Below are positions 1 to 64,000 of a stretch of 64,000 nt of DNA, piece after piece (within the stretch, counting starts at the first letter, position 1; each line of letters opens with the position of its first letter). The translations under genes and the position numbers were made by a program. The stretch comes from Longimicrobiales bacterium. Its GTDB lineage: Bacteria > Gemmatimonadota > Gemmatimonadetes > Longimicrobiales > Gaopeijiaceae. Location: positions 401,365-465,364 of the forward strand of contig JAWLHJ010000004.1 in assembly GCA_041690395.1 (NCBI GenBank), written 5' to 3'. The notes beneath the pieces are model-generated. The model was given only the letters and a program-made list of their open reading frames with translations. It did no database searches and was not told where the DNA came from.

Positions 1-602
1 AGCTCGACTCCCTCCGCTCGGTCAGCCGCCGGGAGACGGTCACGGTCGTGCGCCAGGCCCTAGGGCTGCCGGTGGAGGCCGGCGACAGCATCGGCGCGGA
101 CGGCACCCGGCGGCCGCGCACCGCGGGCATCCTCGCGCGCGACCTCGCCACGCAGCGCATGGTCGTCGAGGCCCGGAGGAGGGCGACGGTCGGCGCGTCC
201 CACGCGCAGGCCATCAACCGATACCAGGTCGAGATCCACAAGAAGCTCGCCATCGCGTTCGCGTGTCTGGTCTTCACCGTCATCGGCCCGCCCCTCGCGC
301 TCCGGTTCCCGCGCGGCGGCGTCGGCATGGTGGTCGCCGCCTCCACGCTCATCTTCAGCGTGTACTGGGTGGGGTTGATCGCTGGTGAAAGTCTCGCGGA
401 TCGCCGGGTGGCGAGTCCCGTGCTGACCATGTGGGGGAGCAACGTCATCTTCCTCCTGGCGGGCATCTGGCTGGTCCGGCACATGGGCGACGCCGGCTCG
501 ACGGTTCGAGGGGGGAGCGGCCGCATGAGCGCGTTCTGGCGGCGGGTCGGCGCCTGGTTCCGGGGCGACCGGATGTCCGAAGCCGGGGCCACCACCCCAT
601 GA
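1..602 (+). CDS. lptF: LPS export ABC permease LptF (YjgP/YjgQ family), 5'-partial
   Basis: C-terminal motif 'VEIHKKLAIAFACLVFTVIGPPLA...RGG', TM helices, 'WGSNVIF'; stop overlaps the start of the next YjgP/Q gene. Confidence 0.8.
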   Translation, partial: LDSLRSVSRRETVTVVRQALGLPVEAGDSIGADGTRRPRTAGILARDLATQRMVVEARRRATVGASHAQAINRYQVEIHKKLAIAFACLVFTVIGPPLALRFPRGGVGMVVAASTLIFSVYWVGLIAGESLADRRVASPVLTMWGSNVIFLLAGIWLVRHMGDAGSTVRGGSGRMSAFWRRVGAWFRGDRMSEAGATTP

Positions 603-1666
603 GGATCCTCGACCGGCTGGTCGCCGGGACCTTCCTCAAGCTCTTCGGTCTGGTGCTGGCCGCGGCGCCTCCGCTCTTCGTGCTCGGAGACGTCACGGAG
701 AACCTGGACCGTCACCTCGACCGGGGCGTCACGGGGCTCGAGGTGACTCAGGCCTACCTCTACCAGCTGCCGCTCTTCTTCCAGTGGTCGTTCCCGATCG
801 CGGCACTGGTGGCGACGGTCTTCACCGTCCACTCCATGACGAGCCACCGGGAGATCGTGGCGGCGAAAGCGGGGGGGATCTCGTTCCACCGGACCGTCGG
901 CCCGATCTTCGTCGTCGGGCTCCTGCTCACGTTGGTCGCGCTCGGACTCGGCGAGGTCGTCCCGCGGGCCAACCGGGTCGCCTCGCAGATCCTCCAGAAC
1001 GAGAACCCGACGCGGTCGTGGCGGTCGGACTTCGTGTACCGGTCGGAGAGCGGCCTAACCTGGCAGGTGTCCCGTCTCACCGCCGCCGACGGCCGCATGA
1101 CGGGGGTGGTCGTGGAGCGCGCCCCGGCCATCGGCGAGCCCGCGCTCCACGTGCTCGCCGAGAGCGCCTACTGGCGCGAGGGAGTCGGATGGACGCTCCA
1201 GGAAGGCTATCTCCGGCGGCTCGCGCCCGACGGCAACGAGCACACGCTCGAGTTCGACCAGCTCGTCATGACCGATCTGGTCGAGCGGCCCGAGGAGCTC
1301 CTGGAGGCGCCCAGGGAGGCGGACGAGATGACGTACGAGGAGATCGAGCGTCAGGCCTCGATCATCCAGCGGTCCGGCGGCGACGCCAACCGTCTTCTCG
1401 TGAAGCGCGAGGAAAAGATCGCGATCCCGGTGGCGACCCTCGTGATCATCCTGTTCGGCGCGCCGCTCGCCACCAGCAGCAAGCGTGGCGGGACGGCCTT
1501 CGGCATCGGGATCTCGCTCGGGATCGTGATTCTGTACATGATGCTCTTCAAGGTGTCGGGCGCGCTCGGGGAGGCCGGGGCGGTTTCACCCCTGTGGGCA
1601 GCCTGGACCCCGAACGTCCTCTTCTTCGTGGGGGCGATCTTCCTGTTGGCTCGAGTAAGGACATAG
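599..1666 (+). CDS. lptG: LPS export ABC permease LptG (YjgP/YjgQ family)
   Basis: Starts MRILDRLV at ATG 599 (ATGA overlap); 'EIVAAKAGGIS', 'KIAIPVATLVIILFGAPLA', 'AAWTPN' motifs. Confidence 0.85.
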   Translation: MRILDRLVAGTFLKLFGLVLAAAPPLFVLGDVTENLDRHLDRGVTGLEVTQAYLYQLPLFFQWSFPIAALVATVFTVHSMTSHREIVAAKAGGISFHRTVGPIFVVGLLLTLVALGLGEVVPRANRVASQILQNENPTRSWRSDFVYRSESGLTWQVSRLTAADGRMTGVVVERAPAIGEPALHVLAESAYWREGVGWTLQEGYLRRLAPDGNEHTLEFDQLVMTDLVERPEELLEAPREADEMTYEEIERQASIIQRSGGDANRLLVKREEKIAIPVATLVIILFGAPLATSSKRGGTAFGIGISLGIVILYMMLFKVSGALGEAGAVSPLWAAWTPNVLFFVGAIFLLARVRT

Positions 1667-1671
1667 TCCGA

Positions 1672-2397
1672 ATGACGCATACCAAGATCCGACGCGGCCG
1701 GGCCGCATCCGGCCTCCTCGCGCTCGTCGCGCTCCTCTCGGCCCTGGCGTGTTCCGGCGGACCGGAGCCCGGCTCTCCCGGTGCCATCGGCGCCCAGATG
1801 GGGACGCACTTCGACCTGGCGCTGGAGCTCCGTGACCACGCCGTTTCCGGGGACCTCACGCGGTTCCGCTCGACCGCGCGGACGCTGTCGACCCTCGAGC
1901 CCACGTCGGATCTGCCCGCCGGTGTCTTCCTCCAGTTCGGGCCGCTCCGGTACGAAGCCGAGGTCGCGGCCGACGCGCGCACGGTCGACGCCGCGGCGCG
2001 GGGCGCGGCCGAGGTGGCCGCCACCTGCGGTGACTGTCACGAGCAGAACGACGTCTCGTTGCCGCCCGCCATCCCCGGACCCGCGGTTTCCCGACCGGTG
2101 ACCGACCCGTCGCTCCACATGGAGCGCCTGTCGCGGGTGACGGGACGGCTCTGGGCCGGGCTCGTGGGACCGAACGAGGCCGACTGGCAGGCCGGGGCTT
2201 CGGACCTCATCGACGCCGGCGGGCTGCCTGGCGGCCTCGAGGGCATGGTGCCGCCCGACATGCTCCAGCAGGCCGCCACGAGGCTCGTGCGGCTGGCGGA
2301 GGAAGCGGTGGGCACGGAGGACGCCCGCTACCGCGTGCGCGCCCTGGGCGAGATCTGGGGAACCTGTGCGGAATGCCACCAGAGGGTGGGGTCGTAG
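1672..2397 (+). CDS. Diheme c-type cytochrome lipoprotein
   Basis: Lipobox LSALAC; two CxxCH motifs (CGDCH, CAECH), each preceded by an upstream Met/His segment. Confidence 0.75.
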   Translation: MTHTKIRRGRAASGLLALVALLSALACSGGPEPGSPGAIGAQMGTHFDLALELRDHAVSGDLTRFRSTARTLSTLEPTSDLPAGVFLQFGPLRYEAEVAADARTVDAAARGAAEVAATCGDCHEQNDVSLPPAIPGPAVSRPVTDPSLHMERLSRVTGRLWAGLVGPNEADWQAGASDLIDAGGLPGGLEGMVPPDMLQQAATRLVRLAEEAVGTEDARYRVRALGEIWGTCAECHQRVGS

Positions 2398-2398
2398 G

Positions 2399-3526
2399 CT
2401 AGGCGCCGCCCTCCGGCGACGCGCCCCCTGCGGCTGCAGGACCCTCTGGCCCCTGCTCCGGTAGGAAGTCCTTGAAGGCCACGCCGAACAGGTCCCAGAC
2501 GGTCAGGAACAGGGCCGCCACGATGGGGCCCACGATGAAGCCGACCAGGCCGAACATGGCGAGGCCGCCGAAGGTCGAGAGCAGCACCAGCAGGTCGTGC
2601 ATCTTCGTGTCCCGACCGATCAGCCGGGGCCGGAGGAAGTTGTCGATGGTGCTCACCACGACCAGCCCCCAGAGCGCGAGTCCCAGCCCCGCCCCCACGC
2701 GGCCCGACGAGATCAGGATCACGGACGCCGGGGCCCACACGATGCCCGACCCGAGCACGGGGATCACCGACAGCACGGCCATCACCGTCGACCAGAACGC
2801 GGCCCCCGCCACGCCGAGGATGAAGAACGCCGACCCGGCGAGCGCACCCTGGATCAGGCCGACCAGGATGGATCCCTTGATCGTGGCGCGGGTCACGGAG
2901 ACGAAGCGGTCGACCAGCTTGCGCTCGCTGTCGTCGTCGAGCGGGGTGAAGTAGAGGATGCGGGACAGGATGGCGGGGCCGTCGGTGAGGAAGAAGTACA
3001 TCGCGTACAGCATCACGAAGAGCTGGAGCACGAGGTTCACCGTCCCCGTGGTGGCGGCCGTGAGATTGTTCACCAGGAACGAGCCCGCCTGGCCCGCGAA
3101 GTCGCTCATGCTTCCGGTGATGGCGGCCTGATCCGGGAGGAGCTGTCCCAGCATCGGGAAGGCGCGTAGCCACGCGATCCATTCCTCCAGCCGCCCCGAC
3201 TGCTGGCGCATCCAGGGACCGGCGGCTTCCGCGATGTCGACCGCCTGCGCCAGGACGAGCGCGAGGAATCCGCCGAGGGGCACCACGATCACCAGAAGAA
3301 GTCCGAGCACCGTGAGGAGCGCCGCGATCTTCGCTCGGCCTCCGATCCGGTCGGCAAGATTCAGGAAGAGTCCCCGCGACATCCCCGCGAAGACGCCCGC
3401 CAGGATGAGCGCGACCAGGAACTGCCGGATCATGACCAGGAACAGGACCGTCATGCCGGCGACGAGGAAGAGCAGGAAGCCCTTCTGGATACGCGCGACG
3501 GGCAGCTCGCGCCCGGGCGTGGTCAC
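2399..3526 (-). CDS. AI-2E family transporter
   Basis: Multi-TM protein with 'IDNFLRPRLIG', 'GGLAMFGLVGFIVGPIVAAL'; GTG start at 3526 overlaps the upstream stop. Confidence 0.9.
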   Translation of the reverse strand: MTTPGRELPVARIQKGFLLFLVAGMTVLFLVMIRQFLVALILAGVFAGMSRGLFLNLADRIGGRAKIAALLTVLGLLLVIVVPLGGFLALVLAQAVDIAEAAGPWMRQQSGRLEEWIAWLRAFPMLGQLLPDQAAITGSMSDFAGQAGSFLVNNLTAATTGTVNLVLQLFVMLYAMYFFLTDGPAILSRILYFTPLDDDSERKLVDRFVSVTRATIKGSILVGLIQGALAGSAFFILGVAGAAFWSTVMAVLSVIPVLGSGIVWAPASVILISSGRVGAGLGLALWGLVVVSTIDNFLRPRLIGRDTKMHDLLVLLSTFGGLAMFGLVGFIVGPIVAALFLTVWDLFGVAFKDFLPEQGPEGPAAAGGASPEGGA

Positions 3527-4320
3527 GGGTCGCTCCCGACGGGCGTGACGGTCAGACGGACCGCCGTGGAGCGCATCAACTGCACGGGGTACCCGCCGTA
3601 GGCGTCGCCGTCCCACAGGAAGAGGCGCGAGCTCCGGAATCTCAGGTCGGCCGGAAGCTCGATGCCGCCCACGAGCTCCCCCGGCAGACGGATCGTGGGA
3701 GGCACGCTGCGTCCCGATACGGCAAGGTCCCCCCCGAGGGTCAGGAGCCAATCGTCCTGCACCGGCGCGGACTCGGCCACCCGGCCGTCGGGGAAGCGTA
3801 CCGCGAGCTCGATCTCACCACCCGGAGCCAGCTCGATGTCCTCCATCGGATCGAGCTCCACGCCTACCGGAACGACCATCTCCGGGAACGGCGTGAATCC
3901 GTCGACGACGGGAAGGGTGAAGCGGAGCGTGTCGCCCTCGAGGGGCACGGTCTCGGCGCCTCGCCAACGGACCGCGCCGATGATGTAATCGACTTCCGGA
4001 TCGATGGTCAGCGACCCCAGGGTGATGGGTCCGACCGATGCGGCCGTCAGAAGCTCACCGTCGTCGTCCACTCCGGCGAGGAAATAGGCATCGATCTCGA
4101 TCCGGGCGAGCCCGGCCTCCGGTTCGTCGACGTCGAGCTCGATCTGCACCGACAGCCGCGGAGGTGAGCTCCGGAACGACACCGGGTCGGGCTCGATGTC
4201 CGTGATGTCGAGCGTGCAGCCCGACAGCAGCGCCAGGGCGCAGACCGCGACGCTGCGCGCACCGGCGATGGCCCGCAAGAGGGCGGGCGGACGTTCGGGG
4301 ACTCGGCGCGGCGCGCTCAA
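3523..4320 (-). CDS. Hypothetical lipoprotein
   Basis: Lipobox LLSGC followed by an acidic beta-rich region; start uncertain (TTG at 4320 overlaps the upstream stop). Confidence 0.55.
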   Translation of the reverse strand: MSAPRRVPERPPALLRAIAGARSVAVCALALLSGCTLDITDIEPDPVSFRSSPPRLSVQIELDVDEPEAGLARIEIDAYFLAGVDDDGELLTAASVGPITLGSLTIDPEVDYIIGAVRWRGAETVPLEGDTLRFTLPVVDGFTPFPEMVVPVGVELDPMEDIELAPGGEIELAVRFPDGRVAESAPVQDDWLLTLGGDLAVSGRSVPPTIRLPGELVGGIELPADLRFRSSRLFLWDGDAYGGYPVQLMRSTAVRLTVTPVGSDP

Positions 4321-5210
4321 TGGATGATCCGCATTTCGGGGCGGGGCACGGAGCGCATCTCGAGGTAGTCCGCCTCGACCTCGAACGGGTTGGCCGCTCG
4401 GTCGAAGACCAGATAGGCTCCGCCCATCGGGATTCCGGGCCACAGCCCGACGTCCACGTAGTCGAGCCAGCGGCCGAGGCCGAGGCCGAGGCGGTCCACC
4501 GCCCACCGCTCGACGGCCATCCCGCCCGATGCATGGACCTGGTCCCACTGCGCGACGTGCACCCGTTCATGCGCCAGCGTGGCTTCGAGCGACGTCGTGC
4601 CCCTCTCGTTCACGAAGATCGCACCCCCGGCCATGGTCCCGAGTGCGTCTTCGAGCTCGGCGCCATCGGTCAGGAACACCGGGGCGCCGGCCGACAGGGA
4701 GCGGCCGGCATCGAAGCGGAGCGACGGATGCGTGATTCCGTACACGAGCCAGTACGTCGCCGTGAGGTCGGCCTTCACGCGGTACATCCCCTCGGTCCGG
4801 TCCACGTGGAGTCGCGCCGGACCGAACGGCACGCTGAACCGGCGTGGAAGAGGGCCACCGCCCGGATCCTGCCCCATCGCGCCGCCGACGCTCGCCAACG
4901 CCCGTCCCATCGCTCCGGCTCCGAAGAATCGCTCCGAGCTCAGCCGTTTTCCCCCGTAGGACACGACTCCGCCCAGCCCACCGTCGAGGAAGCCCTCGGA
5001 AAAGGAGGCTTCGTCCGTCACCACCGCCGTGACGCCACCGACCACCCCTCCGAGGATCGCGTTCGTCGCGGCGAACCCGAACTCCTCCAGCCAGTTCGCG
5101 TTGGCCCACCGCCGTGAGACATCCTGATCCAGCTCCTGGGCCACCAAAGGTGCGGGCAGCGTGAGGGCAAGGACCAGCGTAGGGACCAGGGCGAGACGGA
5201 GCAGGCTCAT
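4317..5210 (-). CDS. Secreted/membrane HExxH protein, putative zinc metallopeptidase
   Basis: Signal peptide, glycine-rich hydrophobic helices, 'AHERVH' and downstream 'FEVEA'; paralog of 8940-9821. Confidence 0.6.
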   Translation of the reverse strand: MSLLRLALVPTLVLALTLPAPLVAQELDQDVSRRWANANWLEEFGFAATNAILGGVVGGVTAVVTDEASFSEGFLDGGLGGVVSYGGKRLSSERFFGAGAMGRALASVGGAMGQDPGGGPLPRRFSVPFGPARLHVDRTEGMYRVKADLTATYWLVYGITHPSLRFDAGRSLSAGAPVFLTDGAELEDALGTMAGGAIFVNERGTTSLEATLAHERVHVAQWDQVHASGGMAVERWAVDRLGLGLGRWLDYVDVGLWPGIPMGGAYLVFDRAANPFEVEADYLEMRSVPRPEMRIIH

Positions 5211-5254
5211 AGAGGAAGGTATACGCAGGGCCCCGCGCGCACGCTACCGGGTTC

Positions 5255-6646
5255 TCAGCCCGGCGGCGCCGCCAGCCTCCCCTCGACCGACTCGAGCAGC
5301 GCCGCCGGGTCGTAGAGCCGGCCCGACTTCACCACCCAGCGCACGTCGCGCGTGTTGCGGATATCCTCGAGAGGATCGCCCCTCACCACGAAGAAGTCCG
5401 CGAGCTTGCCCGGCTCAAGGCTGCCCAGCAGATCCGACATCCCGAACGCGCGGGCGCCGTTCAGCGTCGCGATGCGGAGCACGTCGGCGGCCTCGATCCC
5501 GCACATGTTCAGCGCGTGCATCTCGCGGTGCGCGACGAAGCCCGGCAGCCACACGCCCCAGCTCGGGTGGTCCGTCGCGAGCGCTAGCCTGCCCCCCGCC
5601 TCATGGAACGCCTTCACGAGCGGGCACTTGGTGGCGTGGATCTCGTCGAACTGGGCCAGGTTGAAGTCGGGCCCCCCGTCCTCGATCCAGCGGCGCACCT
5701 CGGGCGTGAGGAAGCGGCTTTCGTCCGTCCAGAACTCGAGCGCCGGGTCGGACTTGCCCTCGATCCCGTAGTAGGCGTAAGCCGTCACGGTGGGATCGTA
5801 CGTGACGTCGTGCTCCTTGAAGAGCCCGACGATCTCGGCGAAGTCCGGCGTGCCCGGCCGGAAATCGGGAAAGCTCGCGTATGCGCTCCGGTCGGCGGGA
5901 AACGCGGGGCCGCCCATGAAGTGCTCGATGCGGTCGATGCCCATGAGGATCGCGTCGCGCGGGTTCACCGAGTTCCGGTAGCCGGAGTCGAGATGCCCCG
6001 TCACCGTGAGCCCGTGGTGGTGCGCCCGCTCGATGAGCCAGCGGAGCGTCTCAGGGTCAGGGCCCTTGGCCTTGAAGCCCCGCACGCCGCGCGACGCCCA
6101 CAAGTCGACCTCGGCGAACAGCTCCTCACGGCTCATCTTCCGCCAGCCGGGCCGCGCGCTTCCGTAGTAGGGGCCCGAGTTGAGCAACCGCGGGCCCGCG
6201 ACTTCTCCCCGTTGGATGCGCAGGCGGAGATCCCACATCCCCTCGGGGTCGTACTCGCCCGCCGGGAACGTCGACGTCACGCCGTTGGCGAGCCAGAGCA
6301 CGGGCGTCACCACCAACTCCTCCCGCCTGGGGCGGCCGAGGAGCTGCATGTTGTAGTGCGCGTGCAGATCGATCAGGCCCGGAAGCACGTAGTCGTCGGG
6401 GCCGAGCTCGAGGCGCTCGGCATCGGTGAGGTCCAGATCGACGTCGATCGAGCCGACGGCCATGAGACGCCCGCCGATCGAGACGAGGCCCGTGTTCGGC
6501 CGCATCTCCCCGGACGCGACGTGGAAGTAATGGCCGCCGGTCACCACGAGGGGGCGGTCCTGGGCGTGGACGGGCCCGGAGGTCCATGTGCCGGCCAACG
6601 AGACGACCGCGGCGGCCACGGCGGACAGGGCTCTGGATACAGTCAC
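5255..6646 (-). CDS. Secreted amidohydrolase family protein
   Basis: 'LPGLIDLHAH', 'GFKAK', 'VTGH', 'IEH', 'LATD', 'GSLEPGKLADF'. Confidence 0.9.
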   Translation of the reverse strand: MTVSRALSAVAAAVVSLAGTWTSGPVHAQDRPLVVTGGHYFHVASGEMRPNTGLVSIGGRLMAVGSIDVDLDLTDAERLELGPDDYVLPGLIDLHAHYNMQLLGRPRREELVVTPVLWLANGVTSTFPAGEYDPEGMWDLRLRIQRGEVAGPRLLNSGPYYGSARPGWRKMSREELFAEVDLWASRGVRGFKAKGPDPETLRWLIERAHHHGLTVTGHLDSGYRNSVNPRDAILMGIDRIEHFMGGPAFPADRSAYASFPDFRPGTPDFAEIVGLFKEHDVTYDPTVTAYAYYGIEGKSDPALEFWTDESRFLTPEVRRWIEDGGPDFNLAQFDEIHATKCPLVKAFHEAGGRLALATDHPSWGVWLPGFVAHREMHALNMCGIEAADVLRIATLNGARAFGMSDLLGSLEPGKLADFFVVRGDPLEDIRNTRDVRWVVKSGRLYDPAALLESVEGRLAAPPG

Positions 6647-6674
6647 CTGGAGTGCCGCTCCCGGGTCGAGGTCA

Positions 6675-7709
6675 TCATGTCATCGGCACCGAGTACCCCA
6701 ATCTCCGAAGCGTGGATGCGCTCCGCTCGATGAAGCGCTCGATCGTCGTCATCGGCACCGAGAGCGTGACCCCATACTGAATCCGGAGGGTCTCCTCCAG
6801 GAACACCGGCCCCCGGTAGGGTAGCGCCGGGTCGTGCGACTCCACCACGTCGGCGGGAGGGACGAGCCGGATCTCGCGCTCGGCGGCGCTTGCCCGGGCC
6901 ATCCCGATCCATTCGAGCGTCCGGCCGTCCCGGCTCACCGCCAGCACGGCCCCGCCGCTCACGCCCTGGTTCCAGTTCCCGTCGACGATGAACGAGCCCC
7001 GGCCGTCACGAACCGGGGTCGCGACCCCCTGGCTGACCATGGGGAAGCCGCCGGGGTAGCCCAGGATGTAGACGAACGAGCCCAGCGACAGGGCCCCGGG
7101 ATCGCCTGGAAGCACTGCCATCGGCCGGGCGTCTCCGAGGCCGTCGGTGCTGGTGGTCCGGAAGCCGATGAGCGCGACGTCCTCCTCTTCGTCCACCGCG
7201 AGCACCTCGAACGTGCGGGATGCGGGAAGGTCCGTCACCCAGTTGGTCTGCCGGCTCTTGATGGAGAGGCTACGGATGCGCCGATCCTCGTCCCGGTCGA
7301 CTTCCCGCTCCGTCCCGAAATACTCGACCACCGTGTCGGCGCGAGCCACGGCATGCGCCGCGGTGAGGAGGAGCACGCTGCGCGGCGTGTTGGACACCAG
7401 GACCGCCGTGGCCCGGCTCGTCTCGGAGAACACGTCCGTGGCGGCTGCCCGTGACGTCACGTCGCCCGCGGCGAGGTCACCCACCGTGGGTGCCCCATCC
7501 TCCGGAAAGAAGTAGAGCTCGTAGGTGACCGAGACCTGGATCTGCTTGACCGACTCGAACGCACGCGTCAACGCGCCCGACATGTCGCTCGTCGGCATCG
7601 CGGCCAGATACCCGCCCGGCCCAGACGGCGCCGAGCCGGCCGTGCCGGCGCACCCCGCGGCGAGCGAGCCCGCGCATAGGGCGACGACGATCGTCGGATG
7701 CCGGAGCAT
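6675..7709 (-). CDS. Trypsin-like serine protease lipoprotein
   Basis: Lipobox LAAGC; catalytic triad motifs 'LLTAAH', 'DVALI', 'GVSGG'. Confidence 0.8.
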   Translation of the reverse strand: MLRHPTIVVALCAGSLAAGCAGTAGSAPSGPGGYLAAMPTSDMSGALTRAFESVKQIQVSVTYELYFFPEDGAPTVGDLAAGDVTSRAAATDVFSETSRATAVLVSNTPRSVLLLTAAHAVARADTVVEYFGTEREVDRDEDRRIRSLSIKSRQTNWVTDLPASRTFEVLAVDEEEDVALIGFRTTSTDGLGDARPMAVLPGDPGALSLGSFVYILGYPGGFPMVSQGVATPVRDGRGSFIVDGNWNQGVSGGAVLAVSRDGRTLEWIGMARASAAEREIRLVPPADVVESHDPALPYRGPVFLEETLRIQYGVTLSVPMTTIERFIERSASTLRRLGYSVPMT

Positions 7710-8338
7710 CAGGTCAGCGTGGCGAGGACCTCCAGCACGAGACCGTTCGACGCGGCGACGAAGCCTCCCAGGTCGTCGCGCATCTCGTCGATCTGTCGCC
7801 GGTCCTGCTCGAGGTGCTCCAGCATCTGGTCACGGAGCTTGGCGTACCCCTCGAGCTTCTTCTCGAGCGCGGCGGCCGCACTCGTCGCCTCGTCCGCGTC
7901 GGCCACGACCACGGTCTCGGTCTTGGTCACCAACCGGCGCTGGCCGTCTCGCGCCGTGTGGGAGTATTCGACCTCGGCCGGATACTCCGCGTCGGGATTC
8001 TCCGCCAGCGCGCGCAGCGTGCTCGTCACCTCTTCGAGGGCGTCGATCTCGGCCCGCTTCTCATCGAGCAGGGAGACCAGGTCGCTGTCGAGGGCCTTCG
8101 CGCCGAACTCCGCCAGCTCGGTCATGTGCTTCTTCACGGCCGCCGCCCGATCCGTCCGGCCTCCGGGGATCAGGCTCCAGTCGAGCACCTCGCCCGCGGT
8201 TGCAAGCGCCCGGCGGAGCTGCTCGCGCTGACGAACCACCAGGGATCCGTCCTGGCGAAGGCGTTCCAGAGCGAGAAAGGCCAGGGTCCGACCCGTTTCG
8301 TTGAGCTCCGGGTTACCCTCGATCAATGACTTCGGCAT
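7709..8338 (-). CDS. Hypothetical coiled-coil protein
   Basis: 209-aa charged helical ORF, translationally coupled to the protease gene. Confidence 0.6.
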   Translation of the reverse strand: MPKSLIEGNPELNETGRTLAFLALERLRQDGSLVVRQREQLRRALATAGEVLDWSLIPGGRTDRAAAVKKHMTELAEFGAKALDSDLVSLLDEKRAEIDALEEVTSTLRALAENPDAEYPAEVEYSHTARDGQRRLVTKTETVVVADADEATSAAAALEKKLEGYAKLRDQMLEHLEQDRRQIDEMRDDLGGFVAASNGLVLEVLATLT

Positions 8339-8469
8339 GACGAATCACATCCGCGCGTTCGGGTTAAAATCCAGGTCCGATAACGTGCTACACCGCAGAG
8401 GTCCAAATGGTACCGCGTGTCACGCGCGAGCCGTTTCGCGCGTTTCCCTTGTGTCCACACGGAGGTACC

Positions 8470-8976
8470 ATGCGTCTCATCGGCTTCGCTACCGGCGCCC
8501 TGATCCTCGCCGCCTGCGGCGGGGGGAACCTTCTGCTGCCCGAGCTCGGGGCCGACCTGACCCGCTTCGGGGGCTGCGGGGACGTCTTCATGTATGCCGC
8601 CGACGAGCACGACCGCGTCATGGTCACGTTCCAGGCCCAGGGTCTGATCGAGGAAGCACGCGCCTCGGGGGAGGACGAGGTCGACGTCGTGCTCGACCTG
8701 TCGACCTCGGCGGCCACCGTCCGGCTCGACCACGGTGAGCGCGTCTCGTCCAACGCGTGCAACGACGTGCTCGTCTCCCCTGGCCCCAGGGTCGACCTCG
8801 TCTGGACCGCCACGGCGGGCTCGGCTACACTGCAAATTCGCCCGGTATCCGGCTCCGAGGCGGCTTTCGCGGACCTCGTGCTGGAAGGCGTCGTGTTGTC
8901 GTCGGATGACGCCGACGACATCACCCTGGAGGAGGTGACGTGGACGGACGTGTTCGTGGGGTGGTATCCGGGGTAG
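8470..8976 (+). CDS. Hypothetical lipoprotein
   Basis: GGAGG RBS then ATG 8470; lipobox LAAC. Confidence 0.7.
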   Translation: MRLIGFATGALILAACGGGNLLLPELGADLTRFGGCGDVFMYAADEHDRVMVTFQAQGLIEEARASGEDEVDVVLDLSTSAATVRLDHGERVSSNACNDVLVSPGPRVDLVWTATAGSATLQIRPVSGSEAAFADLVLEGVVLSSDDADDITLEEVTWTDVFVGWYPG

Positions 8977-9821
8977 CCCTCCTGGCCCTTCTTCTCGCGC
9001 CCGGGTCGACCAGCGCTCAAGGCGCGCCCGGACCGGGTGTCTACTACGACGCACCATCCGAGCATCCGGCCTTCGCCGCATTCCGGACCGCGGAGACGGC
9101 CCTGATGAACGTGTTCGTCGGCGGCCTCGTGACCGGAGTCGGGTCCTGGCTCCGGGGTGAGGGCTTCTTCCCGGCCTTCGGCTGGGGCGCAGTCGGAGGC
9201 GCACTCTCGTTCTCCGGGAAGTACCTCGCCGGACGCCACCCGCACGGAGGGGGGCTGGTCGGGCGCCAGGTGGCCGAGGTCGGGCACAGCATCGCGCTGA
9301 ACAGCTCCCGTGGACAAGGTCCGCTGGATGAGCTGTGGCTCGCGTTCGGACCGGGCCGGATCCGTATCCGCGACAATGGCCACGCACAGGGCCCGCCACT
9401 CCGTATCAACCTCTCGAGCCTCGCGGTGGCGGCGGAGTACGCTTTCCGCTCCGATACGCGCTTCTCCCCGGGAGAGAGCCTGGCATCGGGCGCCCTGGTG
9501 TTCGAGGCCAGCAACGGACCGGCCGGCTTCCGGGACGACCTCGAGGTACACGGGATCGCGCGCGGGTCCGTGGTCCTGCTGAGCGGAACCGGGGGCTTCG
9601 ACCGGACCTCGACCTTCGGGCACGAGCTCGTGCACGTCATCCAGTCCGACCACGCGACCCGGCTCATCACCGCCCCGCTGGAGCAGTATGTGCTGGGCCG
9701 CGTGGGCCTCACGGGTCCGGTCATCGGCGCGATCGAGGTGTCGAACGGGATCCTGCTCTTCAACCGCAGGCCGTTTCTGCGATTTCTCGAGACCGAGGCG
9801 GAGCGGCTGCAGCGCCGCTAG
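8940..9821 (+). CDS. Secreted/membrane HExxH protein, putative zinc metallopeptidase
   Basis: Signal peptide, 'GHELVH', 'LETEA'; aligns by eye with 4317-5210. Confidence 0.6.
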   Translation: MDGRVRGVVSGVALLALLLAPGSTSAQGAPGPGVYYDAPSEHPAFAAFRTAETALMNVFVGGLVTGVGSWLRGEGFFPAFGWGAVGGALSFSGKYLAGRHPHGGGLVGRQVAEVGHSIALNSSRGQGPLDELWLAFGPGRIRIRDNGHAQGPPLRINLSSLAVAAEYAFRSDTRFSPGESLASGALVFEASNGPAGFRDDLEVHGIARGSVVLLSGTGGFDRTSTFGHELVHVIQSDHATRLITAPLEQYVLGRVGLTGPVIGAIEVSNGILLFNRRPFLRFLETEAERLQRR

Positions 9822-9836
9822 AAGGGGAGCCGGCTC

Positions 9837-11021
9837 ATGAGTGCACGAATCATCGTGGTGGGCGGTGGCGTCTTCGGTCTGACCGCCGCCATCGAGCTCA
9901 GGACCCGGGGATACGACGTGGCCGTGCTCGAGGCCGGCCCGGTCCCCCACCCGCGGGCCGCCAGCACGGACGTGAGCAAGGTCGTTCGCATGGAGTACGG
10001 CGCCGACGAGAGCTACATGGCCCTCATGGAGCAGGCCCTCCTCGGATGGCGCACGTGGAACGACGAGCGACGGAGCGACGGGCTGGAGCCGCTCTTCCAC
10101 GAGACCGGGGTGCTCATGGTATCGAGGGAGCCCATGAGTCCCGGGGGCTTCGAGCACGACAGCCACGCCACGCTGCGGCGACGAGGACACGAGCCGGAGC
10201 GGCTGGACGCCGAGGCTATCGCGCGTCGATACCCGGCGTGGCGTCCCGGCGCCTACGTGGACGGATTCTTCCATGCCCGGGGGGGCTATGCGGAGAGCGG
10301 CCCCGTCGTGGCGTGGCTGGCCGACCGCGCCCGGGCGGCGGGGGTGCGGGTCCGTCCCGGCGAGGGCGTCGCGGCCCTGATCGAGCGCGGTGGGCACGTC
10401 CGCGGCGTCCGAACCCGCGCGGGTCGCCGGGTCGAGGCAGACCACGCCGTCGTGGCGGCCGGAGCCTGGGCGTCCCGCCTGCTCCCCGGACTCGCGGACA
10501 GCATCCGGCCCACCGGCCACGCCATCTTCCATCTCCGTCCCGCCCATCCGGAGCCGTTCCGGGCACGCCGGTTCCCGGTCTTCACCGCGGATATCGCGCG
10601 GACCGGATACTACGGATTCCCGCTCCACCCGGGCGGCTTCGTCAAGATCGCGAACCACGGACCCGGCCGTCCCGTGGATCCGGACACGCCAGCCGCCGTG
10701 ACCGAAGAGGACGAGGGCCGGCTTCGGGCCTTCCTGGCGGACACCTTCCCTTCCCTGACCGACGCGCCCGTCGTCTATTCGCGCGTCTGCGCATACGCCG
10801 ACACCCCCGACGGGGACTTCTGGATCGCGCCGGACCCCGAGCGGCCCGGCCTGACGGTCGCGGGCGGCGGGAGCGGACACGGCTTCAAGTTCGCGCCGGT
10901 CCTCGGTGCGCTCACCGCGAATGCGCTGGAGGGCCGGGGCGATGCTCGGCTGGGACGGTTCGGCTGGCGCCCGGAGGTTCGACGCGGGCGGGGGGAGGCG
11001 GCGCGGTATCGGGAGGAGTAG
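9837..11021 (+). CDS. FAD-dependent oxidoreductase (sarcosine/fructosyl-amino-acid oxidase-like)
   Basis: 'VVGGGVFG', 'AASTDVSKVVR', 'CAYADTPDGDF', 'GGSGHGFKFAP'. Confidence 0.88.
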   Translation: MSARIIVVGGGVFGLTAAIELRTRGYDVAVLEAGPVPHPRAASTDVSKVVRMEYGADESYMALMEQALLGWRTWNDERRSDGLEPLFHETGVLMVSREPMSPGGFEHDSHATLRRRGHEPERLDAEAIARRYPAWRPGAYVDGFFHARGGYAESGPVVAWLADRARAAGVRVRPGEGVAALIERGGHVRGVRTRAGRRVEADHAVVAAGAWASRLLPGLADSIRPTGHAIFHLRPAHPEPFRARRFPVFTADIARTGYYGFPLHPGGFVKIANHGPGRPVDPDTPAAVTEEDEGRLRAFLADTFPSLTDAPVVYSRVCAYADTPDGDFWIAPDPERPGLTVAGGGSGHGFKFAPVLGALTANALEGRGDARLGRFGWRPEVRRGRGEAARYREE

Positions 11022-11164
11022 GCGCGGGCAGGAGCTCAGCCGTGGGAGGAAGTCGAGCACCACCTCCAACTCAGATGTCCAACACTCTTGTGCCGGGCCG
11101 ACCTGTCGCGCACTTTAACTACGCTGTAGGTATATCAACTTCCCCACCTTCCGAGTGCCTCTCA

Positions 11165-11497
11165 ATGGCTTACCTCGGCGCTTTCGAACAGCTCATCCTG
11201 TTCTCCGTCCTCCAGCTGAAGGATGAGGCGTACGGCGCCTCCATTCGCGAAGACATCGAGGACCGGACCGGGCGGACGGTCTCGATCGGTGCGATCTACA
11301 CGACGCTCGGCAGGCTCGAGGATCGTGGGCTCGTACGGTCCGCAACAGAGGAGCCTCAGGGCCGCACCGGTAGGCCGAGGAAGTACTATGCGCTGTCCCC
11401 GGAGGGCGCACGGGACCTTCGCGAGGCGTACACCTCGATCCAGGCGATGGCCGGAGGCCTGGTCTCCGAGCTCGATCGCCTCGCGGAGAACGGATGA
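11165..11497 (+). CDS. PadR family transcriptional regulator
   Basis: 'LGAFEQLIL', 'GAIYTTLGRLEDRG', 'GRPRKYYAL'. Confidence 0.92.
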   Translation: MAYLGAFEQLILFSVLQLKDEAYGASIREDIEDRTGRTVSIGAIYTTLGRLEDRGLVRSATEEPQGRTGRPRKYYALSPEGARDLREAYTSIQAMAGGLVSELDRLAENG

Positions 11498-14202
11498 CCC
11501 CCGATCGGCGTGAAGGGGGGTGCCCACCCCGGCTCCTACGGCTTCTCGTCCGGCTGCTGATCCGTGGGCGCGACGCGTCCTACATCCTGTCGGACCTGGA
11601 CGCCTCGTTCGCCCGCGACATCGAGCGCGGGCAGAAGCGCGGCCGTGCGGTGCGGCGCTATGCCTGGAACGCCCTGGCTTCCGCGTGGGCCGTCTGGACC
11701 ACGGCGCTGCGCCGAATCGTCACACACGGCATCGGCCTCGACACGAGGCTCGGCCTCCGCCTGCTCGTGAAGCAGCCGCTGATCACGACCGTCGCGGTGC
11801 TCGCGCTGGGTCTCGGCATCCCGGCGTCGCTCTTCCTCCTGCACGGTATGGATGTCCTCTACAGCGATCTCCCGGTCCCGGATGGCGATCGCGTGGTCGG
11901 GATTCGCCACTACGACGTGGAGCTCCAGAATCCGTCGCTCTCTTCGGTACATGATCTCGAGCGATGGAGCGATCTGACGTCGCTCGAGTCGATCGGGGCG
12001 GTGCGTCCTTACTCGGTGAACCTCAATGCGGAGGAGAGCGGCGCGTCGCCCGCCCGCGCCGCCGAGATCACGGCCTCGTCGTTCGACATCTTGCGTGCAC
12101 GGCCGCTGCTCGGCCGGTTATTGGACCCCTCGGACGAGCGCGACGGAGCGCCCGACGTCCTCCTGGTCGGGGAGGAGCTCTGGGGCGCCCGCTTCGCACG
12201 TGACCCCGACATCGTGGGGCAGTCGGTCCGTATCGGGCGCACGCCCTTCACCGTCGTCGGCGTCATGCCGGCGGACTTCCGATTTCCGTCCTCGACGGAC
12301 GTCTGGCTTCCCTTCCGGGCCCGAGCCGTGGATCTACCGGTCGGTGCCGGCCCACGCGCCTTCGTCTTCGGGAGACTCGCGGACGGCGTCTCCATCGAGG
12401 ACGCGAAGGTCGAGTTGACGGGCCTCACCGAGCGACGCGCCAGTGACGACTCGGACCAGTTCGAGCGCCTCGTGGGCGAGGTGGTCGGTATGGCGACCCT
12501 GCTCCTCAACGAGGAAGCGGAGCCGTTCTGGAGCCGCCCGGAGCTCGTCATCGTCCAAGCGCTGATCTTCGGCTTGCTCCTGGTGGTGTGCGGCAACGTG
12601 GGCACCCTCATTCTGGCGCGCACCGCCGCGCGCTCCAACGAGATCACGATCCGCACCGCACTCGGAGCCAGCCGCGCCCGGATCCTCACGCAGCTCTTCA
12701 TCGAGGCGCTCGTACTCGCGGTGGTCGCCACCGGGCTCGGGCTCCTCCTGGCCAACACCTTCGCGAGCTGGCTGATGCGGCTTCTCGCGCCCTACGACTT
12801 CCTCCCCTACTGGGCGGACCTCACGCTTACGCCCCGGGTCGTCGGGATCGCGCTCGGGCTCGCCGCGCTATCGGCCGCCGTGGCCGGGATCCTGCCCGCG
12901 CTCTCGCCGACCCGGCGCGCGATCCAGGCGAACCTCCAGCGCACGGGCGTCCGGAGTGGCGGGACCCGCTTCGGCATCGGGTCTTCGGTATTGATCGTGA
13001 GCCAGATCGTCCTGTCCGTGGGGGTCCTGGCCCTCGGTGCCACGGGGGTCAGGACCGCGTTCGCCTACCAGGGCGACGACCTCGGGTTCGACCCCGACCG
13101 GTACGTCTACGCGACGCTCACGGTGCCGGAGCTCGACCCGATGGAGGTCCAGGATGCGTCCGACTCGCTCGCCTGGCAGACGCACCTCGAGGAGATCCAA
13201 CGAGCGCTCCTCACGCGCCTCTCCGAGGAGCAGGCGGTCGTCGGAGTCGCGATGGGAGGGCACGTGCCCGGCCTCTCATCCCCGAACGGAGACGTGATCC
13301 TCGAGACACCGCCAGCGGGGTTCGCCCCCGTCGAGTGGGACGTCGCGACCCTGCGGGTCGACGTTTCGTTCTTCGCGGGGCTCGGCCGCCCGATCCTCGC
13401 TGGTCGCGACTTCAATGCGGGCGACGTCGAGGGGCCGACCGGAACGCCTCACGCCGCCGTCATCGTGAACGAGTCGTTCGTCCGCCATCACTTCGGAGGA
13501 CGTAACGCGGTCGGGCAACGCTTTCGCTACGAGACCGGGAGGACGGCATCGGGCGCCCGCGACGAAGAGGAGTGGTACGAGATCGTCGGTGTGGTGGGGT
13601 CGTTCGGGACCAACCCGGAGAACTCGGCGCGGGACGCCGCGATCTACCACCCGCTCGCGCCCGGCGAGATCAACCCGGTCCGCTTCACGGTGGAGGTGGC
13701 CGGGGACCCGGAGGCGTTCGTGACACGGCTCCGTCAGATCGCTGCATCGGTCGATCCGGTCGCGACCGTGAGCGCGGGTCTGCTGGCCGCCACCATCCGG
13801 ACCCAGTCGCTGATGTTCCGCTCGACCTTCCTTCTGTTGCTGGCCCTGGCGGGCGCGACGTTCCTCCTCGCCGCCACCGGGCTCTACGCGCTGATGTCCT
13901 TCACCATCTCGCAGCGGACGCGGGAGATCGGGATCCGCAGCGCTCTCGGCGCCAGCACGGCCGACATCGTTTCCACGGTGGCGCGCCGGGCGGCCCTGCA
14001 GGTCGGCGTCGGGCTCGCATTGGGCGTCGCCTGGGGATGGGTGCTGCTCGACAACAGCCGGAACGACGTCGAGGTCGGGAACATCCCGCTCACGCTGGCC
14101 CTCACGGCGGCGATCGCCGGGAGCGCCTGCGTCGCCGCCTGCGCCCACCCTACGCTGCGCGGGCTTCGGATCCAGCCCACCGAGGCGCTCAGGGAGTCGT
14201 AG
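11494..14202 (+). CDS. ADOP-type duplicated ABC permease (MacB/FtsX domains)
   Basis: Two MacB_PCD/FtsX units ('EITIRTALGASR', 'REIGIRSALGA'); ends 'IQPTEALRES'; coupled to PadR. Confidence 0.9.
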   Translation: MTPDRREGGCPPRLLRLLVRLLIRGRDASYILSDLDASFARDIERGQKRGRAVRRYAWNALASAWAVWTTALRRIVTHGIGLDTRLGLRLLVKQPLITTVAVLALGLGIPASLFLLHGMDVLYSDLPVPDGDRVVGIRHYDVELQNPSLSSVHDLERWSDLTSLESIGAVRPYSVNLNAEESGASPARAAEITASSFDILRARPLLGRLLDPSDERDGAPDVLLVGEELWGARFARDPDIVGQSVRIGRTPFTVVGVMPADFRFPSSTDVWLPFRARAVDLPVGAGPRAFVFGRLADGVSIEDAKVELTGLTERRASDDSDQFERLVGEVVGMATLLLNEEAEPFWSRPELVIVQALIFGLLLVVCGNVGTLILARTAARSNEITIRTALGASRARILTQLFIEALVLAVVATGLGLLLANTFASWLMRLLAPYDFLPYWADLTLTPRVVGIALGLAALSAAVAGILPALSPTRRAIQANLQRTGVRSGGTRFGIGSSVLIVSQIVLSVGVLALGATGVRTAFAYQGDDLGFDPDRYVYATLTVPELDPMEVQDASDSLAWQTHLEEIQRALLTRLSEEQAVVGVAMGGHVPGLSSPNGDVILETPPAGFAPVEWDVATLRVDVSFFAGLGRPILAGRDFNAGDVEGPTGTPHAAVIVNESFVRHHFGGRNAVGQRFRYETGRTASGARDEEEWYEIVGVVGSFGTNPENSARDAAIYHPLAPGEINPVRFTVEVAGDPEAFVTRLRQIAASVDPVATVSAGLLAATIRTQSLMFRSTFLLLLALAGATFLLAATGLYALMSFTISQRTREIGIRSALGASTADIVSTVARRAALQVGVGLALGVAWGWVLLDNSRNDVEVGNIPLTLALTAAIAGSACVAACAHPTLRGLRIQPTEALRES

Positions 14203-14235
14203 GTCGGCTCCTGCGCGGGACCTCGTCCCTTGGCA

Positions 14236-14291
14236 TTGACCTCGGATCACAAACAACTATAATACCGTTATCATAACAATAGTATTGTTAT
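14236..14291 (+). promoter_or_regulatory. Sigma70-like promoter with palindromic operator
   Basis: TTGACC (14236-41), 16-bp spacer, TATAAT (14258-63); perfect inverted repeat ATAACAATA-G-TATTGTTAT (14273-14291) in an AT-rich patch. Confidence 0.75.
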
Positions 14292-14307
14292 TTATCTTTC
14301 AGTATTT

Positions 14308-15237
14308 ATGCGACCCATCGCCATCGAACGGAGCTTCCTCCGTTATCCGCTCAACCACCTCCTCGGCGCCCCAGCGAACGTTCGCCTTCTCCGAGTGCTC
14401 GCCGATGAGGTGGTGGGTCCGATCTCTGCCGCAGAAGCCGCGGATCGTGCGGACCTGACGGAAGCCGGTGCGCGGCGCGCCCTCGGGCGACTGGCCGAGA
14501 CAGGCTTCGTCGTGCGGGTCGGAGGCGGCCGCTCGCAACAGTTCGCGCTGAGGGAAGACGACCAGCTGACCCAAGGTCTGGCTACGCTGTTCCGTACCGA
14601 GCGAAGCCGCTTTGAGGCGTTGATCGCGTCGATCCGTGAGCGCCTCGACGGACTGAGCGAAATCCGACTCGCGTGGCTCGACCAGCTACCGGAAGACGTC
14701 GGAGAGCCTCTCGAGATCGGCGTCATCGCCGATCCGGAGTCTCTGGCCTGGCTGGAGACCGAGCTTCGTCGCCGGATCACCGAGGTTGAGCAGCTGTTCG
14801 ACGTGACCATCGAGCTCAGGGGGTTCACACGGGCTGACGCCCCCTCCGTCTCCTGGGAGGAGGCTACCCTGCTCGCCGGCGTCCCCCCGTTTGAAGGGAC
14901 TCACCAACAGGGGCCTTTGGCCGTTCATGCAGATCGAGAGCAACGTGCGCTGAGACTCAGCCAAGCGATCGTGGAGCTGCTTGAAGAAGACCCTTCGATC
15001 GTGCGAAGGGCGGAGCGGCACCTGGAGCGTCTCTTGAAGGATGACCCGGGGCCGGCGTCTGAGGACCTGCGAGAGTGGCAAGCCATCCTCGCCACGTATT
15101 CCCCTGAACGCTTGGCGCGCTTTCTGGTCTCGGAACGCCCTCGCGCCCAGCGCCTCCGACAGAGCTCCCCGTTCTTCGCAGTCCTCACCGCGGATGAGAG
15201 GGACCGCGTAACCGCGGTGATGGAACGGGCGCGATGA
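14308..15237 (+). CDS. wHTH / nucleotidyltransferase-like / helical C-terminal domain protein, putative antitoxin-regulator
   Basis: N-terminal wHTH; C-terminal 'LREWQAIL...RLRQSSPFFAVLT' segment of the kind found upstream of DUF6036 genes. Confidence 0.6.
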   Translation: MRPIAIERSFLRYPLNHLLGAPANVRLLRVLADEVVGPISAAEAADRADLTEAGARRALGRLAETGFVVRVGGGRSQQFALREDDQLTQGLATLFRTERSRFEALIASIRERLDGLSEIRLAWLDQLPEDVGEPLEIGVIADPESLAWLETELRRRITEVEQLFDVTIELRGFTRADAPSVSWEEATLLAGVPPFEGTHQQGPLAVHADREQRALRLSQAIVELLEEDPSIVRRAERHLERLLKDDPGPASEDLREWQAILATYSPERLARFLVSERPRAQRLRQSSPFFAVLTADERDRVTAVMERAR

Positions 15238-15776
15238 CACGCGAAGAACTCGAACACGCCATCCGCGCAGCCTGCGACGTTGCCGATGACACCGAACTCT
15301 TCGTCTTTGGATCCCAAGCCATCCTGGGAGAGCACCCCAATGCTCCCCCGCGCCTGAGAGCGTCCGTAGAGGTCGACGTGCAGCCCGTGAACAAGCCAGA
15401 AGCGATCGACGCTATCGACGGAGCACTCGGAGAGCTCTCGATCTTTCACTCGACGTACGGCTTCTACGTACATGGAGTATCGCTCGAGACTGCAAGGCTT
15501 CCGGTCGGATGGAAGGAACGCACGGTTCCCGTCTCCCACGTCGTGGGAACCCGTGGAAACACAGGATATTGCCTCGAATCCCACGACCTCGCAGCCAGCA
15601 AGCTTGCGGCCTTTCGCGATAAGGACCGGGACTTCGTAAGGATCCTCCTAGTGGAGGAGCTGGTTGACGCGGGCACCTTGAAGACGCGGATCGATGACCT
15701 CGGACTCCCGCAGGACGAAAGCTCGCGGCTGGGCGCCTGGGTGGACCGGACGGTCCGTGACCTTCATGGGCGCTGA
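15234..15776 (+). CDS. DUF6036-family nucleotidyltransferase
   Basis: 'MTREELEHAIRAA', 'VFGSQAILG', 'EVDV', 'HDLAASKLAAFRDKD'. Confidence 0.75.
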   Translation: MTREELEHAIRAACDVADDTELFVFGSQAILGEHPNAPPRLRASVEVDVQPVNKPEAIDAIDGALGELSIFHSTYGFYVHGVSLETARLPVGWKERTVPVSHVVGTRGNTGYCLESHDLAASKLAAFRDKDRDFVRILLVEELVDAGTLKTRIDDLGLPQDESSRLGAWVDRTVRDLHGR

Positions 15777-15812
15777 GGGACTCGAACCCCCGACCCCCTG
15801 CTTGTAAGGCAG
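15767..15812 (-). repeat. att site: duplicated 3' 46 bp of tRNA-Val
   Basis: TGGGCGCTGAGGGACTCGAACCCCCGACCCCCTGCTTGTAAGGCAG is identical to 33521-33566. Confidence 0.97.
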
Positions 15813-15930
15813 AGCCAGGCACACTCAGTCGAGATCACCCGAAGTCACGAAAAGCCTTATAACGACTTGCTTGTTGGCGACTCTGCCGCCAACCTTCGTC
15901 GCTTCCAATCACCGGAAATCACTCCGGCCC

Positions 15931-15950
15931 GTGCACGCACCGTGCACGGC
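15931..15950 (+). repeat. Putative integrase arm-type binding sites (paired GTGCAC)
   Basis: GTGCACGCACCGTGCACGGC matches 33434-33453 at 19/20 positions. Confidence 0.7.
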
Positions 15951-15976
15951 AATTCGGCAGACGAAGAGGTGCCCCC

Positions 15977-17302
15977 GTGAGTAACCTGACGAAGAGATCC
16001 GTGGACGGCGCCTCGCCACCCGAGCGCAAGCCGGGCGAGTCGGACCAGAGCTACCGGAAACGATGGGCGTGGTACAGCGACCTGGAGGTCCCGGGGTTCG
16101 GCGTGAAGGTCTACGGCAGCGGCAGGAAGGTCTACGCGCTCCGCTACCGAACTCAGAGCGGCCGGCAGCGGATGTATACCCTGGGCAAGCACGGTGCGCT
16201 GACCATCAAGGAAGCGCGAGACCACGCGCGTGCTAAGAAGGTCGAGATCCTGGATGGGGAGGATCCTCAGGCCAAGAAGCAACGCGAAGCCGTCGAGATC
16301 CGCACGGTCGAGAAGCTCGTCACCCGGTGGATCGAGGACTACGCCAAGAGCCATCGAAAGCGGTGGAAGGAGGACAAGGGCCGCCTGGATCGTCACGTGA
16401 AGCCGAAGCTGGGCCAACTCTCCCTCGAGGATCTCACCCGGGATGTGCTCGCCGCATGGCACCGATCCCTCGGCAAAGGCACGCAGATCCAGGCGAACCG
16501 ATGTCTGGAGACGCTCCGCGCGGCATGGAGATGGGCCGACGGAGAGGGTCTACTGCCGGAAGGTATCCTGGACCCCACCAGGAGCATTAAGAAGTTCCGT
16601 GAGCGCAGTCGGGACCGCTGGCTCAGAAAGCCAGAGGTGAAGCGGCTCATGGAAGCCGTGGCCAAGCAGAGTGACGACTACGTCCGTGCTGCAATTCCAC
16701 TGTTCCTGCTGACCGGCCTTCGGAAGCGTGAGCTTCTGAACGCCCGATGGGAGAACATCGATCTTGAGCGCGGAGAGATTCGCTTGCCTGAGACGAAATC
16801 GGGGGTCGCTCAGGTCCGACTGCTCCGGCCGCGGGCGGTTCAAATCCTGACTCATCTTCCCCGGGCGAGTGAGAGCCCCTTCGTGTTCCCGTCGCCGCAG
16901 GACCCCATGAAGCCACGAGACGACATCAAGAAGCCCTGGGCCGAGATCCGAGAAAAGGCTGGTCTCCCCAGCGTCACGTTGCACGATCTGCGTCGAACGG
17001 CCGGCTCCCTCATGGCACAGGCCGGAATCCCCCTACAGGTGATAGGAAAGGTGCTCGGGCACTCACACCCCGGCGTCACCAAGCTCTACGCGCGTCTCGC
17101 AAGCGAGAACGAGCGCCAGGCGTTGGACACCCTCTCCGACGAGCTTGAGGGAGTCCTCGGGCTCACAGAGGATTCTGAGGCCGAGGAGTCCCGTTCGCTC
17201 GAGGAGAGCCTCCGCGCCGTGCTAGAATCGTCGGCGGGGGATCCCAAGGCGCTCCAGGCGGGTCTTCGGGACCTTGGATTCCGCTCACCGGTCGAGGCCT
17301 GA
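15977..17302 (+). CDS. Tyrosine recombinase/integrase with N-terminal arm-binding domain
   Basis: 'VPGFGVKV..SGRK' arm domain; 'TGLRKREL', 'ETKSG', 'HDLRRT', 'LGHS', 'TKLYA' (R-K-H-R-H-Y catalytic set). Confidence 0.96.
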   Translation: MSNLTKRSVDGASPPERKPGESDQSYRKRWAWYSDLEVPGFGVKVYGSGRKVYALRYRTQSGRQRMYTLGKHGALTIKEARDHARAKKVEILDGEDPQAKKQREAVEIRTVEKLVTRWIEDYAKSHRKRWKEDKGRLDRHVKPKLGQLSLEDLTRDVLAAWHRSLGKGTQIQANRCLETLRAAWRWADGEGLLPEGILDPTRSIKKFRERSRDRWLRKPEVKRLMEAVAKQSDDYVRAAIPLFLLTGLRKRELLNARWENIDLERGEIRLPETKSGVAQVRLLRPRAVQILTHLPRASESPFVFPSPQDPMKPRDDIKKPWAEIREKAGLPSVTLHDLRRTAGSLMAQAGIPLQVIGKVLGHSHPGVTKLYARLASENERQALDTLSDELEGVLGLTEDSEAEESRSLEESLRAVLESSAGDPKALQAGLRDLGFRSPVEA

Positions 17303-17306
17303 CCGC

Positions 17307-18245
17307 ATGAATCAGCCAAACACTCGCCTTCATCTCCCGAATGCGGATCTGAACCGAGAGGTGCTCGAGGGACGGCAGGCGTTCCTCGCCGCCTTAACGC
17401 GCCTCAGGCCGGATGCCCTTGCAGCGTTGCTGGACGTGTCCGCGCTCCAGCTCAACGACCTCGGCAGGGACGCTCTCCACCTCCTCTCCTGGACGGCGAC
17501 CTCTGACGAGGGGCCTCGCCTCCGGCCCGGGTGGGGCGTCGCAAGCTGGGACCAGCGAAGCATCGATCGCTTGGACACCGAGTACCCGAGCTGGCGCGAC
17601 GTGCGGAGCCGAATAGAGCAGCACATCGGAGGCTGGGGGCAGCGTTTCAACCTCTCTGACCCTTGGCTTGGCGCGGCGGGTTGGGGCACACTGCAATCTT
17701 TCCGTCTCTCGGGTAGCCGTGCCTTCCAGCTTCCGCAGCGTTACCAGGTTGACCGCCTGGAGTATCTCCCCGTGGACCCCGATCAAGCCGGGTACGGGGT
17801 ACTAGGCCACCTGACGACACTGGGCGGTCGGAGCACGGATTCCGGCAGCGATCCGGAGAGACTGTCCATCATGGTATCGCTCGACGAATGGCATCCCCTC
17901 GGGGGAGAAAGCCGGTTTGATGCCCGCGCCCGAATGGTGGGCGCGTTGGAGCAGCTCGTGGACGAGTACCTCGAACGCATCGAGGCTCACGCTCGGGATC
18001 ATGGCGCGAAGCCGATATCCGAGAAGCGTGCACGCCGAACGGGTACTCCGGCCGCTCACTACGAATGGCTGGTCCGCTGGCAGGTGCCGCCCTGCGAGAG
18101 CCTTCGGAGCATCGCCGACCAGCCGGACGGGCAGGGAATAGCCACCCGCTCCCTCGGCGAAAAGACCATTCAGGTGGCGTTGAAGGACACAGCAGCGCGG
18201 ATCGGCCTGACGCGCCGCTCCGGGAGGGCCCGAACCCCCAAATAA
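17307..18245 (+). CDS. Hypothetical protein with possible C-terminal HTH
   Basis: 313-codon ORF right after the integrase; 'ESLRSIAD...EKTIQVAL' segment. Confidence 0.6.
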   Translation: MNQPNTRLHLPNADLNREVLEGRQAFLAALTRLRPDALAALLDVSALQLNDLGRDALHLLSWTATSDEGPRLRPGWGVASWDQRSIDRLDTEYPSWRDVRSRIEQHIGGWGQRFNLSDPWLGAAGWGTLQSFRLSGSRAFQLPQRYQVDRLEYLPVDPDQAGYGVLGHLTTLGGRSTDSGSDPERLSIMVSLDEWHPLGGESRFDARARMVGALEQLVDEYLERIEAHARDHGAKPISEKRARRTGTPAAHYEWLVRWQVPPCESLRSIADQPDGQGIATRSLGEKTIQVALKDTAARIGLTRRSGRARTPK

Positions 18246-18336
18246 GCTCCCGGGACCCTATTTGGGTGTAGCGCATTCGTGATCTCCGCTTCCGTCACTG
18301 AGCAATTCATCGCTCACGTGTGACGGAGAAACAGAC

Positions 18337-18561
18337 ATGGCATCGCAGGATCTCGAAGACCGAACTACCACCCTGAGTCCCGCCGAGGCCGCCCGGCGCC
18401 TCGGCCTCAAAGAGTCCACCCTCAGAAACATGCGCTGGAGGGGTGATGGCCCCCCGTTCGTCCGGGTTGGTCGCCTGTGCCGTTATCGGCTTGTGGACCT
18501 CGATCGCTGGCTAGCGAGCAGGGTGAGGACTTCCACCTCGGATGTCGGCCGCAATGGGTGA
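18337..18561 (+). CDS. Excisionase/AlpA-like HTH protein
   Basis: 'LSPAEAARRLGLKESTLRNMRWRGDGPPFVRVGR..RY...DLDRW'; GGAG RBS. Confidence 0.9.
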   Translation: MASQDLEDRTTTLSPAEAARRLGLKESTLRNMRWRGDGPPFVRVGRLCRYRLVDLDRWLASRVRTSTSDVGRNG

Positions 18562-20443
18562 CCAGGCCGCGCTTGCCACTTCGGGGGCAGGGAGAGGTAG
18601 CGGTGATCGGAAGCTCCGGGATTCACTGGGGCTGGAGCTCGGATTCACCCAAGACTCCCGAACCGGGATCTGGTGGGGGCCCTGTCACGAATGCGGCGAT
18701 CGGCGGGCCTCGGTTAGCACCACCTCGTGGTCGTGTCCACAGTGCGGACCGCGAACGCTCGAGGCAACGGCGGTATTGGCATCATTGGACGAACTGGAGA
18801 GCTGGCCGGAGCGCCCGGACGTCCCCGGTTTCGCCATTCCCGAGCCGTTACCCCTCGATGCACTCCCAACCGTAGCTCGCTCGGCAGTCGCGTCTGTCGC
18901 GGAATCCCTCCAGGTACCGAGCGACCTTCCTGCACTTTTTGCGATCTTATGCGGGGCCGCCGCGATCGGGGACCGTGTAAGCGTGCGTATCCGGTCCACA
19001 CAAGTGGAGCCCTTAGCCCTGTATGGAGTTGGAATCGCCGCACCGGGCGAGCGAAAGAGTCCGGTGTTCGCACGCATGTGCCGGCAACTGTACGACTGGC
19101 AGAAGAGAGCCACGCTGAGGGAGCAGCCACTCCAGCGCGCTGCGCGCGACCGAGTCGATGCCCTCAACACGAGACTGGCTTCACTCAAGAAAGCAGCGGC
19201 AAAGGATCCCGCTGCACTCGACGAGATGGAAGACGCGAGGCGTGAGCTCGACGCCGCGGAGCGGGCTGTTCCTGCCTCCTCTTGGTTGATCGTGGACGAC
19301 GTGACGCCCGAAAAGCTGGCGATGGAGATCGCCGATCAGGGCGGGCGCGCAGCAATCTTCGCTGCTGAGGGGGACGTCCTCCGGATCTTCGCGGGTCGGT
19401 ATGGCAAGGGCGATCCACGTGCGGACCTGTTGAAGAAAGCCATCAATGGTGAGCCCACGCGCGTGTCGCGCGTCGGCAGGGAGACGATCTGGCTTCCGAG
19501 GCCGATCCTAACGGTCGGGCTGATGATCCAACCCTCGGTCCTGGGGTCTCTGGACAATCGAGACAGTCTCGAAGGGGAGGGAGTATTTGCACGGTTCCTC
19601 TTCGTGCAGCCTGAGAGCAACTTGGGATGGCGCCTGACGGGCCGAGAGATCCCGCCTCCGGACCTCGAGGCGGAGAGGAGGTTTGGCCACGCCCTGGAAC
19701 GCCTTCTCGACGTGGCTTCCAGCGAGGTTCTCGAGTCCGGGGAGCGCGTACCCCATATCATCGAACTGTCCGACGATGCGGAGAAGATTCTGTTCGCATG
19801 GGAAAGGGAGATCGAGGGCATGCTCGCCCCCGGCGGCCGGCTTCGATCCATCTCCGGATGGAGTTCAAAGCTGGTCGGGTACACGTGCCGGATCGCGGCC
19901 ATCTTGCAGCTACTGGACCGGGCATCCCGTGGCGAAGCGCTCCCAGGTGGTCATGTCGGGCCGAGTTACGCCGAAGGGGCGGTTCGCATCGCTCGTGCCC
20001 TCACATCTCACGCCATCAGGGTTCTTGGAGAGCTCGCGACATCTCCAGACTCCGCCGATCTGGCATACGTCTGGAGAAAATGCCAAGAATTGAGCCTCCG
20101 CGCTGCACGGAAGCCGCACGACACCCAGAACGACGAAGGTCTAACCCTCACCACACTTCGTCGAGCGATGGGGCGCAAGAGTATCAAGCGCGCAGAAGAC
20201 CTAGCACGCCTTGTTCGCGAACTCGAGCAGCGGAGTTGCTTGAGACTGCTTCCGCAAGGGCCGACTGGCGGCCGGCCAAAGGCAGACCGAATCGTGCTTC
20301 ATCCGATGTTTCGGTGCGGAACCGCAGAAAATGCAGAAAGTCCCTCCGCAGACACTCGCAACACCCTTTCTGCAGTTTCTGCAGTTGTTTCGGAAGGTTG
20401 GCAGAACAAATCTGACCCACTCGATGTCCTGGATGGAGCATAG
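18542..20443 (+). CDS. DUF3987/YfjI-family replication protein with N-terminal Zn finger
   Basis: CHEC..CPQC; Walker A-like 'APGERKS', 'DVTPEKL', 'GLMIQP', 'GVFARFLF'. Confidence 0.82.
   Translation: MSAAMGDQAALATSGAGRGSGDRKLRDSLGLELGFTQDSRTGIWWGPCHECGDRRASVSTTSWSCPQCGPRTLEATAVLASLDELESWPERPDVPGFAIPEPLPLDALPTVARSAVASVAESLQVPSDLPALFAILCGAAAIGDRVSVRIRSTQVEPLALYGVGIAAPGERKSPVFARMCRQLYDWQKRATLREQPLQRAARDRVDALNTRLASLKKAAAKDPAALDEMEDARRELDAAERAVPASSWLIVDDVTPEKLAMEIADQGGRAAIFAAEGDVLRIFAGRYGKGDPRADLLKKAINGEPTRVSRVGRETIWLPRPILTVGLMIQPSVLGSLDNRDSLEGEGVFARFLFVQPESNLGWRLTGREIPPPDLEAERRFGHALERLLDVASSEVLESGERVPHIIELSDDAEKILFAWEREIEGMLAPGGRLRSISGWSSKLVGYTCRIAAILQLLDRASRGEALPGGHVGPSYAEGAVRIARALTSHAIRVLGELATSPDSADLAYVWRKCQELSLRAARKPHDTQNDEGLTLTTLRRAMGRKSIKRAEDLARLVRELEQRSCLRLLPQGPTGGRPKADRIVLHPMFRCGTAENAESPSADTRNTLSAVSAVVSEGWQNKSDPLDVLDGA
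20320..20386. repeat. Inverted iteron pair, candidate replication origin
   Basis: AACCGCAGAAAATGCAGAAAG (20320-40) and CTTTCTGCAGTTTCTGCAGTT (20366-86) are 19/21 complementary; each arm holds two GCAGAAA units. Confidence 0.6.
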
Positions 20444-20444
20444 G

Positions 20445-20726
20445 ATGGGTGCTCGGGACCGACGCCACCGTGGCTCTTTGCTGTGTATTCGCCTCGCTGA
20501 GGATATTTCGCGCGTTGTTCCCGACGGGATCGGCACCTGGGATCATGCTTGGGAGATTGTCGCCGCGGCCGACACGGCCTTCATGCTGGCTCTCCTCGAG
20601 TGGGAGGCGACAGGTCAGGCAGCACTGAAACGACCGCTCCGGGACGCCTATTTCGCAGTGATCGACGCCTGGCGAGAAGCGGCGGGGGCGTACCTAAGCC
20701 GGACTTCCATGTGGGCCAATGACTGA
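20445..20726 (+). CDS. Small hypothetical protein
   Basis: ATG two bases after the DUF3987 stop; stop overlaps the next gene. Confidence 0.55.
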   Translation: MGARDRRHRGSLLCIRLAEDISRVVPDGIGTWDHAWEIVAAADTAFMLALLEWEATGQAALKRPLRDAYFAVIDAWREAAGAYLSRTSMWAND

Positions 20727-21252
20727 CGCCAACAATCGCGACGCCCGAGTAGCCACCAGAGGCTTCGATACATCTAAAGACCCTTATCTGGGCGACGATC
20801 CTATGGATAGCCAACTTCGCCTCGGAACGTTCGCCGACCGAGTGACCTGGTTCCTCGAGTCTCAGGGACGCTGGAGCGGACCACAGCTCGCCGAGCAGTG
20901 TCCGCGCTTGGACATGGCCATCGTGCGTACACTGGGCCCGGGCGTATCGACGCTGTTCTGGTCCGACGGGAGCAAGTCGCGTGTCGTACCCATGCATACC
21001 GGCCTGGACGTCGTGCACAACCCGGCCAACGCCGACTTCTGGATCCCCCGCGCGGTGAGTTTCTCCTTCACCTCCTGCAACTTCGGCGGAGAACGCACGT
21101 GGTTCCTATGTCCGAGGTGTGACCGTCGGAGAGCAGTGCTGTACGCGTATCCAGGATTCCTGTGCCGAACCTGCAACGGACTCACGTACTCATCTACCCA
21201 CCGGCGGCCGCCTTGGAGGCCGGAGCCGGTGTGTCTCGTGCAAACGATTTAG
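20719..21252 (+). CDS. Zn-finger protein typical of integrative elements
   Basis: 'CNFGGERTWFLCPRCDRR..VLY..FLCRTCNGLTYSS'. Confidence 0.7.
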   Translation: MTDANNRDARVATRGFDTSKDPYLGDDPMDSQLRLGTFADRVTWFLESQGRWSGPQLAEQCPRLDMAIVRTLGPGVSTLFWSDGSKSRVVPMHTGLDVVHNPANADFWIPRAVSFSFTSCNFGGERTWFLCPRCDRRRAVLYAYPGFLCRTCNGLTYSSTHRRPPWRPEPVCLVQTI

Positions 21253-21366
21253 GGAATAGTCCGGGACATCCAGTGGAGCCGGTCGCCTCCTGAGAACGCG
21301 CCAGCGAGTGCCTCGGCCCACTACCTGATGCCCCTGTCGCATACACTTTGCTGGACCGCTGGTGGC

Positions 21367-22173
21367 CTACTCTTCGCCATCCGACCGATCGCACCGGGGC
21401 AGCTTATCCTGCAGGACGATATTGACCGAAGCCACGGCGATTACCGCCGCAGCGATGGCTATTCCCGCGACTTCCTCAGGATCGCCATCGATGAAGAGGG
21501 TGAACCCGGTGTCATCGAACTCGAGAGACTTCGTCTCAATCCTGGGAGCGGGATGCGCCTGAAGAGACAGGAGGTTGTAAAGAGACTTGTGGATCAGCAG
21601 GCTCTGCTCGTCCCCACCGGTAGCCTCGGCAAACTCCTCCGGTAATCTCGTCCGGGACTTGCCGCTCCAGTGAAACTGTCGCCCCTTCTTCTTCGTGCGA
21701 TCGTGCAAGACGGCCTCGAGTGCCTCACTCATTACCTGCGTCTTCTCAGGCACGAATCGGCTCCAGACCTCTGAGTCTTCATCCGCTAAGACAGCGGCGG
21801 ATTTCTGCTCAACGTCCTCTTGATCGACCGCCGCTTGGTTGGCCAACTGCGCCCCGTACTCCCAGTCCAACAGTTCTCCAGCCCGCGCCCGTGCCCCAAA
21901 ATGGTCGTAGTCTGCGTTGCGGGTGCCCAAGAACATCACCTCCTGAGCCGCCTCAAATGCCGACCGTGCCGCTGCGTGCGCGGTACGGGGGACCTGAGAG
22001 TCCCAGAGCAGCCTTACGGCCTTGGCGTGCTGGAACACGTCGCGAGCGAGACCAAGGAGGGCGAGGTCGGGAATCAAGTGGGCTCCGCGCACGCCAGTCG
22101 TGAGGATCGTGTCATGAAGCGACCCTAAGGCCTCGTCCAGGTCCTCGACTGAGCCCTTCACACACACCTCCAT
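21367..22173 (-). CDS. DUF5677-like (HEPN-related) protein
   Basis: 'ARSAFEA' and 'LYNLLSLQAHP' motifs; GAGG RBS. Confidence 0.65.
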   Translation of the reverse strand: MEVCVKGSVEDLDEALGSLHDTILTTGVRGAHLIPDLALLGLARDVFQHAKAVRLLWDSQVPRTAHAAARSAFEAAQEVMFLGTRNADYDHFGARARAGELLDWEYGAQLANQAAVDQEDVEQKSAAVLADEDSEVWSRFVPEKTQVMSEALEAVLHDRTKKKGRQFHWSGKSRTRLPEEFAEATGGDEQSLLIHKSLYNLLSLQAHPAPRIETKSLEFDDTGFTLFIDGDPEEVAGIAIAAAVIAVASVNIVLQDKLPRCDRSDGEE

Positions 22174-22192
22174 GCCTCACAGGAAATCGATG

Positions 22193-22282
22193 GCGACTTC
22201 GAGTTGCTGCTGCAGCGTGCCCGGTGACAGCCAAAGCATAGCGATCCGGTAGAGCGCGACGGCACCAGTCCCTTGTTTGGAC
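22193..22282 (-). repeat. Decayed attC-like element C
   Basis: Starts 3 bp after the HD-nuclease stop; shares CTGCTGCA, CCGGTG, AGC(G/A)TAGCG and CGCGAC.GCA.CA blocks with 24155-24248 and 26139-26235. Confidence 0.55.
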
Positions 22283-22285
22283 GGG

Positions 22286-24118
22286 TCACGTTCCCTGCCG
22301 CGGCAGCGTAACGGTCGCATAGGCGCCCTTCGTACCCAGGTGCGAGACCTCGAAGTCTTGGTCAGGGATAGTCAGTCGTCGGAACTGACTCCTGATCTGG
22401 GCCTCGGCTTCAGTGTTTCCGCTCTGGGTGTTCTTTGCCTCCACGATCATCAGCACCGGTTGCGATACATCACGAGAGAGTAGGATCGCCAGCCCATCAA
22501 ACTCGGCGACGATCTGCCCGCTCTGTATGACCTCGGTAGATCCCGCAAAGGCGACGATCGCCCCGCGGTAGTCGATCGCCCGCAACGCGGCCTCCAATTG
22601 CACGACCTCATTCAACTGGTCGGCTCCCAAAAGCCCGGACCCCTTCGCCCAGTCCCGATACGTCCCAATCACCTCGGCAGCGCGGGTAGACCCATAGACT
22701 CTGACTACCGGTGACGTCTCAACCGCAGGCAGAGTACGGAGTCGGAAGCGCCTTTGCTCACCAAGGACCTGTGGGAGCAGGAACCTCAACAACGCAAGGC
22801 CGTTTCGCGTCGCACTCGCTGCGGACAGCTGAACGTCGAGCTCTGCAATTCGCGTCTCGAAGTCGAGCAGCTGCTTCCCCACCCTCAGTGCGGCCTTCTG
22901 GCGAACCGAGGTTGACGACGTGCGGGCTAATGCAGCTGTGACCTTCAGGTGTCGATGTCGAGGATCAAAGTCGGCTGCGAATCGACACGACCGGAGGCCG
23001 ACCGCTTGTCGGGCACCGCGCTCCCAGCCCAGGGGGTCCGGCAGAAGCGACGTAGCGAGCGCCGGGTCGAGATCATATGCCAGTTGGACAATCGGGCCGG
23101 TCGGTGTCCCATGCTCGTCCGGAGGACTCGGTGCGGTAAAATGGGTCGAAGCGTCGCGATCAGGGCCCATCAAGTCCCAGAGAGCCCCGATTGTAGCCGG
23201 CTCGGGATCAAGCGCCTCAAGTCGATCGAGGATCTCGTCACCAACCCGAGCATGATTGATGAGTTGGGGCGCCGCCATGTAAACCGTATCTCGCATGACA
23301 CCCTCTAGACGCTCAAGAGCCTCTTGGAACGCAGAGCCCTCAACGAATACATCGGTCAGATAGTGCTCCAAGGAGAAAAAGATCGATGCGAGATCCAGCG
23401 AAAAGGGTACAGGAGCGTAGTGCGAGTCCAGAGCCAAGTAGGTGAGTCGCCTCAGGCTCCGATACAGATTCCATAGCGCGACCAAGCTCTGATCCGTTTC
23501 GCCAGACTGCAGAGTGGTGAACGACCGCAGTATCGCCTGGCAGAAGTCCGCTATCGACGCGCCACCCTGCCTACGCCTGTACCGATCCAGAAGAAACGAG
23601 GCGATCAGGTAGTTGAATTGATAGAGGTTGTTGGTTCTCAACGCGCGATCGAAACGCTCACGATCCGCTTCGGGCAGCCCGGACCGGAATGCGGCCGCCG
23701 AGCGCCGATGGTCGCGGAGATACTTCATGAGAGCGCGCTCGCCGGAGAACGTGCTCGGCAGGTGTCCGATGTTCCCCAGCATCGCAAAGACCATAAGGAT
23801 CTCGCCGTTCGTCGGGTCCTGACCAAGGCCGTCGATTGTACCGAAGGTGTTCCGCCGGCGTCCCAGACTCAGTCCTGCAGGAAGCTGGCCCCGTAGATGG
23901 CACAACTCGGTGATGATGGCCAGCTGCGCCATCAGGTACTCATACCGAGTGTGGTGCGCTCCGGGGAGCACCTGCCGAATGGGTCCGAGTTGATCGATCC
24001 CCTTTAGAGCGCGGACGTGCTCGTATTGCTCCAAGAAGTCGAACACAGTCTTCGCGTACGGGAACAGTCGCACCCGGACGAGGCCGAAGCCCGGCAGGTT
24101 ATAGCGCCAGTATTCCAC
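22286..24118 (-). CDS. Degenerate HD (dNTP triphosphohydrolase-like) domain fused to C-terminal PD-(D/E)xK nuclease
   Basis: 'LKGIDQLG..PGAHHTRYEY', 'MLGNIGHLP', 'RRLTYLALDS', 'MRDTVY'; C-terminal 'EFDGL...IVEAKN'; GTG 24118 is the preferred start (ORF open to 24289). Confidence 0.7.
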   Translation of the reverse strand: MEYWRYNLPGFGLVRVRLFPYAKTVFDFLEQYEHVRALKGIDQLGPIRQVLPGAHHTRYEYLMAQLAIITELCHLRGQLPAGLSLGRRRNTFGTIDGLGQDPTNGEILMVFAMLGNIGHLPSTFSGERALMKYLRDHRRSAAAFRSGLPEADRERFDRALRTNNLYQFNYLIASFLLDRYRRRQGGASIADFCQAILRSFTTLQSGETDQSLVALWNLYRSLRRLTYLALDSHYAPVPFSLDLASIFFSLEHYLTDVFVEGSAFQEALERLEGVMRDTVYMAAPQLINHARVGDEILDRLEALDPEPATIGALWDLMGPDRDASTHFTAPSPPDEHGTPTGPIVQLAYDLDPALATSLLPDPLGWERGARQAVGLRSCRFAADFDPRHRHLKVTAALARTSSTSVRQKAALRVGKQLLDFETRIAELDVQLSAASATRNGLALLRFLLPQVLGEQRRFRLRTLPAVETSPVVRVYGSTRAAEVIGTYRDWAKGSGLLGADQLNEVVQLEAALRAIDYRGAIVAFAGSTEVIQSGQIVAEFDGLAILLSRDVSQPVLMIVEAKNTQSGNTEAEAQIRSQFRRLTIPDQDFEVSHLGTKGAYATVTLPRQGT

Positions 24119-24154
24119 CGTTGCCAACCACCACGACTTGAAGGAGCGTGAGCC

Positions 24155-24248
24155 GTCTAACGTCAGGGGATTCTGCTGCGCCGCCTGTCCGGACACCAGC
24201 GTAGCGTAGCTATCCGTTCTTCCGTGATAGCAGCAATCCATTAGAACG
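24155..24248 (-). repeat. Decayed attC-like element B
   Basis: - strand ends in GTTAGAC (GTTRRRY core); imperfect IR GGATT[CT]GCTGC / GCAGCAATCC; homologous to 26139-26235. Confidence 0.7.
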
Positions 24249-24360
24249 CAACGATGGCACATCGGACCGAAGGGGCTGGCGGGTGCCACCGAACACTAGC
24301 CGACCATGGCAGGGACCGGACCGCTCGGGCCAAAAGTCACAAGAGATCTCGCTGCAGAAC

Positions 24361-25173
24361 TCAGTAGTCCATCTTCAGGTACCGCGTTCCTGTGAACCGA
24401 TCGATGTACGGACCGCTCCTCACGGAGTTCATCAGGTCCCAGTAGCACACCTTCGCATACTCGTTCTCGAGTTCGGGTGGGTACGTGAAGCTGTATCGAG
24501 GATCGTTCACTGACGGGGGCGGCACGTAGGCGCGGTAGAACTCGGGGGCCAGATACTCATGAATGGCCCACCGCACCTCCGTCAACATTTCGGCAAGCGA
24601 GGTGCTGTGGTAGGAGAGAATATCGACGTGAAACCGTTCGTAGAAGTCATCGAGCGCGCGTAGTGAGTCGATGAGCGAGGCGGAGACACCACTTGCCTCA
24701 AGTAGCTTTCGCAACCTCTTGGCGTTCCGTGTTAACCGAGCTGGATTGTGCTTGGAGAGATTGCCACAAATCGCCACGAAGTCGCGGCGACGCAGCGATA
24801 GCGGAACCTCCTCATCGAGGCTTGGAAACCAAGCCTTGACCGTGATCTCGGTGTCGAGCCAAGCAGTGAGATTGGCGACACTGGCGGCGAGCACCTCGCG
24901 AGCTTCGTCTCCGGGTAGCTGCGGATCCGAGGACACGGTTCCCAGTGCATCGAGCAGAGATCCGCGAATACCGACGAGGTCCCGGTCCACCTGCTCAAGC
25001 ATGTCCGCCAACAGCACGCAAAAAAGTGAGCGACGAGTCGGTGATTTGAACGTCGCCTGCGTGATCTCGGGCTCGCCCCCGAAATTGAGCATCTCGTGAT
25101 TCACCATCGAGTTGATCACCTCAATGGTCAATCGCAGCACCACAGCCTCGCGTTCGATCTTTGTGGTGCTCAA
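24361..25173 (-). CDS. Hypothetical protein (possible HEPN-like)
   Basis: 270-aa helical ORF; 'ICGNLSKH' motif; GAGG upstream of TTG start. Confidence 0.65.
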   Translation of the reverse strand: MSTTKIEREAVVLRLTIEVINSMVNHEMLNFGGEPEITQATFKSPTRRSLFCVLLADMLEQVDRDLVGIRGSLLDALGTVSSDPQLPGDEAREVLAASVANLTAWLDTEITVKAWFPSLDEEVPLSLRRRDFVAICGNLSKHNPARLTRNAKRLRKLLEASGVSASLIDSLRALDDFYERFHVDILSYHSTSLAEMLTEVRWAIHEYLAPEFYRAYVPPPSVNDPRYSFTYPPELENEYAKVCYWDLMNSVRSGPYIDRFTGTRYLKMDY

Positions 25174-25256
25174 TCTGCGGCCTCTGATTCGTATGGAGTT
25201 CTTGCCGTAGCGTGTATCAGGTAACCACGAGCCCGACGCTTTTAACAGGCTCGCTC

Positions 25257-26000
25257 CTATTCGGCCAGTGACTCCATCTCGTCGGCCAGCCTGTTCAAGA
25301 ACGCATCGACTTGGTCGAAGTAGTCGCCAAGGTCCAGAGGAGACACGAACAGGTCCTCGCCGGACAGCGGCGCGTGCACCGCGGTCTTGATCTTCCCGAG
25401 CGGGGACGACGGGTCATTCTTCAGCGCGTCCGGTAAGAAGAGATCGGGCCGCACTTTCCACAGCGACTCTGTCGCGGCACCGTCCGCATGCTTGGTGGCG
25501 TTCGCTACGTGCCGAAGTTCTTCGATTTTGGACCACTCAGGGAAGTCCTTCAAGTCCAGCCCCTGTGCTCCAAACGCCTTCACAATGTTGCTCCCCCTCA
25601 GCAGCGCATGGTCATTCTCGTGCTCCTTTGGAAGTAGTTCCTTCCGCAACAAGAATAGGAGCTTCTGTTCAAGCAGATGATGCAGGGCAACGGCGAACAG
25701 ATTGAGCACGGCTTGCCGGGCGCTCCGCCGCAGGTCGTAGTAGAGGATGCTCTCGTCTCGTGCTGCCTCGTAGTAATCGGCTGGATCGTCATCCGGGTGG
25801 AAGTGCCTCCCGAGTCGTTCCAGTGCCTCCTCGCCCGCGCGCTCTGCCTCATCGTCGATGTTGTCGAACGATGGAAGGGCACGGTCGAGCACAGTCTCAC
25901 GAAGAACGACCACCTCGGGTATGACGATCCTACGGAGATAGTTGGCCCAAAAGGGACCGTTTGCCTTCAGCCCAAGTCCACGGACCTTCGGAAGCGCCAC
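25257..26000 (-). CDS. HEPN-like protein
   Basis: 'LHHLLEQKL' and 'WSKIEELRHVANATKHADG' motifs. Confidence 0.65.
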   Translation of the reverse strand: MALPKVRGLGLKANGPFWANYLRRIVIPEVVVLRETVLDRALPSFDNIDDEAERAGEEALERLGRHFHPDDDPADYYEAARDESILYYDLRRSARQAVLNLFAVALHHLLEQKLLFLLRKELLPKEHENDHALLRGSNIVKAFGAQGLDLKDFPEWSKIEELRHVANATKHADGAATESLWKVRPDLFLPDALKNDPSSPLGKIKTAVHAPLSGEDLFVSPLDLGDYFDQVDAFLNRLADEMESLAE

Positions 26001-26138
26001 TTTCTCACCTTACGGTTGAGTTGGGGGTCGAGTCGCTGACCCAAGTAGATCAACGTTTCCGTAGTACAGGACACGATGCCGCATTCCGACGAATCCACGA
26101 CTTACGAGCGGATACCTGTAGAATCTGCCCGCGTTGCG

Positions 26139-26235
26139 CTCTAACGTCTCGGAATTCTGCTGCACGGCCCTCCGGTGCACCAGCGTAGCGTTGCCTACCC
26201 AATCTTCCGCGACTGCAGCAATTCCCTGGAAACGA
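26139..26235 (-). repeat. Decayed attC-like element A
   Basis: Begins about 14 bp after the PIN gene stop; - strand ends in GTTAGAG; IR GGAATT[CT]GCTGCA / TGCAGCAATTCC. Confidence 0.7.
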
Positions 26236-26248
26236 TCTGCCCGCACGG

Positions 26249-27259
26249 TCAAATAGGTCCCAGCATGCTGCGCGTCGTTGAGACGAGATCTATGAATCTG
26301 AGTTCGCCATCGGAAAGCTCTAGGGACCGGGTCCGCCACAGGCGGCGAATGATCCTCTCGGTCAGCCTGCCTGGTGCCATCCGAAACTGGCAATATCCAT
26401 TGATCTGCCCCGCGCCCCGAGAGTTGTTGAACGGGTAAATCCGCGCGCCTGGAGGGACCGGACCGACAGCTACGTTGCGACCTCGGGTCTCACCGTTGAT
26501 GAAGATGAAGATCCCGTCGGCATCGACCGCCACGGCGACAAAGTTTGAGGATTGCCACTCAACCGCCTGAGGGAGGGTGAGCATACCAACGGGTACCGAT
26601 TCCTGGAACCACCGGAAGACGAAGGCTGCCTGGGCGGGCTCGTAGAACAGCTCAGCCTTGCCGGTCAGGTCCATCACGTAGGGGATCTCCCCTGAGTCGC
26701 GGATCGCTTCACTCGACCAGTTGGGCCAAAACTGACCGAGAAACGTCCACGCGAAGGGGTTTCCGCCGTCCAGGAGCCGCGGATCGTTGGGGTTCCAGAG
26801 GAAGCTGGAAGGACTCTTCACCTTGATGCCGGGTACCTCCTTACGGAAGAACTCCCAGTCGTGCGTCAGGAGGAAGTTGACCTTCCCCGCTAGTGAGTCA
26901 GCCAGCACCTGTTGGTCCTCGCCGGAGAGTCTCGCGGCCCAGGGCGGGAGACATGACCGGTCGCCATCGGCGACACGCTCGACCGTCGTGTGCTGGGCGA
27001 GCTGTAATAGACCATCCGCGAAGTCGCCCACAAGGTTGGGGGCGTTGGTACGCAGGACCCGTAGCGCCATATCCTCGACGTGCCGGCCGAGCACGACCGT
27101 CCCCTGATCCAGGGAGGCGAGGCACTGGTTGCTATACGAGCCGAGATCCAACAAGCCGGCCAGGAGAACGCTAACGTCAGGAGCGATTCTGGACTGCCGG
27201 ACCGTCGGGTGCACGGCTTCTACGATCTCCCTTGGTACCGAATCGAACCGATCAGCCAC
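26249..27259 (-). CDS. PIN-domain RNase fused to a LamG/ConA-like beta-sandwich
   Basis: 'PDVSVLLAGLL', 'EDQQVLADSLAGKVNFLLTHD' (PIN acidic residues); C-terminal 'FVAVAVD..GIFIFING'. Confidence 0.6.
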   Translation of the reverse strand: MADRFDSVPREIVEAVHPTVRQSRIAPDVSVLLAGLLDLGSYSNQCLASLDQGTVVLGRHVEDMALRVLRTNAPNLVGDFADGLLQLAQHTTVERVADGDRSCLPPWAARLSGEDQQVLADSLAGKVNFLLTHDWEFFRKEVPGIKVKSPSSFLWNPNDPRLLDGGNPFAWTFLGQFWPNWSSEAIRDSGEIPYVMDLTGKAELFYEPAQAAFVFRWFQESVPVGMLTLPQAVEWQSSNFVAVAVDADGIFIFINGETRGRNVAVGPVPPGARIYPFNNSRGAGQINGYCQFRMAPGRLTERIIRRLWRTRSLELSDGELRFIDLVSTTRSMLGPI

Positions 27260-27647
27260 AATACTCCGGGGTTTCGATCTAACAAGGGATCCTGCAGGTC
27301 TGCGTATCGCCGTTCTGCTGAGCGCCTTTTGGCGGGGCTCCCGGAACGTGGCACCAAGAGTTAATGACTGGAGGTGGACGTTCTCCCAAGAGTAGTTCCG
27401 TGGGTCTAGTCTCGACAGGATCTGCGACTCCTCCGCTTCCCAAGGATCACTTCCCTACCCAGCATCGGGCCCGTGGCAGCCCCACCACCTGCTAACCCAG
27501 CAGGGGTTCCGCCACGGCTAAGCCCTTACCTCTTATTGTCATAGAGCACCCCAGTGGCATGCGCGTGCACAAACCGTGCACCCAGGATGGCGCTGGGCGG
27601 CTGGAACCGCGCTCGCGGTTCGCTTTCCCGAACGCGGGAGATAGCTC

Positions 27648-29309
27648 TCAACGAGTGGCCACATGGTGCACGATCGAGTCGGCCAATCGCTCCGAAATGT
27701 CCTGTAGATCCCGAAAGCGTTCCTCAAGCTCGTCGCAGAGCGCCATGAGCTCGGTTACCCTTCCAACGATGCGGCGCTGTTCATCGAGGGGCGGCAAGGG
27801 AATCGGGCAGGCTCCGAAATAATCGCGCGGCACCCGTTGCTGTCCCGCAGTGCCCGTCATTCGTGGCACACCCGCCTCGATAAAGGTCGCAGACTTCAGG
27901 AACACGAGGGCGTAACTCGGCTCAAGAACACCCTGGAACGGTCGAAGAACATGTAGCTCGGTGGTGCCCGCGCCTATTCCGTTCGGCAACCCTGAAACGA
28001 CAACGGATTTTCGGTTCTGGAAGCACGGGGTGATCTTGGCCAACGCGATATCCCCGTCGGCCAGATGCGTGTAGCCCTTCTTGATCTCCTTCCAAAGGCG
28101 TAGCTCCGCCGTGTGCCCGGGTACGAAACCGTCATCGATTGCGGCCATGGGGACGAAGCCGGCCTCCGTTTCATCCGCCACCTCGTTTCTTGGGCCGACG
28201 ATCCCGAGATCCTGCAGTTCCACCCAGCGCCATGTCTCGGGCACCTCGAAGGTCGGGGGTGGATCAGGGATCCTGCATCGGCGTGGCTTCCGCCCCGAGT
28301 ACGTCTTGAGCGCCTGCGCTGCTCGCACCAAGAGCTCGGCGGCAGACTCCTCGCCCGCCCGCTGCTCCACCAGCCTGCCTCTCACTGCCAGATCGAGGAT
28401 GGTCCGCCTGAGGTCGTCTACGCTCTCGGGCGTAGTGAACAGCGACTCCCAGTTGTCACGCATCCGGACCCACTCGCCGTCAGCTAGGAGGGCCTCGAGC
28501 GAGGATACACGGGCCTGGTCGCGAACAGTAGCCGTCACCGCCTCGACTCGGGTGAGCTCTTCTAGAATGGCTTGGAGCCCACCAACCGTCCGGACGATTT
28601 CGTGCTGTACCTCGAGCGGTGGTAGAGGCAGCAAGATCAGAACCATCCGGGTAAGGCCGAGATCCCGGTTTCCGGTACCGTGTGTGTACTCCTGCGCTTG
28701 TTCATAGCAGAAGGGGCTGTTCAGTGCTAAAGCCAGATACTCGGGGGCTACCAATTCCAGATCAGTCCGAAGCACAGCAACGTGGACCCAGACAGAGAAA
28801 TCCATGGATAGGTCGTTGACCACCGCGACCCCCGTCGTCCCCCCTTTGGTGTACAAGATGTCGCCTGGGCGCGGGCGGATGCGCTTACAAAACGACTCGT
28901 GGTCCTCGCGAGAAACATACTTGGTGTTCGTCAGGTCGATGCGCCCCGAGCTGAGCTCGCCAGCCGAAAGCATAGGGACGGCCTCTGGATGCGGGCCGGG
29001 AACCCAGTTCGGCGAGAAGTGGGGCCCGTCCGCGACCTCGTAGCACGCCTCACCAAGGCGAATCCATTTCCAGCCGGATGGGAGGTCGAACGGAAGATCA
29101 CCGGGAAGATCGGGCAGAGCTTTCTTACGTCGGAGTTCCTTGGCTTTGATCTTTCCCTGTCTCCGCCGACGCATTTCCTCGACGATCTCCTCAGCGGACG
29201 ATGTATAGGGCACGGAGCCACCGATGCCCCCTGATATCGCGAGCATACTCGCCAAGTCCCGGAGAGAATCGATCGCCAAGAAGTCGAGAGCGGGTCCGAT
29301 GACCATCAC
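27648..29309 (-). CDS. hsdS: Type I restriction-modification specificity subunit
   Basis: Two TRDs, 'PFDLPSGWKW', 'PLPPLEVQHEIV', 'LRRTILDLAVRGRLVEQ', 'PLPPLDEQRRIV'. Confidence 0.93.
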   Translation of the reverse strand: MMVIGPALDFLAIDSLRDLASMLAISGGIGGSVPYTSSAEEIVEEMRRRRQGKIKAKELRRKKALPDLPGDLPFDLPSGWKWIRLGEACYEVADGPHFSPNWVPGPHPEAVPMLSAGELSSGRIDLTNTKYVSREDHESFCKRIRPRPGDILYTKGGTTGVAVVNDLSMDFSVWVHVAVLRTDLELVAPEYLALALNSPFCYEQAQEYTHGTGNRDLGLTRMVLILLPLPPLEVQHEIVRTVGGLQAILEELTRVEAVTATVRDQARVSSLEALLADGEWVRMRDNWESLFTTPESVDDLRRTILDLAVRGRLVEQRAGEESAAELLVRAAQALKTYSGRKPRRCRIPDPPPTFEVPETWRWVELQDLGIVGPRNEVADETEAGFVPMAAIDDGFVPGHTAELRLWKEIKKGYTHLADGDIALAKITPCFQNRKSVVVSGLPNGIGAGTTELHVLRPFQGVLEPSYALVFLKSATFIEAGVPRMTGTAGQQRVPRDYFGACPIPLPPLDEQRRIVGRVTELMALCDELEERFRDLQDISERLADSIVHHVATR

Positions 29310-30769
29310 GATTCCATGGCTTCTTCCAACACGGTCCGGACCGTGGCGCGAAGTCGGTCTATTTCCAAGCGGACGGCCGCAAGATCTCTGAGCAACTCAT
29401 CGGGATCATCGTGGGATACCGAGCCAGCATCCGGATGGCTGATGTCGAGGTTATAGCCACGCTCCACCACCTCTCCAATCGGTACCAACCACGCCCGCTC
29501 TCCGCTCTGCCGCGCCTCCCACCATGCTTTCTCTGAATCAAATTCCTCGATCCGTATAGGCTTAGTCTTTGAATAGGACTTGTAGCCCTCAGGGTAGGGA
29601 TGCTCGTAGTACCAGATCTCCTTCGTCGGCTCCCCCTTGGTGAAGAAAAGGATATTCGTGCGGGTGGGCGTATACGGCTGAAAGACCCCCTTAGGCAACC
29701 GGACAATCGTGTGGAGGTTGCAGTCCCTAAGCAGCTTCTCCTTGATCCTCGTCTTGATGCCCTCGCCGAAGAGCGTTCCGTCGGGCAGGACAATCGCGGC
29801 CCGTCCCCCGTCCTTCAGCAGTTCCATCACCAGCACCAAGAAGAGATCGGCGGTCTCGCGAGTCCGAAACTCTGATGGGAAGTTGTTCTCGATCCCGTCC
29901 TCCTCCATGCCACCGAATGGTGGATTCGTTACAATGACATCGACCTGGTCCTTAGGTCCATAGTCCCGGAGCGGCTTTGTCAGTGTGTTTCCGTGGCGAA
30001 TGTGAGAGGGTATGGCGATCCCGTGCACCATCATGTTTGTAACGCAAAGCAGGTGCGGGAGCCCCTTTTTCTCAATTCCCCGCACGCTTCGCTCTAGAAG
30101 CGCCTGCTCGTCGGTCGTCTCCACCTGCCTCTTCATGTGTTCGTAAGCACAGGTTAGGAAGCCGCCGGTTCCGCAGGCGGGATCAAGAACAACCTCCCCT
30201 AGCTGCGGGTTCACCAAGTCCACCGCGAATTGGGTCACCGCGCGCGGCGTGTAGAACTCCCCGGCGTTCCCAGCCCCTTGGAGATCCGTGAGAATCTGCT
30301 CGTAGATCTCCCCAAACAGGTGGCGGGTCTTCGCCTGATTGAAGTCGATATCCGACTGCAGCCGATCGATTACCTGGCGCATCAGGGTGCCCGACTTCAT
30401 GTAATTGTGGGCATCCTCGAAGACGCTCCGAATTATCGCGGCCCGGTCGTGCTCTTCACCCTCAAACCCCGCCAAGTCGAGTCCTTTGAGCGTCGGGAAG
30501 AGCTCTCCATCCACGAAGGCCAGAAGCGCGTCACCGGTGAGCGAGTCCTTTCCCAGGCGTTCGGAGTCCGCCCAGGAGTGCCAGCGGAGCCCCTCCGGGA
30601 CTGGAGACCGATACCCATCCCGGGTCAACTCCAACTCCTCCTCGAGATCGCTGAAGATCTTCAGAAACAACATCCATCCGAGTTGCTCGATGCGCTGGGC
30701 ATCACCCGCCACACCCGCGTCCTTCCGCATGATCTTCTGCATGGACTTGATCGTTCTTGAAAGCGACAT
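29306..30769 (-). CDS. hsdM: Type I R-M N6-adenine methyltransferase
   Basis: 'GEFYTPR', 'DPACGTGGFL', 'NPPFGG'. Confidence 0.97.
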   Translation of the reverse strand: MSLSRTIKSMQKIMRKDAGVAGDAQRIEQLGWMLFLKIFSDLEEELELTRDGYRSPVPEGLRWHSWADSERLGKDSLTGDALLAFVDGELFPTLKGLDLAGFEGEEHDRAAIIRSVFEDAHNYMKSGTLMRQVIDRLQSDIDFNQAKTRHLFGEIYEQILTDLQGAGNAGEFYTPRAVTQFAVDLVNPQLGEVVLDPACGTGGFLTCAYEHMKRQVETTDEQALLERSVRGIEKKGLPHLLCVTNMMVHGIAIPSHIRHGNTLTKPLRDYGPKDQVDVIVTNPPFGGMEEDGIENNFPSEFRTRETADLFLVLVMELLKDGGRAAIVLPDGTLFGEGIKTRIKEKLLRDCNLHTIVRLPKGVFQPYTPTRTNILFFTKGEPTKEIWYYEHPYPEGYKSYSKTKPIRIEEFDSEKAWWEARQSGERAWLVPIGEVVERGYNLDISHPDAGSVSHDDPDELLRDLAAVRLEIDRLRATVRTVLEEAMES

Positions 30770-33112
30770 CTAGGCTACTTCGTCCGAGTAGAGTTCCGAT
30801 TCAAGCTCGTGAATCGCATCGAGGTACTTCTGCTTGCCGCCAAAGGCCCTTACCAACTCGATCGGCGTCCCGAGATCCGAGATCGGTCGGAGTTGGAGTA
30901 CGGCGAACTCCTCGATCTGCTCGACCCCTTGGTCGGCATACCGCTCGAGCAGGGCATCCAGTACGGCGCGGGCGGTCCCTTCGTACTTCGTAAACACGTC
31001 TCGCCTCTTCACCGCCTCGGCCCGCTCCTTGCGAGTGAGGGCAGGACGGTCGTACGCGACGTGGCAGATGAGATCAAACGGGTCGTAGTCGGGACCCACC
31101 ATATCCGCCAGGGCTTCCAGTAGAACGCCCTGCTCTCTGAGTTCAGCGATGACCGCCTGCTTCCGATCCGCTGTCTTCCAAGAGGTCAAGAAGGCGTCAA
31201 GGGAAGTGAATTGCTCCCCGACCGTGCGGCGTGTGTAGTCCTTCAGCGACTCGGTGACGAGCTTGCCGTCCTTGTCGTAGTACTGGACGCGCTCGGCGAC
31301 GATGCCGAAGCGCTGCCCGCCGACGACATACCGTAACCGAGGCTCGGGATCCACCGGATCGACGATGACAGGATCCTCTTCGTCGTCTGGGGGCTTGATG
31401 GGCTTGTCATCGCCTGGCTGGTAGACCTGAAGCGGCGGCCCGTCCCAATCGGGATCAGCGAAGAGCTCCGTCGCTTTCCGGAAATCGATGATCGTGAAGA
31501 ACTGCTTGCCGTAGTCCTCACGGATTCGGGTGCCCCGCCCCACGATCTGCTTGAACTCCGTCATCGACCCGATGCGACGGTCCAGGACAATTACGTGACA
31601 GGTCTGCGCGTCCACCCCGGTGGTCATCAGCTTCGAGGTCGTGGCGATGACGGGGTAAGGCTCCTTCGGGTTGATAAAATGATCGAGCTGGGCCTTCCCC
31701 TCCTTCTCATCCCCCGTGATCCGCATGACATACCGGTGGTCGGCGGTCACCAGCGGCTTGTTCTCGGAGACGTTCACGAGCGCTTCCCGCATCCGCTCAG
31801 CGTGGTTGATGTCCTCACAGAAGACGATGGTCTTGTGCATAGGGTCGGTGCTGTGGAGGAACTCGGAGACACGCTCCGCCACACGCTTCGTTCGCTCCGG
31901 GAAGACGATGGACCTGTCGAAGTCCATTTGGTTGTAGATGCGGTCCTCGATCACCTCACCCTTGTCGTCTACCTGCCCCGCCGTCGGTCTCCAACCCTGG
32001 AGATCTACGTCCAGATCCACGCGGATGACCTTGAAGGGAGCCAGGAACCCGTCCTCGATGCCTTCTTTCAATGAGTACGTGTAGATCGGCTCACCGAAGT
32101 AGTGGATGTTCGAGACGTACTGCGTCTCCTTGGGCGTGGCAGTCAGCCCAAGCTGCGTAGCATCCGAGAAGTACTCCAGTATGTGCCGCCACTCCGAGTC
32201 TTCCCTGGCGCTTCCCCGGTGGCACTCGTCAACGACGATGAGATCGAAGAAGTCCGGGTCGAACTTGTCGTAGATCGGCTCGCGCCCCTCTCCGCCCACA
32301 ATGGCCTGATACAGAGAAAGGTAGATTTCGTAAGCGGTTTCGACCTTGCCGGTATTTGCGTCCACGAGCGAGCGATCCAACTTCACCATCGCCCCGCCGA
32401 AGGGCTGGAAATCATTCGTGACGGCCTGATCGACGAGGATGTTGCGGTCAGCCAGGAACAGGATGCGCTTGGCTTGTTCCTGCTTCCAGAGGCGGTGGAT
32501 GATTTGGAACGCGGTGAACGTCTTCCCGGTCCCGGTCGCCATCACCAGAAGACATCGCTTCTGCCCCTTGCTGATCGCCTCGACCGTGCGATTGATGGCG
32601 ATCTGCTGATAGTACCGGGGCGTCTTCCATCCTAGGGCCGTGTAGTTCGGTCCGGTCACCGCCGGCTCGTGCTCCGGTCGAATCCCCCTCCACTCCTTGT
32701 ACCGAGCCCACAACTCGTCGGGCGCCGGGAACGCGTCGAGTTCGAGGGTCCGCTCCACATCACCAGGAAGCCCCGTCCGATCGTGGAGGAGAAACCCCAT
32801 TCCGTTGGATGAGATCGCGAACGGAGTATCGAGCTTTTGGGCATAATCGAGCGCCTGCTGCATCCCGTCGCCCAATGAGTGTTTGTGGTCTTTGGCTTCG
32901 ACCACTGCGATGGGAAGATTCGGCTTGTAGAACAGGACATAGTCGGCCCGACGAGGCTTCTTCCGCGTGGCTATGTTCCCGCGAACCACGATCTGTCCGT
33001 CCGTGATCTGGTACTCGCGGCGGACGAGGACCTTGTCCCACCCCGCCGAATGAATGGCAGGAGTGATGAACTGATCGCAGACGTCGGCTTCCGACAGCGG
33101 CTTGGTGCTCAT
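30770..33112 (-). CDS. hsdR: Type I restriction endonuclease subunit (EcoAI/EcoEI-like)
   Basis: 'ADYVL..VVEAK', 'MATGTGKT', 'DECHRG', 'TATP', 'QIVGRGTR', EcoEI-type C-terminus. Confidence 0.97.
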   Translation of the reverse strand: MSTKPLSEADVCDQFITPAIHSAGWDKVLVRREYQITDGQIVVRGNIATRKKPRRADYVLFYKPNLPIAVVEAKDHKHSLGDGMQQALDYAQKLDTPFAISSNGMGFLLHDRTGLPGDVERTLELDAFPAPDELWARYKEWRGIRPEHEPAVTGPNYTALGWKTPRYYQQIAINRTVEAISKGQKRCLLVMATGTGKTFTAFQIIHRLWKQEQAKRILFLADRNILVDQAVTNDFQPFGGAMVKLDRSLVDANTGKVETAYEIYLSLYQAIVGGEGREPIYDKFDPDFFDLIVVDECHRGSAREDSEWRHILEYFSDATQLGLTATPKETQYVSNIHYFGEPIYTYSLKEGIEDGFLAPFKVIRVDLDVDLQGWRPTAGQVDDKGEVIEDRIYNQMDFDRSIVFPERTKRVAERVSEFLHSTDPMHKTIVFCEDINHAERMREALVNVSENKPLVTADHRYVMRITGDEKEGKAQLDHFINPKEPYPVIATTSKLMTTGVDAQTCHVIVLDRRIGSMTEFKQIVGRGTRIREDYGKQFFTIIDFRKATELFADPDWDGPPLQVYQPGDDKPIKPPDDEEDPVIVDPVDPEPRLRYVVGGQRFGIVAERVQYYDKDGKLVTESLKDYTRRTVGEQFTSLDAFLTSWKTADRKQAVIAELREQGVLLEALADMVGPDYDPFDLICHVAYDRPALTRKERAEAVKRRDVFTKYEGTARAVLDALLERYADQGVEQIEEFAVLQLRPISDLGTPIELVRAFGGKQKYLDAIHELESELYSDEVA

Positions 33113-33433
33113 TGGCCACCGACCTCGGGAGCGATCACCGATGCGGTCCGAGCCAGCGGGGAGAGATCATGCGGGCGCGGAGAGCAGACGAGCAAACAGG
33201 AGAAGTGCGCCGATGGCGGGGGCGAGAGGATCGCGGGCGCAGGTGGAACCTCCTTAGCGTGTGCCTCGGGACAGTGGGATTGGTGGATGCAGGGATAAGC
33301 GCGGGGGCATCGACCCGCAACCTACTCGGATCCTACGACAGTGCATCCCGAGCCGAGACTGCTTGAATGGGGGCGGTGGTCTCGACGGCGACGCCGCGTC
33401 CAACCCCCACCGGCAGGAGATTAGCAGCCGCTT

Positions 33434-33453
33434 GTGCACGCCCCGTGCACGGC
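33434..33453 (+). repeat. Putative integrase arm-type binding sites (paired GTGCAC)
   Basis: GTGCACGCCCCGTGCACGGC, about 70 bp inside the tRNA-side att core. Confidence 0.7.
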
Positions 33454-33520
33454 TTTTCCGACGGCGCACCTGGGCCGGACCAACCGCCTTCTAAGATGCT
33501 ACCCTGAAAGTACTTAAGAG

Positions 33521-33595
33521 TGGGCGCTGAGGGACTCGAACCCCCGACCCCCTGCTTGTAAGGCAGGTGCTCTAACCAAGCTGAGCTAAGCGCCC
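33521..33595 (-). tRNA. tRNA-Val(TAC)
   Basis: GGGCGCTTAGCTCAGCTTGGTTAGAGCACCTGCC-TTACAA-GCAGGGGGTCGGGGGTTCGAGTCCCTCAGCGCCCA folds as a cloverleaf; CCA is not encoded. Confidence 0.97.
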
Positions 33596-34004
33596 GACGT
33601 ACCGCCAATCTGGCCCCACGCTCCGGAGAACAGCAGGGCGGTTCCCGGCTCGCGTCCGAACGAAGGGAACCGCCCCGTGTCAGTCTCCGACCATGTCGGC
33701 CGACGGGTAGCAATGTGATCGCCTGCTCGACCCCGGTCAACCAACGGGAGCGTGCGTCACGGGACGTCGGAAGCCACGAACGGGGGGCCCACATCTCCTG
33801 GCGGAACGGAAGAGTCTATGGGGCCTTCCGGAGCTAGCCGAGCTGGGCGGCGACCGGTGGACCCGGTCATCGGGAGAGCAGTCACGCGCCTCTTCGCCGT
33901 GAGAAAAGTATCGCAGAGGGGGGGACTTGCTGCCAGGCCCTCCGGGCGCGGTAGCGTACGTCGTCGAAATTGCCGGATCCGAACCGACGATGGAGCGAAG
34001 ACCC

Positions 34005-35519
34005 ATGGGAACAGAGCAAGAAAGAGATCATGCCGTCGTGATCGTCGGAGGTGGACCGACCGGGCTCATGCTCGCGGGCGAGCTGGCCCTGGCAGGCGTG
34101 GACGTGGTCGTCCTCGAGCGCCGGCCGGATCAAACGCTCTTCGGCTCGCGAGCGCTCGGGATCTCCTCCCGCACGATCGAGGTCCTCGATCAGCGTGGCA
34201 TCGCGGACCGATTTCTCTCGGCGGGGCAAGCCGCACAGGTGACGGGATTCGCGTTCACCCGCTTGGACATCAGCGACTTCCCGACACGCCACAACTACGG
34301 CCTGGCGCTCCGGCAGAAGCATACCGAGCGCATCCTTGCGGAATGGGTCGCCGAGCTCGGGGTACCCATCCTCTACGGTCATGACGTCGCGGGCTTCATC
34401 CAGGACACCACGGGGGTCCACGTGACCCTCGCCGACGGTGGGTCGCTCCGCTCGCAATACCTCGTCGGCTGCGATGGTGGACGCAGCCTCGTTCGGCGAA
34501 CCGCTGGCATCGATTTCCCTGGCTGGGATGCGACGATCAGTCACATCCTCGCGGAAGTCGAGATGACGGAGTCGCCGCCGTACGGAGTGCACCGTTCGGC
34601 CGCCGGCGTCCATGCTTTCGGTAGGGAGGAGTACGAGATCATAGACGGTGAGATCGTCTACAAGGAGGTGGGCCCCGTCGGCGTCATGGTCACCGAGCCG
34701 GGCGTGGACTCATCCGGCGCACCGACGCTGCAGGATCTCAAGACGTTGCTCGTGGCCGCGTGCGGAACGGATTACGGGGTCCACAACCCGACCTGGATCT
34801 CCAGGTTCACGGACATGACGAGGCAGGCTGCGAACTACCGTCGGGGGCGCGTGCTTCTTGCCGGCGATGCCGCGCACGTCCACTCGCCCATCGGCGGTCA
34901 GGGGCTGAGCACGGGCATTCAGGACGCCGTGAATCTCGGGTGGAAGCTCGCTCAGGTGATCCAGGGCACGTCACCCGATAGCCTGCTCGATACGTACCAC
35001 GACGAGCGCCACCCGGTTGGTGCGCGAGTACTCAAATCCACCATGGCTCAGGTCGCCCTCCACCGGGAGGACGATCGCACGGCTGCGGCACGCGAGATCC
35101 TGGGTGACGTGCTCCAGATGGACGAGCCGCGCAAACACATCGCCGGGATGATGTCGGGCCTGGACATCCGTTACGAGCTGGGGCGAGGACACCCGCTGCT
35201 GGGGCGGCGCATGCCCGACCTCGATATCGATACCAAGGGTGGTCGGTGTCGTGTGTTCGACCTTCTACACAGGGCCCAGCCGGTCCTACTCGACCTCGAC
35301 GCCACCCGCACGATCGACATCAACCCGTGGTCGGATCGCGTTCAGCACGTCCATGCGAAATACAAGGGGGAGTGGGAGTTGCCGGTGATCGGCGAAGTCC
35401 GCTCACCCACAGCGGTGCTCGTCCGACCGGATGGCCACGTCGCGTGGGTGGCAGAAGGAGCTGAAACCGACCTCAGGAGCGCCCTTGCCACTTGGTTCGG
35501 GCCGCCCGCCGGGAACTGA
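34005..35519 (+). CDS. FAD-dependent monooxygenase (PheA/TfdB, rifampin-monooxygenase-like)
   Basis: 'VGGGPTGL', 'VGCDGGRS', 'LAGDAAHVHSPIGGQGL', 'LVRPDGHVAW'. Confidence 0.9.
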   Translation: MGTEQERDHAVVIVGGGPTGLMLAGELALAGVDVVVLERRPDQTLFGSRALGISSRTIEVLDQRGIADRFLSAGQAAQVTGFAFTRLDISDFPTRHNYGLALRQKHTERILAEWVAELGVPILYGHDVAGFIQDTTGVHVTLADGGSLRSQYLVGCDGGRSLVRRTAGIDFPGWDATISHILAEVEMTESPPYGVHRSAAGVHAFGREEYEIIDGEIVYKEVGPVGVMVTEPGVDSSGAPTLQDLKTLLVAACGTDYGVHNPTWISRFTDMTRQAANYRRGRVLLAGDAAHVHSPIGGQGLSTGIQDAVNLGWKLAQVIQGTSPDSLLDTYHDERHPVGARVLKSTMAQVALHREDDRTAAAREILGDVLQMDEPRKHIAGMMSGLDIRYELGRGHPLLGRRMPDLDIDTKGGRCRVFDLLHRAQPVLLDLDATRTIDINPWSDRVQHVHAKYKGEWELPVIGEVRSPTAVLVRPDGHVAWVAEGAETDLRSALATWFGPPAGN

Positions 35520-35610
35520 GCTAGCGTCAGTCTCCAGCGGGAGCGTGCGTCATGGGACGCCGGAAGTCACATTCCGGGAGCAAGGGTTCGGGCCGACAGG
35601 AGGCGCTACA

Positions 35611-36384
35611 ATGCATCGGATCATCGCGGTATCCGCTCTGTGGGCGGTCTTCGCAGCCTTCCCGCTTTCTGGACACGCTCAGACCATCGTGCCGAGCGAG
35701 AACCGATCGGCCATCGAGTTGTATCTCGTTCTGGACCCGCTACAGGACGAGAACACCGCGGTGTTCCGCTGGGTGGATGGGAGGGGGAGGCTGGTGCTTC
35801 ACCCGAGCGTCGGCGCATTCGGTCTCAGGTCGGCGTTGCGGCGCCTCGGACGATACGCCCGGAGCGACAACCCCGACTGGCAACCCGTGGACGATCCCGT
35901 GGTGCTTCCCGTGGACCGGCCTCCGCACGGATACGAACGTGAGCCGGCCGAGTATTGGGATCGCTTGATCGCCGCGACGCCCATCGAAATGAAGGGTCAT
36001 CGCGTACCCGTGAGGGTCGATAGCACGCGGTTCGGGATTTCGAAGCGGCGCTACCAGGTGCCTCCGGTTCCCCCGGACACCGTGCCGGCGTCGTTCGACG
36101 AAGACGCCGCGTTCGTTTCAGACGGCAACATGTCGCAGATATCCACGACGATCCTGGCCGTTCACTTCGCGTACGGGGCCACCCTGGCGGAGAAGCAGGA
36201 GGCGGTCGATCTGATCGCTGGGCGGGTGATCGGCGGCGTGGCCGTCGGCGAGGGAGGGATCTACTACATCCAGGTCGAAGGAGATGGCACCATCGCGACG
36301 ATCGACTCGATCGCCGCCGTCCTTCGAGCACTCCCGACTGTCGCGAGCGCATACCCGGAGCGGATCCTGCCGATCGGCCGGTGA
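35611..36384 (+). CDS. Secreted hypothetical protein
   Basis: AGGAGG RBS, signal peptide; C-terminus resembles a subtilase propeptide-like fold ('LPTVASAYPE'). Confidence 0.6.
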   Translation: MHRIIAVSALWAVFAAFPLSGHAQTIVPSENRSAIELYLVLDPLQDENTAVFRWVDGRGRLVLHPSVGAFGLRSALRRLGRYARSDNPDWQPVDDPVVLPVDRPPHGYEREPAEYWDRLIAATPIEMKGHRVPVRVDSTRFGISKRRYQVPPVPPDTVPASFDEDAAFVSDGNMSQISTTILAVHFAYGATLAEKQEAVDLIAGRVIGGVAVGEGGIYYIQVEGDGTIATIDSIAAVLRALPTVASAYPERILPIGR

Positions 36385-36419
36385 AACGCGAGCCGCCCAC
36401 GACCCCGGAGCCCCACGCC

Positions 36420-36980
36420 ATGCGCCCCCTCCTCTACTCCATCAACATCACCCTGGACGGCTGCTGCGATCATCGGGCCGCCGCGACGGACGAGGAGCTG
36501 CACCGTCACCATACCGAGAACCTCCAGAAGGCCGACGCCCTCCTCTGTGGCCGGGTGATCTACCAGATGATGGAGGAGGCATGGCGGGAGCCGGCGGAGA
36601 CGGGCGTGATCCCCGATTGGATGGAGCCATGGATGGAGCCCTTCGCCCGGGTGATCCATGCGAAGAAGAAGTACGTCGTCTCGAGCACCCTGGAGGGTGT
36701 CGACTGGAACGCGGAGCTCGTACGCGGAGATCTGGCGAGCACCGTCGAGCAGCTCAAACGGGAGCCCGGCAACGGGCTGATCGTGGGAGGCGTCACGCTA
36801 CCGCTGGCGTTGGCGGAGCTCGGCTTGATCGATGCGTACGAGTTCGTGGTGCATCCCAACCTGGCGGGCCACGGTCCGACGCTGCTCTCGGGGCTGTCGA
36901 ACCATGTCGACCTTGAGTTCGTGGGCCGGAAGGAGTTCGAGTCGGGAGCGGTGGCCATGCGGTACCGCCCGAGAGGCTAG
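36420..36980 (+). CDS. Dihydrofolate reductase / RibD C-terminal family protein
   Basis: 'SINITLDG', 'GRVIYQMM', 'KYVVSSTL', 'GLIDAY', 'GHGPTL'. Confidence 0.9.
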   Translation: MRPLLYSINITLDGCCDHRAAATDEELHRHHTENLQKADALLCGRVIYQMMEEAWREPAETGVIPDWMEPWMEPFARVIHAKKKYVVSSTLEGVDWNAELVRGDLASTVEQLKREPGNGLIVGGVTLPLALAELGLIDAYEFVVHPNLAGHGPTLLSGLSNHVDLEFVGRKEFESGAVAMRYRPRG

Positions 36981-37477
36981 CGGTCGGCTTCGATTCCCTC
37001 CCCGGCCAGCGCGGCCTCGATCTGGGCCATATCGATCTTCTTCATGGTCATCATCGCATCGAAGGCGCGCTTGGCGGCCGCCCGGTCGGGGTGGGTCGTC
37101 GCCTCGATCAGCACACGCGGGGTGATCTGCCACGAGATGCCCCACTTGTCCTTGCACCACCCGCACTCGCTTTCCTGGCCACCGTTGTCGATCACCGCGC
37201 GCCAGAGCCGGTCGGTCTCTTCCTGATCGTCCGTGTAGACCTGGATCGAGAACGCTTCATCGTGGGTGAACGCGGGGCCGCCGTTGAGGCCGAGGCACGG
37301 GATCCCGCAGACGGTGAACTCGACCGTCAGCACGTCGCCTTCCTTCCCGCTCGGGTTATCGCCCGGCGCGCGGTGGACGGCGCCGATGGAGCTGTCGGGG
37401 AAGGTCGCGGCGTAGAACCGTGCGGCCTCCTCGGCCCCACGGTCGTACCAGATGCAGATCGCGGCTTTGTGGCTCAT
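36977..37477 (-). CDS. VOC/PhnB (3-demethylubiquinone-9 3-methyltransferase-like) family protein
   Basis: 'AEEAARFY', 'LNGGPAF', 'CGWCKDKWGISWQI'. Confidence 0.9.
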   Translation of the reverse strand: MSHKAAICIWYDRGAEEAARFYAATFPDSSIGAVHRAPGDNPSGKEGDVLTVEFTVCGIPCLGLNGGPAFTHDEAFSIQVYTDDQEETDRLWRAVIDNGGQESECGWCKDKWGISWQITPRVLIEATTHPDRAAAKRAFDAMMTMKKIDMAQIEAALAGEGIEADR

Positions 37478-37515
37478 TGTCATCCTCCTCGGGTCCATGA
37501 TAGGGTCTCACTCGA

Positions 37516-37545
37516 TTGTCGATCGACGCACCGCCGATTCGACAA
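37516..37545. promoter_or_regulatory. Bidirectional ECF42-like promoter
   Basis: TTGTCGA..TCGACAA reads as TGTCGA-N17-CGAC on both strands, between the divergent VOC and DGPF genes. Confidence 0.6.
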
Positions 37546-37575
37546 TGCCCTCCCACCTACCCACCGAGAGCGCCC

Positions 37576-37947
37576 ATGAAGTTCCTCGTGTTGCTGTACG
37601 CCGAGCCCGATGCCTGGCCTCCCGACGAGCATCAGGAAGCCCTCGCCGAATCCGTGGACCTCTGCCACGAGCTGCACGGCAAGCGGCAGTATGTCTCCGC
37701 GGCGCCGCTCCAGCCGGTCACGACGGCCGTCAGCGTCCGCGTCCGTGACGGCAAACGCATCGTCACGGACGGGCCCTTCGCCGAAACGAAGGAGCACCTC
37801 GGCGGCTACTTCCTCATCGACGTCGCCAGCCTCGACGAGGCGATCGAGATCGCCTCCCGGATTCCGGGCGCGCGTCGGGGAACGGCCGAGATTCGCCCCA
37901 TCGTGGAGCTGCCGGACCTTCCGGACACCGGGGCCGGGTCGACGTGA
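37576..37947 (+). CDS. YCII/DGPF domain protein
   Basis: 'VTDGPFAETKEHLGGYFLI', 'EIRP'. Confidence 0.93.
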   Translation: MKFLVLLYAEPDAWPPDEHQEALAESVDLCHELHGKRQYVSAAPLQPVTTAVSVRVRDGKRIVTDGPFAETKEHLGGYFLIDVASLDEAIEIASRIPGARRGTAEIRPIVELPDLPDTGAGST

Positions 37948-38005
37948 GGCGAACCGATCCGCGACCCAGGCTTCGACGACGGGCGCGAGCGGGCGGCCGG
38001 AGGCC

Positions 38006-38524
38006 TCACCCCATCGTCTTCACGTACTCCACCATCTGATCGAGCACCGTGCCCCACCCGTCGTAGAAGCCCATCTCCTCGTGCTTCGCGCGCGCCTCGG
38101 GGTCACCGTGGATGGCGCGGGCCACGTAACGCGTGCCCGAGCCCTCGGGCTCCATCGTGACGACGGCCGTGAAGAACGGCTCGGCGGATGGCCGGTAGCC
38201 GGGGCCCAGCGCGTCCGTCCACACCAGGCGCCGGTTCTCGACGACCTCGAGGTAGCAGCCGGGGGAGCTCGGCATGACCTCGCCCTCGGGGTTCCGCATG
38301 GCGACCCGGAAGACGCCGCCCGGTCGCAGGTCGATCTCGACCTCCGCGATGCTCCACGGACGCGGGACGAACCATTCCTTGAGATGCTCGGGGCGGGTCC
38401 AGGCCTTCCAGACCAGTTCGGGGGGCACGTCCACCACACGCTCGAGCACGAGATCGCGCTCCGGGTCGTGGTCGGCGGGAAGCTCCGCCCCTCCGGTCCG
38501 ATGTCCGTCCGCTCGCTGGATCAT
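38006..38524 (-). CDS. SRPBCC/AHSA1 family protein
   Basis: '[15 protein letters not shown]', 'DLRPGG', '[10 protein letters not shown]'. Confidence 0.92.
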
Positions 38525-38877
38525 GGGCTTTCCTCGTCGTCGGGTGCGCGGTCGCGCAGTTGAAGGAGATAGTCGTCGAGCCGGTCGAGACGTCCGGTCC
38601 ACAAGGCTCGCTGGGCTCCGAGCCATCCCTCGGCTTCGGCCAGCGCCGTGGGCGCGAGGCGGTAGGTCCGCACCCTGCCCTCCTTCGTCGAGTCGACGAG
38701 GCCTCCCGACTCCAGCACGCCGAGGTGCTGCATGAACGACGGGAGCGCCATGTCGAACGGCTCGGCGAGCTCGCTGACGGACGCGGGCCCACGGGATAGC
38801 CGCTCGACCACCGCCAGGCGCGCGGGGTGGGAGAGTGCGTGGAAGACGCGATCCAGCTCGGGACGTCGTATAGCCAT
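38521..38877 (-). CDS. ArsR/SmtB family regulator
   Basis: '[10 protein letters not shown]', '[22 protein letters not shown]', 'GRVR'. Confidence 0.92.
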
Positions 38878-39110
38878 ATACCTAAGTATTGCGACACACG
38901 ACGGGTAGGTCAATGCCTAACTATTGGCCGAGCCGGGCGCACGTAACACGCGCGGGCCATCCCGCTCAGAAACACATGTTTCTGCCGACCCGAGGCACTT
39001 TTTTCCTGCTTTTGCGCCGATTCACGGCTGGAAACGCATGTTTTTGAGCTTTCGGGCGTGGCGCGTGGGTTGCTCCGAACGGGGCATTCACCTCAACAGG
39101 AGGACTCGTC

Positions 39111-39659
39111 ATGTCCCGTTCCATCGTCATGGCACTCGCGCTCGTGGCGGCACTGGTCGTCGCTCCGCAGCACGCGGACGCCCAGGCGCCCCAGACGCGT
39201 GAGGGCTTCTTCATCGGCTTCGGCCTCGGTGGCGGCTCGTTCGGGTGTGCCGACTGTGGAGACCGTCAGTCGGGCATCAGCGGTCAGCTCAACCTCGGCG
39301 GCGCGCTCAGCGACCAGCTGCTGCTCGGCGTGCTGTCCAGCGGATGGACCAAGGAAGAGGGCGGCGCCCGGCTCACGCACGCCAACGTCAGCGCCATGCT
39401 CCAGTACTATCCGTCGCCGGCATCGGGGCTCTACCTCCGGGGCGGCGTGGGCTTCTCGACCCTCGAGGTCAGCGCGTCGAGCGGCGGGCTCACGTTGAGC
39501 GGAAGCGAGAGCGGCCTCGGCGTCTCGGCGGGCCTCGGCTACGACATCCGCACGGGTAGCAACTTCTCCGTCAGCCCCTACGGCGTCTTCCAGTGGGGTG
39601 ATTTCGACGGCGGGAGCGCGAACACCATCCAGATCGGCCTCGGCGTGCAGTGGCATTGA
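39111..39659 (+). CDS. Outer-membrane beta-barrel protein
   Basis: AGGAGG RBS, signal peptide, amphipathic beta strands, C-terminal 'GLGVQWH'. Confidence 0.8.
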   Translation: MSRSIVMALALVAALVVAPQHADAQAPQTREGFFIGFGLGGGSFGCADCGDRQSGISGQLNLGGALSDQLLLGVLSSGWTKEEGGARLTHANVSAMLQYYPSPASGLYLRGGVGFSTLEVSASSGGLTLSGSESGLGVSAGLGYDIRTGSNFSVSPYGVFQWGDFDGGSANTIQIGLGVQWH

Positions 39660-39669
39660 TCCGGCCCAG

Positions 39670-39714
39670 ACCCGGCATCCGCTCCGTCCTCGCATGGACG
39701 GACGGGTGCCGGGT
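39670..39714. terminator. GC-rich stem-loop between convergent genes
   Basis: ACCCGGCATCCG-CTCCGTCC...GGACGGA-CGGGTGCCGGGT; no U-tract. Confidence 0.5.
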
Positions 39715-39744
39715 GCGGTCCGAGCCCGCGCCGCGCATTCCCCC

Positions 39745-41247
39745 TCAGCGCCGCCTCAAGCGCTGATCGCCCGGTAGAACGATCGTGCTGACCGTCCCGT
39801 CGTCGTCCCGTTCGAACGTCAGGGTCTGGGCGTCGGAGGCGTCGAAGAAGCTATCGTCGACCCCGGCATCCGCGTGCAACGTGTAGGTCCCCTGCTCCGG
39901 CACGTCGAACAGGAGGACCCCGTCGCCCGCTCGCATCGTGACCACGAAGTCCGGCTCATCCTCGAGCTCGTATTCGCCGGCGTACTCGGCGAGCTTCGTG
40001 GCCTCGAGCATCCTGTGCGCCCGCACCTCCGCGCGCGGCCTCGGCCAGTCGTAGGCATCCGCCAGCGCGCGTAGCACCTCGGCGGCGAGTTGGGCGCCGC
40101 GGTCGCCGTTGGTCATCACGACGGCGCCGTCGCCCAGGGCCGGGAAGACGATCCACTGGGCGCGGAACCCCGCGTTCGATCCGCCGTGGCCGAAGCTGAG
40201 CGTCTCGCCCTCCCCTTCGATGCCGAACCCGAGGCCGTACGAGTCGAACCCCTCCTCGCCGAAGCGGTGCGGCTCGAGCATGGTCTCCAGGGTCGCCCGC
40301 GATACGACCCCGTCCGGCGCGCTTCCTCCGAGGATATCGAGCAGATGCCCGGACAGGGTCAGGAGATCGGAGGGGGTAGTCCACAGGCCGGCCGCCGCCT
40401 GCTCTGGGTAGTTGTGCCATTCCCCTTCGACCTCCGAGCCGTCACCCCGGTGACCGCGCGAGGCCTCACCCCAGCGGCCGGGAGGGAGCGGCTGCTCGTA
40501 CGTCGAGCGTGCCATACCCGCGGGATCGAGGACGCGCTCCCGCATCGCCTGTTCGAACGGGTGGCCCGTGACGTCCTCGACCATCTGCTCCATGACCGTG
40601 TATCCCCCTCCGGAATACAGCCATGCGATACCCGGCTCGCGGAACACGCGCACGGAGTCCGTATTGCCGTGACCGTCGAGCACGTCGACGTTCGTCGCGA
40701 CTTCCTCGCCGTCCGCGAACGGCTGATCCTTCCGGTATCCGGGGAAGCCCCAGACCGTGAGGCCGGCCGTGTGCGACAGGATCCCGCGCAGGGTGACCGC
40801 CGAGTCGGCCGTGAACCGGTTCTCGGGGACCTGCCAGCTGGTCAGATGCACATTCACCGGATCGTCGAGGCCCAGGATCCCCTCCTCCGCGAGGCTCATC
40901 GCGCCGAGCGCCGCGACGGGCTTAGAGATCGACGCGGCCTGGAACAGCGTGGTCGACGTGACCGGCGCTCCGGTCTCGGTGTCCGCGACGCCCCAACCCC
41001 GTGCCCACGCGATCTCGCCGTCGTCGAGCACCGCGACACTGAGGCCCGGTACCGCGTAGTGAGCCAGCCGGTCGGTGATCGTATGCGTGACCAAGGGCTC
41101 GCCCTCGAGCTGGACCGCCGGCCGGAGGCTCGAGGCGATCTGGTCCGGGCCGGGCGTCGCGGCGCCACGTCCGTCCGCGGACGGATCGCACGCGGTGGCG
41201 TGCAGCAGGAGGACGGCTACGAGGATGGGGGTCGGGGGAGATCTCAT
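39745..41247 (-). CDS. Serine hydrolase (beta-lactamase/AmpC-like family) lipoprotein
   Basis: SxxK 'AASISK', 'YSGGGY', 'HGGSNAGF'; lipobox-like ATAC. Confidence 0.9.
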   Translation of the reverse strand: MRSPPTPILVAVLLLHATACDPSADGRGAATPGPDQIASSLRPAVQLEGEPLVTHTITDRLAHYAVPGLSVAVLDDGEIAWARGWGVADTETGAPVTSTTLFQAASISKPVAALGAMSLAEEGILGLDDPVNVHLTSWQVPENRFTADSAVTLRGILSHTAGLTVWGFPGYRKDQPFADGEEVATNVDVLDGHGNTDSVRVFREPGIAWLYSGGGYTVMEQMVEDVTGHPFEQAMRERVLDPAGMARSTYEQPLPPGRWGEASRGHRGDGSEVEGEWHNYPEQAAAGLWTTPSDLLTLSGHLLDILGGSAPDGVVSRATLETMLEPHRFGEEGFDSYGLGFGIEGEGETLSFGHGGSNAGFRAQWIVFPALGDGAVVMTNGDRGAQLAAEVLRALADAYDWPRPRAEVRAHRMLEATKLAEYAGEYELEDEPDFVVTMRAGDGVLLFDVPEQGTYTLHADAGVDDSFFDASDAQTLTFERDDDGTVSTIVLPGDQRLRRR

Positions 41248-41305
41248 GTCGGATGCGCTTGCTTTCGGGTGCTGGCGGTCGGGTCGGCGCCGGGGAGGTG
41301 CCAAC

Positions 41306-42481
41306 CTATGGGTCCGCGCCACGCCCGGGCCAGCCGTCGCCCCGGCCACCAGCGCCCAGTAGCGCGCCCATGCGTGCGGCCAGAGCGAGCGGCTCGTGCA
41401 CGAGTTGCTTCCACGTGACCCGGACGACCCGCAGGCCCGTGCGTGACAGATCCGCGTCCCGGACCCGGTCCCCTTCGAACGAGCGGCGAGACCCGTGGTA
41501 CGCGAAGCCGTCGACCTCGACGACAAGGCCCGCGTTCGGCCAATGGAAGTCCACTTCGTACCCGGACACGACTTGGTTCACGCGCGGACCCGGCAGCCCC
41601 GAGCGTCTCAACAGGCGGAGGAATCGCGCTTCGGCCTCGGAGCGGGTGAGCCGAGGCCCGTCGTCGCCGAGCGCATCGATGAGGCGACGTCCACCGGGGC
41701 GTCCCTTGTATCGTCGGCCGACCGTGACCAGCTCGTCCGGAGTGACCCGTCCACAGGCGAGGGCTTCCGAGATAGCCCTCTCGAGGCCCCGAGGCCGCAG
41801 CATACGAGCAAGATCGAACAGCGTGCGGCCGGGGGTGGTGATGGGCACGCCGTCGAGAACCGTCGTCTCGTCGGGCTCCAGTTCCTCCGGGCGATGGGTC
41901 GCGATGCCCGGCCGACGCGTCCCTCCCCCGGGGCGGATGATGACGTCCACCGTCCGGCGGCGTCCGGCTCGGACGAAGCCCCAGACGACGGCCGCAGAGC
42001 GATGGCTCAGGACCGCGGCGGGCCCGCACGCCAGGCACGCGGCCGTCTCGAGCGCGAGGGGCGGCAGGACCGGACCGACCAGGTAAACGCCGCGGTGGAG
42101 CCGCCTCAGCCGCCCCGACTCGAGTCGCCGGTCGATCATGCCCTTCGAGACGCCGGCGCCGCGGAGCTGTCGGCGGGTCACGACCCCGTGTTGGCGGGCG
42201 GCCAGGCGATCGGCGATCTGGTCGAAGGTCGGGCGGGGGGCGGGCGGGCCGGGCGCGGGGGTGCGGGAGGCCGCTGGGGTGCGGGCGGGCGCGGGGGTGC
42301 GGGCGGGCGCGGGGGCGGGCGCGCGGCCTGGGCCGGCCGGGCTGACGCTTTCGGCCGGGCCCGCCGCGCGTTCGCGCGGGCTGACGCGTTCGGGTGGCCC
42401 CCCGCGACGCGGGACCGCCGCGGGCTCGGGTGAGCCCGGGCGGGGAGAACTGCACGATCCTGCACGGTCGGTCCGGGACAT
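41306..42481 (-). CDS. AbiEi-type HTH plus DUF559 (Vsr-like) endonuclease domain protein
   Basis: 'LAARQHGVVTRRQL', 'LHRGVY', 'VLSHRSAA..WG', 'TTPGRTLFDLA', 'EVDF.W', 'VEVDGFAYH'; start ATG 42481 follows GAGGAAA. Confidence 0.82.
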   Translation of the reverse strand: MSRTDRAGSCSSPRPGSPEPAAVPRRGGPPERVSPRERAAGPAESVSPAGPGRAPAPAPARTPAPARTPAASRTPAPGPPAPRPTFDQIADRLAARQHGVVTRRQLRGAGVSKGMIDRRLESGRLRRLHRGVYLVGPVLPPLALETAACLACGPAAVLSHRSAAVVWGFVRAGRRRTVDVIIRPGGGTRRPGIATHRPEELEPDETTVLDGVPITTPGRTLFDLARMLRPRGLERAISEALACGRVTPDELVTVGRRYKGRPGGRRLIDALGDDGPRLTRSEAEARFLRLLRRSGLPGPRVNQVVSGYEVDFHWPNAGLVVEVDGFAYHGSRRSFEGDRVRDADLSRTGLRVVRVTWKQLVHEPLALAARMGALLGAGGRGDGWPGRGADP

Positions 42482-42618
42482 GGTGGGTTTTCCTCGCTGA
42501 GCGGGGCAAAGTGCACAGTGGGGGGGCGCCGTCCGGATCTCTGAGCGGTTGTCCCCGCATAGCGGGGACAATCCATACAGTCGTCCGCTGGACCCGCACG
42601 ATCGTGCAGTTCTCCCCG
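42441..42618. repeat. 178-bp element with perfect 19-bp terminal inverted repeats
   Basis: CGGGGAGAACTGCACGATC (42441-59) / GATCGTGCAGTTCTCCCCG (42600-18); internal hairpin TTGTCCCCGC-ATA-GCGGGGACAA (42549-71). Confidence 0.85.
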
Positions 42619-42681
42619 AGCGCCGGGCCACCGGGCCGCTCGGCCACCGCGCCACCGAGCCGCCGAGCCGCCGGGCCGCCG

Positions 42682-42960
42682 CGCCGGGCCGATGGTCGCG
42701 GCCGGGTAGCCCGGCTTGCCGGCCCGATTACCACGGCCGGGCAGCCCGCCCCGCCCCCCACCCAACATCCGCTGTACGGTGCGCCAGGAGGATGGCCGAA
42801 TGGGCGAGTCGCTCGGTCAGGTAGGCCCACGGCCCGGCCGTCCGCCCCGCCGAGCCGCTGGCCACCGGGCCGCCGGGCCGCCGGGCCGCCGGGCCGATGG
42901 TCGCGGCCGGGTAGCCCGGCTTGCCGGCCCGATCACCACGGCCGGGCAGCCCGCCCCGCC
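42682..42960 (+). repeat. 74-bp direct repeat pair
   Basis: 42682-42755 and 42887-42960 differ at one position. Confidence 0.85.
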
Positions 42961-43122
42961 GCCCCCGGGCCGGCCACCCGTCAGGGGATGGTTGGTTGGC
43001 CCACCCCGACCCCGCGCCGCCCGTCACGGATGGTTGGTTGGTTGGATGGGCGCCCACCCCGCCGGCCTGCGCCCACCCCGCCGGCCCGCCCCCCGCGGCC
43101 AGCCGTGCCCGCCAACCCTTCC

Positions 43123-44613
43123 CTACCGCACCCCCACCAGCCCCCGCACGGTCTCGATGAGGGCGGGTGCGTCCCACCCGATCCCGTGGCGGAAGACAAT
43201 CCGGGTGTCGCGGATGTGCCCCATCGACTCGACGTCGCCCTCGATGACGACGAGGTCCGCCGCCTTGCCGGCCTCGACCGTGCCGACCTCCCCGTCGATG
43301 CCCAGCACCTTCGCGCCGTTCGCGCTCATGATCTGGACGACCTCGACGGGCGTGAAGCCGGCCTCGAGCAGGAGCTCGAAGTTGCGCTGGTCACCGAACC
43401 CGGGAGGCGCGGCGCCGTAGCCGGTGGGATCGACGCCGGCTCCGAGCAGCCCCCCGGCCTCGACGAACGCCTTCTCGTACTCGAGCGCCTTCTGGTAGAC
43501 CGCGGGGTCGATGGCACCGCGGCCGGCCCGCCGGTCCTCGGCGATCTGGCGAACCTCTTCGGCGATCTCGGGCGCGAGGATGTCGTAGACCCGCTCCTCG
43601 ATGGGTGGGCGGTCCGCGACGGAGATCTCGTACACGACGAGCGTCGAGGTCATGGGTACGCCGGCCTCGATCATGTCACGGAAGGTCGCCTGGACCTCGG
43701 GGCTCTGGACGTCGAGATCGGCGTAACCGCTCCGGAAGCCCGGCGGGCACTCGTCCGGCCGCTTGTTCGGGTCGTACTCGCTGTTCGCGAACAGGCCGTG
43801 CTCCAGGTTGTCGATGCCGAGCGCGACGGCCTCACGGTATCCGACGGAGCAAAGGTGAGCGGTGACTTTCACCCCGTGCTGGTGCGCCTCCTCGATGGCG
43901 GCTCCGAGCTCGGCCCGGCTGATCCACGTATACGCCTTGAACCAGTCCACGCCCTCCTCGGACCAGTAGCGGACCACACGCCGCGCCTGTTCGGGGCCCT
44001 CGAGGCGGGTCATGCTGACCGGTCCCTGTTCGCCGGTCAGGTACGGACCGGTCGTGAACATCGTGGGTCCGACCGCGTTTCCGACGTCGATCTCGCGCTT
44101 CAGGTTGAGCTCTTCGTAGGGATAGCGGGCGCCCGTCGTCCGGATCGTGGTGATGCCGGAGGCGAGGTAGAGCCGGGATCCGCTGAACGAGAGCTGGGCC
44201 GCGCGGCCGAAGCCCCCCGTGTAGTAGCTGTGGTTGTGGAGTCCGACGAGCCCGGGGATCACCGTGTGGCCCGACAGGTCACGCACCTCGGCACCGGCCG
44301 GCACCTGCACGGAGCCGGTGGCGCCCACCGCGGTGATCCGGTCGCCTTCGATGACCACCGTCTGGCCGGTCCGCGCGGGGGCACCGGTGCCGTCGATCAC
44401 CTTCACGTTGGTGAGTGCGACCACGGGGGCGTCGACCGCGACGAGATCAGCGAACTCGGCCGGCGCACGCTGCTGGGCGGCGGCCGGAGCGGGCGCGGCG
44501 ACCATCGGGACGAGGAGCGCCATAGCAAGAAGAAGGGCCGCCGTGCGATGCCCCACCGCAGGAACGCCCACCGCCCCTGCATCACCCGCACCCGCCAGTC
44601 GTCGATTCCTCAT
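43123..44613 (-). CDS. Secreted amidohydrolase family protein
   Basis: 'IPGLVGLHNH', 'WFKAY', 'VTAH', 'LEHG', 'GTVEAGKAADLV'; same family as 5255-6646. Confidence 0.9.
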   Translation of the reverse strand: MRNRRLAGAGDAGAVGVPAVGHRTAALLLAMALLVPMVAAPAPAAAQQRAPAEFADLVAVDAPVVALTNVKVIDGTGAPARTGQTVVIEGDRITAVGATGSVQVPAGAEVRDLSGHTVIPGLVGLHNHSYYTGGFGRAAQLSFSGSRLYLASGITTIRTTGARYPYEELNLKREIDVGNAVGPTMFTTGPYLTGEQGPVSMTRLEGPEQARRVVRYWSEEGVDWFKAYTWISRAELGAAIEEAHQHGVKVTAHLCSVGYREAVALGIDNLEHGLFANSEYDPNKRPDECPPGFRSGYADLDVQSPEVQATFRDMIEAGVPMTSTLVVYEISVADRPPIEERVYDILAPEIAEEVRQIAEDRRAGRGAIDPAVYQKALEYEKAFVEAGGLLGAGVDPTGYGAAPPGFGDQRNFELLLEAGFTPVEVVQIMSANGAKVLGIDGEVGTVEAGKAADLVVIEGDVESMGHIRDTRIVFRHGIGWDAPALIETVRGLVGVR

Positions 44614-47048
44614 GACCCTCCCTCCACGTCGAATACGAACCTCATGCCGGCCTCGAGGTGCTCGGCGATGTGACAGTGCACCATCCAGCGGCCCGGATTG
44701 GATATCTCGAGCAGAATGTCCGTCGTGGACCCCGCGGGCAACAGCACGGTGTCTTTCCAGCCGAGATGCTCGTTCAGTACGCCGTTCTGCGAGAGCACCA
44801 GAAACCGTTGTCCGTGGATGTGAAGCGGGTGCTGCATCGCGTGGAAGGAAGTCCGGTCGTTGTGCACCCGGAGCTTCACGACGTCGCCCACGCTGAAGCG
44901 CCAGTCGATGTCCATGTTCTCGCGCCCCGACCGCACGTCGCGAAGGACCCATCGCACACTACGCGCCGACACCGCCCAGTTCATCATGGGCATCGTCCCG
45001 GTCCATTCGACCGGATTGAAGTAGGCCCAGTCGTACCGCATGGACTGCTCGATGGTCATCGGCAGCGAATCCGCCTGCAGCTCCATGACGAGCTCGTGCG
45101 TCACCGGGTCGTCGAATCGGTCGCGCACCCGGTCGATGTCCCAAATGACGTCGTCGTGCTCGCGGAGCACGCCGAACGCCCCGGTCAGGTCGCGCGTCGG
45201 CGCCTCACCCGCCACCGTGACGCGGCCGAGCTCGGTCCGCTCCTCGAGGAAGAGGCCCTGTCGGTGGTTGATCCCCTGGACGTGGTTGACGAGGACCCAG
45301 CTCCCGGCCTCGGGAAAGCGCACGTCGACCACGTACCGCTCGGCCGGCCCGAGGACGACGCTCTCCGCACGGCTCTCCCGCTCGAAGCGGCCCACGTCGG
45401 TGGCGACGACCTTGAGCGGGAGCACGTCGGGGCCGGTGAGGTCCGCGGCGGCATCGGGCCCGGCGGCCAGGCGAGCACCGCCCTCCGTCCCGGCCGTGCC
45501 CTCGGCCACCGCGCCTTCCGGCTCCCCAGCCCGCTGGAACGACAAGTTGAACGTCCGCGTGTTGGCCGCGTTCGTGAGGAAGAACCGCACGACCTCGCCG
45601 GGTCTCGCCTCGAGCCAGTAGTCGGGCTCGCCGTTCACCAGGAGCGTGTTGCCGAACCGTCCCATCAGCGCATGGGTCGCGCCCTCCGCGCCGAAGGGCA
45701 CGACGCCGCGCTCGTCCACGAGCAGGTCGTCGAGCATGAGGACCTCCTCGCGGTGGACCGGGCTCCACGCGTCCGGATCGGGAGGGTCGACCCGCAGGTT
45801 GCCGTAGAGCCCGAGCTCCTGCTGGACGTCCTCGCGGTGGTGCGGATGGTACCAGTAGATCCCCTCGTCCGGGAAGTGGATGCGGTACTGGAACCGTCCC
45901 CCTGGCGACACGGGGTCTTGGGTGACACCGGGCACGCCATCGAAGGCGTTGTCGAGGCGGATGCCGTGCCAGTGAACGGCGGTCGGGAACGGCGTGTCGT
46001 TCGTGAAGTTCACGAAGATGGTCGTGTTGGCGGCCACCTGGATCAGCGGCCCCGGGTGCTGCCCGTTGAAGGCGAGCATCTCGATCTCGCGGCCGCCGAC
46101 CTGCTTGCGGACGAAGCCAGCCGTGAGGTCGAGCGTGCCCCCGTCCGGCAGGCGGACGACATCGCGCGGCCGCACCATGGGCGGCGGGCCGGCGTCCTCG
46201 GGCGCCCGCACGCGGAGCGGCGCCACGTCGGGCTCGAGGGCCATCATGCCGGGCAGCATCTGCACGCCCTCGTACCCGGGCGGCATGGCCCATCCGGAGT
46301 CGCCCGCGCCCGCCATGTCCCCTCCGGCGTGCCCGGCGTGTGCGTCGTCCGGCACTCCGCCGGCCACGGCGGCCCCCGGCGCTCCACCGCCCACGGCGCC
46401 CACGGCACCCTCCGCGTCCCCGGGCGCCCCACCCCCGGGCTCCCCGCCCCCACGCTCCTCCGCGGCCGGCGCGAGCGCGAGGAGGTCGTGAGCTTCCATG
46501 AACGAGGACGGCGACCGGCCGCGGAGCACGAGCGGGCCCTCCCGCTCGGTCACGTCCGCGGACGACTCGGCGGAGATCCAGACCAGGTACTTGCCGAACG
46601 CGATCTCACCGAGCTCCGACGTCCCCTCCCCCACCGCGCCCAGGCGCACGACCGGGTCCAGCTCGAGCGGCGTCGCCCACGCCACGAACGCGTTGTAGGG
46701 GCCCAGCGAAGCGGGGTCGGGCAGCCCCTCGACCCTGACGGACAGCCGGTGGATGTGCCGCCCCTCCGGCGTGACGGTGACGCCGAACGGTGACGCGGGC
46801 CGCTCGAGCGTGACCACTCCCCGTGCATCGCCTCCGGCCGCGGCGGGGATCAGCTCGATGCAACGCAGGTCCCACGCCGGTGGTGGCGCGCCCGCCCCCC
46901 GGCGCTCGGGTGAGTCGGGCCGGGGGACGTCCATGGGGCACCGGGCATCTTCTAGGGTCTGGCCGGCCAGGGGCGCCCGAGCACCCGCGGCCACGACCCA
47001 TGCGAGCGCCAGGACCGCGCCCCTCGAGAGACAGTGCCCGCGGTCCAT
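44610..47048 (-). CDS. Multicopper oxidase with N-terminal extension
   Basis: HWHG, WYHPH, HPLHIHG, HCHIAEHLEAGM. Confidence 0.93.
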   Translation of the reverse strand: MDRGHCLSRGAVLALAWVVAAGARAPLAGQTLEDARCPMDVPRPDSPERRGAGAPPPAWDLRCIELIPAAAGGDARGVVTLERPASPFGVTVTPEGRHIHRLSVRVEGLPDPASLGPYNAFVAWATPLELDPVVRLGAVGEGTSELGEIAFGKYLVWISAESSADVTEREGPLVLRGRSPSSFMEAHDLLALAPAAEERGGGEPGGGAPGDAEGAVGAVGGGAPGAAVAGGVPDDAHAGHAGGDMAGAGDSGWAMPPGYEGVQMLPGMMALEPDVAPLRVRAPEDAGPPPMVRPRDVVRLPDGGTLDLTAGFVRKQVGGREIEMLAFNGQHPGPLIQVAANTTIFVNFTNDTPFPTAVHWHGIRLDNAFDGVPGVTQDPVSPGGRFQYRIHFPDEGIYWYHPHHREDVQQELGLYGNLRVDPPDPDAWSPVHREEVLMLDDLLVDERGVVPFGAEGATHALMGRFGNTLLVNGEPDYWLEARPGEVVRFFLTNAANTRTFNLSFQRAGEPEGAVAEGTAGTEGGARLAAGPDAAADLTGPDVLPLKVVATDVGRFERESRAESVVLGPAERYVVDVRFPEAGSWVLVNHVQGINHRQGLFLEERTELGRVTVAGEAPTRDLTGAFGVLREHDDVIWDIDRVRDRFDDPVTHELVMELQADSLPMTIEQSMRYDWAYFNPVEWTGTMPMMNWAVSARSVRWVLRDVRSGRENMDIDWRFSVGDVVKLRVHNDRTSFHAMQHPLHIHGQRFLVLSQNGVLNEHLGWKDTVLLPAGSTTDILLEISNPGRWMVHCHIAEHLEAGMRFVFDVEGGS

Positions 47049-47054
47049 CCCGGT

Positions 47055-48782
47055 CTACCGTTTCATCAGGACGCCCGCCACGTCCGGAAGCTCACGCAGC
47101 CGGTGCACGGGAAGCGGATCCCCGACGCTCATCTCCGCATCGTACCGGCCTTCGCTCGCGAACGAGTCGATATCCTCCGGCTCGAGCAGCGCGAACGCGA
47201 GTCCCGCCATGGGCTGGCTCGCCCGGACGAGGTACCCGCCACGCGGGAACACCGCGCTCCGCTCTTCCAGGCTCGTCCAGACCGACCGCTCGTAGTACCC
47301 CTCGGCGGGTGACGACGCGACCTGGACCGAGTCGACGACGAAGCTCTCGACCGTGGTCCGAACCAGCCCGTCCACGCGCTCCACCTGGAGCCCGTGGCGC
47401 ACCAACTCTTCCGCGAGGTCTCCGCGGTGCGCTTCCAGGAAGTAGCCGACCGGACGGGGACGGACGACGACGCCCGAGATCCGGTTCCGGAACGGCACCT
47501 CGAGCTCCAGCACCGTTCCAGTGGGCTCGTATCCTCCGTCCGGCGCACGGCGCATCTCGGGCGTGCGGTACGCGACGGGATCGCCGGGCAACAGCTCGGC
47601 CCGGACGACGATCGTGTCCGCCGCATCGTATACGCTCCCCAGCCGCTCGTTCTCCGCGCGACCCTCCGCCACGGCGGCCATGACCTGTCCTCCGTTTTCG
47701 ACGGCCCAGCGCGAGACGCCTTCCATGGCGAGATAGTGCCAGAGCGCGCGCTCCTCGATGCGCTGCGTCGGGTCCGCGTCCCGGCGACTCTCGAACAGCA
47801 GGCTGATGGCTCCGCGCACGCCCCCATAGCTCCGGAGGATCCTGACTCCGTATCCCGCGGCGAAGATGCCGACCTCGGGAATCGTGGTCGGATCGGAGGG
47901 GAGCAGATGATACGGGAAGTATCCGAAGCCCCCTCCCTCGATCGCCTGGCGCACCGCGTCTGTCGCCGGGCCCGCGGCCAGCTCGCGCACGGAGCGCGGC
48001 GTCGACAGGTGGCTCGGATGCAGCGCGTAGAAGTCGTAGGCGTGCGGCCCCGTCAGCTCGTGCGCGTCGACGGCGACGTGCGGACGCCACGGCACGAGAA
48101 TCTCCTCGACCACGGCACGCGTCTCGGGATTCACGAGGCGGGCGTAGTCACGGTTCACGTTGTAGCCGGCCGGGTTCGTGCGAGTGCCGCTCTCGCCGGC
48201 CTCGCCGGCATCCGGATTGATCTGCGGCACGAACACGAAGACGCCGTCGTTCAACAGGTCACGGGCGTTGCCGAGCGCCAGCTCTCGGGCGAACAGCATC
48301 AGGCCTTCCTTCCCCGCCGGCTCGTTCCCGTGCACGGAGGCCCCGATGAAGACGATCGGCTTGCCGGAAGCGTGCGCCTCCCACGGCTCGGCCACCGCCG
48401 GGTGGGACAGCGTCACCCCGAGCATGGGCCGCCCCTCGCGGGTCCGCCCGATCTCGCTCACCCGGACGTCGTCCGAGTGGCGCGCCAGATTCTCGTAGAA
48501 CTGGACCACCTCGTCGGCCGGCGTCAGCTCGGAGAAATCCGTGCGCTCCGCGTGCGTGCGGAGCTCGGTGGGGAAGTCGGACGGTGGGCTGAGCGGAGCC
48601 TGGCCGGACGCCGCAAGCGGGCCGATGGCGGCCACGAGCATCGCGACCGCGGCGAGTCCGAGCGTGGACGGACCCGACCGAGCGGGGCGCGAGGACGAAC
48701 GAGCCGAACAGGATGGGAGCACGGCGGGCTTCTCCGGTGCGATGGAACGGGTTGGACCGCTCACGCTAATCCGACGCCGCAT
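47055..48782 (-). CDS. M14 family zinc carboxypeptidase
   Basis: 'VHGNE', 'NPD', 'NVNRD', 'DAHE'; start uncertain. Confidence 0.85.
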   Translation of the reverse strand: MRRRISVSGPTRSIAPEKPAVLPSCSARSSSRPARSGPSTLGLAAVAMLVAAIGPLAASGQAPLSPPSDFPTELRTHAERTDFSELTPADEVVQFYENLARHSDDVRVSEIGRTREGRPMLGVTLSHPAVAEPWEAHASGKPIVFIGASVHGNEPAGKEGLMLFARELALGNARDLLNDGVFVFVPQINPDAGEAGESGTRTNPAGYNVNRDYARLVNPETRAVVEEILVPWRPHVAVDAHELTGPHAYDFYALHPSHLSTPRSVRELAAGPATDAVRQAIEGGGFGYFPYHLLPSDPTTIPEVGIFAAGYGVRILRSYGGVRGAISLLFESRRDADPTQRIEERALWHYLAMEGVSRWAVENGGQVMAAVAEGRAENERLGSVYDAADTIVVRAELLPGDPVAYRTPEMRRAPDGGYEPTGTVLELEVPFRNRISGVVVRPRPVGYFLEAHRGDLAEELVRHGLQVERVDGLVRTTVESFVVDSVQVASSPAEGYYERSVWTSLEERSAVFPRGGYLVRASQPMAGLAFALLEPEDIDSFASEGRYDAEMSVGDPLPVHRLRELPDVAGVLMKR

Positions 48783-48847
48783 CCCACGCAAAGGAGCCGG
48801 GGCCGGCCATGCCCACGCACTGGAGCCCGGGCGACCCGACAGATCCT

Positions 48848-49222
48848 CTAGATTCGCTCGGGCGCCTCGACCGTCCGCTCGTTCCGCCGGTCCCCCGTGT
48901 TCAGCGTGCTCGCCGGCTCCAGCAGGAGCACGTGCGCCTCCTCGTGCGCCACGGGCTTGTGCTCGACGCCCCTCGGCACGATCAGGAAGTCCCCTTGGGA
49001 CAGATGCTCGACGCGGTCCCGGAAATGGATCTCCAGGCTGCCCCGGATCACCAGGAAGAGTTCGTCCTCCTCCTCGTGACGGTGCCAGACGAACGGCCCG
49101 AGGAGCTTCACGAGCTTCACGTGCTGGCCGTTGAGCTCGCCCACGATCTTCGGGCTCCAGTGTTCGTCGAAGAGCGCCAGCTTGTCGGCGAGACGGACCA
49201 CGGGGGGTACCTCGGGTGTCAC
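48848..49222 (-). CDS. Cupin domain protein
   Basis: 'WSPKIV', 'FVWHRH..EDELF', 'VPRGVEHKP'. Confidence 0.92.
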   Translation of the reverse strand: MTPEVPPVVRLADKLALFDEHWSPKIVGELNGQHVKLVKLLGPFVWHRHEEEDELFLVIRGSLEIHFRDRVEHLSQGDFLIVPRGVEHKPVAHEEAHVLLLEPASTLNTGDRRNERTVEAPERI

Positions 49223-51417
49223 CGTCGCTCGGGTCCCGCCGGCGAGCCGGACCCGACCACCCCCGGCCCGCCCACGCCCGGCCGACCGTCGCCGTTCGAC
49301 GTGGCCTCCGACCCGTCGGGCGACGACACGCCGATGCGCACGCCGCTCCTACGCAGCACGGCGCGGATACGTGACTGCAGGCGATCCACGGCCACCGGCT
49401 TGAGCATGTAGTCGTCGGCGCCTTGATCGAGCAGCTCGATCTCGCGGCGGGGATCGGGCGAGCTCGTGAGCACAAGCACCGGGAGGTACTGGGTCTCGAT
49501 CGACTTCCGGATACGCTGGAGGACCTCGAGACCGTCGATGCCCGGGAGCATCAGGTCGAGCAGGACCATGGAGTAGCCGCCGCCGTCCTTCGCGAGGAGC
49601 TCCATGGCGTGCTCCCCGTCCACGGCCTCGACGACGTCGAAGCCGAGGTCCCGGGCAATGGATCCGATCAGGAGACGGTCCTGTGCCTCGTCCTCGACGA
49701 GCAGGACCGGTCCTGCCGAGCGAGGGCTCTCCTCCCGCGGCGGCACGATGCCGAGCACACGCTCGACCTCCTCCACCGTGGTCTCACCCCGGGCCACCCG
49801 ATCGAGCGCCACCTCCGCGAGTCCTCGAACGCCCTCCATATGAGCCGCGAGCTCGAAGTCCGCGTCGTCGCACCCCTCGGCGAGCAGCGACCGGAGCGCG
49901 GGTGTCAGGTTGAGCACTTCGGCCACGGGCAGCTGTCCGAAGTAGCCCGTTCCCGCGCATGCCTTGCAGCCGACTACCCGCTTCGGCGGCAGCACGCCGA
50001 GGATCTCCGCCAGCTTGCGCTCCCTGCCGGGCAGGTCTTCGGGTCCCGCGACGTCGCGCGCGCACTGGGGACAGAGGCGTCGGACCAGGCGGAGCGAGAT
50101 CACCGCGTGCAGCGATTCCGCTAGGCGCCCCGGGGCGAGCCCGAGGTCGATCAGGCGCCGCACGCCCGAGACCGTGTCGGGGGTATGCGCGGTGGCGAGC
50201 ACTTTGCGGCCGGTCACCGCCGTTCGTAGCGCGATGCGCGCGGTCGCGAGATCGCGGATCTCACCGGCATGCACGACGTCCGGATCCTGGTCGAGAAGCT
50301 GCTGCAACGTCTCCGCGAACGACTTTCCGGTCGAAGCATCGTACCGCACCTGCGTGACCCCGGGGATGTGCAGCTCCACGCGTCCCTCGAGGGAAACCAC
50401 GCTCTGCTTGTTCAACGCGTACATGCTCGCGTAGACGAAGCTCGTCGTGCCCGAGCGCGCCGGGCCGGTCACCAGAACCAGTCCTTCGTTGCGTCCGAGG
50501 ATGCGACGGATCTGCTGTCCCTCCGGGCCGTCGAAGCCGAGGGCGTCGAGTGTCGGAAGCTCGTCGGGCGCGACGAGCCGGACCGAAACGAGCTCGCCGT
50601 CCGGCGTCGGGGTCGTGAGCAGGTGGGCCCTTCGTTCCAGCGACGGGCCCCCGCGAACCGGGAAGCCCTCCTCGGACACGCCGACGTTGCCCTCCGCCAT
50701 GTACCGTAGCCGCGCCACGAGGCGCTCGTGCGCGGTGGCGGGCAGCGCCACGACGTGCTGGAGAACACCATCGATGCGGTAGCGTACCCGCCCCTTGTCG
50801 CGCCCCGGCTCGATGTGGATCTCCGTGGCGCGGTAGCGCACACCCTGCTGGAGGATGACGTCGGCCAGGCGAACGACGGCGGGGTCCTCGAGCTCGAAGG
50901 TCGTGAACATCCCGCGGCCATCGGACGTGACGACCTGGAAGTCGCTCTCCGCGACCTCGGCGACGAGCTTCTCGAGCGTGTTCCCCGGGGCCTGACGCGC
51001 CTGGTACGCCCGGTCGAGGGCCTCGCCGATCGCGGTCGGGCTCGCCATGAGCAGGACCGGCTCCCTGCCGGTATGCTCCACGATGGCCCGGTGCGCCGAG
51101 CGGTTCGAGGGGTCGAAGGTCGCCACCACGACGTTCCGTTCCGTGAGCGCCACGCCCAGGATGCCGTACCGACGGGCCACGTGCTCCGGAATCAGCCGAA
51201 CCGCCTGGGCGTCCCGCTGCGTGACGTCCGCGACCCCGATGCGGAAGTGGCCGGCCACGCGGCGGGTGAACTCCGCATCCGTCGTGTTGCACGCGGTGAC
51301 CACCCGGCTCCACGCGGCCTTCAAGGTCGGCAGGTCGGGCCGCAACGGCAGATCGAGGTCGAGGCCGGCGTGGCCGGCGACGTCCTTCAGCCAATGGGAT
51401 GGAGTGGTGGGTTGCAT
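49219..51417 (-). CDS. GspE/PilB-like ATPase (degenerate) with C-terminal receiver domain
   Basis: 'IHIEP..RVRYRIDG', 'GEIRD', tetra-Cys (CPQC/CKAC); Walker A reads GPARSGTT; REC 'LLVED..LLDLMLP..DDYMLKP'. Confidence 0.85.
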   Translation of the reverse strand: MQPTTPSHWLKDVAGHAGLDLDLPLRPDLPTLKAAWSRVVTACNTTDAEFTRRVAGHFRIGVADVTQRDAQAVRLIPEHVARRYGILGVALTERNVVVATFDPSNRSAHRAIVEHTGREPVLLMASPTAIGEALDRAYQARQAPGNTLEKLVAEVAESDFQVVTSDGRGMFTTFELEDPAVVRLADVILQQGVRYRATEIHIEPGRDKGRVRYRIDGVLQHVVALPATAHERLVARLRYMAEGNVGVSEEGFPVRGGPSLERRAHLLTTPTPDGELVSVRLVAPDELPTLDALGFDGPEGQQIRRILGRNEGLVLVTGPARSGTTSFVYASMYALNKQSVVSLEGRVELHIPGVTQVRYDASTGKSFAETLQQLLDQDPDVVHAGEIRDLATARIALRTAVTGRKVLATAHTPDTVSGVRRLIDLGLAPGRLAESLHAVISLRLVRRLCPQCARDVAGPEDLPGRERKLAEILGVLPPKRVVGCKACAGTGYFGQLPVAEVLNLTPALRSLLAEGCDDADFELAAHMEGVRGLAEVALDRVARGETTVEEVERVLGIVPPREESPRSAGPVLLVEDEAQDRLLIGSIARDLGFDVVEAVDGEHAMELLAKDGGGYSMVLLDLMLPGIDGLEVLQRIRKSIETQYLPVLVLTSSPDPRREIELLDQGADDYMLKPVAVDRLQSRIRAVLRRSGVRIGVSSPDGSEATSNGDGRPGVGGPGVVGSGSPAGPERR

Positions 51418-51500
51418 GGCCCAAGATATCGCAAGAATCCGGCCACCGGCACCATCATCCGGTCTGGCGCACGGCGCTCGGATTTGGCTACCCTCCTGGG

Positions 51501-53747
51501 ATGTCCACCAAATTCCGCATACCCTGGCTCAGCGCCGCGTGCGCCTGCTCGCTGCTGATCGCCGCGCCGGCGGCGGCCCAGCAGGAAGACCCCGCGAGGC
51601 AGATCGTGCCCGGCGCGCCGATCTCGGATCTCGACCGCGCTCCGCGCCCGGCGGCCGTCGCCGCGCGCGCGCCCGGGTCCATCGACATCGACGGCGTGCT
51701 CGACGACGCGGCCTGGGCCGCGGCACCGGTCATCGACCGCTTCATCCAGCAGAAGCCCGATCCGGGCCTGCCGGCGACCGAGCGGACCGAGGTCCGGATC
51801 CTCTACGACGACGAGCACCTCTACATCGGCGCGGAGATGTACGACTCGAACCCGTCGTCGCTCGTGATCCCCACGTTGCAGCGCGATCCCAACACCCGGG
51901 ACGGCGACGCGTTCGGCTTCACGCTCGACACCTTCCTCGACGGCCAGAACTCGTTCGCCTACTTCGTGAACCCGGGCGGTGCCGTCCGCGACTCACAGAC
52001 GTCCGACGACGGGCGCATCAGCAACGCCGCCTGGGAGTCCGCGCACGACCTCCGGACCCGCATCCACGACCGGGGATGGACGCTCGAGATGGCGATCCCC
52101 TGGTCCACCCTCCGCTTCGACGGCAGCCGGGACGCGCAGGTGTGGGGGCTCAACCTCCTCCGCCGGATCCGCAGCAAGAACGAAGACGCCACGTGGGCGC
52201 CGATGGACCGTCGCTGGCAGCTCTACGTGATGTCGCGCGCCGGCACGCTCACCGGGCTGGACGGCATCCGGCCGGGCCGCAACCTGTCGGTCAAGCCGTT
52301 CGTGGTCGGGAGCCGCCCGTCGGGGTCGCTGCAGGCGGGGGCCGATCCCGAGTTCGACGCGGGCGGCGACCTGAAGCTCGGACTCACCCCGGGGCTCACG
52401 CTCGACCTGACGGTGAACACCGACTTCAGCCAGGTCGAGGTGGACCAGCAGCAGGTCAACCTCACACGCTTCTCGCTGTTCTTCCCCGAGAAGCGCGAGT
52501 TCTTCCTCGAGAACGCGGGCATCTTCCAGTTCGGCGACCAGGGGCAGTATTCACAGCGGAACGGCGCCACGGACCGCGACTTCACGCTCTTCCACTCCCG
52601 CCGTATCGGTCTCACGCCGAGCGGGGCGCCGCTGCCGATCCTCGGCGGGGGACGCGTGAGCGGCACGGCGGGCCCGGTCACCGTGGGCATCCTCAATATG
52701 CAGACCCGCGCGGAGGACGCGTTCGCGGCCGAGAACTTCAGCGTCGCCCGCGTCCGCGGCGAGCCGCTCCCGGGCCTCACCACCGGTGGCATCTTCGTGA
52801 ACAGAACCGCCACCTCGGGATCTCCGGCGGAAAGCCGCTCCTGGGGCGTCGACATGAACCTCGAGGCGCTCGGCAACTATTTCCTGGTGCAGTCCTACCT
52901 CGCCGGGACGAGCGGGACCGCCGCGGACGGCTCACCCCTCGAGTCGGGGATGGCGGGTCGGATCTCGGCGGCCTGGCGTGATCCCTTCTGGGAGATCGAA
53001 ACGCTGTACCGGCACTTCGACGACGACTTCGACCCGGGCGTCGGCTTCGTGCGCAGGAGAGGCGTGCGGCACGGGTACGGGACCATCGGCGTGCAGCCGC
53101 GCGTGGAGTGGGGCCCGGTCCAGCAGCTCAACCCCTACGTCGAGGCCCATTACTTCTCGAATCTGGATGGCGTGCTGGAGACCCGCGAGTTGAGCGCGGG
53201 CCTCGACACGGACTTCACCGACGGCGCGACGGCGAGTGTCAGCGTCACCGACCGCTTCGAACGGGTTCCGATGGCGTTCACCGTCCGGGGCGCGACCGTG
53301 GCGCCCGGGAGCTACGCTTTCTCCGAAGCCAGGGCATCGTACACCGCCAGCCGTGCGCGGCCGCTGTCTGGACAGCTCAGGGTGGGTGGCGGCGGCTACT
53401 TCGGGGGCGACATCCGCTCGGTCGGCGCGAGCGTGCTGGGCCGTCTCGGCTACCGGGCCCTGCTCGACCTGAGCGTGGAGCACAACCGCATCGACCTACC
53501 CGCGCAGGCACCCGTGACGGCCGACATCTACGGGGCGAAGCTCGACGTCTTCTTTTCGCCGCGGCTCCTCACGAGCGCCTTCGTCCAGTACAACGAGGCG
53601 ACGGACGAGGTGATCACCAACGCCCGGCTGAACTGGATCCACGCGCCGCTGTCGGATCTCTACCTGGTGCTCACCGAGCGTCGGCGTGGGGGCGACGTGC
53701 TGGAGCGGCTGCTCAGCCTGAAGGTGACGAAGCTGATCTCGTTCTGA
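51501..53747 (+). CDS. CBM9-like / DUF5916 outer-membrane protein
   Basis: 'IDGVLDD.AW', 'TVNTDFSQVE.D', 'FFPEKREFFLEN', 'FHSRRIG'. Confidence 0.88.
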   Translation: MSTKFRIPWLSAACACSLLIAAPAAAQQEDPARQIVPGAPISDLDRAPRPAAVAARAPGSIDIDGVLDDAAWAAAPVIDRFIQQKPDPGLPATERTEVRILYDDEHLYIGAEMYDSNPSSLVIPTLQRDPNTRDGDAFGFTLDTFLDGQNSFAYFVNPGGAVRDSQTSDDGRISNAAWESAHDLRTRIHDRGWTLEMAIPWSTLRFDGSRDAQVWGLNLLRRIRSKNEDATWAPMDRRWQLYVMSRAGTLTGLDGIRPGRNLSVKPFVVGSRPSGSLQAGADPEFDAGGDLKLGLTPGLTLDLTVNTDFSQVEVDQQQVNLTRFSLFFPEKREFFLENAGIFQFGDQGQYSQRNGATDRDFTLFHSRRIGLTPSGAPLPILGGGRVSGTAGPVTVGILNMQTRAEDAFAAENFSVARVRGEPLPGLTTGGIFVNRTATSGSPAESRSWGVDMNLEALGNYFLVQSYLAGTSGTAADGSPLESGMAGRISAAWRDPFWEIETLYRHFDDDFDPGVGFVRRRGVRHGYGTIGVQPRVEWGPVQQLNPYVEAHYFSNLDGVLETRELSAGLDTDFTDGATASVSVTDRFERVPMAFTVRGATVAPGSYAFSEARASYTASRARPLSGQLRVGGGGYFGGDIRSVGASVLGRLGYRALLDLSVEHNRIDLPAQAPVTADIYGAKLDVFFSPRLLTSAFVQYNEATDEVITNARLNWIHAPLSDLYLVLTERRRGGDVLERLLSLKVTKLISF

Positions 53748-53804
53748 GGTCACCGGCCCCCGTCTGGCTACCGGCGGGGCTGGGCGGGCGGCGACGCCTC
53801 CAGC

Positions 53805-53960
53805 GACTGACTGGATCCAACGGAGCACCCGTCGCTCGTAGGCACGGTACGCGTCGTCGAACTTCCGCTCCAGATACGCTTCTTCGGGCAGGATCGCGAA
53901 ACGCAGCAAGCGCCCAGGCGGCCAGAGGCGTCAGCAGGAGGATTCCCGGGACGAGGCTTC
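53805..53960 (-). pseudogene. Frameshifted C-terminal fragment of an isoprenylcysteine carboxyl-methyltransferase (ICMT/PEMT) family gene
   Basis: 'LRFAILPEEAYLERKFDDAYRAYERRVLRWI', preceded in another frame by hydrophobic 'GILLLTPLAAWA'; no N-terminal part is seen. Confidence 0.55.
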
Positions 53961-54403
53961 CCTCAGGCGTCGCAAACGTGACTTGGTCGCCGCCGCTGGA
54001 GCGGCGGCGTCATTGTTTCGCCATATGAGGCGGCCGACATGACACGCGGGAAGAAGGCGCGATCGCGCGCGGCAGGTTCCTGCCACATCTGGCGGCCAAC
54101 GTCCCACGCTGCCCCGTACCATGCCCGCCGTGGCGGATTGCCGCCACGCCTCACCGGCCCGCACCCGCGTTCGCGGCCGGCGCTGTGCGGCTCCATCCCG
54201 GCACCAACGCGAAGCACGCCCCCACCGGCTCTCCCACCGCAGCATACGCCACCTTTCCGCGTCGGACCCCTCCCTGGTGGAGGTGAGGACGCGGGCGCTT
54301 CGTAGGCGGCCTCGACCCGGTTGAACGGCTGGGGCTCACCGAGCCTTCCTGACTCGACGAAGGATATCTCCGACTAAACGGGACCCTCGGCGTTCACACC
54401 GTC

Positions 54404-54949
54404 TTAGGGCACCTCACGGTCGTCGCTCACCTCCTCCGGGAGCATCAGGCCTTCCAGGAAGTACGCCGCGAGCTCGGCACGCCCGGCCAGCCCCGACTTC
54501 TGGTAGACCGCACTCGCGTGTTGTCGGGCAGTCTGCGCGTTCCGCCCCGTCGAGCGAGCGATCGCCTTGTGACTGTGCCCCTTGAGCAAGAGGACGGCGA
54601 CCTCCCTCTCGGCTTTCGTGAGGCCCCAGGCGACCAGCTGCTCCTGAACGGCCTCACCGAGACCCTCGAGCGCGAGCCGCGCCCGATTCCGCCACGCGTC
54701 CCTCTCGGCGTCCCGGGTGGTCAAGCTCTCCTGGAGCTGGCCCGCGCGCCGCTCCGCGCGCCACCACCCCATCCAGAGCGCGGTCGCCAACACGACCCCG
54801 AAGACGATCATCGAGAGCTCGAAGATCACGTGGAACGAGAGCCAGCTCGTCGGACGGTCCAGGACGAGATCGATCGTGCCCCCCACCACGAGGAGGGTGA
54901 GGGCGGTGCCCAGCAGAATCTGGAAGCGTTTGGCCTGCTCGGGGTCCAT
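54404..54949 (-). CDS. Membrane-anchored LuxR-type HTH regulator
   Basis: Two TM helices, then 'WGLTKAEREVAVLLLKG.SHKAIA..T.RQH...VYQKSG'. Confidence 0.88.
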   Translation of the reverse strand: MDPEQAKRFQILLGTALTLLVVGGTIDLVLDRPTSWLSFHVIFELSMIVFGVVLATALWMGWWRAERRAGQLQESLTTRDAERDAWRNRARLALEGLGEAVQEQLVAWGLTKAEREVAVLLLKGHSHKAIARSTGRNAQTARQHASAVYQKSGLAGRAELAAYFLEGLMLPEEVSDDREVP

Positions 54950-55068
54950 GGCGCGGCATCCTACATGTGTTGAATGTCGAGGAAGTGTAAGGGTTTTCAC
55001 ACGGATGTGGGATACGCCTCCGCCTGGGGACGCGGCAACTTCGACTCGTCTTCAACAAGGAGGTCCAC

Positions 55069-55608
55069 ATGTTGCCCGAGCCCCTTCACCCCGCCGTCGT
55101 GCATTTCCCCATCGTGCTTGCGGTTCTACTGCCACTCGTCGTCGTGGGAGCCTTGGTCGCGATCCGGATGGGATCACCGCTTCGCCGCACCTGGCTCATT
55201 CCCGTCGGCCTGGCGCTCGCACTGACGGCCTCGGCGTGGGCTTCCGTCGAAACCGGCGAGGCGCAGGAAGATCGGGTCGAGCGCGTCGTGGCCGAGTCGG
55301 CCATGCACACCCACGAAGAACGGGCCGAGCGCTTCTTCGTGCTGTCCGGGGCGCTCTTCGCGGTTATCGCGGGCGGCATGCTCGGCGGCACCCTCGGCTC
55401 CGCTTCACGGTTGGTGGGGTCCGTAGGCGCGGTCCTCTTTCTCCTGCCGACCTTCCAGGTGGGCGCCAGCGGCGGCGAGTTGGTCTACGAGCACGGAGCC
55501 GCCTCCGCCTACGTGACCGGTGGCTCGGCCGACGCCTCGGCCGGCAATGACGCCCGCGAGAATCCGGACGGGGACGAAGATCCCGACGACGGCCGGCGGG
55601 AGCGCTGA
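55069..55608 (+). CDS. DUF2231-like membrane protein
   Basis: 'PLHPAVVHFPI', 'HEE', 'GGELVY.HG'; AGGAGG RBS. Confidence 0.8.
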   Translation: MLPEPLHPAVVHFPIVLAVLLPLVVVGALVAIRMGSPLRRTWLIPVGLALALTASAWASVETGEAQEDRVERVVAESAMHTHEERAERFFVLSGALFAVIAGGMLGGTLGSASRLVGSVGAVLFLLPTFQVGASGGELVYEHGAASAYVTGGSADASAGNDARENPDGDEDPDDGRRER

Positions 55609-55610
55609 TC

Positions 55611-56849
55611 ATGATCTCGTTCCTCGCCTGGATGTTCCTCGGCCCCGTGCCGGACACGGTGGTCGTATCCGCCGCGGAGGCCCTTCGGATGGCCATGGAG
55701 AGGAGCCCCGCCCTCGAGGCGGCACGCACCCGAACGATGGCCTCCGAGTCTCGAGTCCGGGAGGCGGGCCTTCTGCCCAACCCCACGCTCAACGTGGCGG
55801 GTGAGAACCTCGGAGCCGCCGTGGAGACCACGGGACGCCCGGCGTGGGAAGGCATCGAGGGGCAGATCCTCATCGGCCTGCCCGTTTCCGTCGGCGGGGA
55901 CCGTGGCGCGGCGGTCCGTCGCGCCGAAGCGGTGGCGGACGAGACGCTCGCGCTGGAACGGATGACGGCCCTGGATACGGGCGTCGAGGCGGTGGATGCC
56001 ATGTCGAGGCTGATCCACGACCGCGCCCTGGTCGGCCACGCAAGCGCGGACGCCGCGGGCATCCAACAGATGGCCGACCAGGTGCGGATGCAGGCCGACA
56101 TGGGACGGGCCTCGGACGGGGAAGCCGCGAGGCTTCGATTGGCCAGCGCCTCGGCCTGGTCCCGCCTGGCGGAGGCTCGAGCCGACGAAGCGAGGTCGGC
56201 CGCCCATCTGGCTTTCCTGACCGGGTTGGCTCCCGCGGTCGTCGTCGAGCTCCCGTCCTGCACGTGGGAGCCACCGGTGCCGTCGGCCGAGCCCGCCGAT
56301 CTGCAGGCCCTCGGCGCCCGGGTGAACAGCTGGGAGGCCGCGGCCGATGAGATGCGGGCCGCGGCGATTCCGGACCTCGTGCCCCAGCTGGGATGGCGTC
56401 GCTCCGCGGGCTTCGATGCCCTGTACGTCGGCGTGGCGATGGAGCTCCCGGTCTTCGACCGGAACCAGGGCGCACGCGACGCCGCCATGCGCGAAGCGAC
56501 CGCCGCCAGCATCGAACAGACCCGTCTCGCGACCCTGCTGCAATCGGATCGGGCCGCGGCTCGGCGGGCGCTGGACGCGCTCGAAGAGGCGGGATCGCGC
56601 TTCGACCAGGGCTGGGCCGACGCGCTCGCGCGTGCCGTCGAGTCGGCGGAAGCCCGGTACGCGCTGGGGGAAGGCACGTTGACCGAGCTCCTGGACAGCC
56701 GCCGGGCCCGGTTGGATGCGCTCGCCGATTTCGAAGGCTGGCGCATGTCGATGTTCGGCTGGAGAGCACGCCTCGTGCGTCGATCCGGCGTGGAGGCCAC
56801 CGACCTGATCCTCTGCAATCCATCACCTGACCTGGAGACGTCCAGATGA
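55611..56849 (+). CDS. TolC/CzcC family outer-membrane efflux protein
   Basis: 'LPNPTL', 'LPVFDRNQG', 'Y.LGEG.LTELLD'. Confidence 0.85.
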   Translation: MISFLAWMFLGPVPDTVVVSAAEALRMAMERSPALEAARTRTMASESRVREAGLLPNPTLNVAGENLGAAVETTGRPAWEGIEGQILIGLPVSVGGDRGAAVRRAEAVADETLALERMTALDTGVEAVDAMSRLIHDRALVGHASADAAGIQQMADQVRMQADMGRASDGEAARLRLASASAWSRLAEARADEARSAAHLAFLTGLAPAVVVELPSCTWEPPVPSAEPADLQALGARVNSWEAAADEMRAAAIPDLVPQLGWRRSAGFDALYVGVAMELPVFDRNQGARDAAMREATAASIEQTRLATLLQSDRAAARRALDALEEAGSRFDQGWADALARAVESAEARYALGEGTLTELLDSRRARLDALADFEGWRMSMFGWRARLVRRSGVEATDLILCNPSPDLETSR

Positions 56850-58003
56850 GCCAGGAGTCCACCGGTACCGCACCGTCCATCCGACGGCCCCTCGCATGGA
56901 TCGCGGTCGTCGCGGCCGCCCTCCTGTTGCCGGGCTGCGGGTCCGGAGACGCACCGGCCCGGGAAGAGGCTCCGCCGGAGGAGGGCCGCGTGGCGCTGAC
57001 CCCGGAGCAGGTCGCGACGGCCGAGGTCGGGGTGGCGCCCGTGCACCTCGAAGAAGTCAGCGGTGCACAGCAGATACCCGCCATGTTGGCCAGCCCCGAT
57101 ACGGCCTCCGTGACCATAGGGTCCGTCGTGGAGGGACGGGTGGCTTCCGTGCTCGTGCTCCCCGGCGATCGAGTCCAGGAGGGGGAGGCGCTGCTCCGCA
57201 TCCACTCCCACGAGCTGACCGACGCCCTGCGCGACCTGACGTCGTCCGAGGCCCGGCTGGACTATGTCGCAGCCGCCGCGGACCGCTCGGACCAGTTGTT
57301 CGCCGCCGGAGCCGTGTCGAGGGAGGAGGTCGAGCGACGCACGGCGGAGCGCGTCCAGATCGAGGCGGAGGTCGAGCGCGCTCGCGATTGGGTGGGCCAC
57401 CTCTCCCCGTCGCCCGACGGCCTCGTGGTGGTTCGGGCGTCACGGACGGGGACCGTCTTCTCGGTCGCGGTCGTGGACGGCACCGTGGTGTTGCCGGGGA
57501 TGGAGTTGGTCTCCCTGGGCCGCACGGACGTCCTGTGGGCGACCGGCTGGGTCCCGGAGCGTCTCGACACGGTCGTGCGGCCCGGGGACTCGGTCGAGGT
57601 GTCCGTGGACGGGCTCTCGATCCCGCCGCTCGAGGCGCACGTGGTGCAGGTCGGTGGAGCGGTCGATCTCACCCGGCGAGCGATCGCGGTCCGGGTCGAG
57701 CTGCGGAGCGTCCCACCGACCGTACGGCCCGGCATGTTCGCGACGTTGACACTGCCTACGGGACCCGCGGAGCTCAGGGCCGTCCTCCCGTCCGACGCGG
57801 TCCAGCAGGTCGAGGGTGGGGAAGTCGCCTTCGTCGAGGAGTCCCCCGGACTCTACGTCGCCGTTCCCGTCGTTTCCGTGCCGCTGGTCGGTGGTCGGGT
57901 CGGGGTCTCCGGGCTCGCGGAGGGTCAGCGCGTCGTGGTGACCGGCGCCTACGCCATCCGATCCGTCATGGAAGGCAACGTGCCGGCGGGAGGTGCCTCA
58001 TGA
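56846..58003 (+). CDS. RND efflux membrane fusion protein (CzcB/CusB-like)
   Basis: Lipobox LPGC; 'GRVASV.V.PGD.V..GE.L', 'RPGMF'. Confidence 0.9.
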   Translation: MSQESTGTAPSIRRPLAWIAVVAAALLLPGCGSGDAPAREEAPPEEGRVALTPEQVATAEVGVAPVHLEEVSGAQQIPAMLASPDTASVTIGSVVEGRVASVLVLPGDRVQEGEALLRIHSHELTDALRDLTSSEARLDYVAAAADRSDQLFAAGAVSREEVERRTAERVQIEAEVERARDWVGHLSPSPDGLVVVRASRTGTVFSVAVVDGTVVLPGMELVSLGRTDVLWATGWVPERLDTVVRPGDSVEVSVDGLSIPPLEAHVVQVGGAVDLTRRAIAVRVELRSVPPTVRPGMFATLTLPTGPAELRAVLPSDAVQQVEGGEVAFVEESPGLYVAVPVVSVPLVGGRVGVSGLAEGQRVVVTGAYAIRSVMEGNVPAGGAS

Positions 58004-61000
58004 TCGGGCTCCTCATCGGGCTGATGGTGCGAGCCCGGAAAGCGGTGCTCGGGCTCACGGGCGTCCTTCTGGCTGGCGGGATCTGGGCCTGGTCCACGAT
58101 TCCCTTCGAGCCGTTCCCCGACCTCACGGCGAACGCGGCCACCGTCATCGCCGACGCGCCCGGCATGGCGCCGCAGGAGGTGGAGCAGTTGGTCACCTTT
58201 CCCATCGAACGGGCGTTCCTCGGCCTTCCCCGGACCCTCAACGTTCGGTCCACGAGCAAGTTCGGCGTATCCATGACGCAGGTCGTGTTCGAGGACGGGG
58301 TCGATCCGTACTTCGCCCGTCAGCTCCTCACCGAGCGCCTGGGTAGCGTCCTCGCGGAGGTGCCGGACGGCGTATCCGTCACGCTGGGCCCGGTCTCCAC
58401 CGCGATGGGCGAGGTGTATCAGTACGTCGTCGTGTCCGACGACCCGGACTGGAGCGCCACGGAGCTCAAGACGCTGCAGGACTACACCATCGCTCCGCAG
58501 CTGCGCACGGTCCGGGGCGTTGCGGAAGTGAACTCCTGGGGCGGCCTCACCGAGCAGTATCACGTCACCGCCGAGCCGACACGTCTTGCGGCCGCGGGGC
58601 TCACCCTGTTCGACGTGGAGCGCGCCATCGCCGACAACAACCTCAACTTCGGCGGCACCTATACGGAGAGCCGTGGCGAACGTTACGTCATCCGGGGGAT
58701 GGGCCGCCTCGGCGGTCTCGATGCCATCGCCGACGTACAGGTCGCCACCCGCGACGGCGTGCCGCTCAGGGTCGCGGACGTCGCCGAGGTGGGATCGGGT
58801 CCGCTCCCGAGACAGGGAGCGGTGACCTACAACGGGACCGGCGAAGTGGTGAGCGGCATGGTCATCATGCGGAAGGGAGAGAACGCGCAGGACGTGATCG
58901 CGGCCGTGACCGAGCGGGTCGACGAGATCCAGACGACGCTCCCCGACGGCGTCCAGCTGGTCCCGTTCTACGACCAGGCGCACCTCGTCGACCAGACGAC
59001 CCATACCATCAAGAAGAACCTGCTCCTGGGCGGAATCCTGGTGGTCATCCTCCTGTGGGTATTCTTGCGCAACATAGCCGCGAGCGTCATCGTGGCCCTG
59101 GTGATCCCCTTGTCGATGCTGTGGGCCTTCATCGCCATGAAGATGTTCGGCTACTCAGCCAACCTGATGAGCTTGGGGGCGCTCGATTTCGGCCTTCTGG
59201 TCGACGCCTCGGTGGTGATGATCGAGAACGTCATGCGGCGCGCCGGCGAGAAAGGCGCCCCGGGTGAGCGCATTGTACGCGCGGCCTCCGAGGTCGGGCG
59301 ACCCATCGTTTTCGGGATCGTCATCATCATCGCCGTCTACGTGCCCGTCTTCGCCCTGCAGGGCACGGCCGGGAAGATGTTCATTCCCATGGCGTTCACG
59401 GTCATCGCGGCACTCATCGGGTCCCTGGTGCTCGCGATGACGCTGATTCCCGCGCTCGCCCGCATCTTCCTGAGCGATGCGCACGAGGTCGAGGTCGCCG
59501 GCTTCGAGCGCTTCAAGAACCGCTACCGGTCGCTCCTCGATCGCTTGATCGGTCGGCCGAGGGCCGTCCTCGGCGTATCCGCGGCGCTGGTGTTGGTCAT
59601 CATGGTAAGCGCTACCCGCCTCGGTACCGAGTTCATGCCTCGCCTCGACGAGGGGAGCGTGCTCGTCCAGGGCCTGCGCCTACCGTCCACCGCACTCGGC
59701 GAGGGGGTCGCGTTCTCGGGCGCCCTCGAGCGAGCCCTCATCGCTCTTCCCGAAGTGGAGACGGTGGTGTCCAAGCTGGGACGTCCGGACCTCGCCACCG
59801 AGGCCATGGGCACCTACGAGTCCGACACGTACGTGATGTTGAAGGATCGCAATGAATGGCGCCCCGGTGGGAAACCCGCGTTGCTCGCCGCCATGGACAG
59901 CGCGCTCTCCTCGGTGCCCGGGTTGGATTACGCGTTCACACAGCCCATTCAGATGCGTCTGGACGAGGCGGAGTCCGGGATCACGACGGACGTAGGTGTG
60001 AAGATCTTCGGCGAGGACCCGGAACGCCTGGCCGCGGCAGCGGCAAGGGCGGAAGCCGTGATCGCGGGTATCGAGGGTACCGCCGACGTGAAGGTGAGCG
60101 CGGCCGCCGAGGTGAAAGAACTCACCATCGCCCTGGATCGTTCGGCGATGAGCCGCTATGGCCTGAGCTCGAATGACATCGGGCATCAGGTCGAGCTGGC
60201 GCTCGGGTCGGCCGTGGCCACGCAGGTGGTCGACGGGCCGCGTCGGATCGATGTGGTCGTGCGTGTTCCCGACAGCAACCGCATCGATCCGGTGGCCTTC
60301 GGATCCCTGCCCGTGGCCGCGACCGGAACCGGCCTCGTGCCTCTGTCGGCGGTGGCCTCGGTCGGTGTCGCCCAGACACCCGAAGCCTTCGCTCACGAAG
60401 GTGGACGCCGGATGGTCGTCGTCGGCGCGAACATCCGAGGGCGCGACGTGGGCGGGTTCGTCGAGGAAGCGAGCGTCGCCCTCGAGGCTCGGGCCCCCCT
60501 CCCCGATGGCTATCGTTACGAGTGGGGGGGCCAGTACCGGAACCAGCAGATGGCCCTGCGGCGGCTCGCGATTCTCGTGCCCCTGGCCGTTGGCGCCATC
60601 TACCTGCTGTTGTACCTGGCCTTCGGGAGCTTCCTCCAGGGCGCCCTGATCATGACGAACATCCCCTTCGCGCTGGCCGGAGGCATCGCGATCCTGTGGG
60701 TACGGGGGCTGAACCTGAGCACCTCGGCGATCATCGGCTTCATCGCCGTATTCGGCATCGCCGTGTTGAACGGCGTCGTGATGGTCAGCTACATGAACGA
60801 GCTCCGGGAGAAGGGCCGGTCCCTCCGCGAAGCCGTGACCGAAGGCGCGGTGACGCGGCTCCGTCCGGTCCTCATGACGGCTGCCGCCGCAACCCTGGGC
60901 TTCATCCCCATGGCCGTCTCCCAGTCCCCGGGCGCCGAGCTGCAGCGCCCGCTGGCCACGGTCGTGATCGGTGGGCTGATCACCGCCACGGTCCTCACGC

Positions 61001-61071
61001 TCCTGGTGCTACCCACGGCCTACCACGCCGTGGAGCGTTGGGCCGAACGGCGGAGGTCGGAGCATGTTTGA
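58000..61071 (+). CDS. CusA/CzcA family heavy-metal RND transporter
   Basis: 'EPFPDLT', 'EVEQLVTFPIE', 'ANLMSLGALDFGLLVD', 'RLRPVLMTA', 'QRPLATVVIGG'. Confidence 0.95.
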   Translation: MIGLLIGLMVRARKAVLGLTGVLLAGGIWAWSTIPFEPFPDLTANAATVIADAPGMAPQEVEQLVTFPIERAFLGLPRTLNVRSTSKFGVSMTQVVFEDGVDPYFARQLLTERLGSVLAEVPDGVSVTLGPVSTAMGEVYQYVVVSDDPDWSATELKTLQDYTIAPQLRTVRGVAEVNSWGGLTEQYHVTAEPTRLAAAGLTLFDVERAIADNNLNFGGTYTESRGERYVIRGMGRLGGLDAIADVQVATRDGVPLRVADVAEVGSGPLPRQGAVTYNGTGEVVSGMVIMRKGENAQDVIAAVTERVDEIQTTLPDGVQLVPFYDQAHLVDQTTHTIKKNLLLGGILVVILLWVFLRNIAASVIVALVIPLSMLWAFIAMKMFGYSANLMSLGALDFGLLVDASVVMIENVMRRAGEKGAPGERIVRAASEVGRPIVFGIVIIIAVYVPVFALQGTAGKMFIPMAFTVIAALIGSLVLAMTLIPALARIFLSDAHEVEVAGFERFKNRYRSLLDRLIGRPRAVLGVSAALVLVIMVSATRLGTEFMPRLDEGSVLVQGLRLPSTALGEGVAFSGALERALIALPEVETVVSKLGRPDLATEAMGTYESDTYVMLKDRNEWRPGGKPALLAAMDSALSSVPGLDYAFTQPIQMRLDEAESGITTDVGVKIFGEDPERLAAAAARAEAVIAGIEGTADVKVSAAAEVKELTIALDRSAMSRYGLSSNDIGHQVELALGSAVATQVVDGPRRIDVVVRVPDSNRIDPVAFGSLPVAATGTGLVPLSAVASVGVAQTPEAFAHEGGRRMVVVGANIRGRDVGGFVEEASVALEARAPLPDGYRYEWGGQYRNQQMALRRLAILVPLAVGAIYLLLYLAFGSFLQGALIMTNIPFALAGGIAILWVRGLNLSTSAIIGFIAVFGIAVLNGVVMVSYMNELREKGRSLREAVTEGAVTRLRPVLMTAAAATLGFIPMAVSQSPGAELQRPLATVVIGGLITATVLTLLVLPTAYHAVERWAERRRSEHV

Positions 61072-61188
61072 TACCGGGGCACATGCTGCGCAGCGAGCCG
61101 GACCGTTTCGATGTACGGCCGGCAGGCCTACATTCGGCTCGATCGAGCCGGACGGTTCCGGCCTGGATTCCCGTCGTACCGAGAGGCC

Positions 61189-62877
61189 ATGTCGGACTCC
61201 ACCGAGGCACAGCTCCACGCACGCTGGAAGGATGAGCCGGCCCCCCTGCTCCCCCTGCTCCACGCGCTCCACGACCGTGACGGCTACCTGTCGGAGGACG
61301 CGCTTCGCGGAGTCGCCAGGGCCCTCCGGATCCCGATCGCAGACCTCTTCGGGACCGTCACCTTCTACCATCACTTCGCGCGTGAGCCCGGTGGCCTGCA
61401 CGCCCCACGCGTCTGCACGGGGCCGGTCTGCCGCATGCGGGGCGCCGACAGCCTCGTCGAGGCGCTGGACGGGGCCACGCCGATGCCGTGCTCGGGACGA
61501 TGCGACCAACCGATCCCGGTGCTCCGCGGACACGACACGCTCGTGGGCGACTCGGCGGACGGGCTCGAGCTCAGGCCTTCCCCGCTCCCGCCCCCCGCCG
61601 CGCCCGGTGTCGAGGAGTGTGTCTTCGCGGGCATCCGGGCGTCGGGACGGGCCGGACTCGAAGGGTACCGGCGCACCGGCGGCTACGAGGCCCTCGAGGC
61701 CGCGCTGGGCGACACGCGCGCAGGGCTGATCGAGACGCTCGAGGCGTCGGGTCTGGCGGGACGGGGCGGCGCGGGCTTCCCGACCGGGCGGAAGTGGCGG
61801 GCCGTGGCCGAGGCGCCCGGCGACCCGAAGACCATCGTGTGCAACGCGGACGAGGGCGAGCCGGGGTGCTTCAAGGACCGGTGCCTGCTCGACCACGACC
61901 CGCACGCGATCCTCGAGGGGATGATCCTGGCGGCATGGGCCACGGGCGCGACCCGCGGCTTCATCTATCTCCGCTACGAGTACCCGGAGACGGAAGCGGT
62001 CCTGGAGCGCGCGATCGCCGAGGCGCGCGAGGCTGGGCTGATCGGCCGGGACATCCTCGGAAGCGGGCTCGACTTCGAGCTGTACGTGCGGCGCGGAGCG
62101 GGCGCCTACATCTGCGGCGAGGAAGGGTCGCTGCTGAACAGCCTCGAGGGGAAGCATCCGTTCCCGCGGAACCGCCCCCCGTTCCCCGTCACCCACGGCT
62201 TCGAGAACCTCCCCACGGTGGTGAACAACGTCGAGACGCTCGCGTCGGTCCCGCCCATCGTGCGGCACGGAGCCGACTGGTACCGGGGGCTCGGGCGCGG
62301 CGACCACGCCGGCACCAAGGTGATCAGCCTGTCGGGAGACATCGCCCGTCCCGGCAACTACGAGATACCGATCGGCTTTCCGCTGGCCGCGCTCCTGCAC
62401 GACGTGGCGGGCGGGCCCGGTGCGGGCCGGACCGTGCAGGCCGTCACGATGGCCGGGCTGTCCGGCGGCTTCCTGGGTGGCGACGACCTGGACGTGACGC
62501 TGGACGAGCCGAGCATCCGGTCGAAGGGCTCGTTCCTCGGCGCCGGCGGTATCATGGTCTTCGACGACACGCGCGACATGGTCGACGTCGCGCATCAGGC
62601 GATGACCTTCTTCGCCCACGAGTCGTGCGGGAAATGCTTCCCGTGCCGGATCGGCACCCAGAGGCTCATGGAGCGCCTCGGCGGCGACGCGGGTCCCGGC
62701 GAGCTCGGGGCGTGGACGGACGAGGTTCAGGACCTGGGGGCCACCATGATGGAGACGAGCGCGTGCGGGCTCGGCACCGCCGCGCCCCTCATCACGAAGA
62801 GCCTCCTCAAGTATTTTCCGGAGCGGGTAGCGGAGCACGTGGCCCGACCGCACCAGAAGCAGGAGGGCAGGACATGA
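61189..62877 (+). CDS. NuoE/NuoF-like fused diaphorase subunit of NAD-dependent formate dehydrogenase
   Basis: CTGPVC..CSGRC (2Fe-2S); 'GRGGAGFPTG', 'NADEGEPG', 'GAGAYICGEE', 'CGKCFPCRIG..C'. Confidence 0.9.
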   Translation: MSDSTEAQLHARWKDEPAPLLPLLHALHDRDGYLSEDALRGVARALRIPIADLFGTVTFYHHFAREPGGLHAPRVCTGPVCRMRGADSLVEALDGATPMPCSGRCDQPIPVLRGHDTLVGDSADGLELRPSPLPPPAAPGVEECVFAGIRASGRAGLEGYRRTGGYEALEAALGDTRAGLIETLEASGLAGRGGAGFPTGRKWRAVAEAPGDPKTIVCNADEGEPGCFKDRCLLDHDPHAILEGMILAAWATGATRGFIYLRYEYPETEAVLERAIAEAREAGLIGRDILGSGLDFELYVRRGAGAYICGEEGSLLNSLEGKHPFPRNRPPFPVTHGFENLPTVVNNVETLASVPPIVRHGADWYRGLGRGDHAGTKVISLSGDIARPGNYEIPIGFPLAALLHDVAGGPGAGRTVQAVTMAGLSGGFLGGDDLDVTLDEPSIRSKGSFLGAGGIMVFDDTRDMVDVAHQAMTFFAHESCGKCFPCRIGTQRLMERLGGDAGPGELGAWTDEVQDLGATMMETSACGLGTAAPLITKSLLKYFPERVAEHVARPHQKQEGRT

Positions 62878-64000
62878 GCGGCAGCAACGGACGGAACGGC
62901 GGCCCGCCCGCCCCGGAGTCCCCGACCCTCTCCCTGGACGGAGAAGAGGTCGCCTTCACGCCTGGAGAGACCCTCTTCGAGGTCTCGGAGCGACACCGGC
63001 GGGACATCCCGACGCTCTGCTACGACGACCGCCTGGAGCCGTTCGGGGGATGCCGCCTGTGCGTGGTCGAACTCGAGGGCGCCCGCAACCCGGTCGCTTC
63101 CTGCACGACGAAGGCCGAGCCCGGCATGAAGGTGAAGACCCGGGGCGGCCGGCTCGACATGCACCGCCGGGTCCTCATGGAGATGGTCGCCTCCGAGAAC
63201 CGCGACATCGACGTGGATCCCCTGTCCGGATACGCCTCGCAGGAGATGGTCCGGCTCGTCGACCGGTACGAAGCCCGCACGGGCCGCTTCGAGGGCCGGA
63301 AGTCCGGCAAGAGCAAGACCGACGACGCCAACCCGTTCCTCCTTCGGGACTACGAGAACTGCATCTCGTGCTACCGCTGCGTGCGCGTGTGCGCCGAGCA
63401 GGAGGGCGACTACGCGATCAGCGTCATGAACCGGGGATTCGACACGCAGATCACGACGGAGTTCGACGGCGACCTCCGGGAGTCCGCGTGCACCTTCTGC
63501 GGGCAGTGCATCCAGGTGTGCCCCACCGGAGCCCTGGGCGACCTGAAAGCCCTCCGCTACAAGCACGAGCCCGGCGAGACCGAGACCACGCGCACCATCT
63601 GCACGTACTGCGGCGTGGGCTGCTCCGTGGACGTCATGACCCGCGGCGAGAAGATCGTCGGCGTGCTCCCCGCGATGGACGGACCCGCCAACGAGGGGGC
63701 GCTCTGCATCAAGGGGCAGTTCTCCTACGACTTCGTCCAGCACCCCGACCGGCTCAAGACACCGCTGGTGCGGGGGGACGACGGCGAGCTCCACCCGGCG
63801 TCCTGGGACGAGGCACTCGACCGGGCGGCGGAGGGCTTCGGCGAGGCCATCCGGAAGCACGGGCGCCACAGCTTCTACGCGATCGCCTCCGGGCGCGCGC
63901 CCAACGAGGCCGCCTACGTCATGCAGAAGTTCGTGCGGGCCGGGCTCGGGACGAGCTACATCGATAACTGTAGCCGTGCCTGACACGCCCCCACAGTCGC
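62874..64000 (+). CDS. Formate dehydrogenase alpha subunit (selenocysteine-containing), 3'-partial
   Basis: 2Fe-2S and 4Fe-4S clusters, 'CTYCGVGC', 'LCIKG'; 'DNCSRA-UGA-HAPTV' matches the FdhF Sec-His motif. Confidence 0.9.

Follow-up and report, generated by a model that had tools for sequence, protein, structure and literature searches.

A short array of decayed attC sites in a tRNA-Val island of a Longimicrobiales bacterium

Integron cassettes are not always found next to an integrase gene. As described in 2016, a CALIN consists of two or more attC sites without a nearby intI (PMC4889954). Canonical attC sites have been characterized by Bouvier 2009 (PMC2727003) and Nivina 2016 (PMC5027507), and PMC7790495 reports that the I2 helix docks the extrahelical bases of the site. 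Sedentary integrons with a co-oriented ('inverted') IntI have also been described; Gemmatimonadota are not among the 11 taxon models of PMC8352920. Anti-phage cassettes of integrons have been reported by Darracq et al. (bioRxiv 10.1101/2024.07.02.601686; 10.1101/2024.07.02.601719).

The window analysed here, a stretch of 64,000 nucleotides from a Longimicrobiales bacterium, contains three repeats between co-oriented genes. These repeats are decayed attC sites and their cluster is a CALIN, a known kind of element. With a probability of about 0.9, they belong to a mainly Gemmatimonadota integron family and mark a short array, likely built by a canonical IntI and predicted to be immobile, which is located inside a tRNA-Val island, next to a type I restriction system.

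The island and its three repeats

The features of the locus are the following (position, strand, description, basis).

15767..15812, minus: 46-bp direct repeat of the 3' part of the tRNA-Val gene, island end (100% identical to 33521-33566)
15977..17302, plus: tyrosine integrase of the island, with an arm-binding domain and distinct from integron integrases (PF00589, PF13356)
18337..20443, plus: two backbone genes of the island, HTH_17 (excisionase-like) and DUF3987 (domain matches)
21367..22173, minus: DUF5677 gene, last in the array (domain match); no attC detected after it
22193..22282, minus: attC copy 3, heavily decayed (HMM match; chance level with the covariance model)
22286..24121, minus: 611-aa gene, predicted SAMHD1/dNTPase-like HD fold and PD-(D/E)xK-type nuclease domain (model, homologues)
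24155..24246, minus: attC copy 1 (covariance model, 40.9 bits, E 1.4e-9)
24361..25173, minus: 270-aa gene, widespread unnamed family (407 representatives at E<=0.001)
25257..26000, minus: 247-aa gene, likely HEPN-fold (invariant E161/N167/K170/H171); no attC detected after it
26139..26234, minus: attC copy 2 (covariance model, 54.2 bits, E 1.3e-13)
26249..27259, minus: 336-aa PIN and LamG-like gene (domains from family members)
27277..27283, minus: GTTAGAT, possible, unproven crossover point of the first cassette (z 2.6)
27648..33112, minus: hsdR, hsdM and hsdS, type I restriction-modification genes upstream of the array (domain and defence matches)
33520..33595, minus: intact tRNA-Val(TAC), attachment site of the island (tRNA search)

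An integrase, a direct repeat of the tRNA 3' part and a lower GC content identify a tRNA-anchored integrative island. A search for IntI within it gave no significant match (best E 0.006 over 45 aa), and an Rfam scan of 15000-35000 returned tRNA matches and two chance-level matches only. Islands with 63-65% identical integrases occur in three other genomes (G022, G324 and G115), and no site of the window family is present in the stretches fetched from them; islands of this type therefore do not always carry the array. From 21367 to 33112, every gene lies on the minus strand, the common direction already noted in the sequence-only reading.

That reading had called two elements of about 95 bp homologous, and copies 1 and 2 indeed share 80% identity across 84 nt (E 1.6e-11, whole-genome search); both are recognized by a covariance model built solely from sites of other genomes. 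The proposed third, more diverged copy at 22193-22282 is a true homologue of the two, weaker and badly decayed. When it was withheld from the HMM, it came out as the best non-seed match genome-wide (E 0.014). A second HMM, made from 18 sites of other genomes, detects it at E 1e-4 when the window is searched and at 0.007 when the genome is searched, and its z of 8.0 was reached by 0 of 585 island background windows; the family covariance model gives it only 8.1 bits (E 9.9). A background scan with the covariance model and HMM detected no additional site in the gap that separates the 247-aa from the 270-aa gene (25174-25256, z 0.0) or 3' of the DUF5677 gene (z 0.3), and neither model placed a whole attC upstream of 27277. 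The GTTAGAT read 18 bp before the PIN gene is present but not demonstrably above the level of chance (z 2.6, a value reached by 4 of 585 background windows; HMM E 3.9), and its context is unlike the attI-like junctions picked out by eye behind six IntI genes. A generic attC pattern scan of the whole genome returned mostly noise and missed the window sites.

Two of the three repeats start just past a stop codon, as had been observed: position 22282 lies 3 bp past TGA 22286-88 and position 26234 lies 14 bp past TGA 26249-51; the end of copy 1 at 24246 lies 114 bp past its gene's stop. The claim of one gene per unit does not hold for the cluster, since there are three sites for five genes and only two units comply; this counts against the array reading.

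Site architecture and decay are best seen in copies 1 and 2. Sites of the window family consist of an R box, a 5-nt spacer, an L box, an 8-9-nt spacer and a GTT core, and the window repeats combine homology to attC with the order R''-spacer-L''...L'-spacer-R' downstream of a co-oriented gene. The two unpaired bases could be located as single extrahelical bases on the gene-proximal (R''-L'') arm, separated by 6 bp as in attC, at 26219 and 26212 in copy 2 and at 24234 and 24227 in copy 1. The minus strands of copies 1 and 2 end, as had been read, in GTTAGAC and GTTAGAG. In copy 1, this core is intact and the gene-proximal R box is damaged (AAC gone, about 3 nt deleted); copy 2 keeps its core and L stem with a destroyed gene-proximal R box, and copy 3 retains AAC and has lost the GTT core. 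The genome holds six copies of the family. Both core triplets (AAC, GTT) are retained in none of the three window copies and in none of the six, and in 22 of 25 sites fetched from G005, a genome of the same genus. Because all six have lost the AAC or the GTT triplet, the window sites and the other copies of this genome are predicted to be unable to recombine. The triplets appear enriched in damage (7/24 versus 12/128 at the remaining conserved positions, p 0.014; p 0.047 for all six copies), a result which is not trusted because one deletion was counted several times and the sites were found via their inner part. Upon bottom-strand folding, the full hairpin of the family is formed by 0 of the 6 own copies, and the R box is paired in the minimum-energy fold of 13 of 18 intact external sites. 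Unconstrained folds of the window copies are not significantly better than those of shuffled sequences (z -1.7 to +1.4), which also counts against the array reading. Joints at the repeats were seen in one low-coverage DNA run and are not readable as excision; no RNA run containing the region was listed.

With two or more same-strand attC sites within 4 kb (spacings of about 2.0 kb, detected with family-specific models rather than those of IntegronFinder), no intI nearby and core triplets lost, the locus bears out the proposed decaying CALIN. It is not a complete integron, in which intI and attI lie beside the array.

Predicted functions of the array genes

The start of the 611-aa gene is fixed by its homologues, which are mostly 600-645 aa long; an alternative 667-aa frame, opening at 24289 and running across the attC, was discarded, since the homologues begin at the position of 24121. 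The predicted structure (pLDDT 89.6) matches 2hek with a Z of 18.2 and SAMHD1 with 15.6 across about 300-370 residues. The protein shares its predicted fold with SAMHD1/dGTPase-type HD hydrolases and differs from them in an altered metal-binding motif, in which the alignment places Tyr at the first metal-binding His, and in an added nuclease-like C-terminal domain with invariant E505, D542, E561 and K563. The remaining metal ligands appear to be replaced as well.

For the 247-aa protein, a HEPN fold is likely: HEPN proteins top its list of fold matches, with borderline Z values of 7-8 that lie within the chance range for helical bundles. A Pfam HEPN match was obtained for 0 of 16 family members, and Foldseek returned no match to the model. 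Searches found no family name for the 270-aa protein and no usable match in the protein atlas. In the family of the PIN-LamG protein, PIN_3 matches 9 and Laminin_G_3 matches 7 of 12 members, and neither matched the window protein itself. No homologue of the 611-aa gene (0/250), the PIN gene (0/400) or the DUF5677 gene (0/300) was detected in order-level samples of other genomes. A sister site on contig C6 follows an AbiJ/Abi_C gene.

It had been proposed that each gene may be an independent defence or toxin module. Predicted folds and neighbours suggest that the array genes may be anti-phage defence cargo; in the defence library, PADLOC gave no match above noise for any of the five (a single 14.7-bit match, DUF5677).

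Whether all of these genes were once cassettes was approached through their homologues. A homologue of the 247-aa gene is an attC-flanked cassette (G227:C237), and another, in G180, is followed by an attC-like stretch that was not scored by the model. A distant homologue of the 270-aa gene is also an attC-flanked cassette (G227:C15); four of five loci of this family have no attC directly beside the gene, an observation that speaks against the array reading. So do the homologues of the 611-aa gene, which are not cassettes: they sit beside type I restriction-modification genes or tRNAs, 0 of 29 loci match the attC model and a generic attC lies downstream in 0 of 14. The attC remnants could be hitchhikers, with some of the cargo, above all the 611-aa gene, never having been cassettes and having entered a decayed array by ordinary recombination, as the two array genes without an attC behind them would allow. 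We regard this as unlikely: the 611-aa gene is spaced like a cassette, starting 33 bp past the core of one site and stopping 3 bp before the next, and the loci read are those of homologues with 22-55% identity, out of a set that also includes 77-79% homologues.

The attC family and a second recombinase

The attC family of the window is present in 74 of 150 genomes of the same bacterial family. An HMM built from four copies of this genome found five sites downstream of an IntI in G015 (E 5e-11 to 7e-8), and this IntI scores over the model cut-off. IntI is co-oriented with and upstream of the sites at loci of six relatives (G015, G022, G030, L067, L080 and L101), which ties the family to IntI and cassette arrays. 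When a pattern of the left arm only was used, 68 of 83 tallied arms had a GTT core 8-9 nt past the best-matching complementary arm, and the stems covary, with 67 cells changed on both sides compared to 33.6 +/- 8.1 in shuffles (compensatory changes). In G015, four of the five sites are followed by an IS110-family transposase gene, and the ends of these sites are interrupted at one common position; according to PMC11187229, IS1111 members target attC. G005 encodes IntI and carries 44 sites; the window's subtype accounts for most of the sites read there. The sequence-only reading had agreed to yield to a repeat that never co-occurs with intI or does not fold like attC; the family adjoins IntI, and its intact members mostly appear to fold like attC.

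A canonical IntI was not found anywhere in the genome assembly, in agreement with the proposed array without intI, and none of the six copies is intact; an IntI-like recombinase without the I2 insert is, however, encoded at G000:C2:762959-764299. With TIGR02249 it reaches 213 bits, below the cut-off of 265 for an integron integrase, and model positions 176-230 are unmatched. This recombinase heads 13 co-oriented attC-like sites of a second family, and a further 36 occupy the end of contig C1, so that its array comprises at least 13 and probably about 49 sites. Second-family sites have no extrahelical base in the first 8-bp stem, and 37 of them keep both triplets. G005 has neither the short (I2-less) enzyme nor a second-family site.

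It is doubtful that the window array is a satellite of this larger array, served in trans, once or still, by the I2-less recombinase. One window-family copy does lie among the C1 sites on the same strand, and G006 and G002 carry the short enzyme together with window-family sites keeping both triplets (2/3 in G006, 1/1 in G002). However, no second-family site is present in the window (best E 1.4), ten fetched stretches around short enzymes contain no window-family site, all six own copies are broken as opposed to the 37 second-family sites with both triplets, and the missing I2 helix is the reported dock for extrahelical bases (PMC7790495). That the repeat is a REP-like element or regulatory RNA is very improbable, given its constant orientation past stop codons, its arrays behind IntI, the invariant AAC/GTT pairing, the lack of a relevant Rfam match and of promoter-like or terminator-like sites in the repeats; its copies at three scattered places are what such an element would also show.

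Proposed history and comparison with known systems

Under the integron reading, a canonical IntI acting on the folded bottom strand would have excised and stacked the cassettes in an earlier host or an ancestor of the genus. The cassettes may then have entered the island via secondary-site insertion or rearrangement. After loss of IntI, the sites would have drifted while the genes stayed open, and the retained genes, probably anti-phage cargo, would move only with the island. Since no matching integrase was found in the genome, the cargo genes are likely locked in place. The mirror-image pattern of G005 suggests that the window sites are relics of an integrase swap. A wider version, which we put forward tentatively and consider possible rather than probable, is that the canonical IntI and extrahelical-base attC of the genus, still present in G005, were replaced here by the I2-less recombinase with its own sites; the old cassettes would have been stranded, lost their triplets and been kept as fixed defence genes, including an undescribed system in which a catalytically dead SAMHD1-like nucleotide sensor would switch on a fused nuclease.

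The element itself is an ordinary CALIN with a site family common in the lineage. Its value is that it points to five single genes, so far uncharacterised, that are candidates for phage-defence modules; one of them is a SAMHD1-fold/nuclease fusion. Furthermore, one genus offers a natural pair, canonical IntI with extrahelical-base sites and a short integrase that has another family of sites, which makes testable the weight of the I2 helix and the extrahelical bases in shuffling and the fate of cassettes after enzyme loss. A literature search, covering mostly listings and with subscription papers and bioRxiv supplements outside it, found no paper describing an inactive-HD/nuclease defence fusion, Gemmatimonadota attC or an integron-like recombinase without the extra domain.

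Like the CALINs of PMC4889954, the locus is a small array of co-oriented attC sites within 4 kb with uncharacterised cassettes and no intI nearby; unlike those, all of its sites have lost a core triplet, the array lies inside a tRNA-anchored island and the assembly yielded no canonical IntI. The family shares with canonical attC the RYYYAAC/GTTRRRY cores, a first spacer of 5 nt, a pair of extrahelical bases separated by 6 bp on R''-L'' and a variable centre. In contrast to canonical sites, the first extrahelical base of the bottom strand is C in place of the usual G and the second A or T (canonical T), the L'-R' spacer has 8-9 nt with three extra pairs, and most intact members do not have a bottom strand more stable than the top one. 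The base identity and the spacer count against the array reading, and a G-to-C change at the extrahelical base of the VCR costs only 2.7-fold (PMC2727003, PMC5027507). Unlike the sedentary integrons of PMC8352920, the window locus has neither intI nor a recognisable attI, whereas the loci of the six relatives resemble those integrons in having a co-oriented intI upstream of their sites. From the cassettes of Darracq et al., the array genes differ in that PADLOC does not recognize them above noise and their defence role is a predicted one; they resemble them as single-gene cassettes with predicted nuclease folds.

Island setting and state of the repeats

The genome under study, G000 (4.33 Mb, 98% complete), whose contig C4 contains the window at 401365-465364, carries an island of 17.7 kb between a tRNA-Val gene and a partial copy of it, with a GC content of 58-66% versus around 69% in the host. 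On the plus strand are genes for a tyrosine integrase of the island, an HTH_17 protein and a DUF3987 protein; on the minus strand, five genes come after those for a type I restriction system. The features needed here are (window positions):

15767-15812, perfect 46-bp copy of the 3' part of tRNA-Val, left boundary of the island
22193-22282, third repeat copy, GTT lost
22286-24121, minus strand, gene for a 611-aa protein
24155-24246, repeat copy, AAC lost and a short deletion
26139-26234, repeat copy, AAC lost
33520-33595, intact tRNA-Val, right boundary of the island

Several further features were recorded. HTH (MarR-like) and DUF6036 nucleotidyltransferase genes at 14308-15776 (62-64% GC) adjoin the left repeat on its outer side and are possibly an older insertion or a toxin-antitoxin pair. 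Past the tRNA, a 48-nt direct repeat (33741-33788 and 35534-35581, 81% identical) brackets an FAD-monooxygenase gene, and a 79% GC stretch at 42233-43096 contains tandem repeats of 8 nt and 18 nt and an 85-nt duplicated block. Elsewhere, 17 tRNA genes are clustered in 3.3 kb (G000:C1:919395-922679).

The sequence-only reading had described the repeats as homologous, decayed attC-like elements of a cassette array, which proved right in substance: the family is linked to IntI and its stems show compensatory changes. The elements at 24155 and 26139 share 80% identity over 84 nt and reach 40.9 and 54.2 bits, respectively, in a covariance model built from 66 foreign sites. The more diverged third copy was correctly recognized and is, judged by sequence, a true but worn homologue, with an E-value of 0.014 genome-wide (HMM built without that copy), 1e-4 within the window (HMM from 18 foreign sites) and a z-score of 8.0 against 585 background windows, but only 8.1 bits in the covariance model. 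For the further GTTAGAT core proposed at 27277, an excess over chance could not be demonstrated against background windows, and the HMM, compared with background windows, found no site of the family behind the 247-aa gene or the DUF5677 gene.

Three more copies lie outside the window (C1:984237, C6:32315 and C6 near 32800), and each of the six copies of the genome is missing one core triplet. By comparison, G005, a genome of the same genus, has 44 sites; among the 25 with the highest scores, 22 keep both triplets, as do 5/8 fetched sites scoring 53-61 bits. Because core triplets are lost, the window sites are predicted to be poor or dead recombination substrates. The two decayed C6 copies form a second small cluster behind an AbiJ/Abi_C gene (L009:11544-13742; G000:C6:31543-33741), in a low-GC region near type IIG restriction-modification (RM) and GmrSD/HEC-05 genes, which also holds sites of a second attC-like family; a tRNA-Arg and an integrase are located around 22 kb beyond.

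Identity of the site family

In the relative G015, an HMM from four copies of the genome under study picked up five sites, which lie downstream of an IntI gene, and IntI above the TIGR02249 cut-off was present in 7 of 41 genomes. Co-oriented IntI lies upstream of the sites in G015, G022 and G030, and in 3/76 motif loci with 4-kb flanks; the G005 IntI stops 34 bp short of the end of a contig that carries no site. Named genomes were scanned with a pattern covering the gene-proximal arm alone; among 84 distinct arms, 83 of which were tallied, the GTT core follows 8 or 9 nt past the best-matching complementary arm in 68. The motif was found in 149 stretches, of which 76 loci in named genomes were analysed: 69 belong to entries labelled Gemmatimonadota, Gemmatimonadales or Longimicrobiales, a different phylum is given for six, and the remaining one bears a Candidatus name. 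The host is therefore probably a member of Gemmatimonadota.

The covariance model comprises 62 of the 65 sites passing the filter (three near-duplicates removed) and four from G022 and G030, and matches 74/150 genomes of the bacterial family. In its alignment, 89% of cells are paired versus 28-42% in slid controls, a figure that is partly circular as the sites were pre-filtered for complementarity; the five stem pairs with compensatory changes are less affected by this. Altogether, 67 cells changed on both sides compared with 33.6 +/- 8.1 in shuffles. Integrons are already on record in Gemmatimonadota (PMC8618304), though the site family is absent from the 11 taxon models described in PMC8352920.

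In G015, 4/5 sites are broken at an identical position, and an IS110-family transposase gene comes after each of these (L025:18630-19999, L026:1-11000); these insertions resemble the IS1111 elements described as targeting attC (PMC11187229). intI and the array are separated by an IS91-like integrase/transposase pair.

Cargo genes

The 336-aa gene is a member of a PIN and LamG-like family. The 247-aa gene encodes an invariant E..N..KH motif with a borderline predicted match to the HEPN fold, and the 270-aa gene falls into a family of 407 representatives without a name; homologues occur in 2/400 and 4/300 genomes of the order, respectively. The proposed check for homologues occurring as cassettes elsewhere was positive for these two, whose homologues are each bracketed by attC sites in G227 (arrays L274, L277 and L282, with a related attC family of the AAC-AATCG-GCT-G type), but not for the 611-aa gene: 0/29 loci of its homologues match the site model and 0/14 have an attC downstream.

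The 611-aa protein is predicted to adopt a SAMHD1/dNTPase-like fold (Z 18.2 to 2hek, rmsd 4.3, 304 aligned residues), in which Tyr replaces the first metal-binding His. Its C-terminus carries an invariant E/D/ExK motif in a PD-(D/E)xK-type domain, with weak structural matches to the nucleases Can1 and Card1 (Z 5.0-5.7). Homologues have tRNAs or type I RM genes as neighbours, and elsewhere (L180, L194, L188) genes that resemble TIR/SIR2 by eye. This fusion of a SAMHD1 fold with replaced metal ligands to a PD-(D/E)xK-type domain is a candidate undescribed defence protein. Anti-phage cassettes have been reported in integrons (10.1101/2024.07.02.601686). For the array genes, the suggested role as defence or toxin modules draws on predicted folds and neighbours, but none has a real PADLOC match. 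A second 2024 bioRxiv preprint (10.1101/2024.07.02.601719) reportedly likewise deals with anti-phage integron cassettes.

Two recombination systems and comparison with known attC sites

Decayed attC sites and co-oriented genes are present and no canonical IntI was found. The proposed absence of intI thus stands insofar as no match in the genome reaches the IntI cut-off and the island holds no IntI fragment, but the best match (C2:762959-764299, 33-39% identity) is an IntI-like short enzyme missing the IntI insert. It is followed by 13 co-oriented attC-like sites of 155-162 bp (L285:12960-20000, L286; G000:C2:762959-775842), and 36 further sites of this second family extend from the end of C1 (L271; G000:C1:983751-1018088), possibly forming one array across an assembly gap. 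Their first stem has 8 bp without an unpaired base, followed by a G-T pair, and both triplets are kept in 37 sites. No second-family site was found in the window and no window-family site in ten stretches around short enzymes; the window-family copy on C1, though, is located among the far C1 second-family sites. Scattered second-family sites occur at C5:381123-386958, where they surround two tRNA-Lys calls, C7:108773 and C1:93196.

Within the genus, the short enzyme is found in G001, G002, G004 and G006 (73-94% identical), with 0, 1, 1 and 3 window-family sites, respectively, whereas G005 has a canonical IntI, 44 window-family sites and neither a short enzyme nor a second-family match. This split between enzyme and site types is only suggestive, because the G001 and G006 assemblies are in fragments, with a completeness of 89% and 75%, respectively, and 3/5 relics of the window family in G002, G004 and G006 have remained intact. 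The I2 helix is described as docking extrahelical bases (PMC7790495); this would agree with each enzyme type having its own type of site.

The cassettes may have been stacked by an IntI of this genus, as the window's subtype predominates among the G005 sites read. They could have entered the island by secondary-site insertion, the attG route (10.1101/2022.09.11.507474), or by rearrangement (PMC4889954), and would now be mobile only together with the island. Related islands are without window-family sites in the stretches read.

Read along the coding strand, intact sites show an R box ending in AAC and, after 5 nt, a stem of 3 nt; an unpaired G, 6 paired nt and an unpaired T or A come next. The centre is variable, and the complementary arm that follows it is separated from GTT by 8-9 nt. 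In 13/18 intact foreign sites, the R box is paired in the bottom-strand fold. The position of the unpaired bases and their 6-bp spacing agree with attC rules set out in PMC5027507. However, usual attC sites have G and T as bottom-strand unpaired bases and a second spacer of 5-6 nt, whereas the window family has C, then A or T, and 8-9 nt. A G-to-C change at an extrahelical base is reported as tolerated in VCR (PMC2727003), and spacers as long as 10 nt have been described (PMC7370490). The window array is a small decayed CALIN, a known kind of element, inside a defence-type island; its main points of value are the contrast between the two systems and the SAMHD1-fold nuclease gene.

Follow-up and report, generated by a model that had tools for sequence, protein, structure and literature searches.

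A SAMHD1-like protein family with a vanished metal site and a predicted C-terminal nuclease, a candidate deoxynucleotide-sensing defence

We analysed a 610-aa protein encoded in the window (the whole stretch of 64,000 nucleotides studied here). Judged by its sequence, it is a homolog of the SAMHD1/EF1143 family and not an active member, and its C-terminal domain is a predicted PD-(D/E)xK nuclease. We give slightly better than even chances to the reading that it is a single-gene mobile anti-phage protein, whose dead pocket binds a deoxynucleotide and switches on the nuclease so that infection aborts. It could equally well be true or false that a SAMHD1 lineage has become a metal-free, nuclease-fused deoxynucleotide receptor with arginine in place of iron, reading the pool or modified nucleotides without a cyclase or a second messenger. 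Since the pocket and the nuclease motif are conserved at 20-30% identity while the remainder of the protein diverges, in a mobile single gene often found amid defence genes, a sensor joined to an effector is the simplest explanation.

The gene and its family

The open reading frame of the original prediction holds up (minus strand, 610 aa; Table 1), and all the motifs named there were found: LKGIDQLG, PGAHHTRYEY, LGNIGH, SLRRLTYLALD, MRDTVY, and EFDGL...IVEAK. A GGTGG motif lies 9 nt upstream of the GTG at 24118, and homologs back this start, as their N-termini begin at the same place. An alternative database call of 651 aa (P0002) starts within the upstream attC-like site. The AlphaFold model of the 610-aa protein has a pLDDT of 95.8 and a pTM of 0.94. 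A homodimer prediction for aa 1-455 scored 0.02 and gave no usable answer either way.

Table 1. Position of the features in the window
Feature	Position	Strand	Description
Integrative element carrying the gene	15767..33566		17.8 kb, 46-bp tRNA-Val direct repeats
tRNA-Val direct repeats, 46 bp	15767-15812 and 33521-33566		element ends
Tyrosine integrase	15977-17302		in element
HTH_17 protein	18337-18561		in element
DUF3987 protein	18542-20443		in element
Other cargo genes of the putative relic array	21367-22173, 24361-25173, 25257-26000, 26249-27259	-	
Degenerate downstream attC-like site	22192..22282	-	just past the stop codon; aligns end to end with five copies
Pseudo-HD/nuclease fusion gene	22286..24118	-	610 aa; GTG start 24118, TGA stop 22286-22288
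Predicted PD-(D/E)xK nuclease domain	22301..22657	-	aa 488-606; motif, predicted topology, weak matches
Middle region	22754..23218	-	~aa 301-455; poorly conserved; structurally the SAMHD1 C-terminal lobe
HD core, SAMHD1/EF1143 type	23219..24118	-	~aa 1-300; HHalign, column counts, structure
Upstream attC-like site	24155..24247	-	sequence, repeat, family alignment
Third attC-like copy	26139..26240	-	two genes upstream
Type I R-M operon (hsdR, hsdM, hsdS)	27648..33112	-	same element

A word-based search retrieved 51 proteins including the query, and an exhaustive search of 50%-identity representatives retrieved 287 at E <= 1e-10 and 510 at 1e-3. Most members have ~600 aa, and they form ~290 divergent clusters. 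For the column counts, sequences were drawn from the best 150 of the exhaustive-search matches, the word-based list, and the fetched loci; 180 full-length sequences (555-665 aa, leaving aside fragments and length outliers) were aligned and 170 were kept below 90% identity. The family is rare, patchy, and widespread: named genome matches (14 loci, from a pattern scan that misses many members) came from Bacteroidota, Bacillota, Calditrichota, and Armatimonadota, and atlas clusters extend it to Pseudomonadota. The gene was found neither in 40 relatives of the host nor in 400 genomes of its phylum. With no match in 50,697 phage records and one partial match in 72,556 plasmids, a phage gene was ruled out.

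No described defence system could be assigned, in line with the original prediction. The window protein has no family in Pfam or NCBIfam, and its best PADLOC match had E 0.05. Nor did Pfam or NCBIfam yield a credible match for the 42 members scanned; against the NCBIfam model of anti-phage dGTPases, the best value was E 0.09, in one of the 42. HD-CE and inactive HD-CE are names given to conflict effectors, and Pfam scans of the window and the 42 members gave no match to either, with a Pfam copy that may not hold these models. In the full-text literature searched, mostly non-subscription and limited to main texts, no paper on this architecture was found, and the available part of a 2026 survey of dGTPase fusions (PMC13519002) does not name it. 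Large tables of predicted defence genes may name members without describing them.

A modular sensor combined with other effectors was also considered and set aside: no relatives of 1142-3260 aa were found (weak evidence), and the nuclease-domain profile retrieved family-length proteins and shorter pieces only. Two unusual architectures were observed, both possibly artefacts of assembly or gene calling: P0140 (784 aa) has an extra 165-aa N-terminal domain, and in P0098 (411 aa) the middle lobe is missing and the HD core runs directly into the nuclease-like domain.

The HD half and its deoxynucleotide pocket

A SAMHD1-like fold had been proposed for the N-terminal ~300 aa. Alignment of the family profile with 16 intact HD proteins in HHalign (prob 97.95, E 3e-13, 235 columns) confirmed the fold, as did structural alignment of the model, which has both lobes of the HD dNTPase fold. 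The extent was not confirmed, as structural alignments with SAMHD1 and relatives reach aa 415-445. HHalign against the intact HD proteins also reproduced the proposed register (RFEH/RYEY, LHDIGH/LGNIGH, DVDRIDYLLRD/SLRRLTYLALD, VY/VY). A PDB search with the single sequence gave one weak match (E 0.22), an HD protein titled fungal SAMHD1. Between aa 291 and 480, the mean conservation is 0.22 and no column reaches 90% among the 170 homologs.

The iron of SAMHD1 is held by His167, His206, Asp207, and Asp311 (PMC7311409, available text). These positions are Y61, G115, N116, and R223 in the 610-aa protein, and the loss is family-wide, with all four ligands retained in 0/170 homologs. The His167 position is Y in 166/170 and H in 2/170; no homolog has H at the His206 position; the Asp207 position is N in 159 and D in none; and the Asp311 position is R in 167 and, again, never D. 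First-motif positions were mapped from a SAMHD1 segment alignment and later ones from the HHalign register, where the SAMHD1 numbering is counted from what we take to be the SAMHD1 motifs.

Because the ligands are lost across the family, the objection attached to the original prediction, a decaying allele, fails. It was ruled out since the Y-N-R signature is common to 154/170 homologs and the two members with His61 are nested deep inside the family in a quick tree (61 family and 16 intact-HD rows), where a long branch with support 100 splits the family from the intact HD proteins. Those two related members, P0045 and P0047, have His at 61 together with Glu replacing His at 119; this coupled pocket change is a natural variant useful for ligand tests.

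In SAMHD1, the 3'-OH is read by Gln149 and residue 319, ribose is shut out by Leu150 and Tyr374, and the phosphates are contacted by Arg164, His210, His215, Lys312, and Arg366, according to the available text of PMC7311409. Gln149, Leu150, Arg164, His210, residue 319, and Tyr374 correspond to Q43, L44, R58, H119, D231, and Y280, and 155/170 homologs retain all six together; Y227 is also among the retained pocket residues. The gamma-phosphate site is not conserved, as the Lys312 position is R/K in 116/170 and the Arg366 position is mostly acidic among the 170. The allosteric residues of SAMHD1 are likewise variable. With gamma-phosphate-binding residues only partly kept, the ligand could be a dNMP or a DNA 3' end just as well as a dNTP.

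In another reading, the pocket of a defence nuclease reads DNA, capping a 3'-OH end or a short oligonucleotide that aims or activates the nuclease; the ends or oligonucleotides would come from phage replication or chromosome breakdown. The readers of 3'-OH, 2'-deoxy, and alpha-phosphate are kept, the varying gamma-phosphate ligands leave room for a chain, and SAMHD1 structures with DNA, ssRNA, and oligonucleotides are among the fold matches. However, apart from the pocket, we saw neither a conserved basic surface nor a DNA-binding module, and no column of aa 291-480 reaches 90%. We consider this reading unlikely.

The HD fold could also still be an enzyme, with a metal-free or changed chemistry (e.g., on a modified nucleotide) and the C-terminal domain as a second activity. 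Arg223 stands in the place of the metal, and H119 (158/170), T123 (169/170), and E60 (163/170) are kept. Nevertheless, the set of four iron ligands is gone in 170/170, SAMHD1 hydrolysis depends on the two-metal centre built from them (PMC7311409, available text), and the His215 position is F in 147/170, which makes this reading very improbable.

The C-terminal domain and the proposed mechanism

PD-(D/E)xK nucleases have a canonical layout with E in helix 1, D in strand 2, (D/E)xK in strand 3, and Q in helix 2. The predicted elements follow it in order on the alpha-beta-beta-beta-alpha-beta core of the AlphaFold model: helix 1 carries E504, strand 2 carries E539/D541, strand 3 has E560-x-K562 at its end, and helix 2 carries Q574. 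Residue by residue, E504 is kept in 167/170, D541 in 170/170, E560 in 166/170, K562 in 168/170, and Q574 in 120/170; the motif, first noted in the window protein, is thus conserved across the family (162/170). Weak matches of the domain were to NERD, Mrr, Card1, Can1, and NucS, and Can1 and Card1 were the matches listed for the C-terminal part in a full-model structural search. Foldseek and PDB profile searches with the domain gave chance-level matches only. Card1_endonuc loci, sought for a comparison profile, were found in none of 201 genomes, nor in the controls.

The sensor-gated nuclease of the original prediction stands in its HD fold, metal-site loss, motif conservation, and stand-alone status; the gating is presented here as a proposal. 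We infer that the invariant Arg (Asp311 position) and the Asn (Asp207 position) would occupy the vacant metal site and keep the alpha-phosphate in place. On sequence grounds they look like a natural version of SAMHD1 H206R/D207N, an engineered dead protein that binds substrate without HD metal and whose HD metal site is empty in nucleotide-bound structures (PMC7311409, available text). As the equivalents of Gln149, Leu150, residue 319, and Tyr374 are kept, the sugar of the ligand would be a 2'-deoxyribose and its 3'-OH would be free.

When deoxynucleotide levels change in infection, the pocket of the predicted sensor would become occupied. Binding may rearrange or assemble the protein and make the nuclease sites active, as in Can1, Card1/Can2, and NucC, and the activated nuclease would cut DNA and abort infection. 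As there is no partner enzyme, phage or host metabolism would supply the ligand directly, as dNTPs at raised levels, as dNMPs released when the chromosome is broken down, or as a modified nucleotide of the phage. Phages are described as altering dNTP pools (PMC12265719), and a defence module as sensing modified dAMP from chromosome breakdown (10.64898/2026.01.15.699771), in the available text of both sources.

The same anatomy and context would suit inverse gating, with bound dNTP as the off state released by phage depletion, or a decoy that captures phage dNTPase inhibitors and in turn triggers the nuclease. Precedents are GajA, which is inhibited by nucleotides, and T7 gp1.2, an inhibitor of E. 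coli dGTPase. In Clover, HD folds are seen to accept both activating and inhibiting nucleotides (available text of PMC12265719 and PMC13434031). However, a decoy should mimic the surface of the active enzyme, and here a long branch sets the family well apart from intact HD proteins, and its conservation is in a buried pocket rather than on a surface. We regard inverse gating or a decoy as rather unlikely.

Genomic context and comparison with known systems

We scanned the neighbourhoods of 35/42 loci (five fragmentary and two near-duplicate loci were dropped), using Pfam for 238 neighbour ORFs (100 aa or longer, up to 5.5 kb away) and PADLOC for 63 chosen ORFs. Known defence families were near the gene in 15/35 loci, 12 of which had a defence-linked Pfam family. 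These were type I (L013, L016, L030), type II (L019), and partial type II (L015) R-M; CBASS (L013); Thoeris (L024); Dsr2 (L004); Dodola (L031, and L027, named by PADLOC only); Lamassu and Tmn (L031); Shedu (L034); AbiH (L036); GmrSD-like (L022); Dnd/Ssp-like (L017); a Schlafen-group helicase (L006); and HEC-01 and SoFic (L001). Three further loci (L011, L037, L038) had candidate-level defence matches, and 17/35, some with short flanks, had no defence neighbours. Integrases, RepA_N, resolvase, IS or prophage genes were common nearby.

As a rough control, ten intact-HD loci were scanned with Pfam only (99/128 ORFs, leaving aside two loci and the small ORFs). They contained housekeeping genes, and none for defence. 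A PglZ match in two of them lies in a response regulator, presumably PorX. The enrichment near defence genes compared with these controls supports the defence role first proposed for the window gene. No neighbour family occurred in more than 3/36 loci, and this absence of a conserved partner agrees with the stand-alone status proposed earlier; on the same count, a multi-gene or toxin-antitoxin system was ruled out.

Some loci deserve mention on their own. In Gracilibacillus halophilus (L004:3216-5131), both the homolog (now ORFs of 416 and 237 aa) and the adjoining Dsr2 are split, which suggests a decaying defence island. The members of L005, L021, L028, and L031 lie in or beside polysaccharide biosynthesis clusters, and that of L041:2226-9800 comes right after genes for a tail tape-measure and a CHAP-domain protein and is apparently cargo of a prophage.

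The adjoining R-M genes (window, L013, L016, L019, L030) and the weak C-terminal relatives, which include Mrr and NERD, would fit a type IV-like modification-dependent restriction enzyme. The weak fold evidence for a nuclease and the 17 loci without defence neighbours would also fit a non-nuclease C-terminal domain or a non-defence mobile gene. Against these, the sugar read by the pocket residues has a free 3'-OH, unlike that of an internal base flipped out of DNA; five acidic/lysine residues are conserved together at canonical strand and helix positions in 162/170; and many neighbours (CBASS, Thoeris, Dsr2, Dodola, Lamassu, Shedu, AbiH) are not R-M. We find these alternatives improbable.

In the window, the R-M island proposed earlier proved to be a 17.8-kb element in which tRNA-Val repeats enclose an integrase and the type I R-M operon, and its GC is 0.61 vs ~0.69 for the genome. 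The operon is a neighbour and not part of the pseudo-HD/nuclease system. Just outside the island, at 14308-15776 (+), an HTH protein is paired with a DUF6036 nucleotidyltransferase (Pfam), which we take to resemble an AbiE-type toxin-antitoxin pair.

The gene was also said to lie between attC-like elements. Copies are present on both sides, and all three in the window are decayed, with no integron integrase above the TIGR02249 cut-off in the genome. The GTTAGAC end of the upstream site is 36 nt before the start codon. This and the other upstream copy keep L''/L' and GTTAGA with R'' damaged; the downstream copy keeps an R''-like start and has lost the GTT end. Its alignment score was reached by 7-19/1000 random island windows, true copies being among those windows. 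The three align end to end with three more copies in the host genome (G000 C1:984235-984332, C6:32310-32412, C6:32758-32853); the two C6 copies are separated by ~450 bp. Folding of the sites showed no stability above shuffles. By sequence, the gene is probably a relic integron cassette. Of the other genes of this putative relic array, one has DUF5677, one a weak HEPN-like match (E 0.012), and two have no family; the four are defence-gene candidates. Inspection by eye shows attC-like ends upstream of the homologs in L001 and L008, so carriage as a cassette may be recurrent; none are seen in most of the other loci.

When compared with SAMHD1, EF1143, BT4208, and Aquifex O67745, the family is without the four metal ligands, varies at the gamma-phosphate and allosteric residues, and has a nuclease-like domain fused at its C-terminus. 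It is also mobile and rare, whereas the intact-HD controls lie amid housekeeping genes. In the defensive dGTPases and Clover (CloA/CloB), the HD site is an active and required effector, but the HD site of this family is dead, and no partner like the CloB nucleotidyltransferase was found near its members. The dGTPase fusions named in the available sources are with NLR, TIR, SIR2, CARD, death, and SAM domains, and the architecture of this family is not among them.

The closest logic is that of Kongming, where KomB, a nucleotide-sanitising hydrolase enriched near defence genes, has lost its catalytic residue to a replacement but retains its pocket; it serves as a signal sensor that binds dITP and activates KomC (available text of 10.1101/2024.12.20.629578 and PMC13434031). 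By this analogy, the family would work like KomB, yet it is not a Kongming member: in KomB-KomC, a dead pyrophosphatase of the HAM1 fold senses dITP and gates a SIR2 NADase, with KomA as a signal-making deaminase partner, whereas here an HD fold and a nuclease-like effector form one polypeptide without a conserved partner. For the effector, Can1, Card1/Can2, and NucC are described as nucleotide-gated nucleases with an N-terminal ligand-binding part and a C-terminal PD-(D/E)xK domain (PMC9704534, available text). Thus, Kongming is a precedent for the sensor half and these nucleases for the effector half. Card1/Can2 and Can1 use a CARF sensor, whereas the N-terminus of the family is an HD fold with no CARF Pfam match in 42 members; no cas family of a type III CRISPR context was found among the 238 neighbour ORFs of the 35 loci.

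The logic is known, and the combination of parts appears to be new. Since the protein is single, has ~600 aa and a confident model, and offers clear point mutants for each half, messenger-free detection through the dNTP/dNMP pool is directly testable. The family would also be a counterpart in nature to the SAMHD1 H206R/D207N trap, and it might serve as a ligand-switched nuclease tool. The known immune HD dNTPases (SAMHD1, dGTPase, CloA) destroy nucleotides, and this family would reuse their fold as a pure sensor. If true, the KomB principle would extend to a second enzyme class, and a new sensor would stand beside CARF, SAVED, and HAM1 in gating nucleases.
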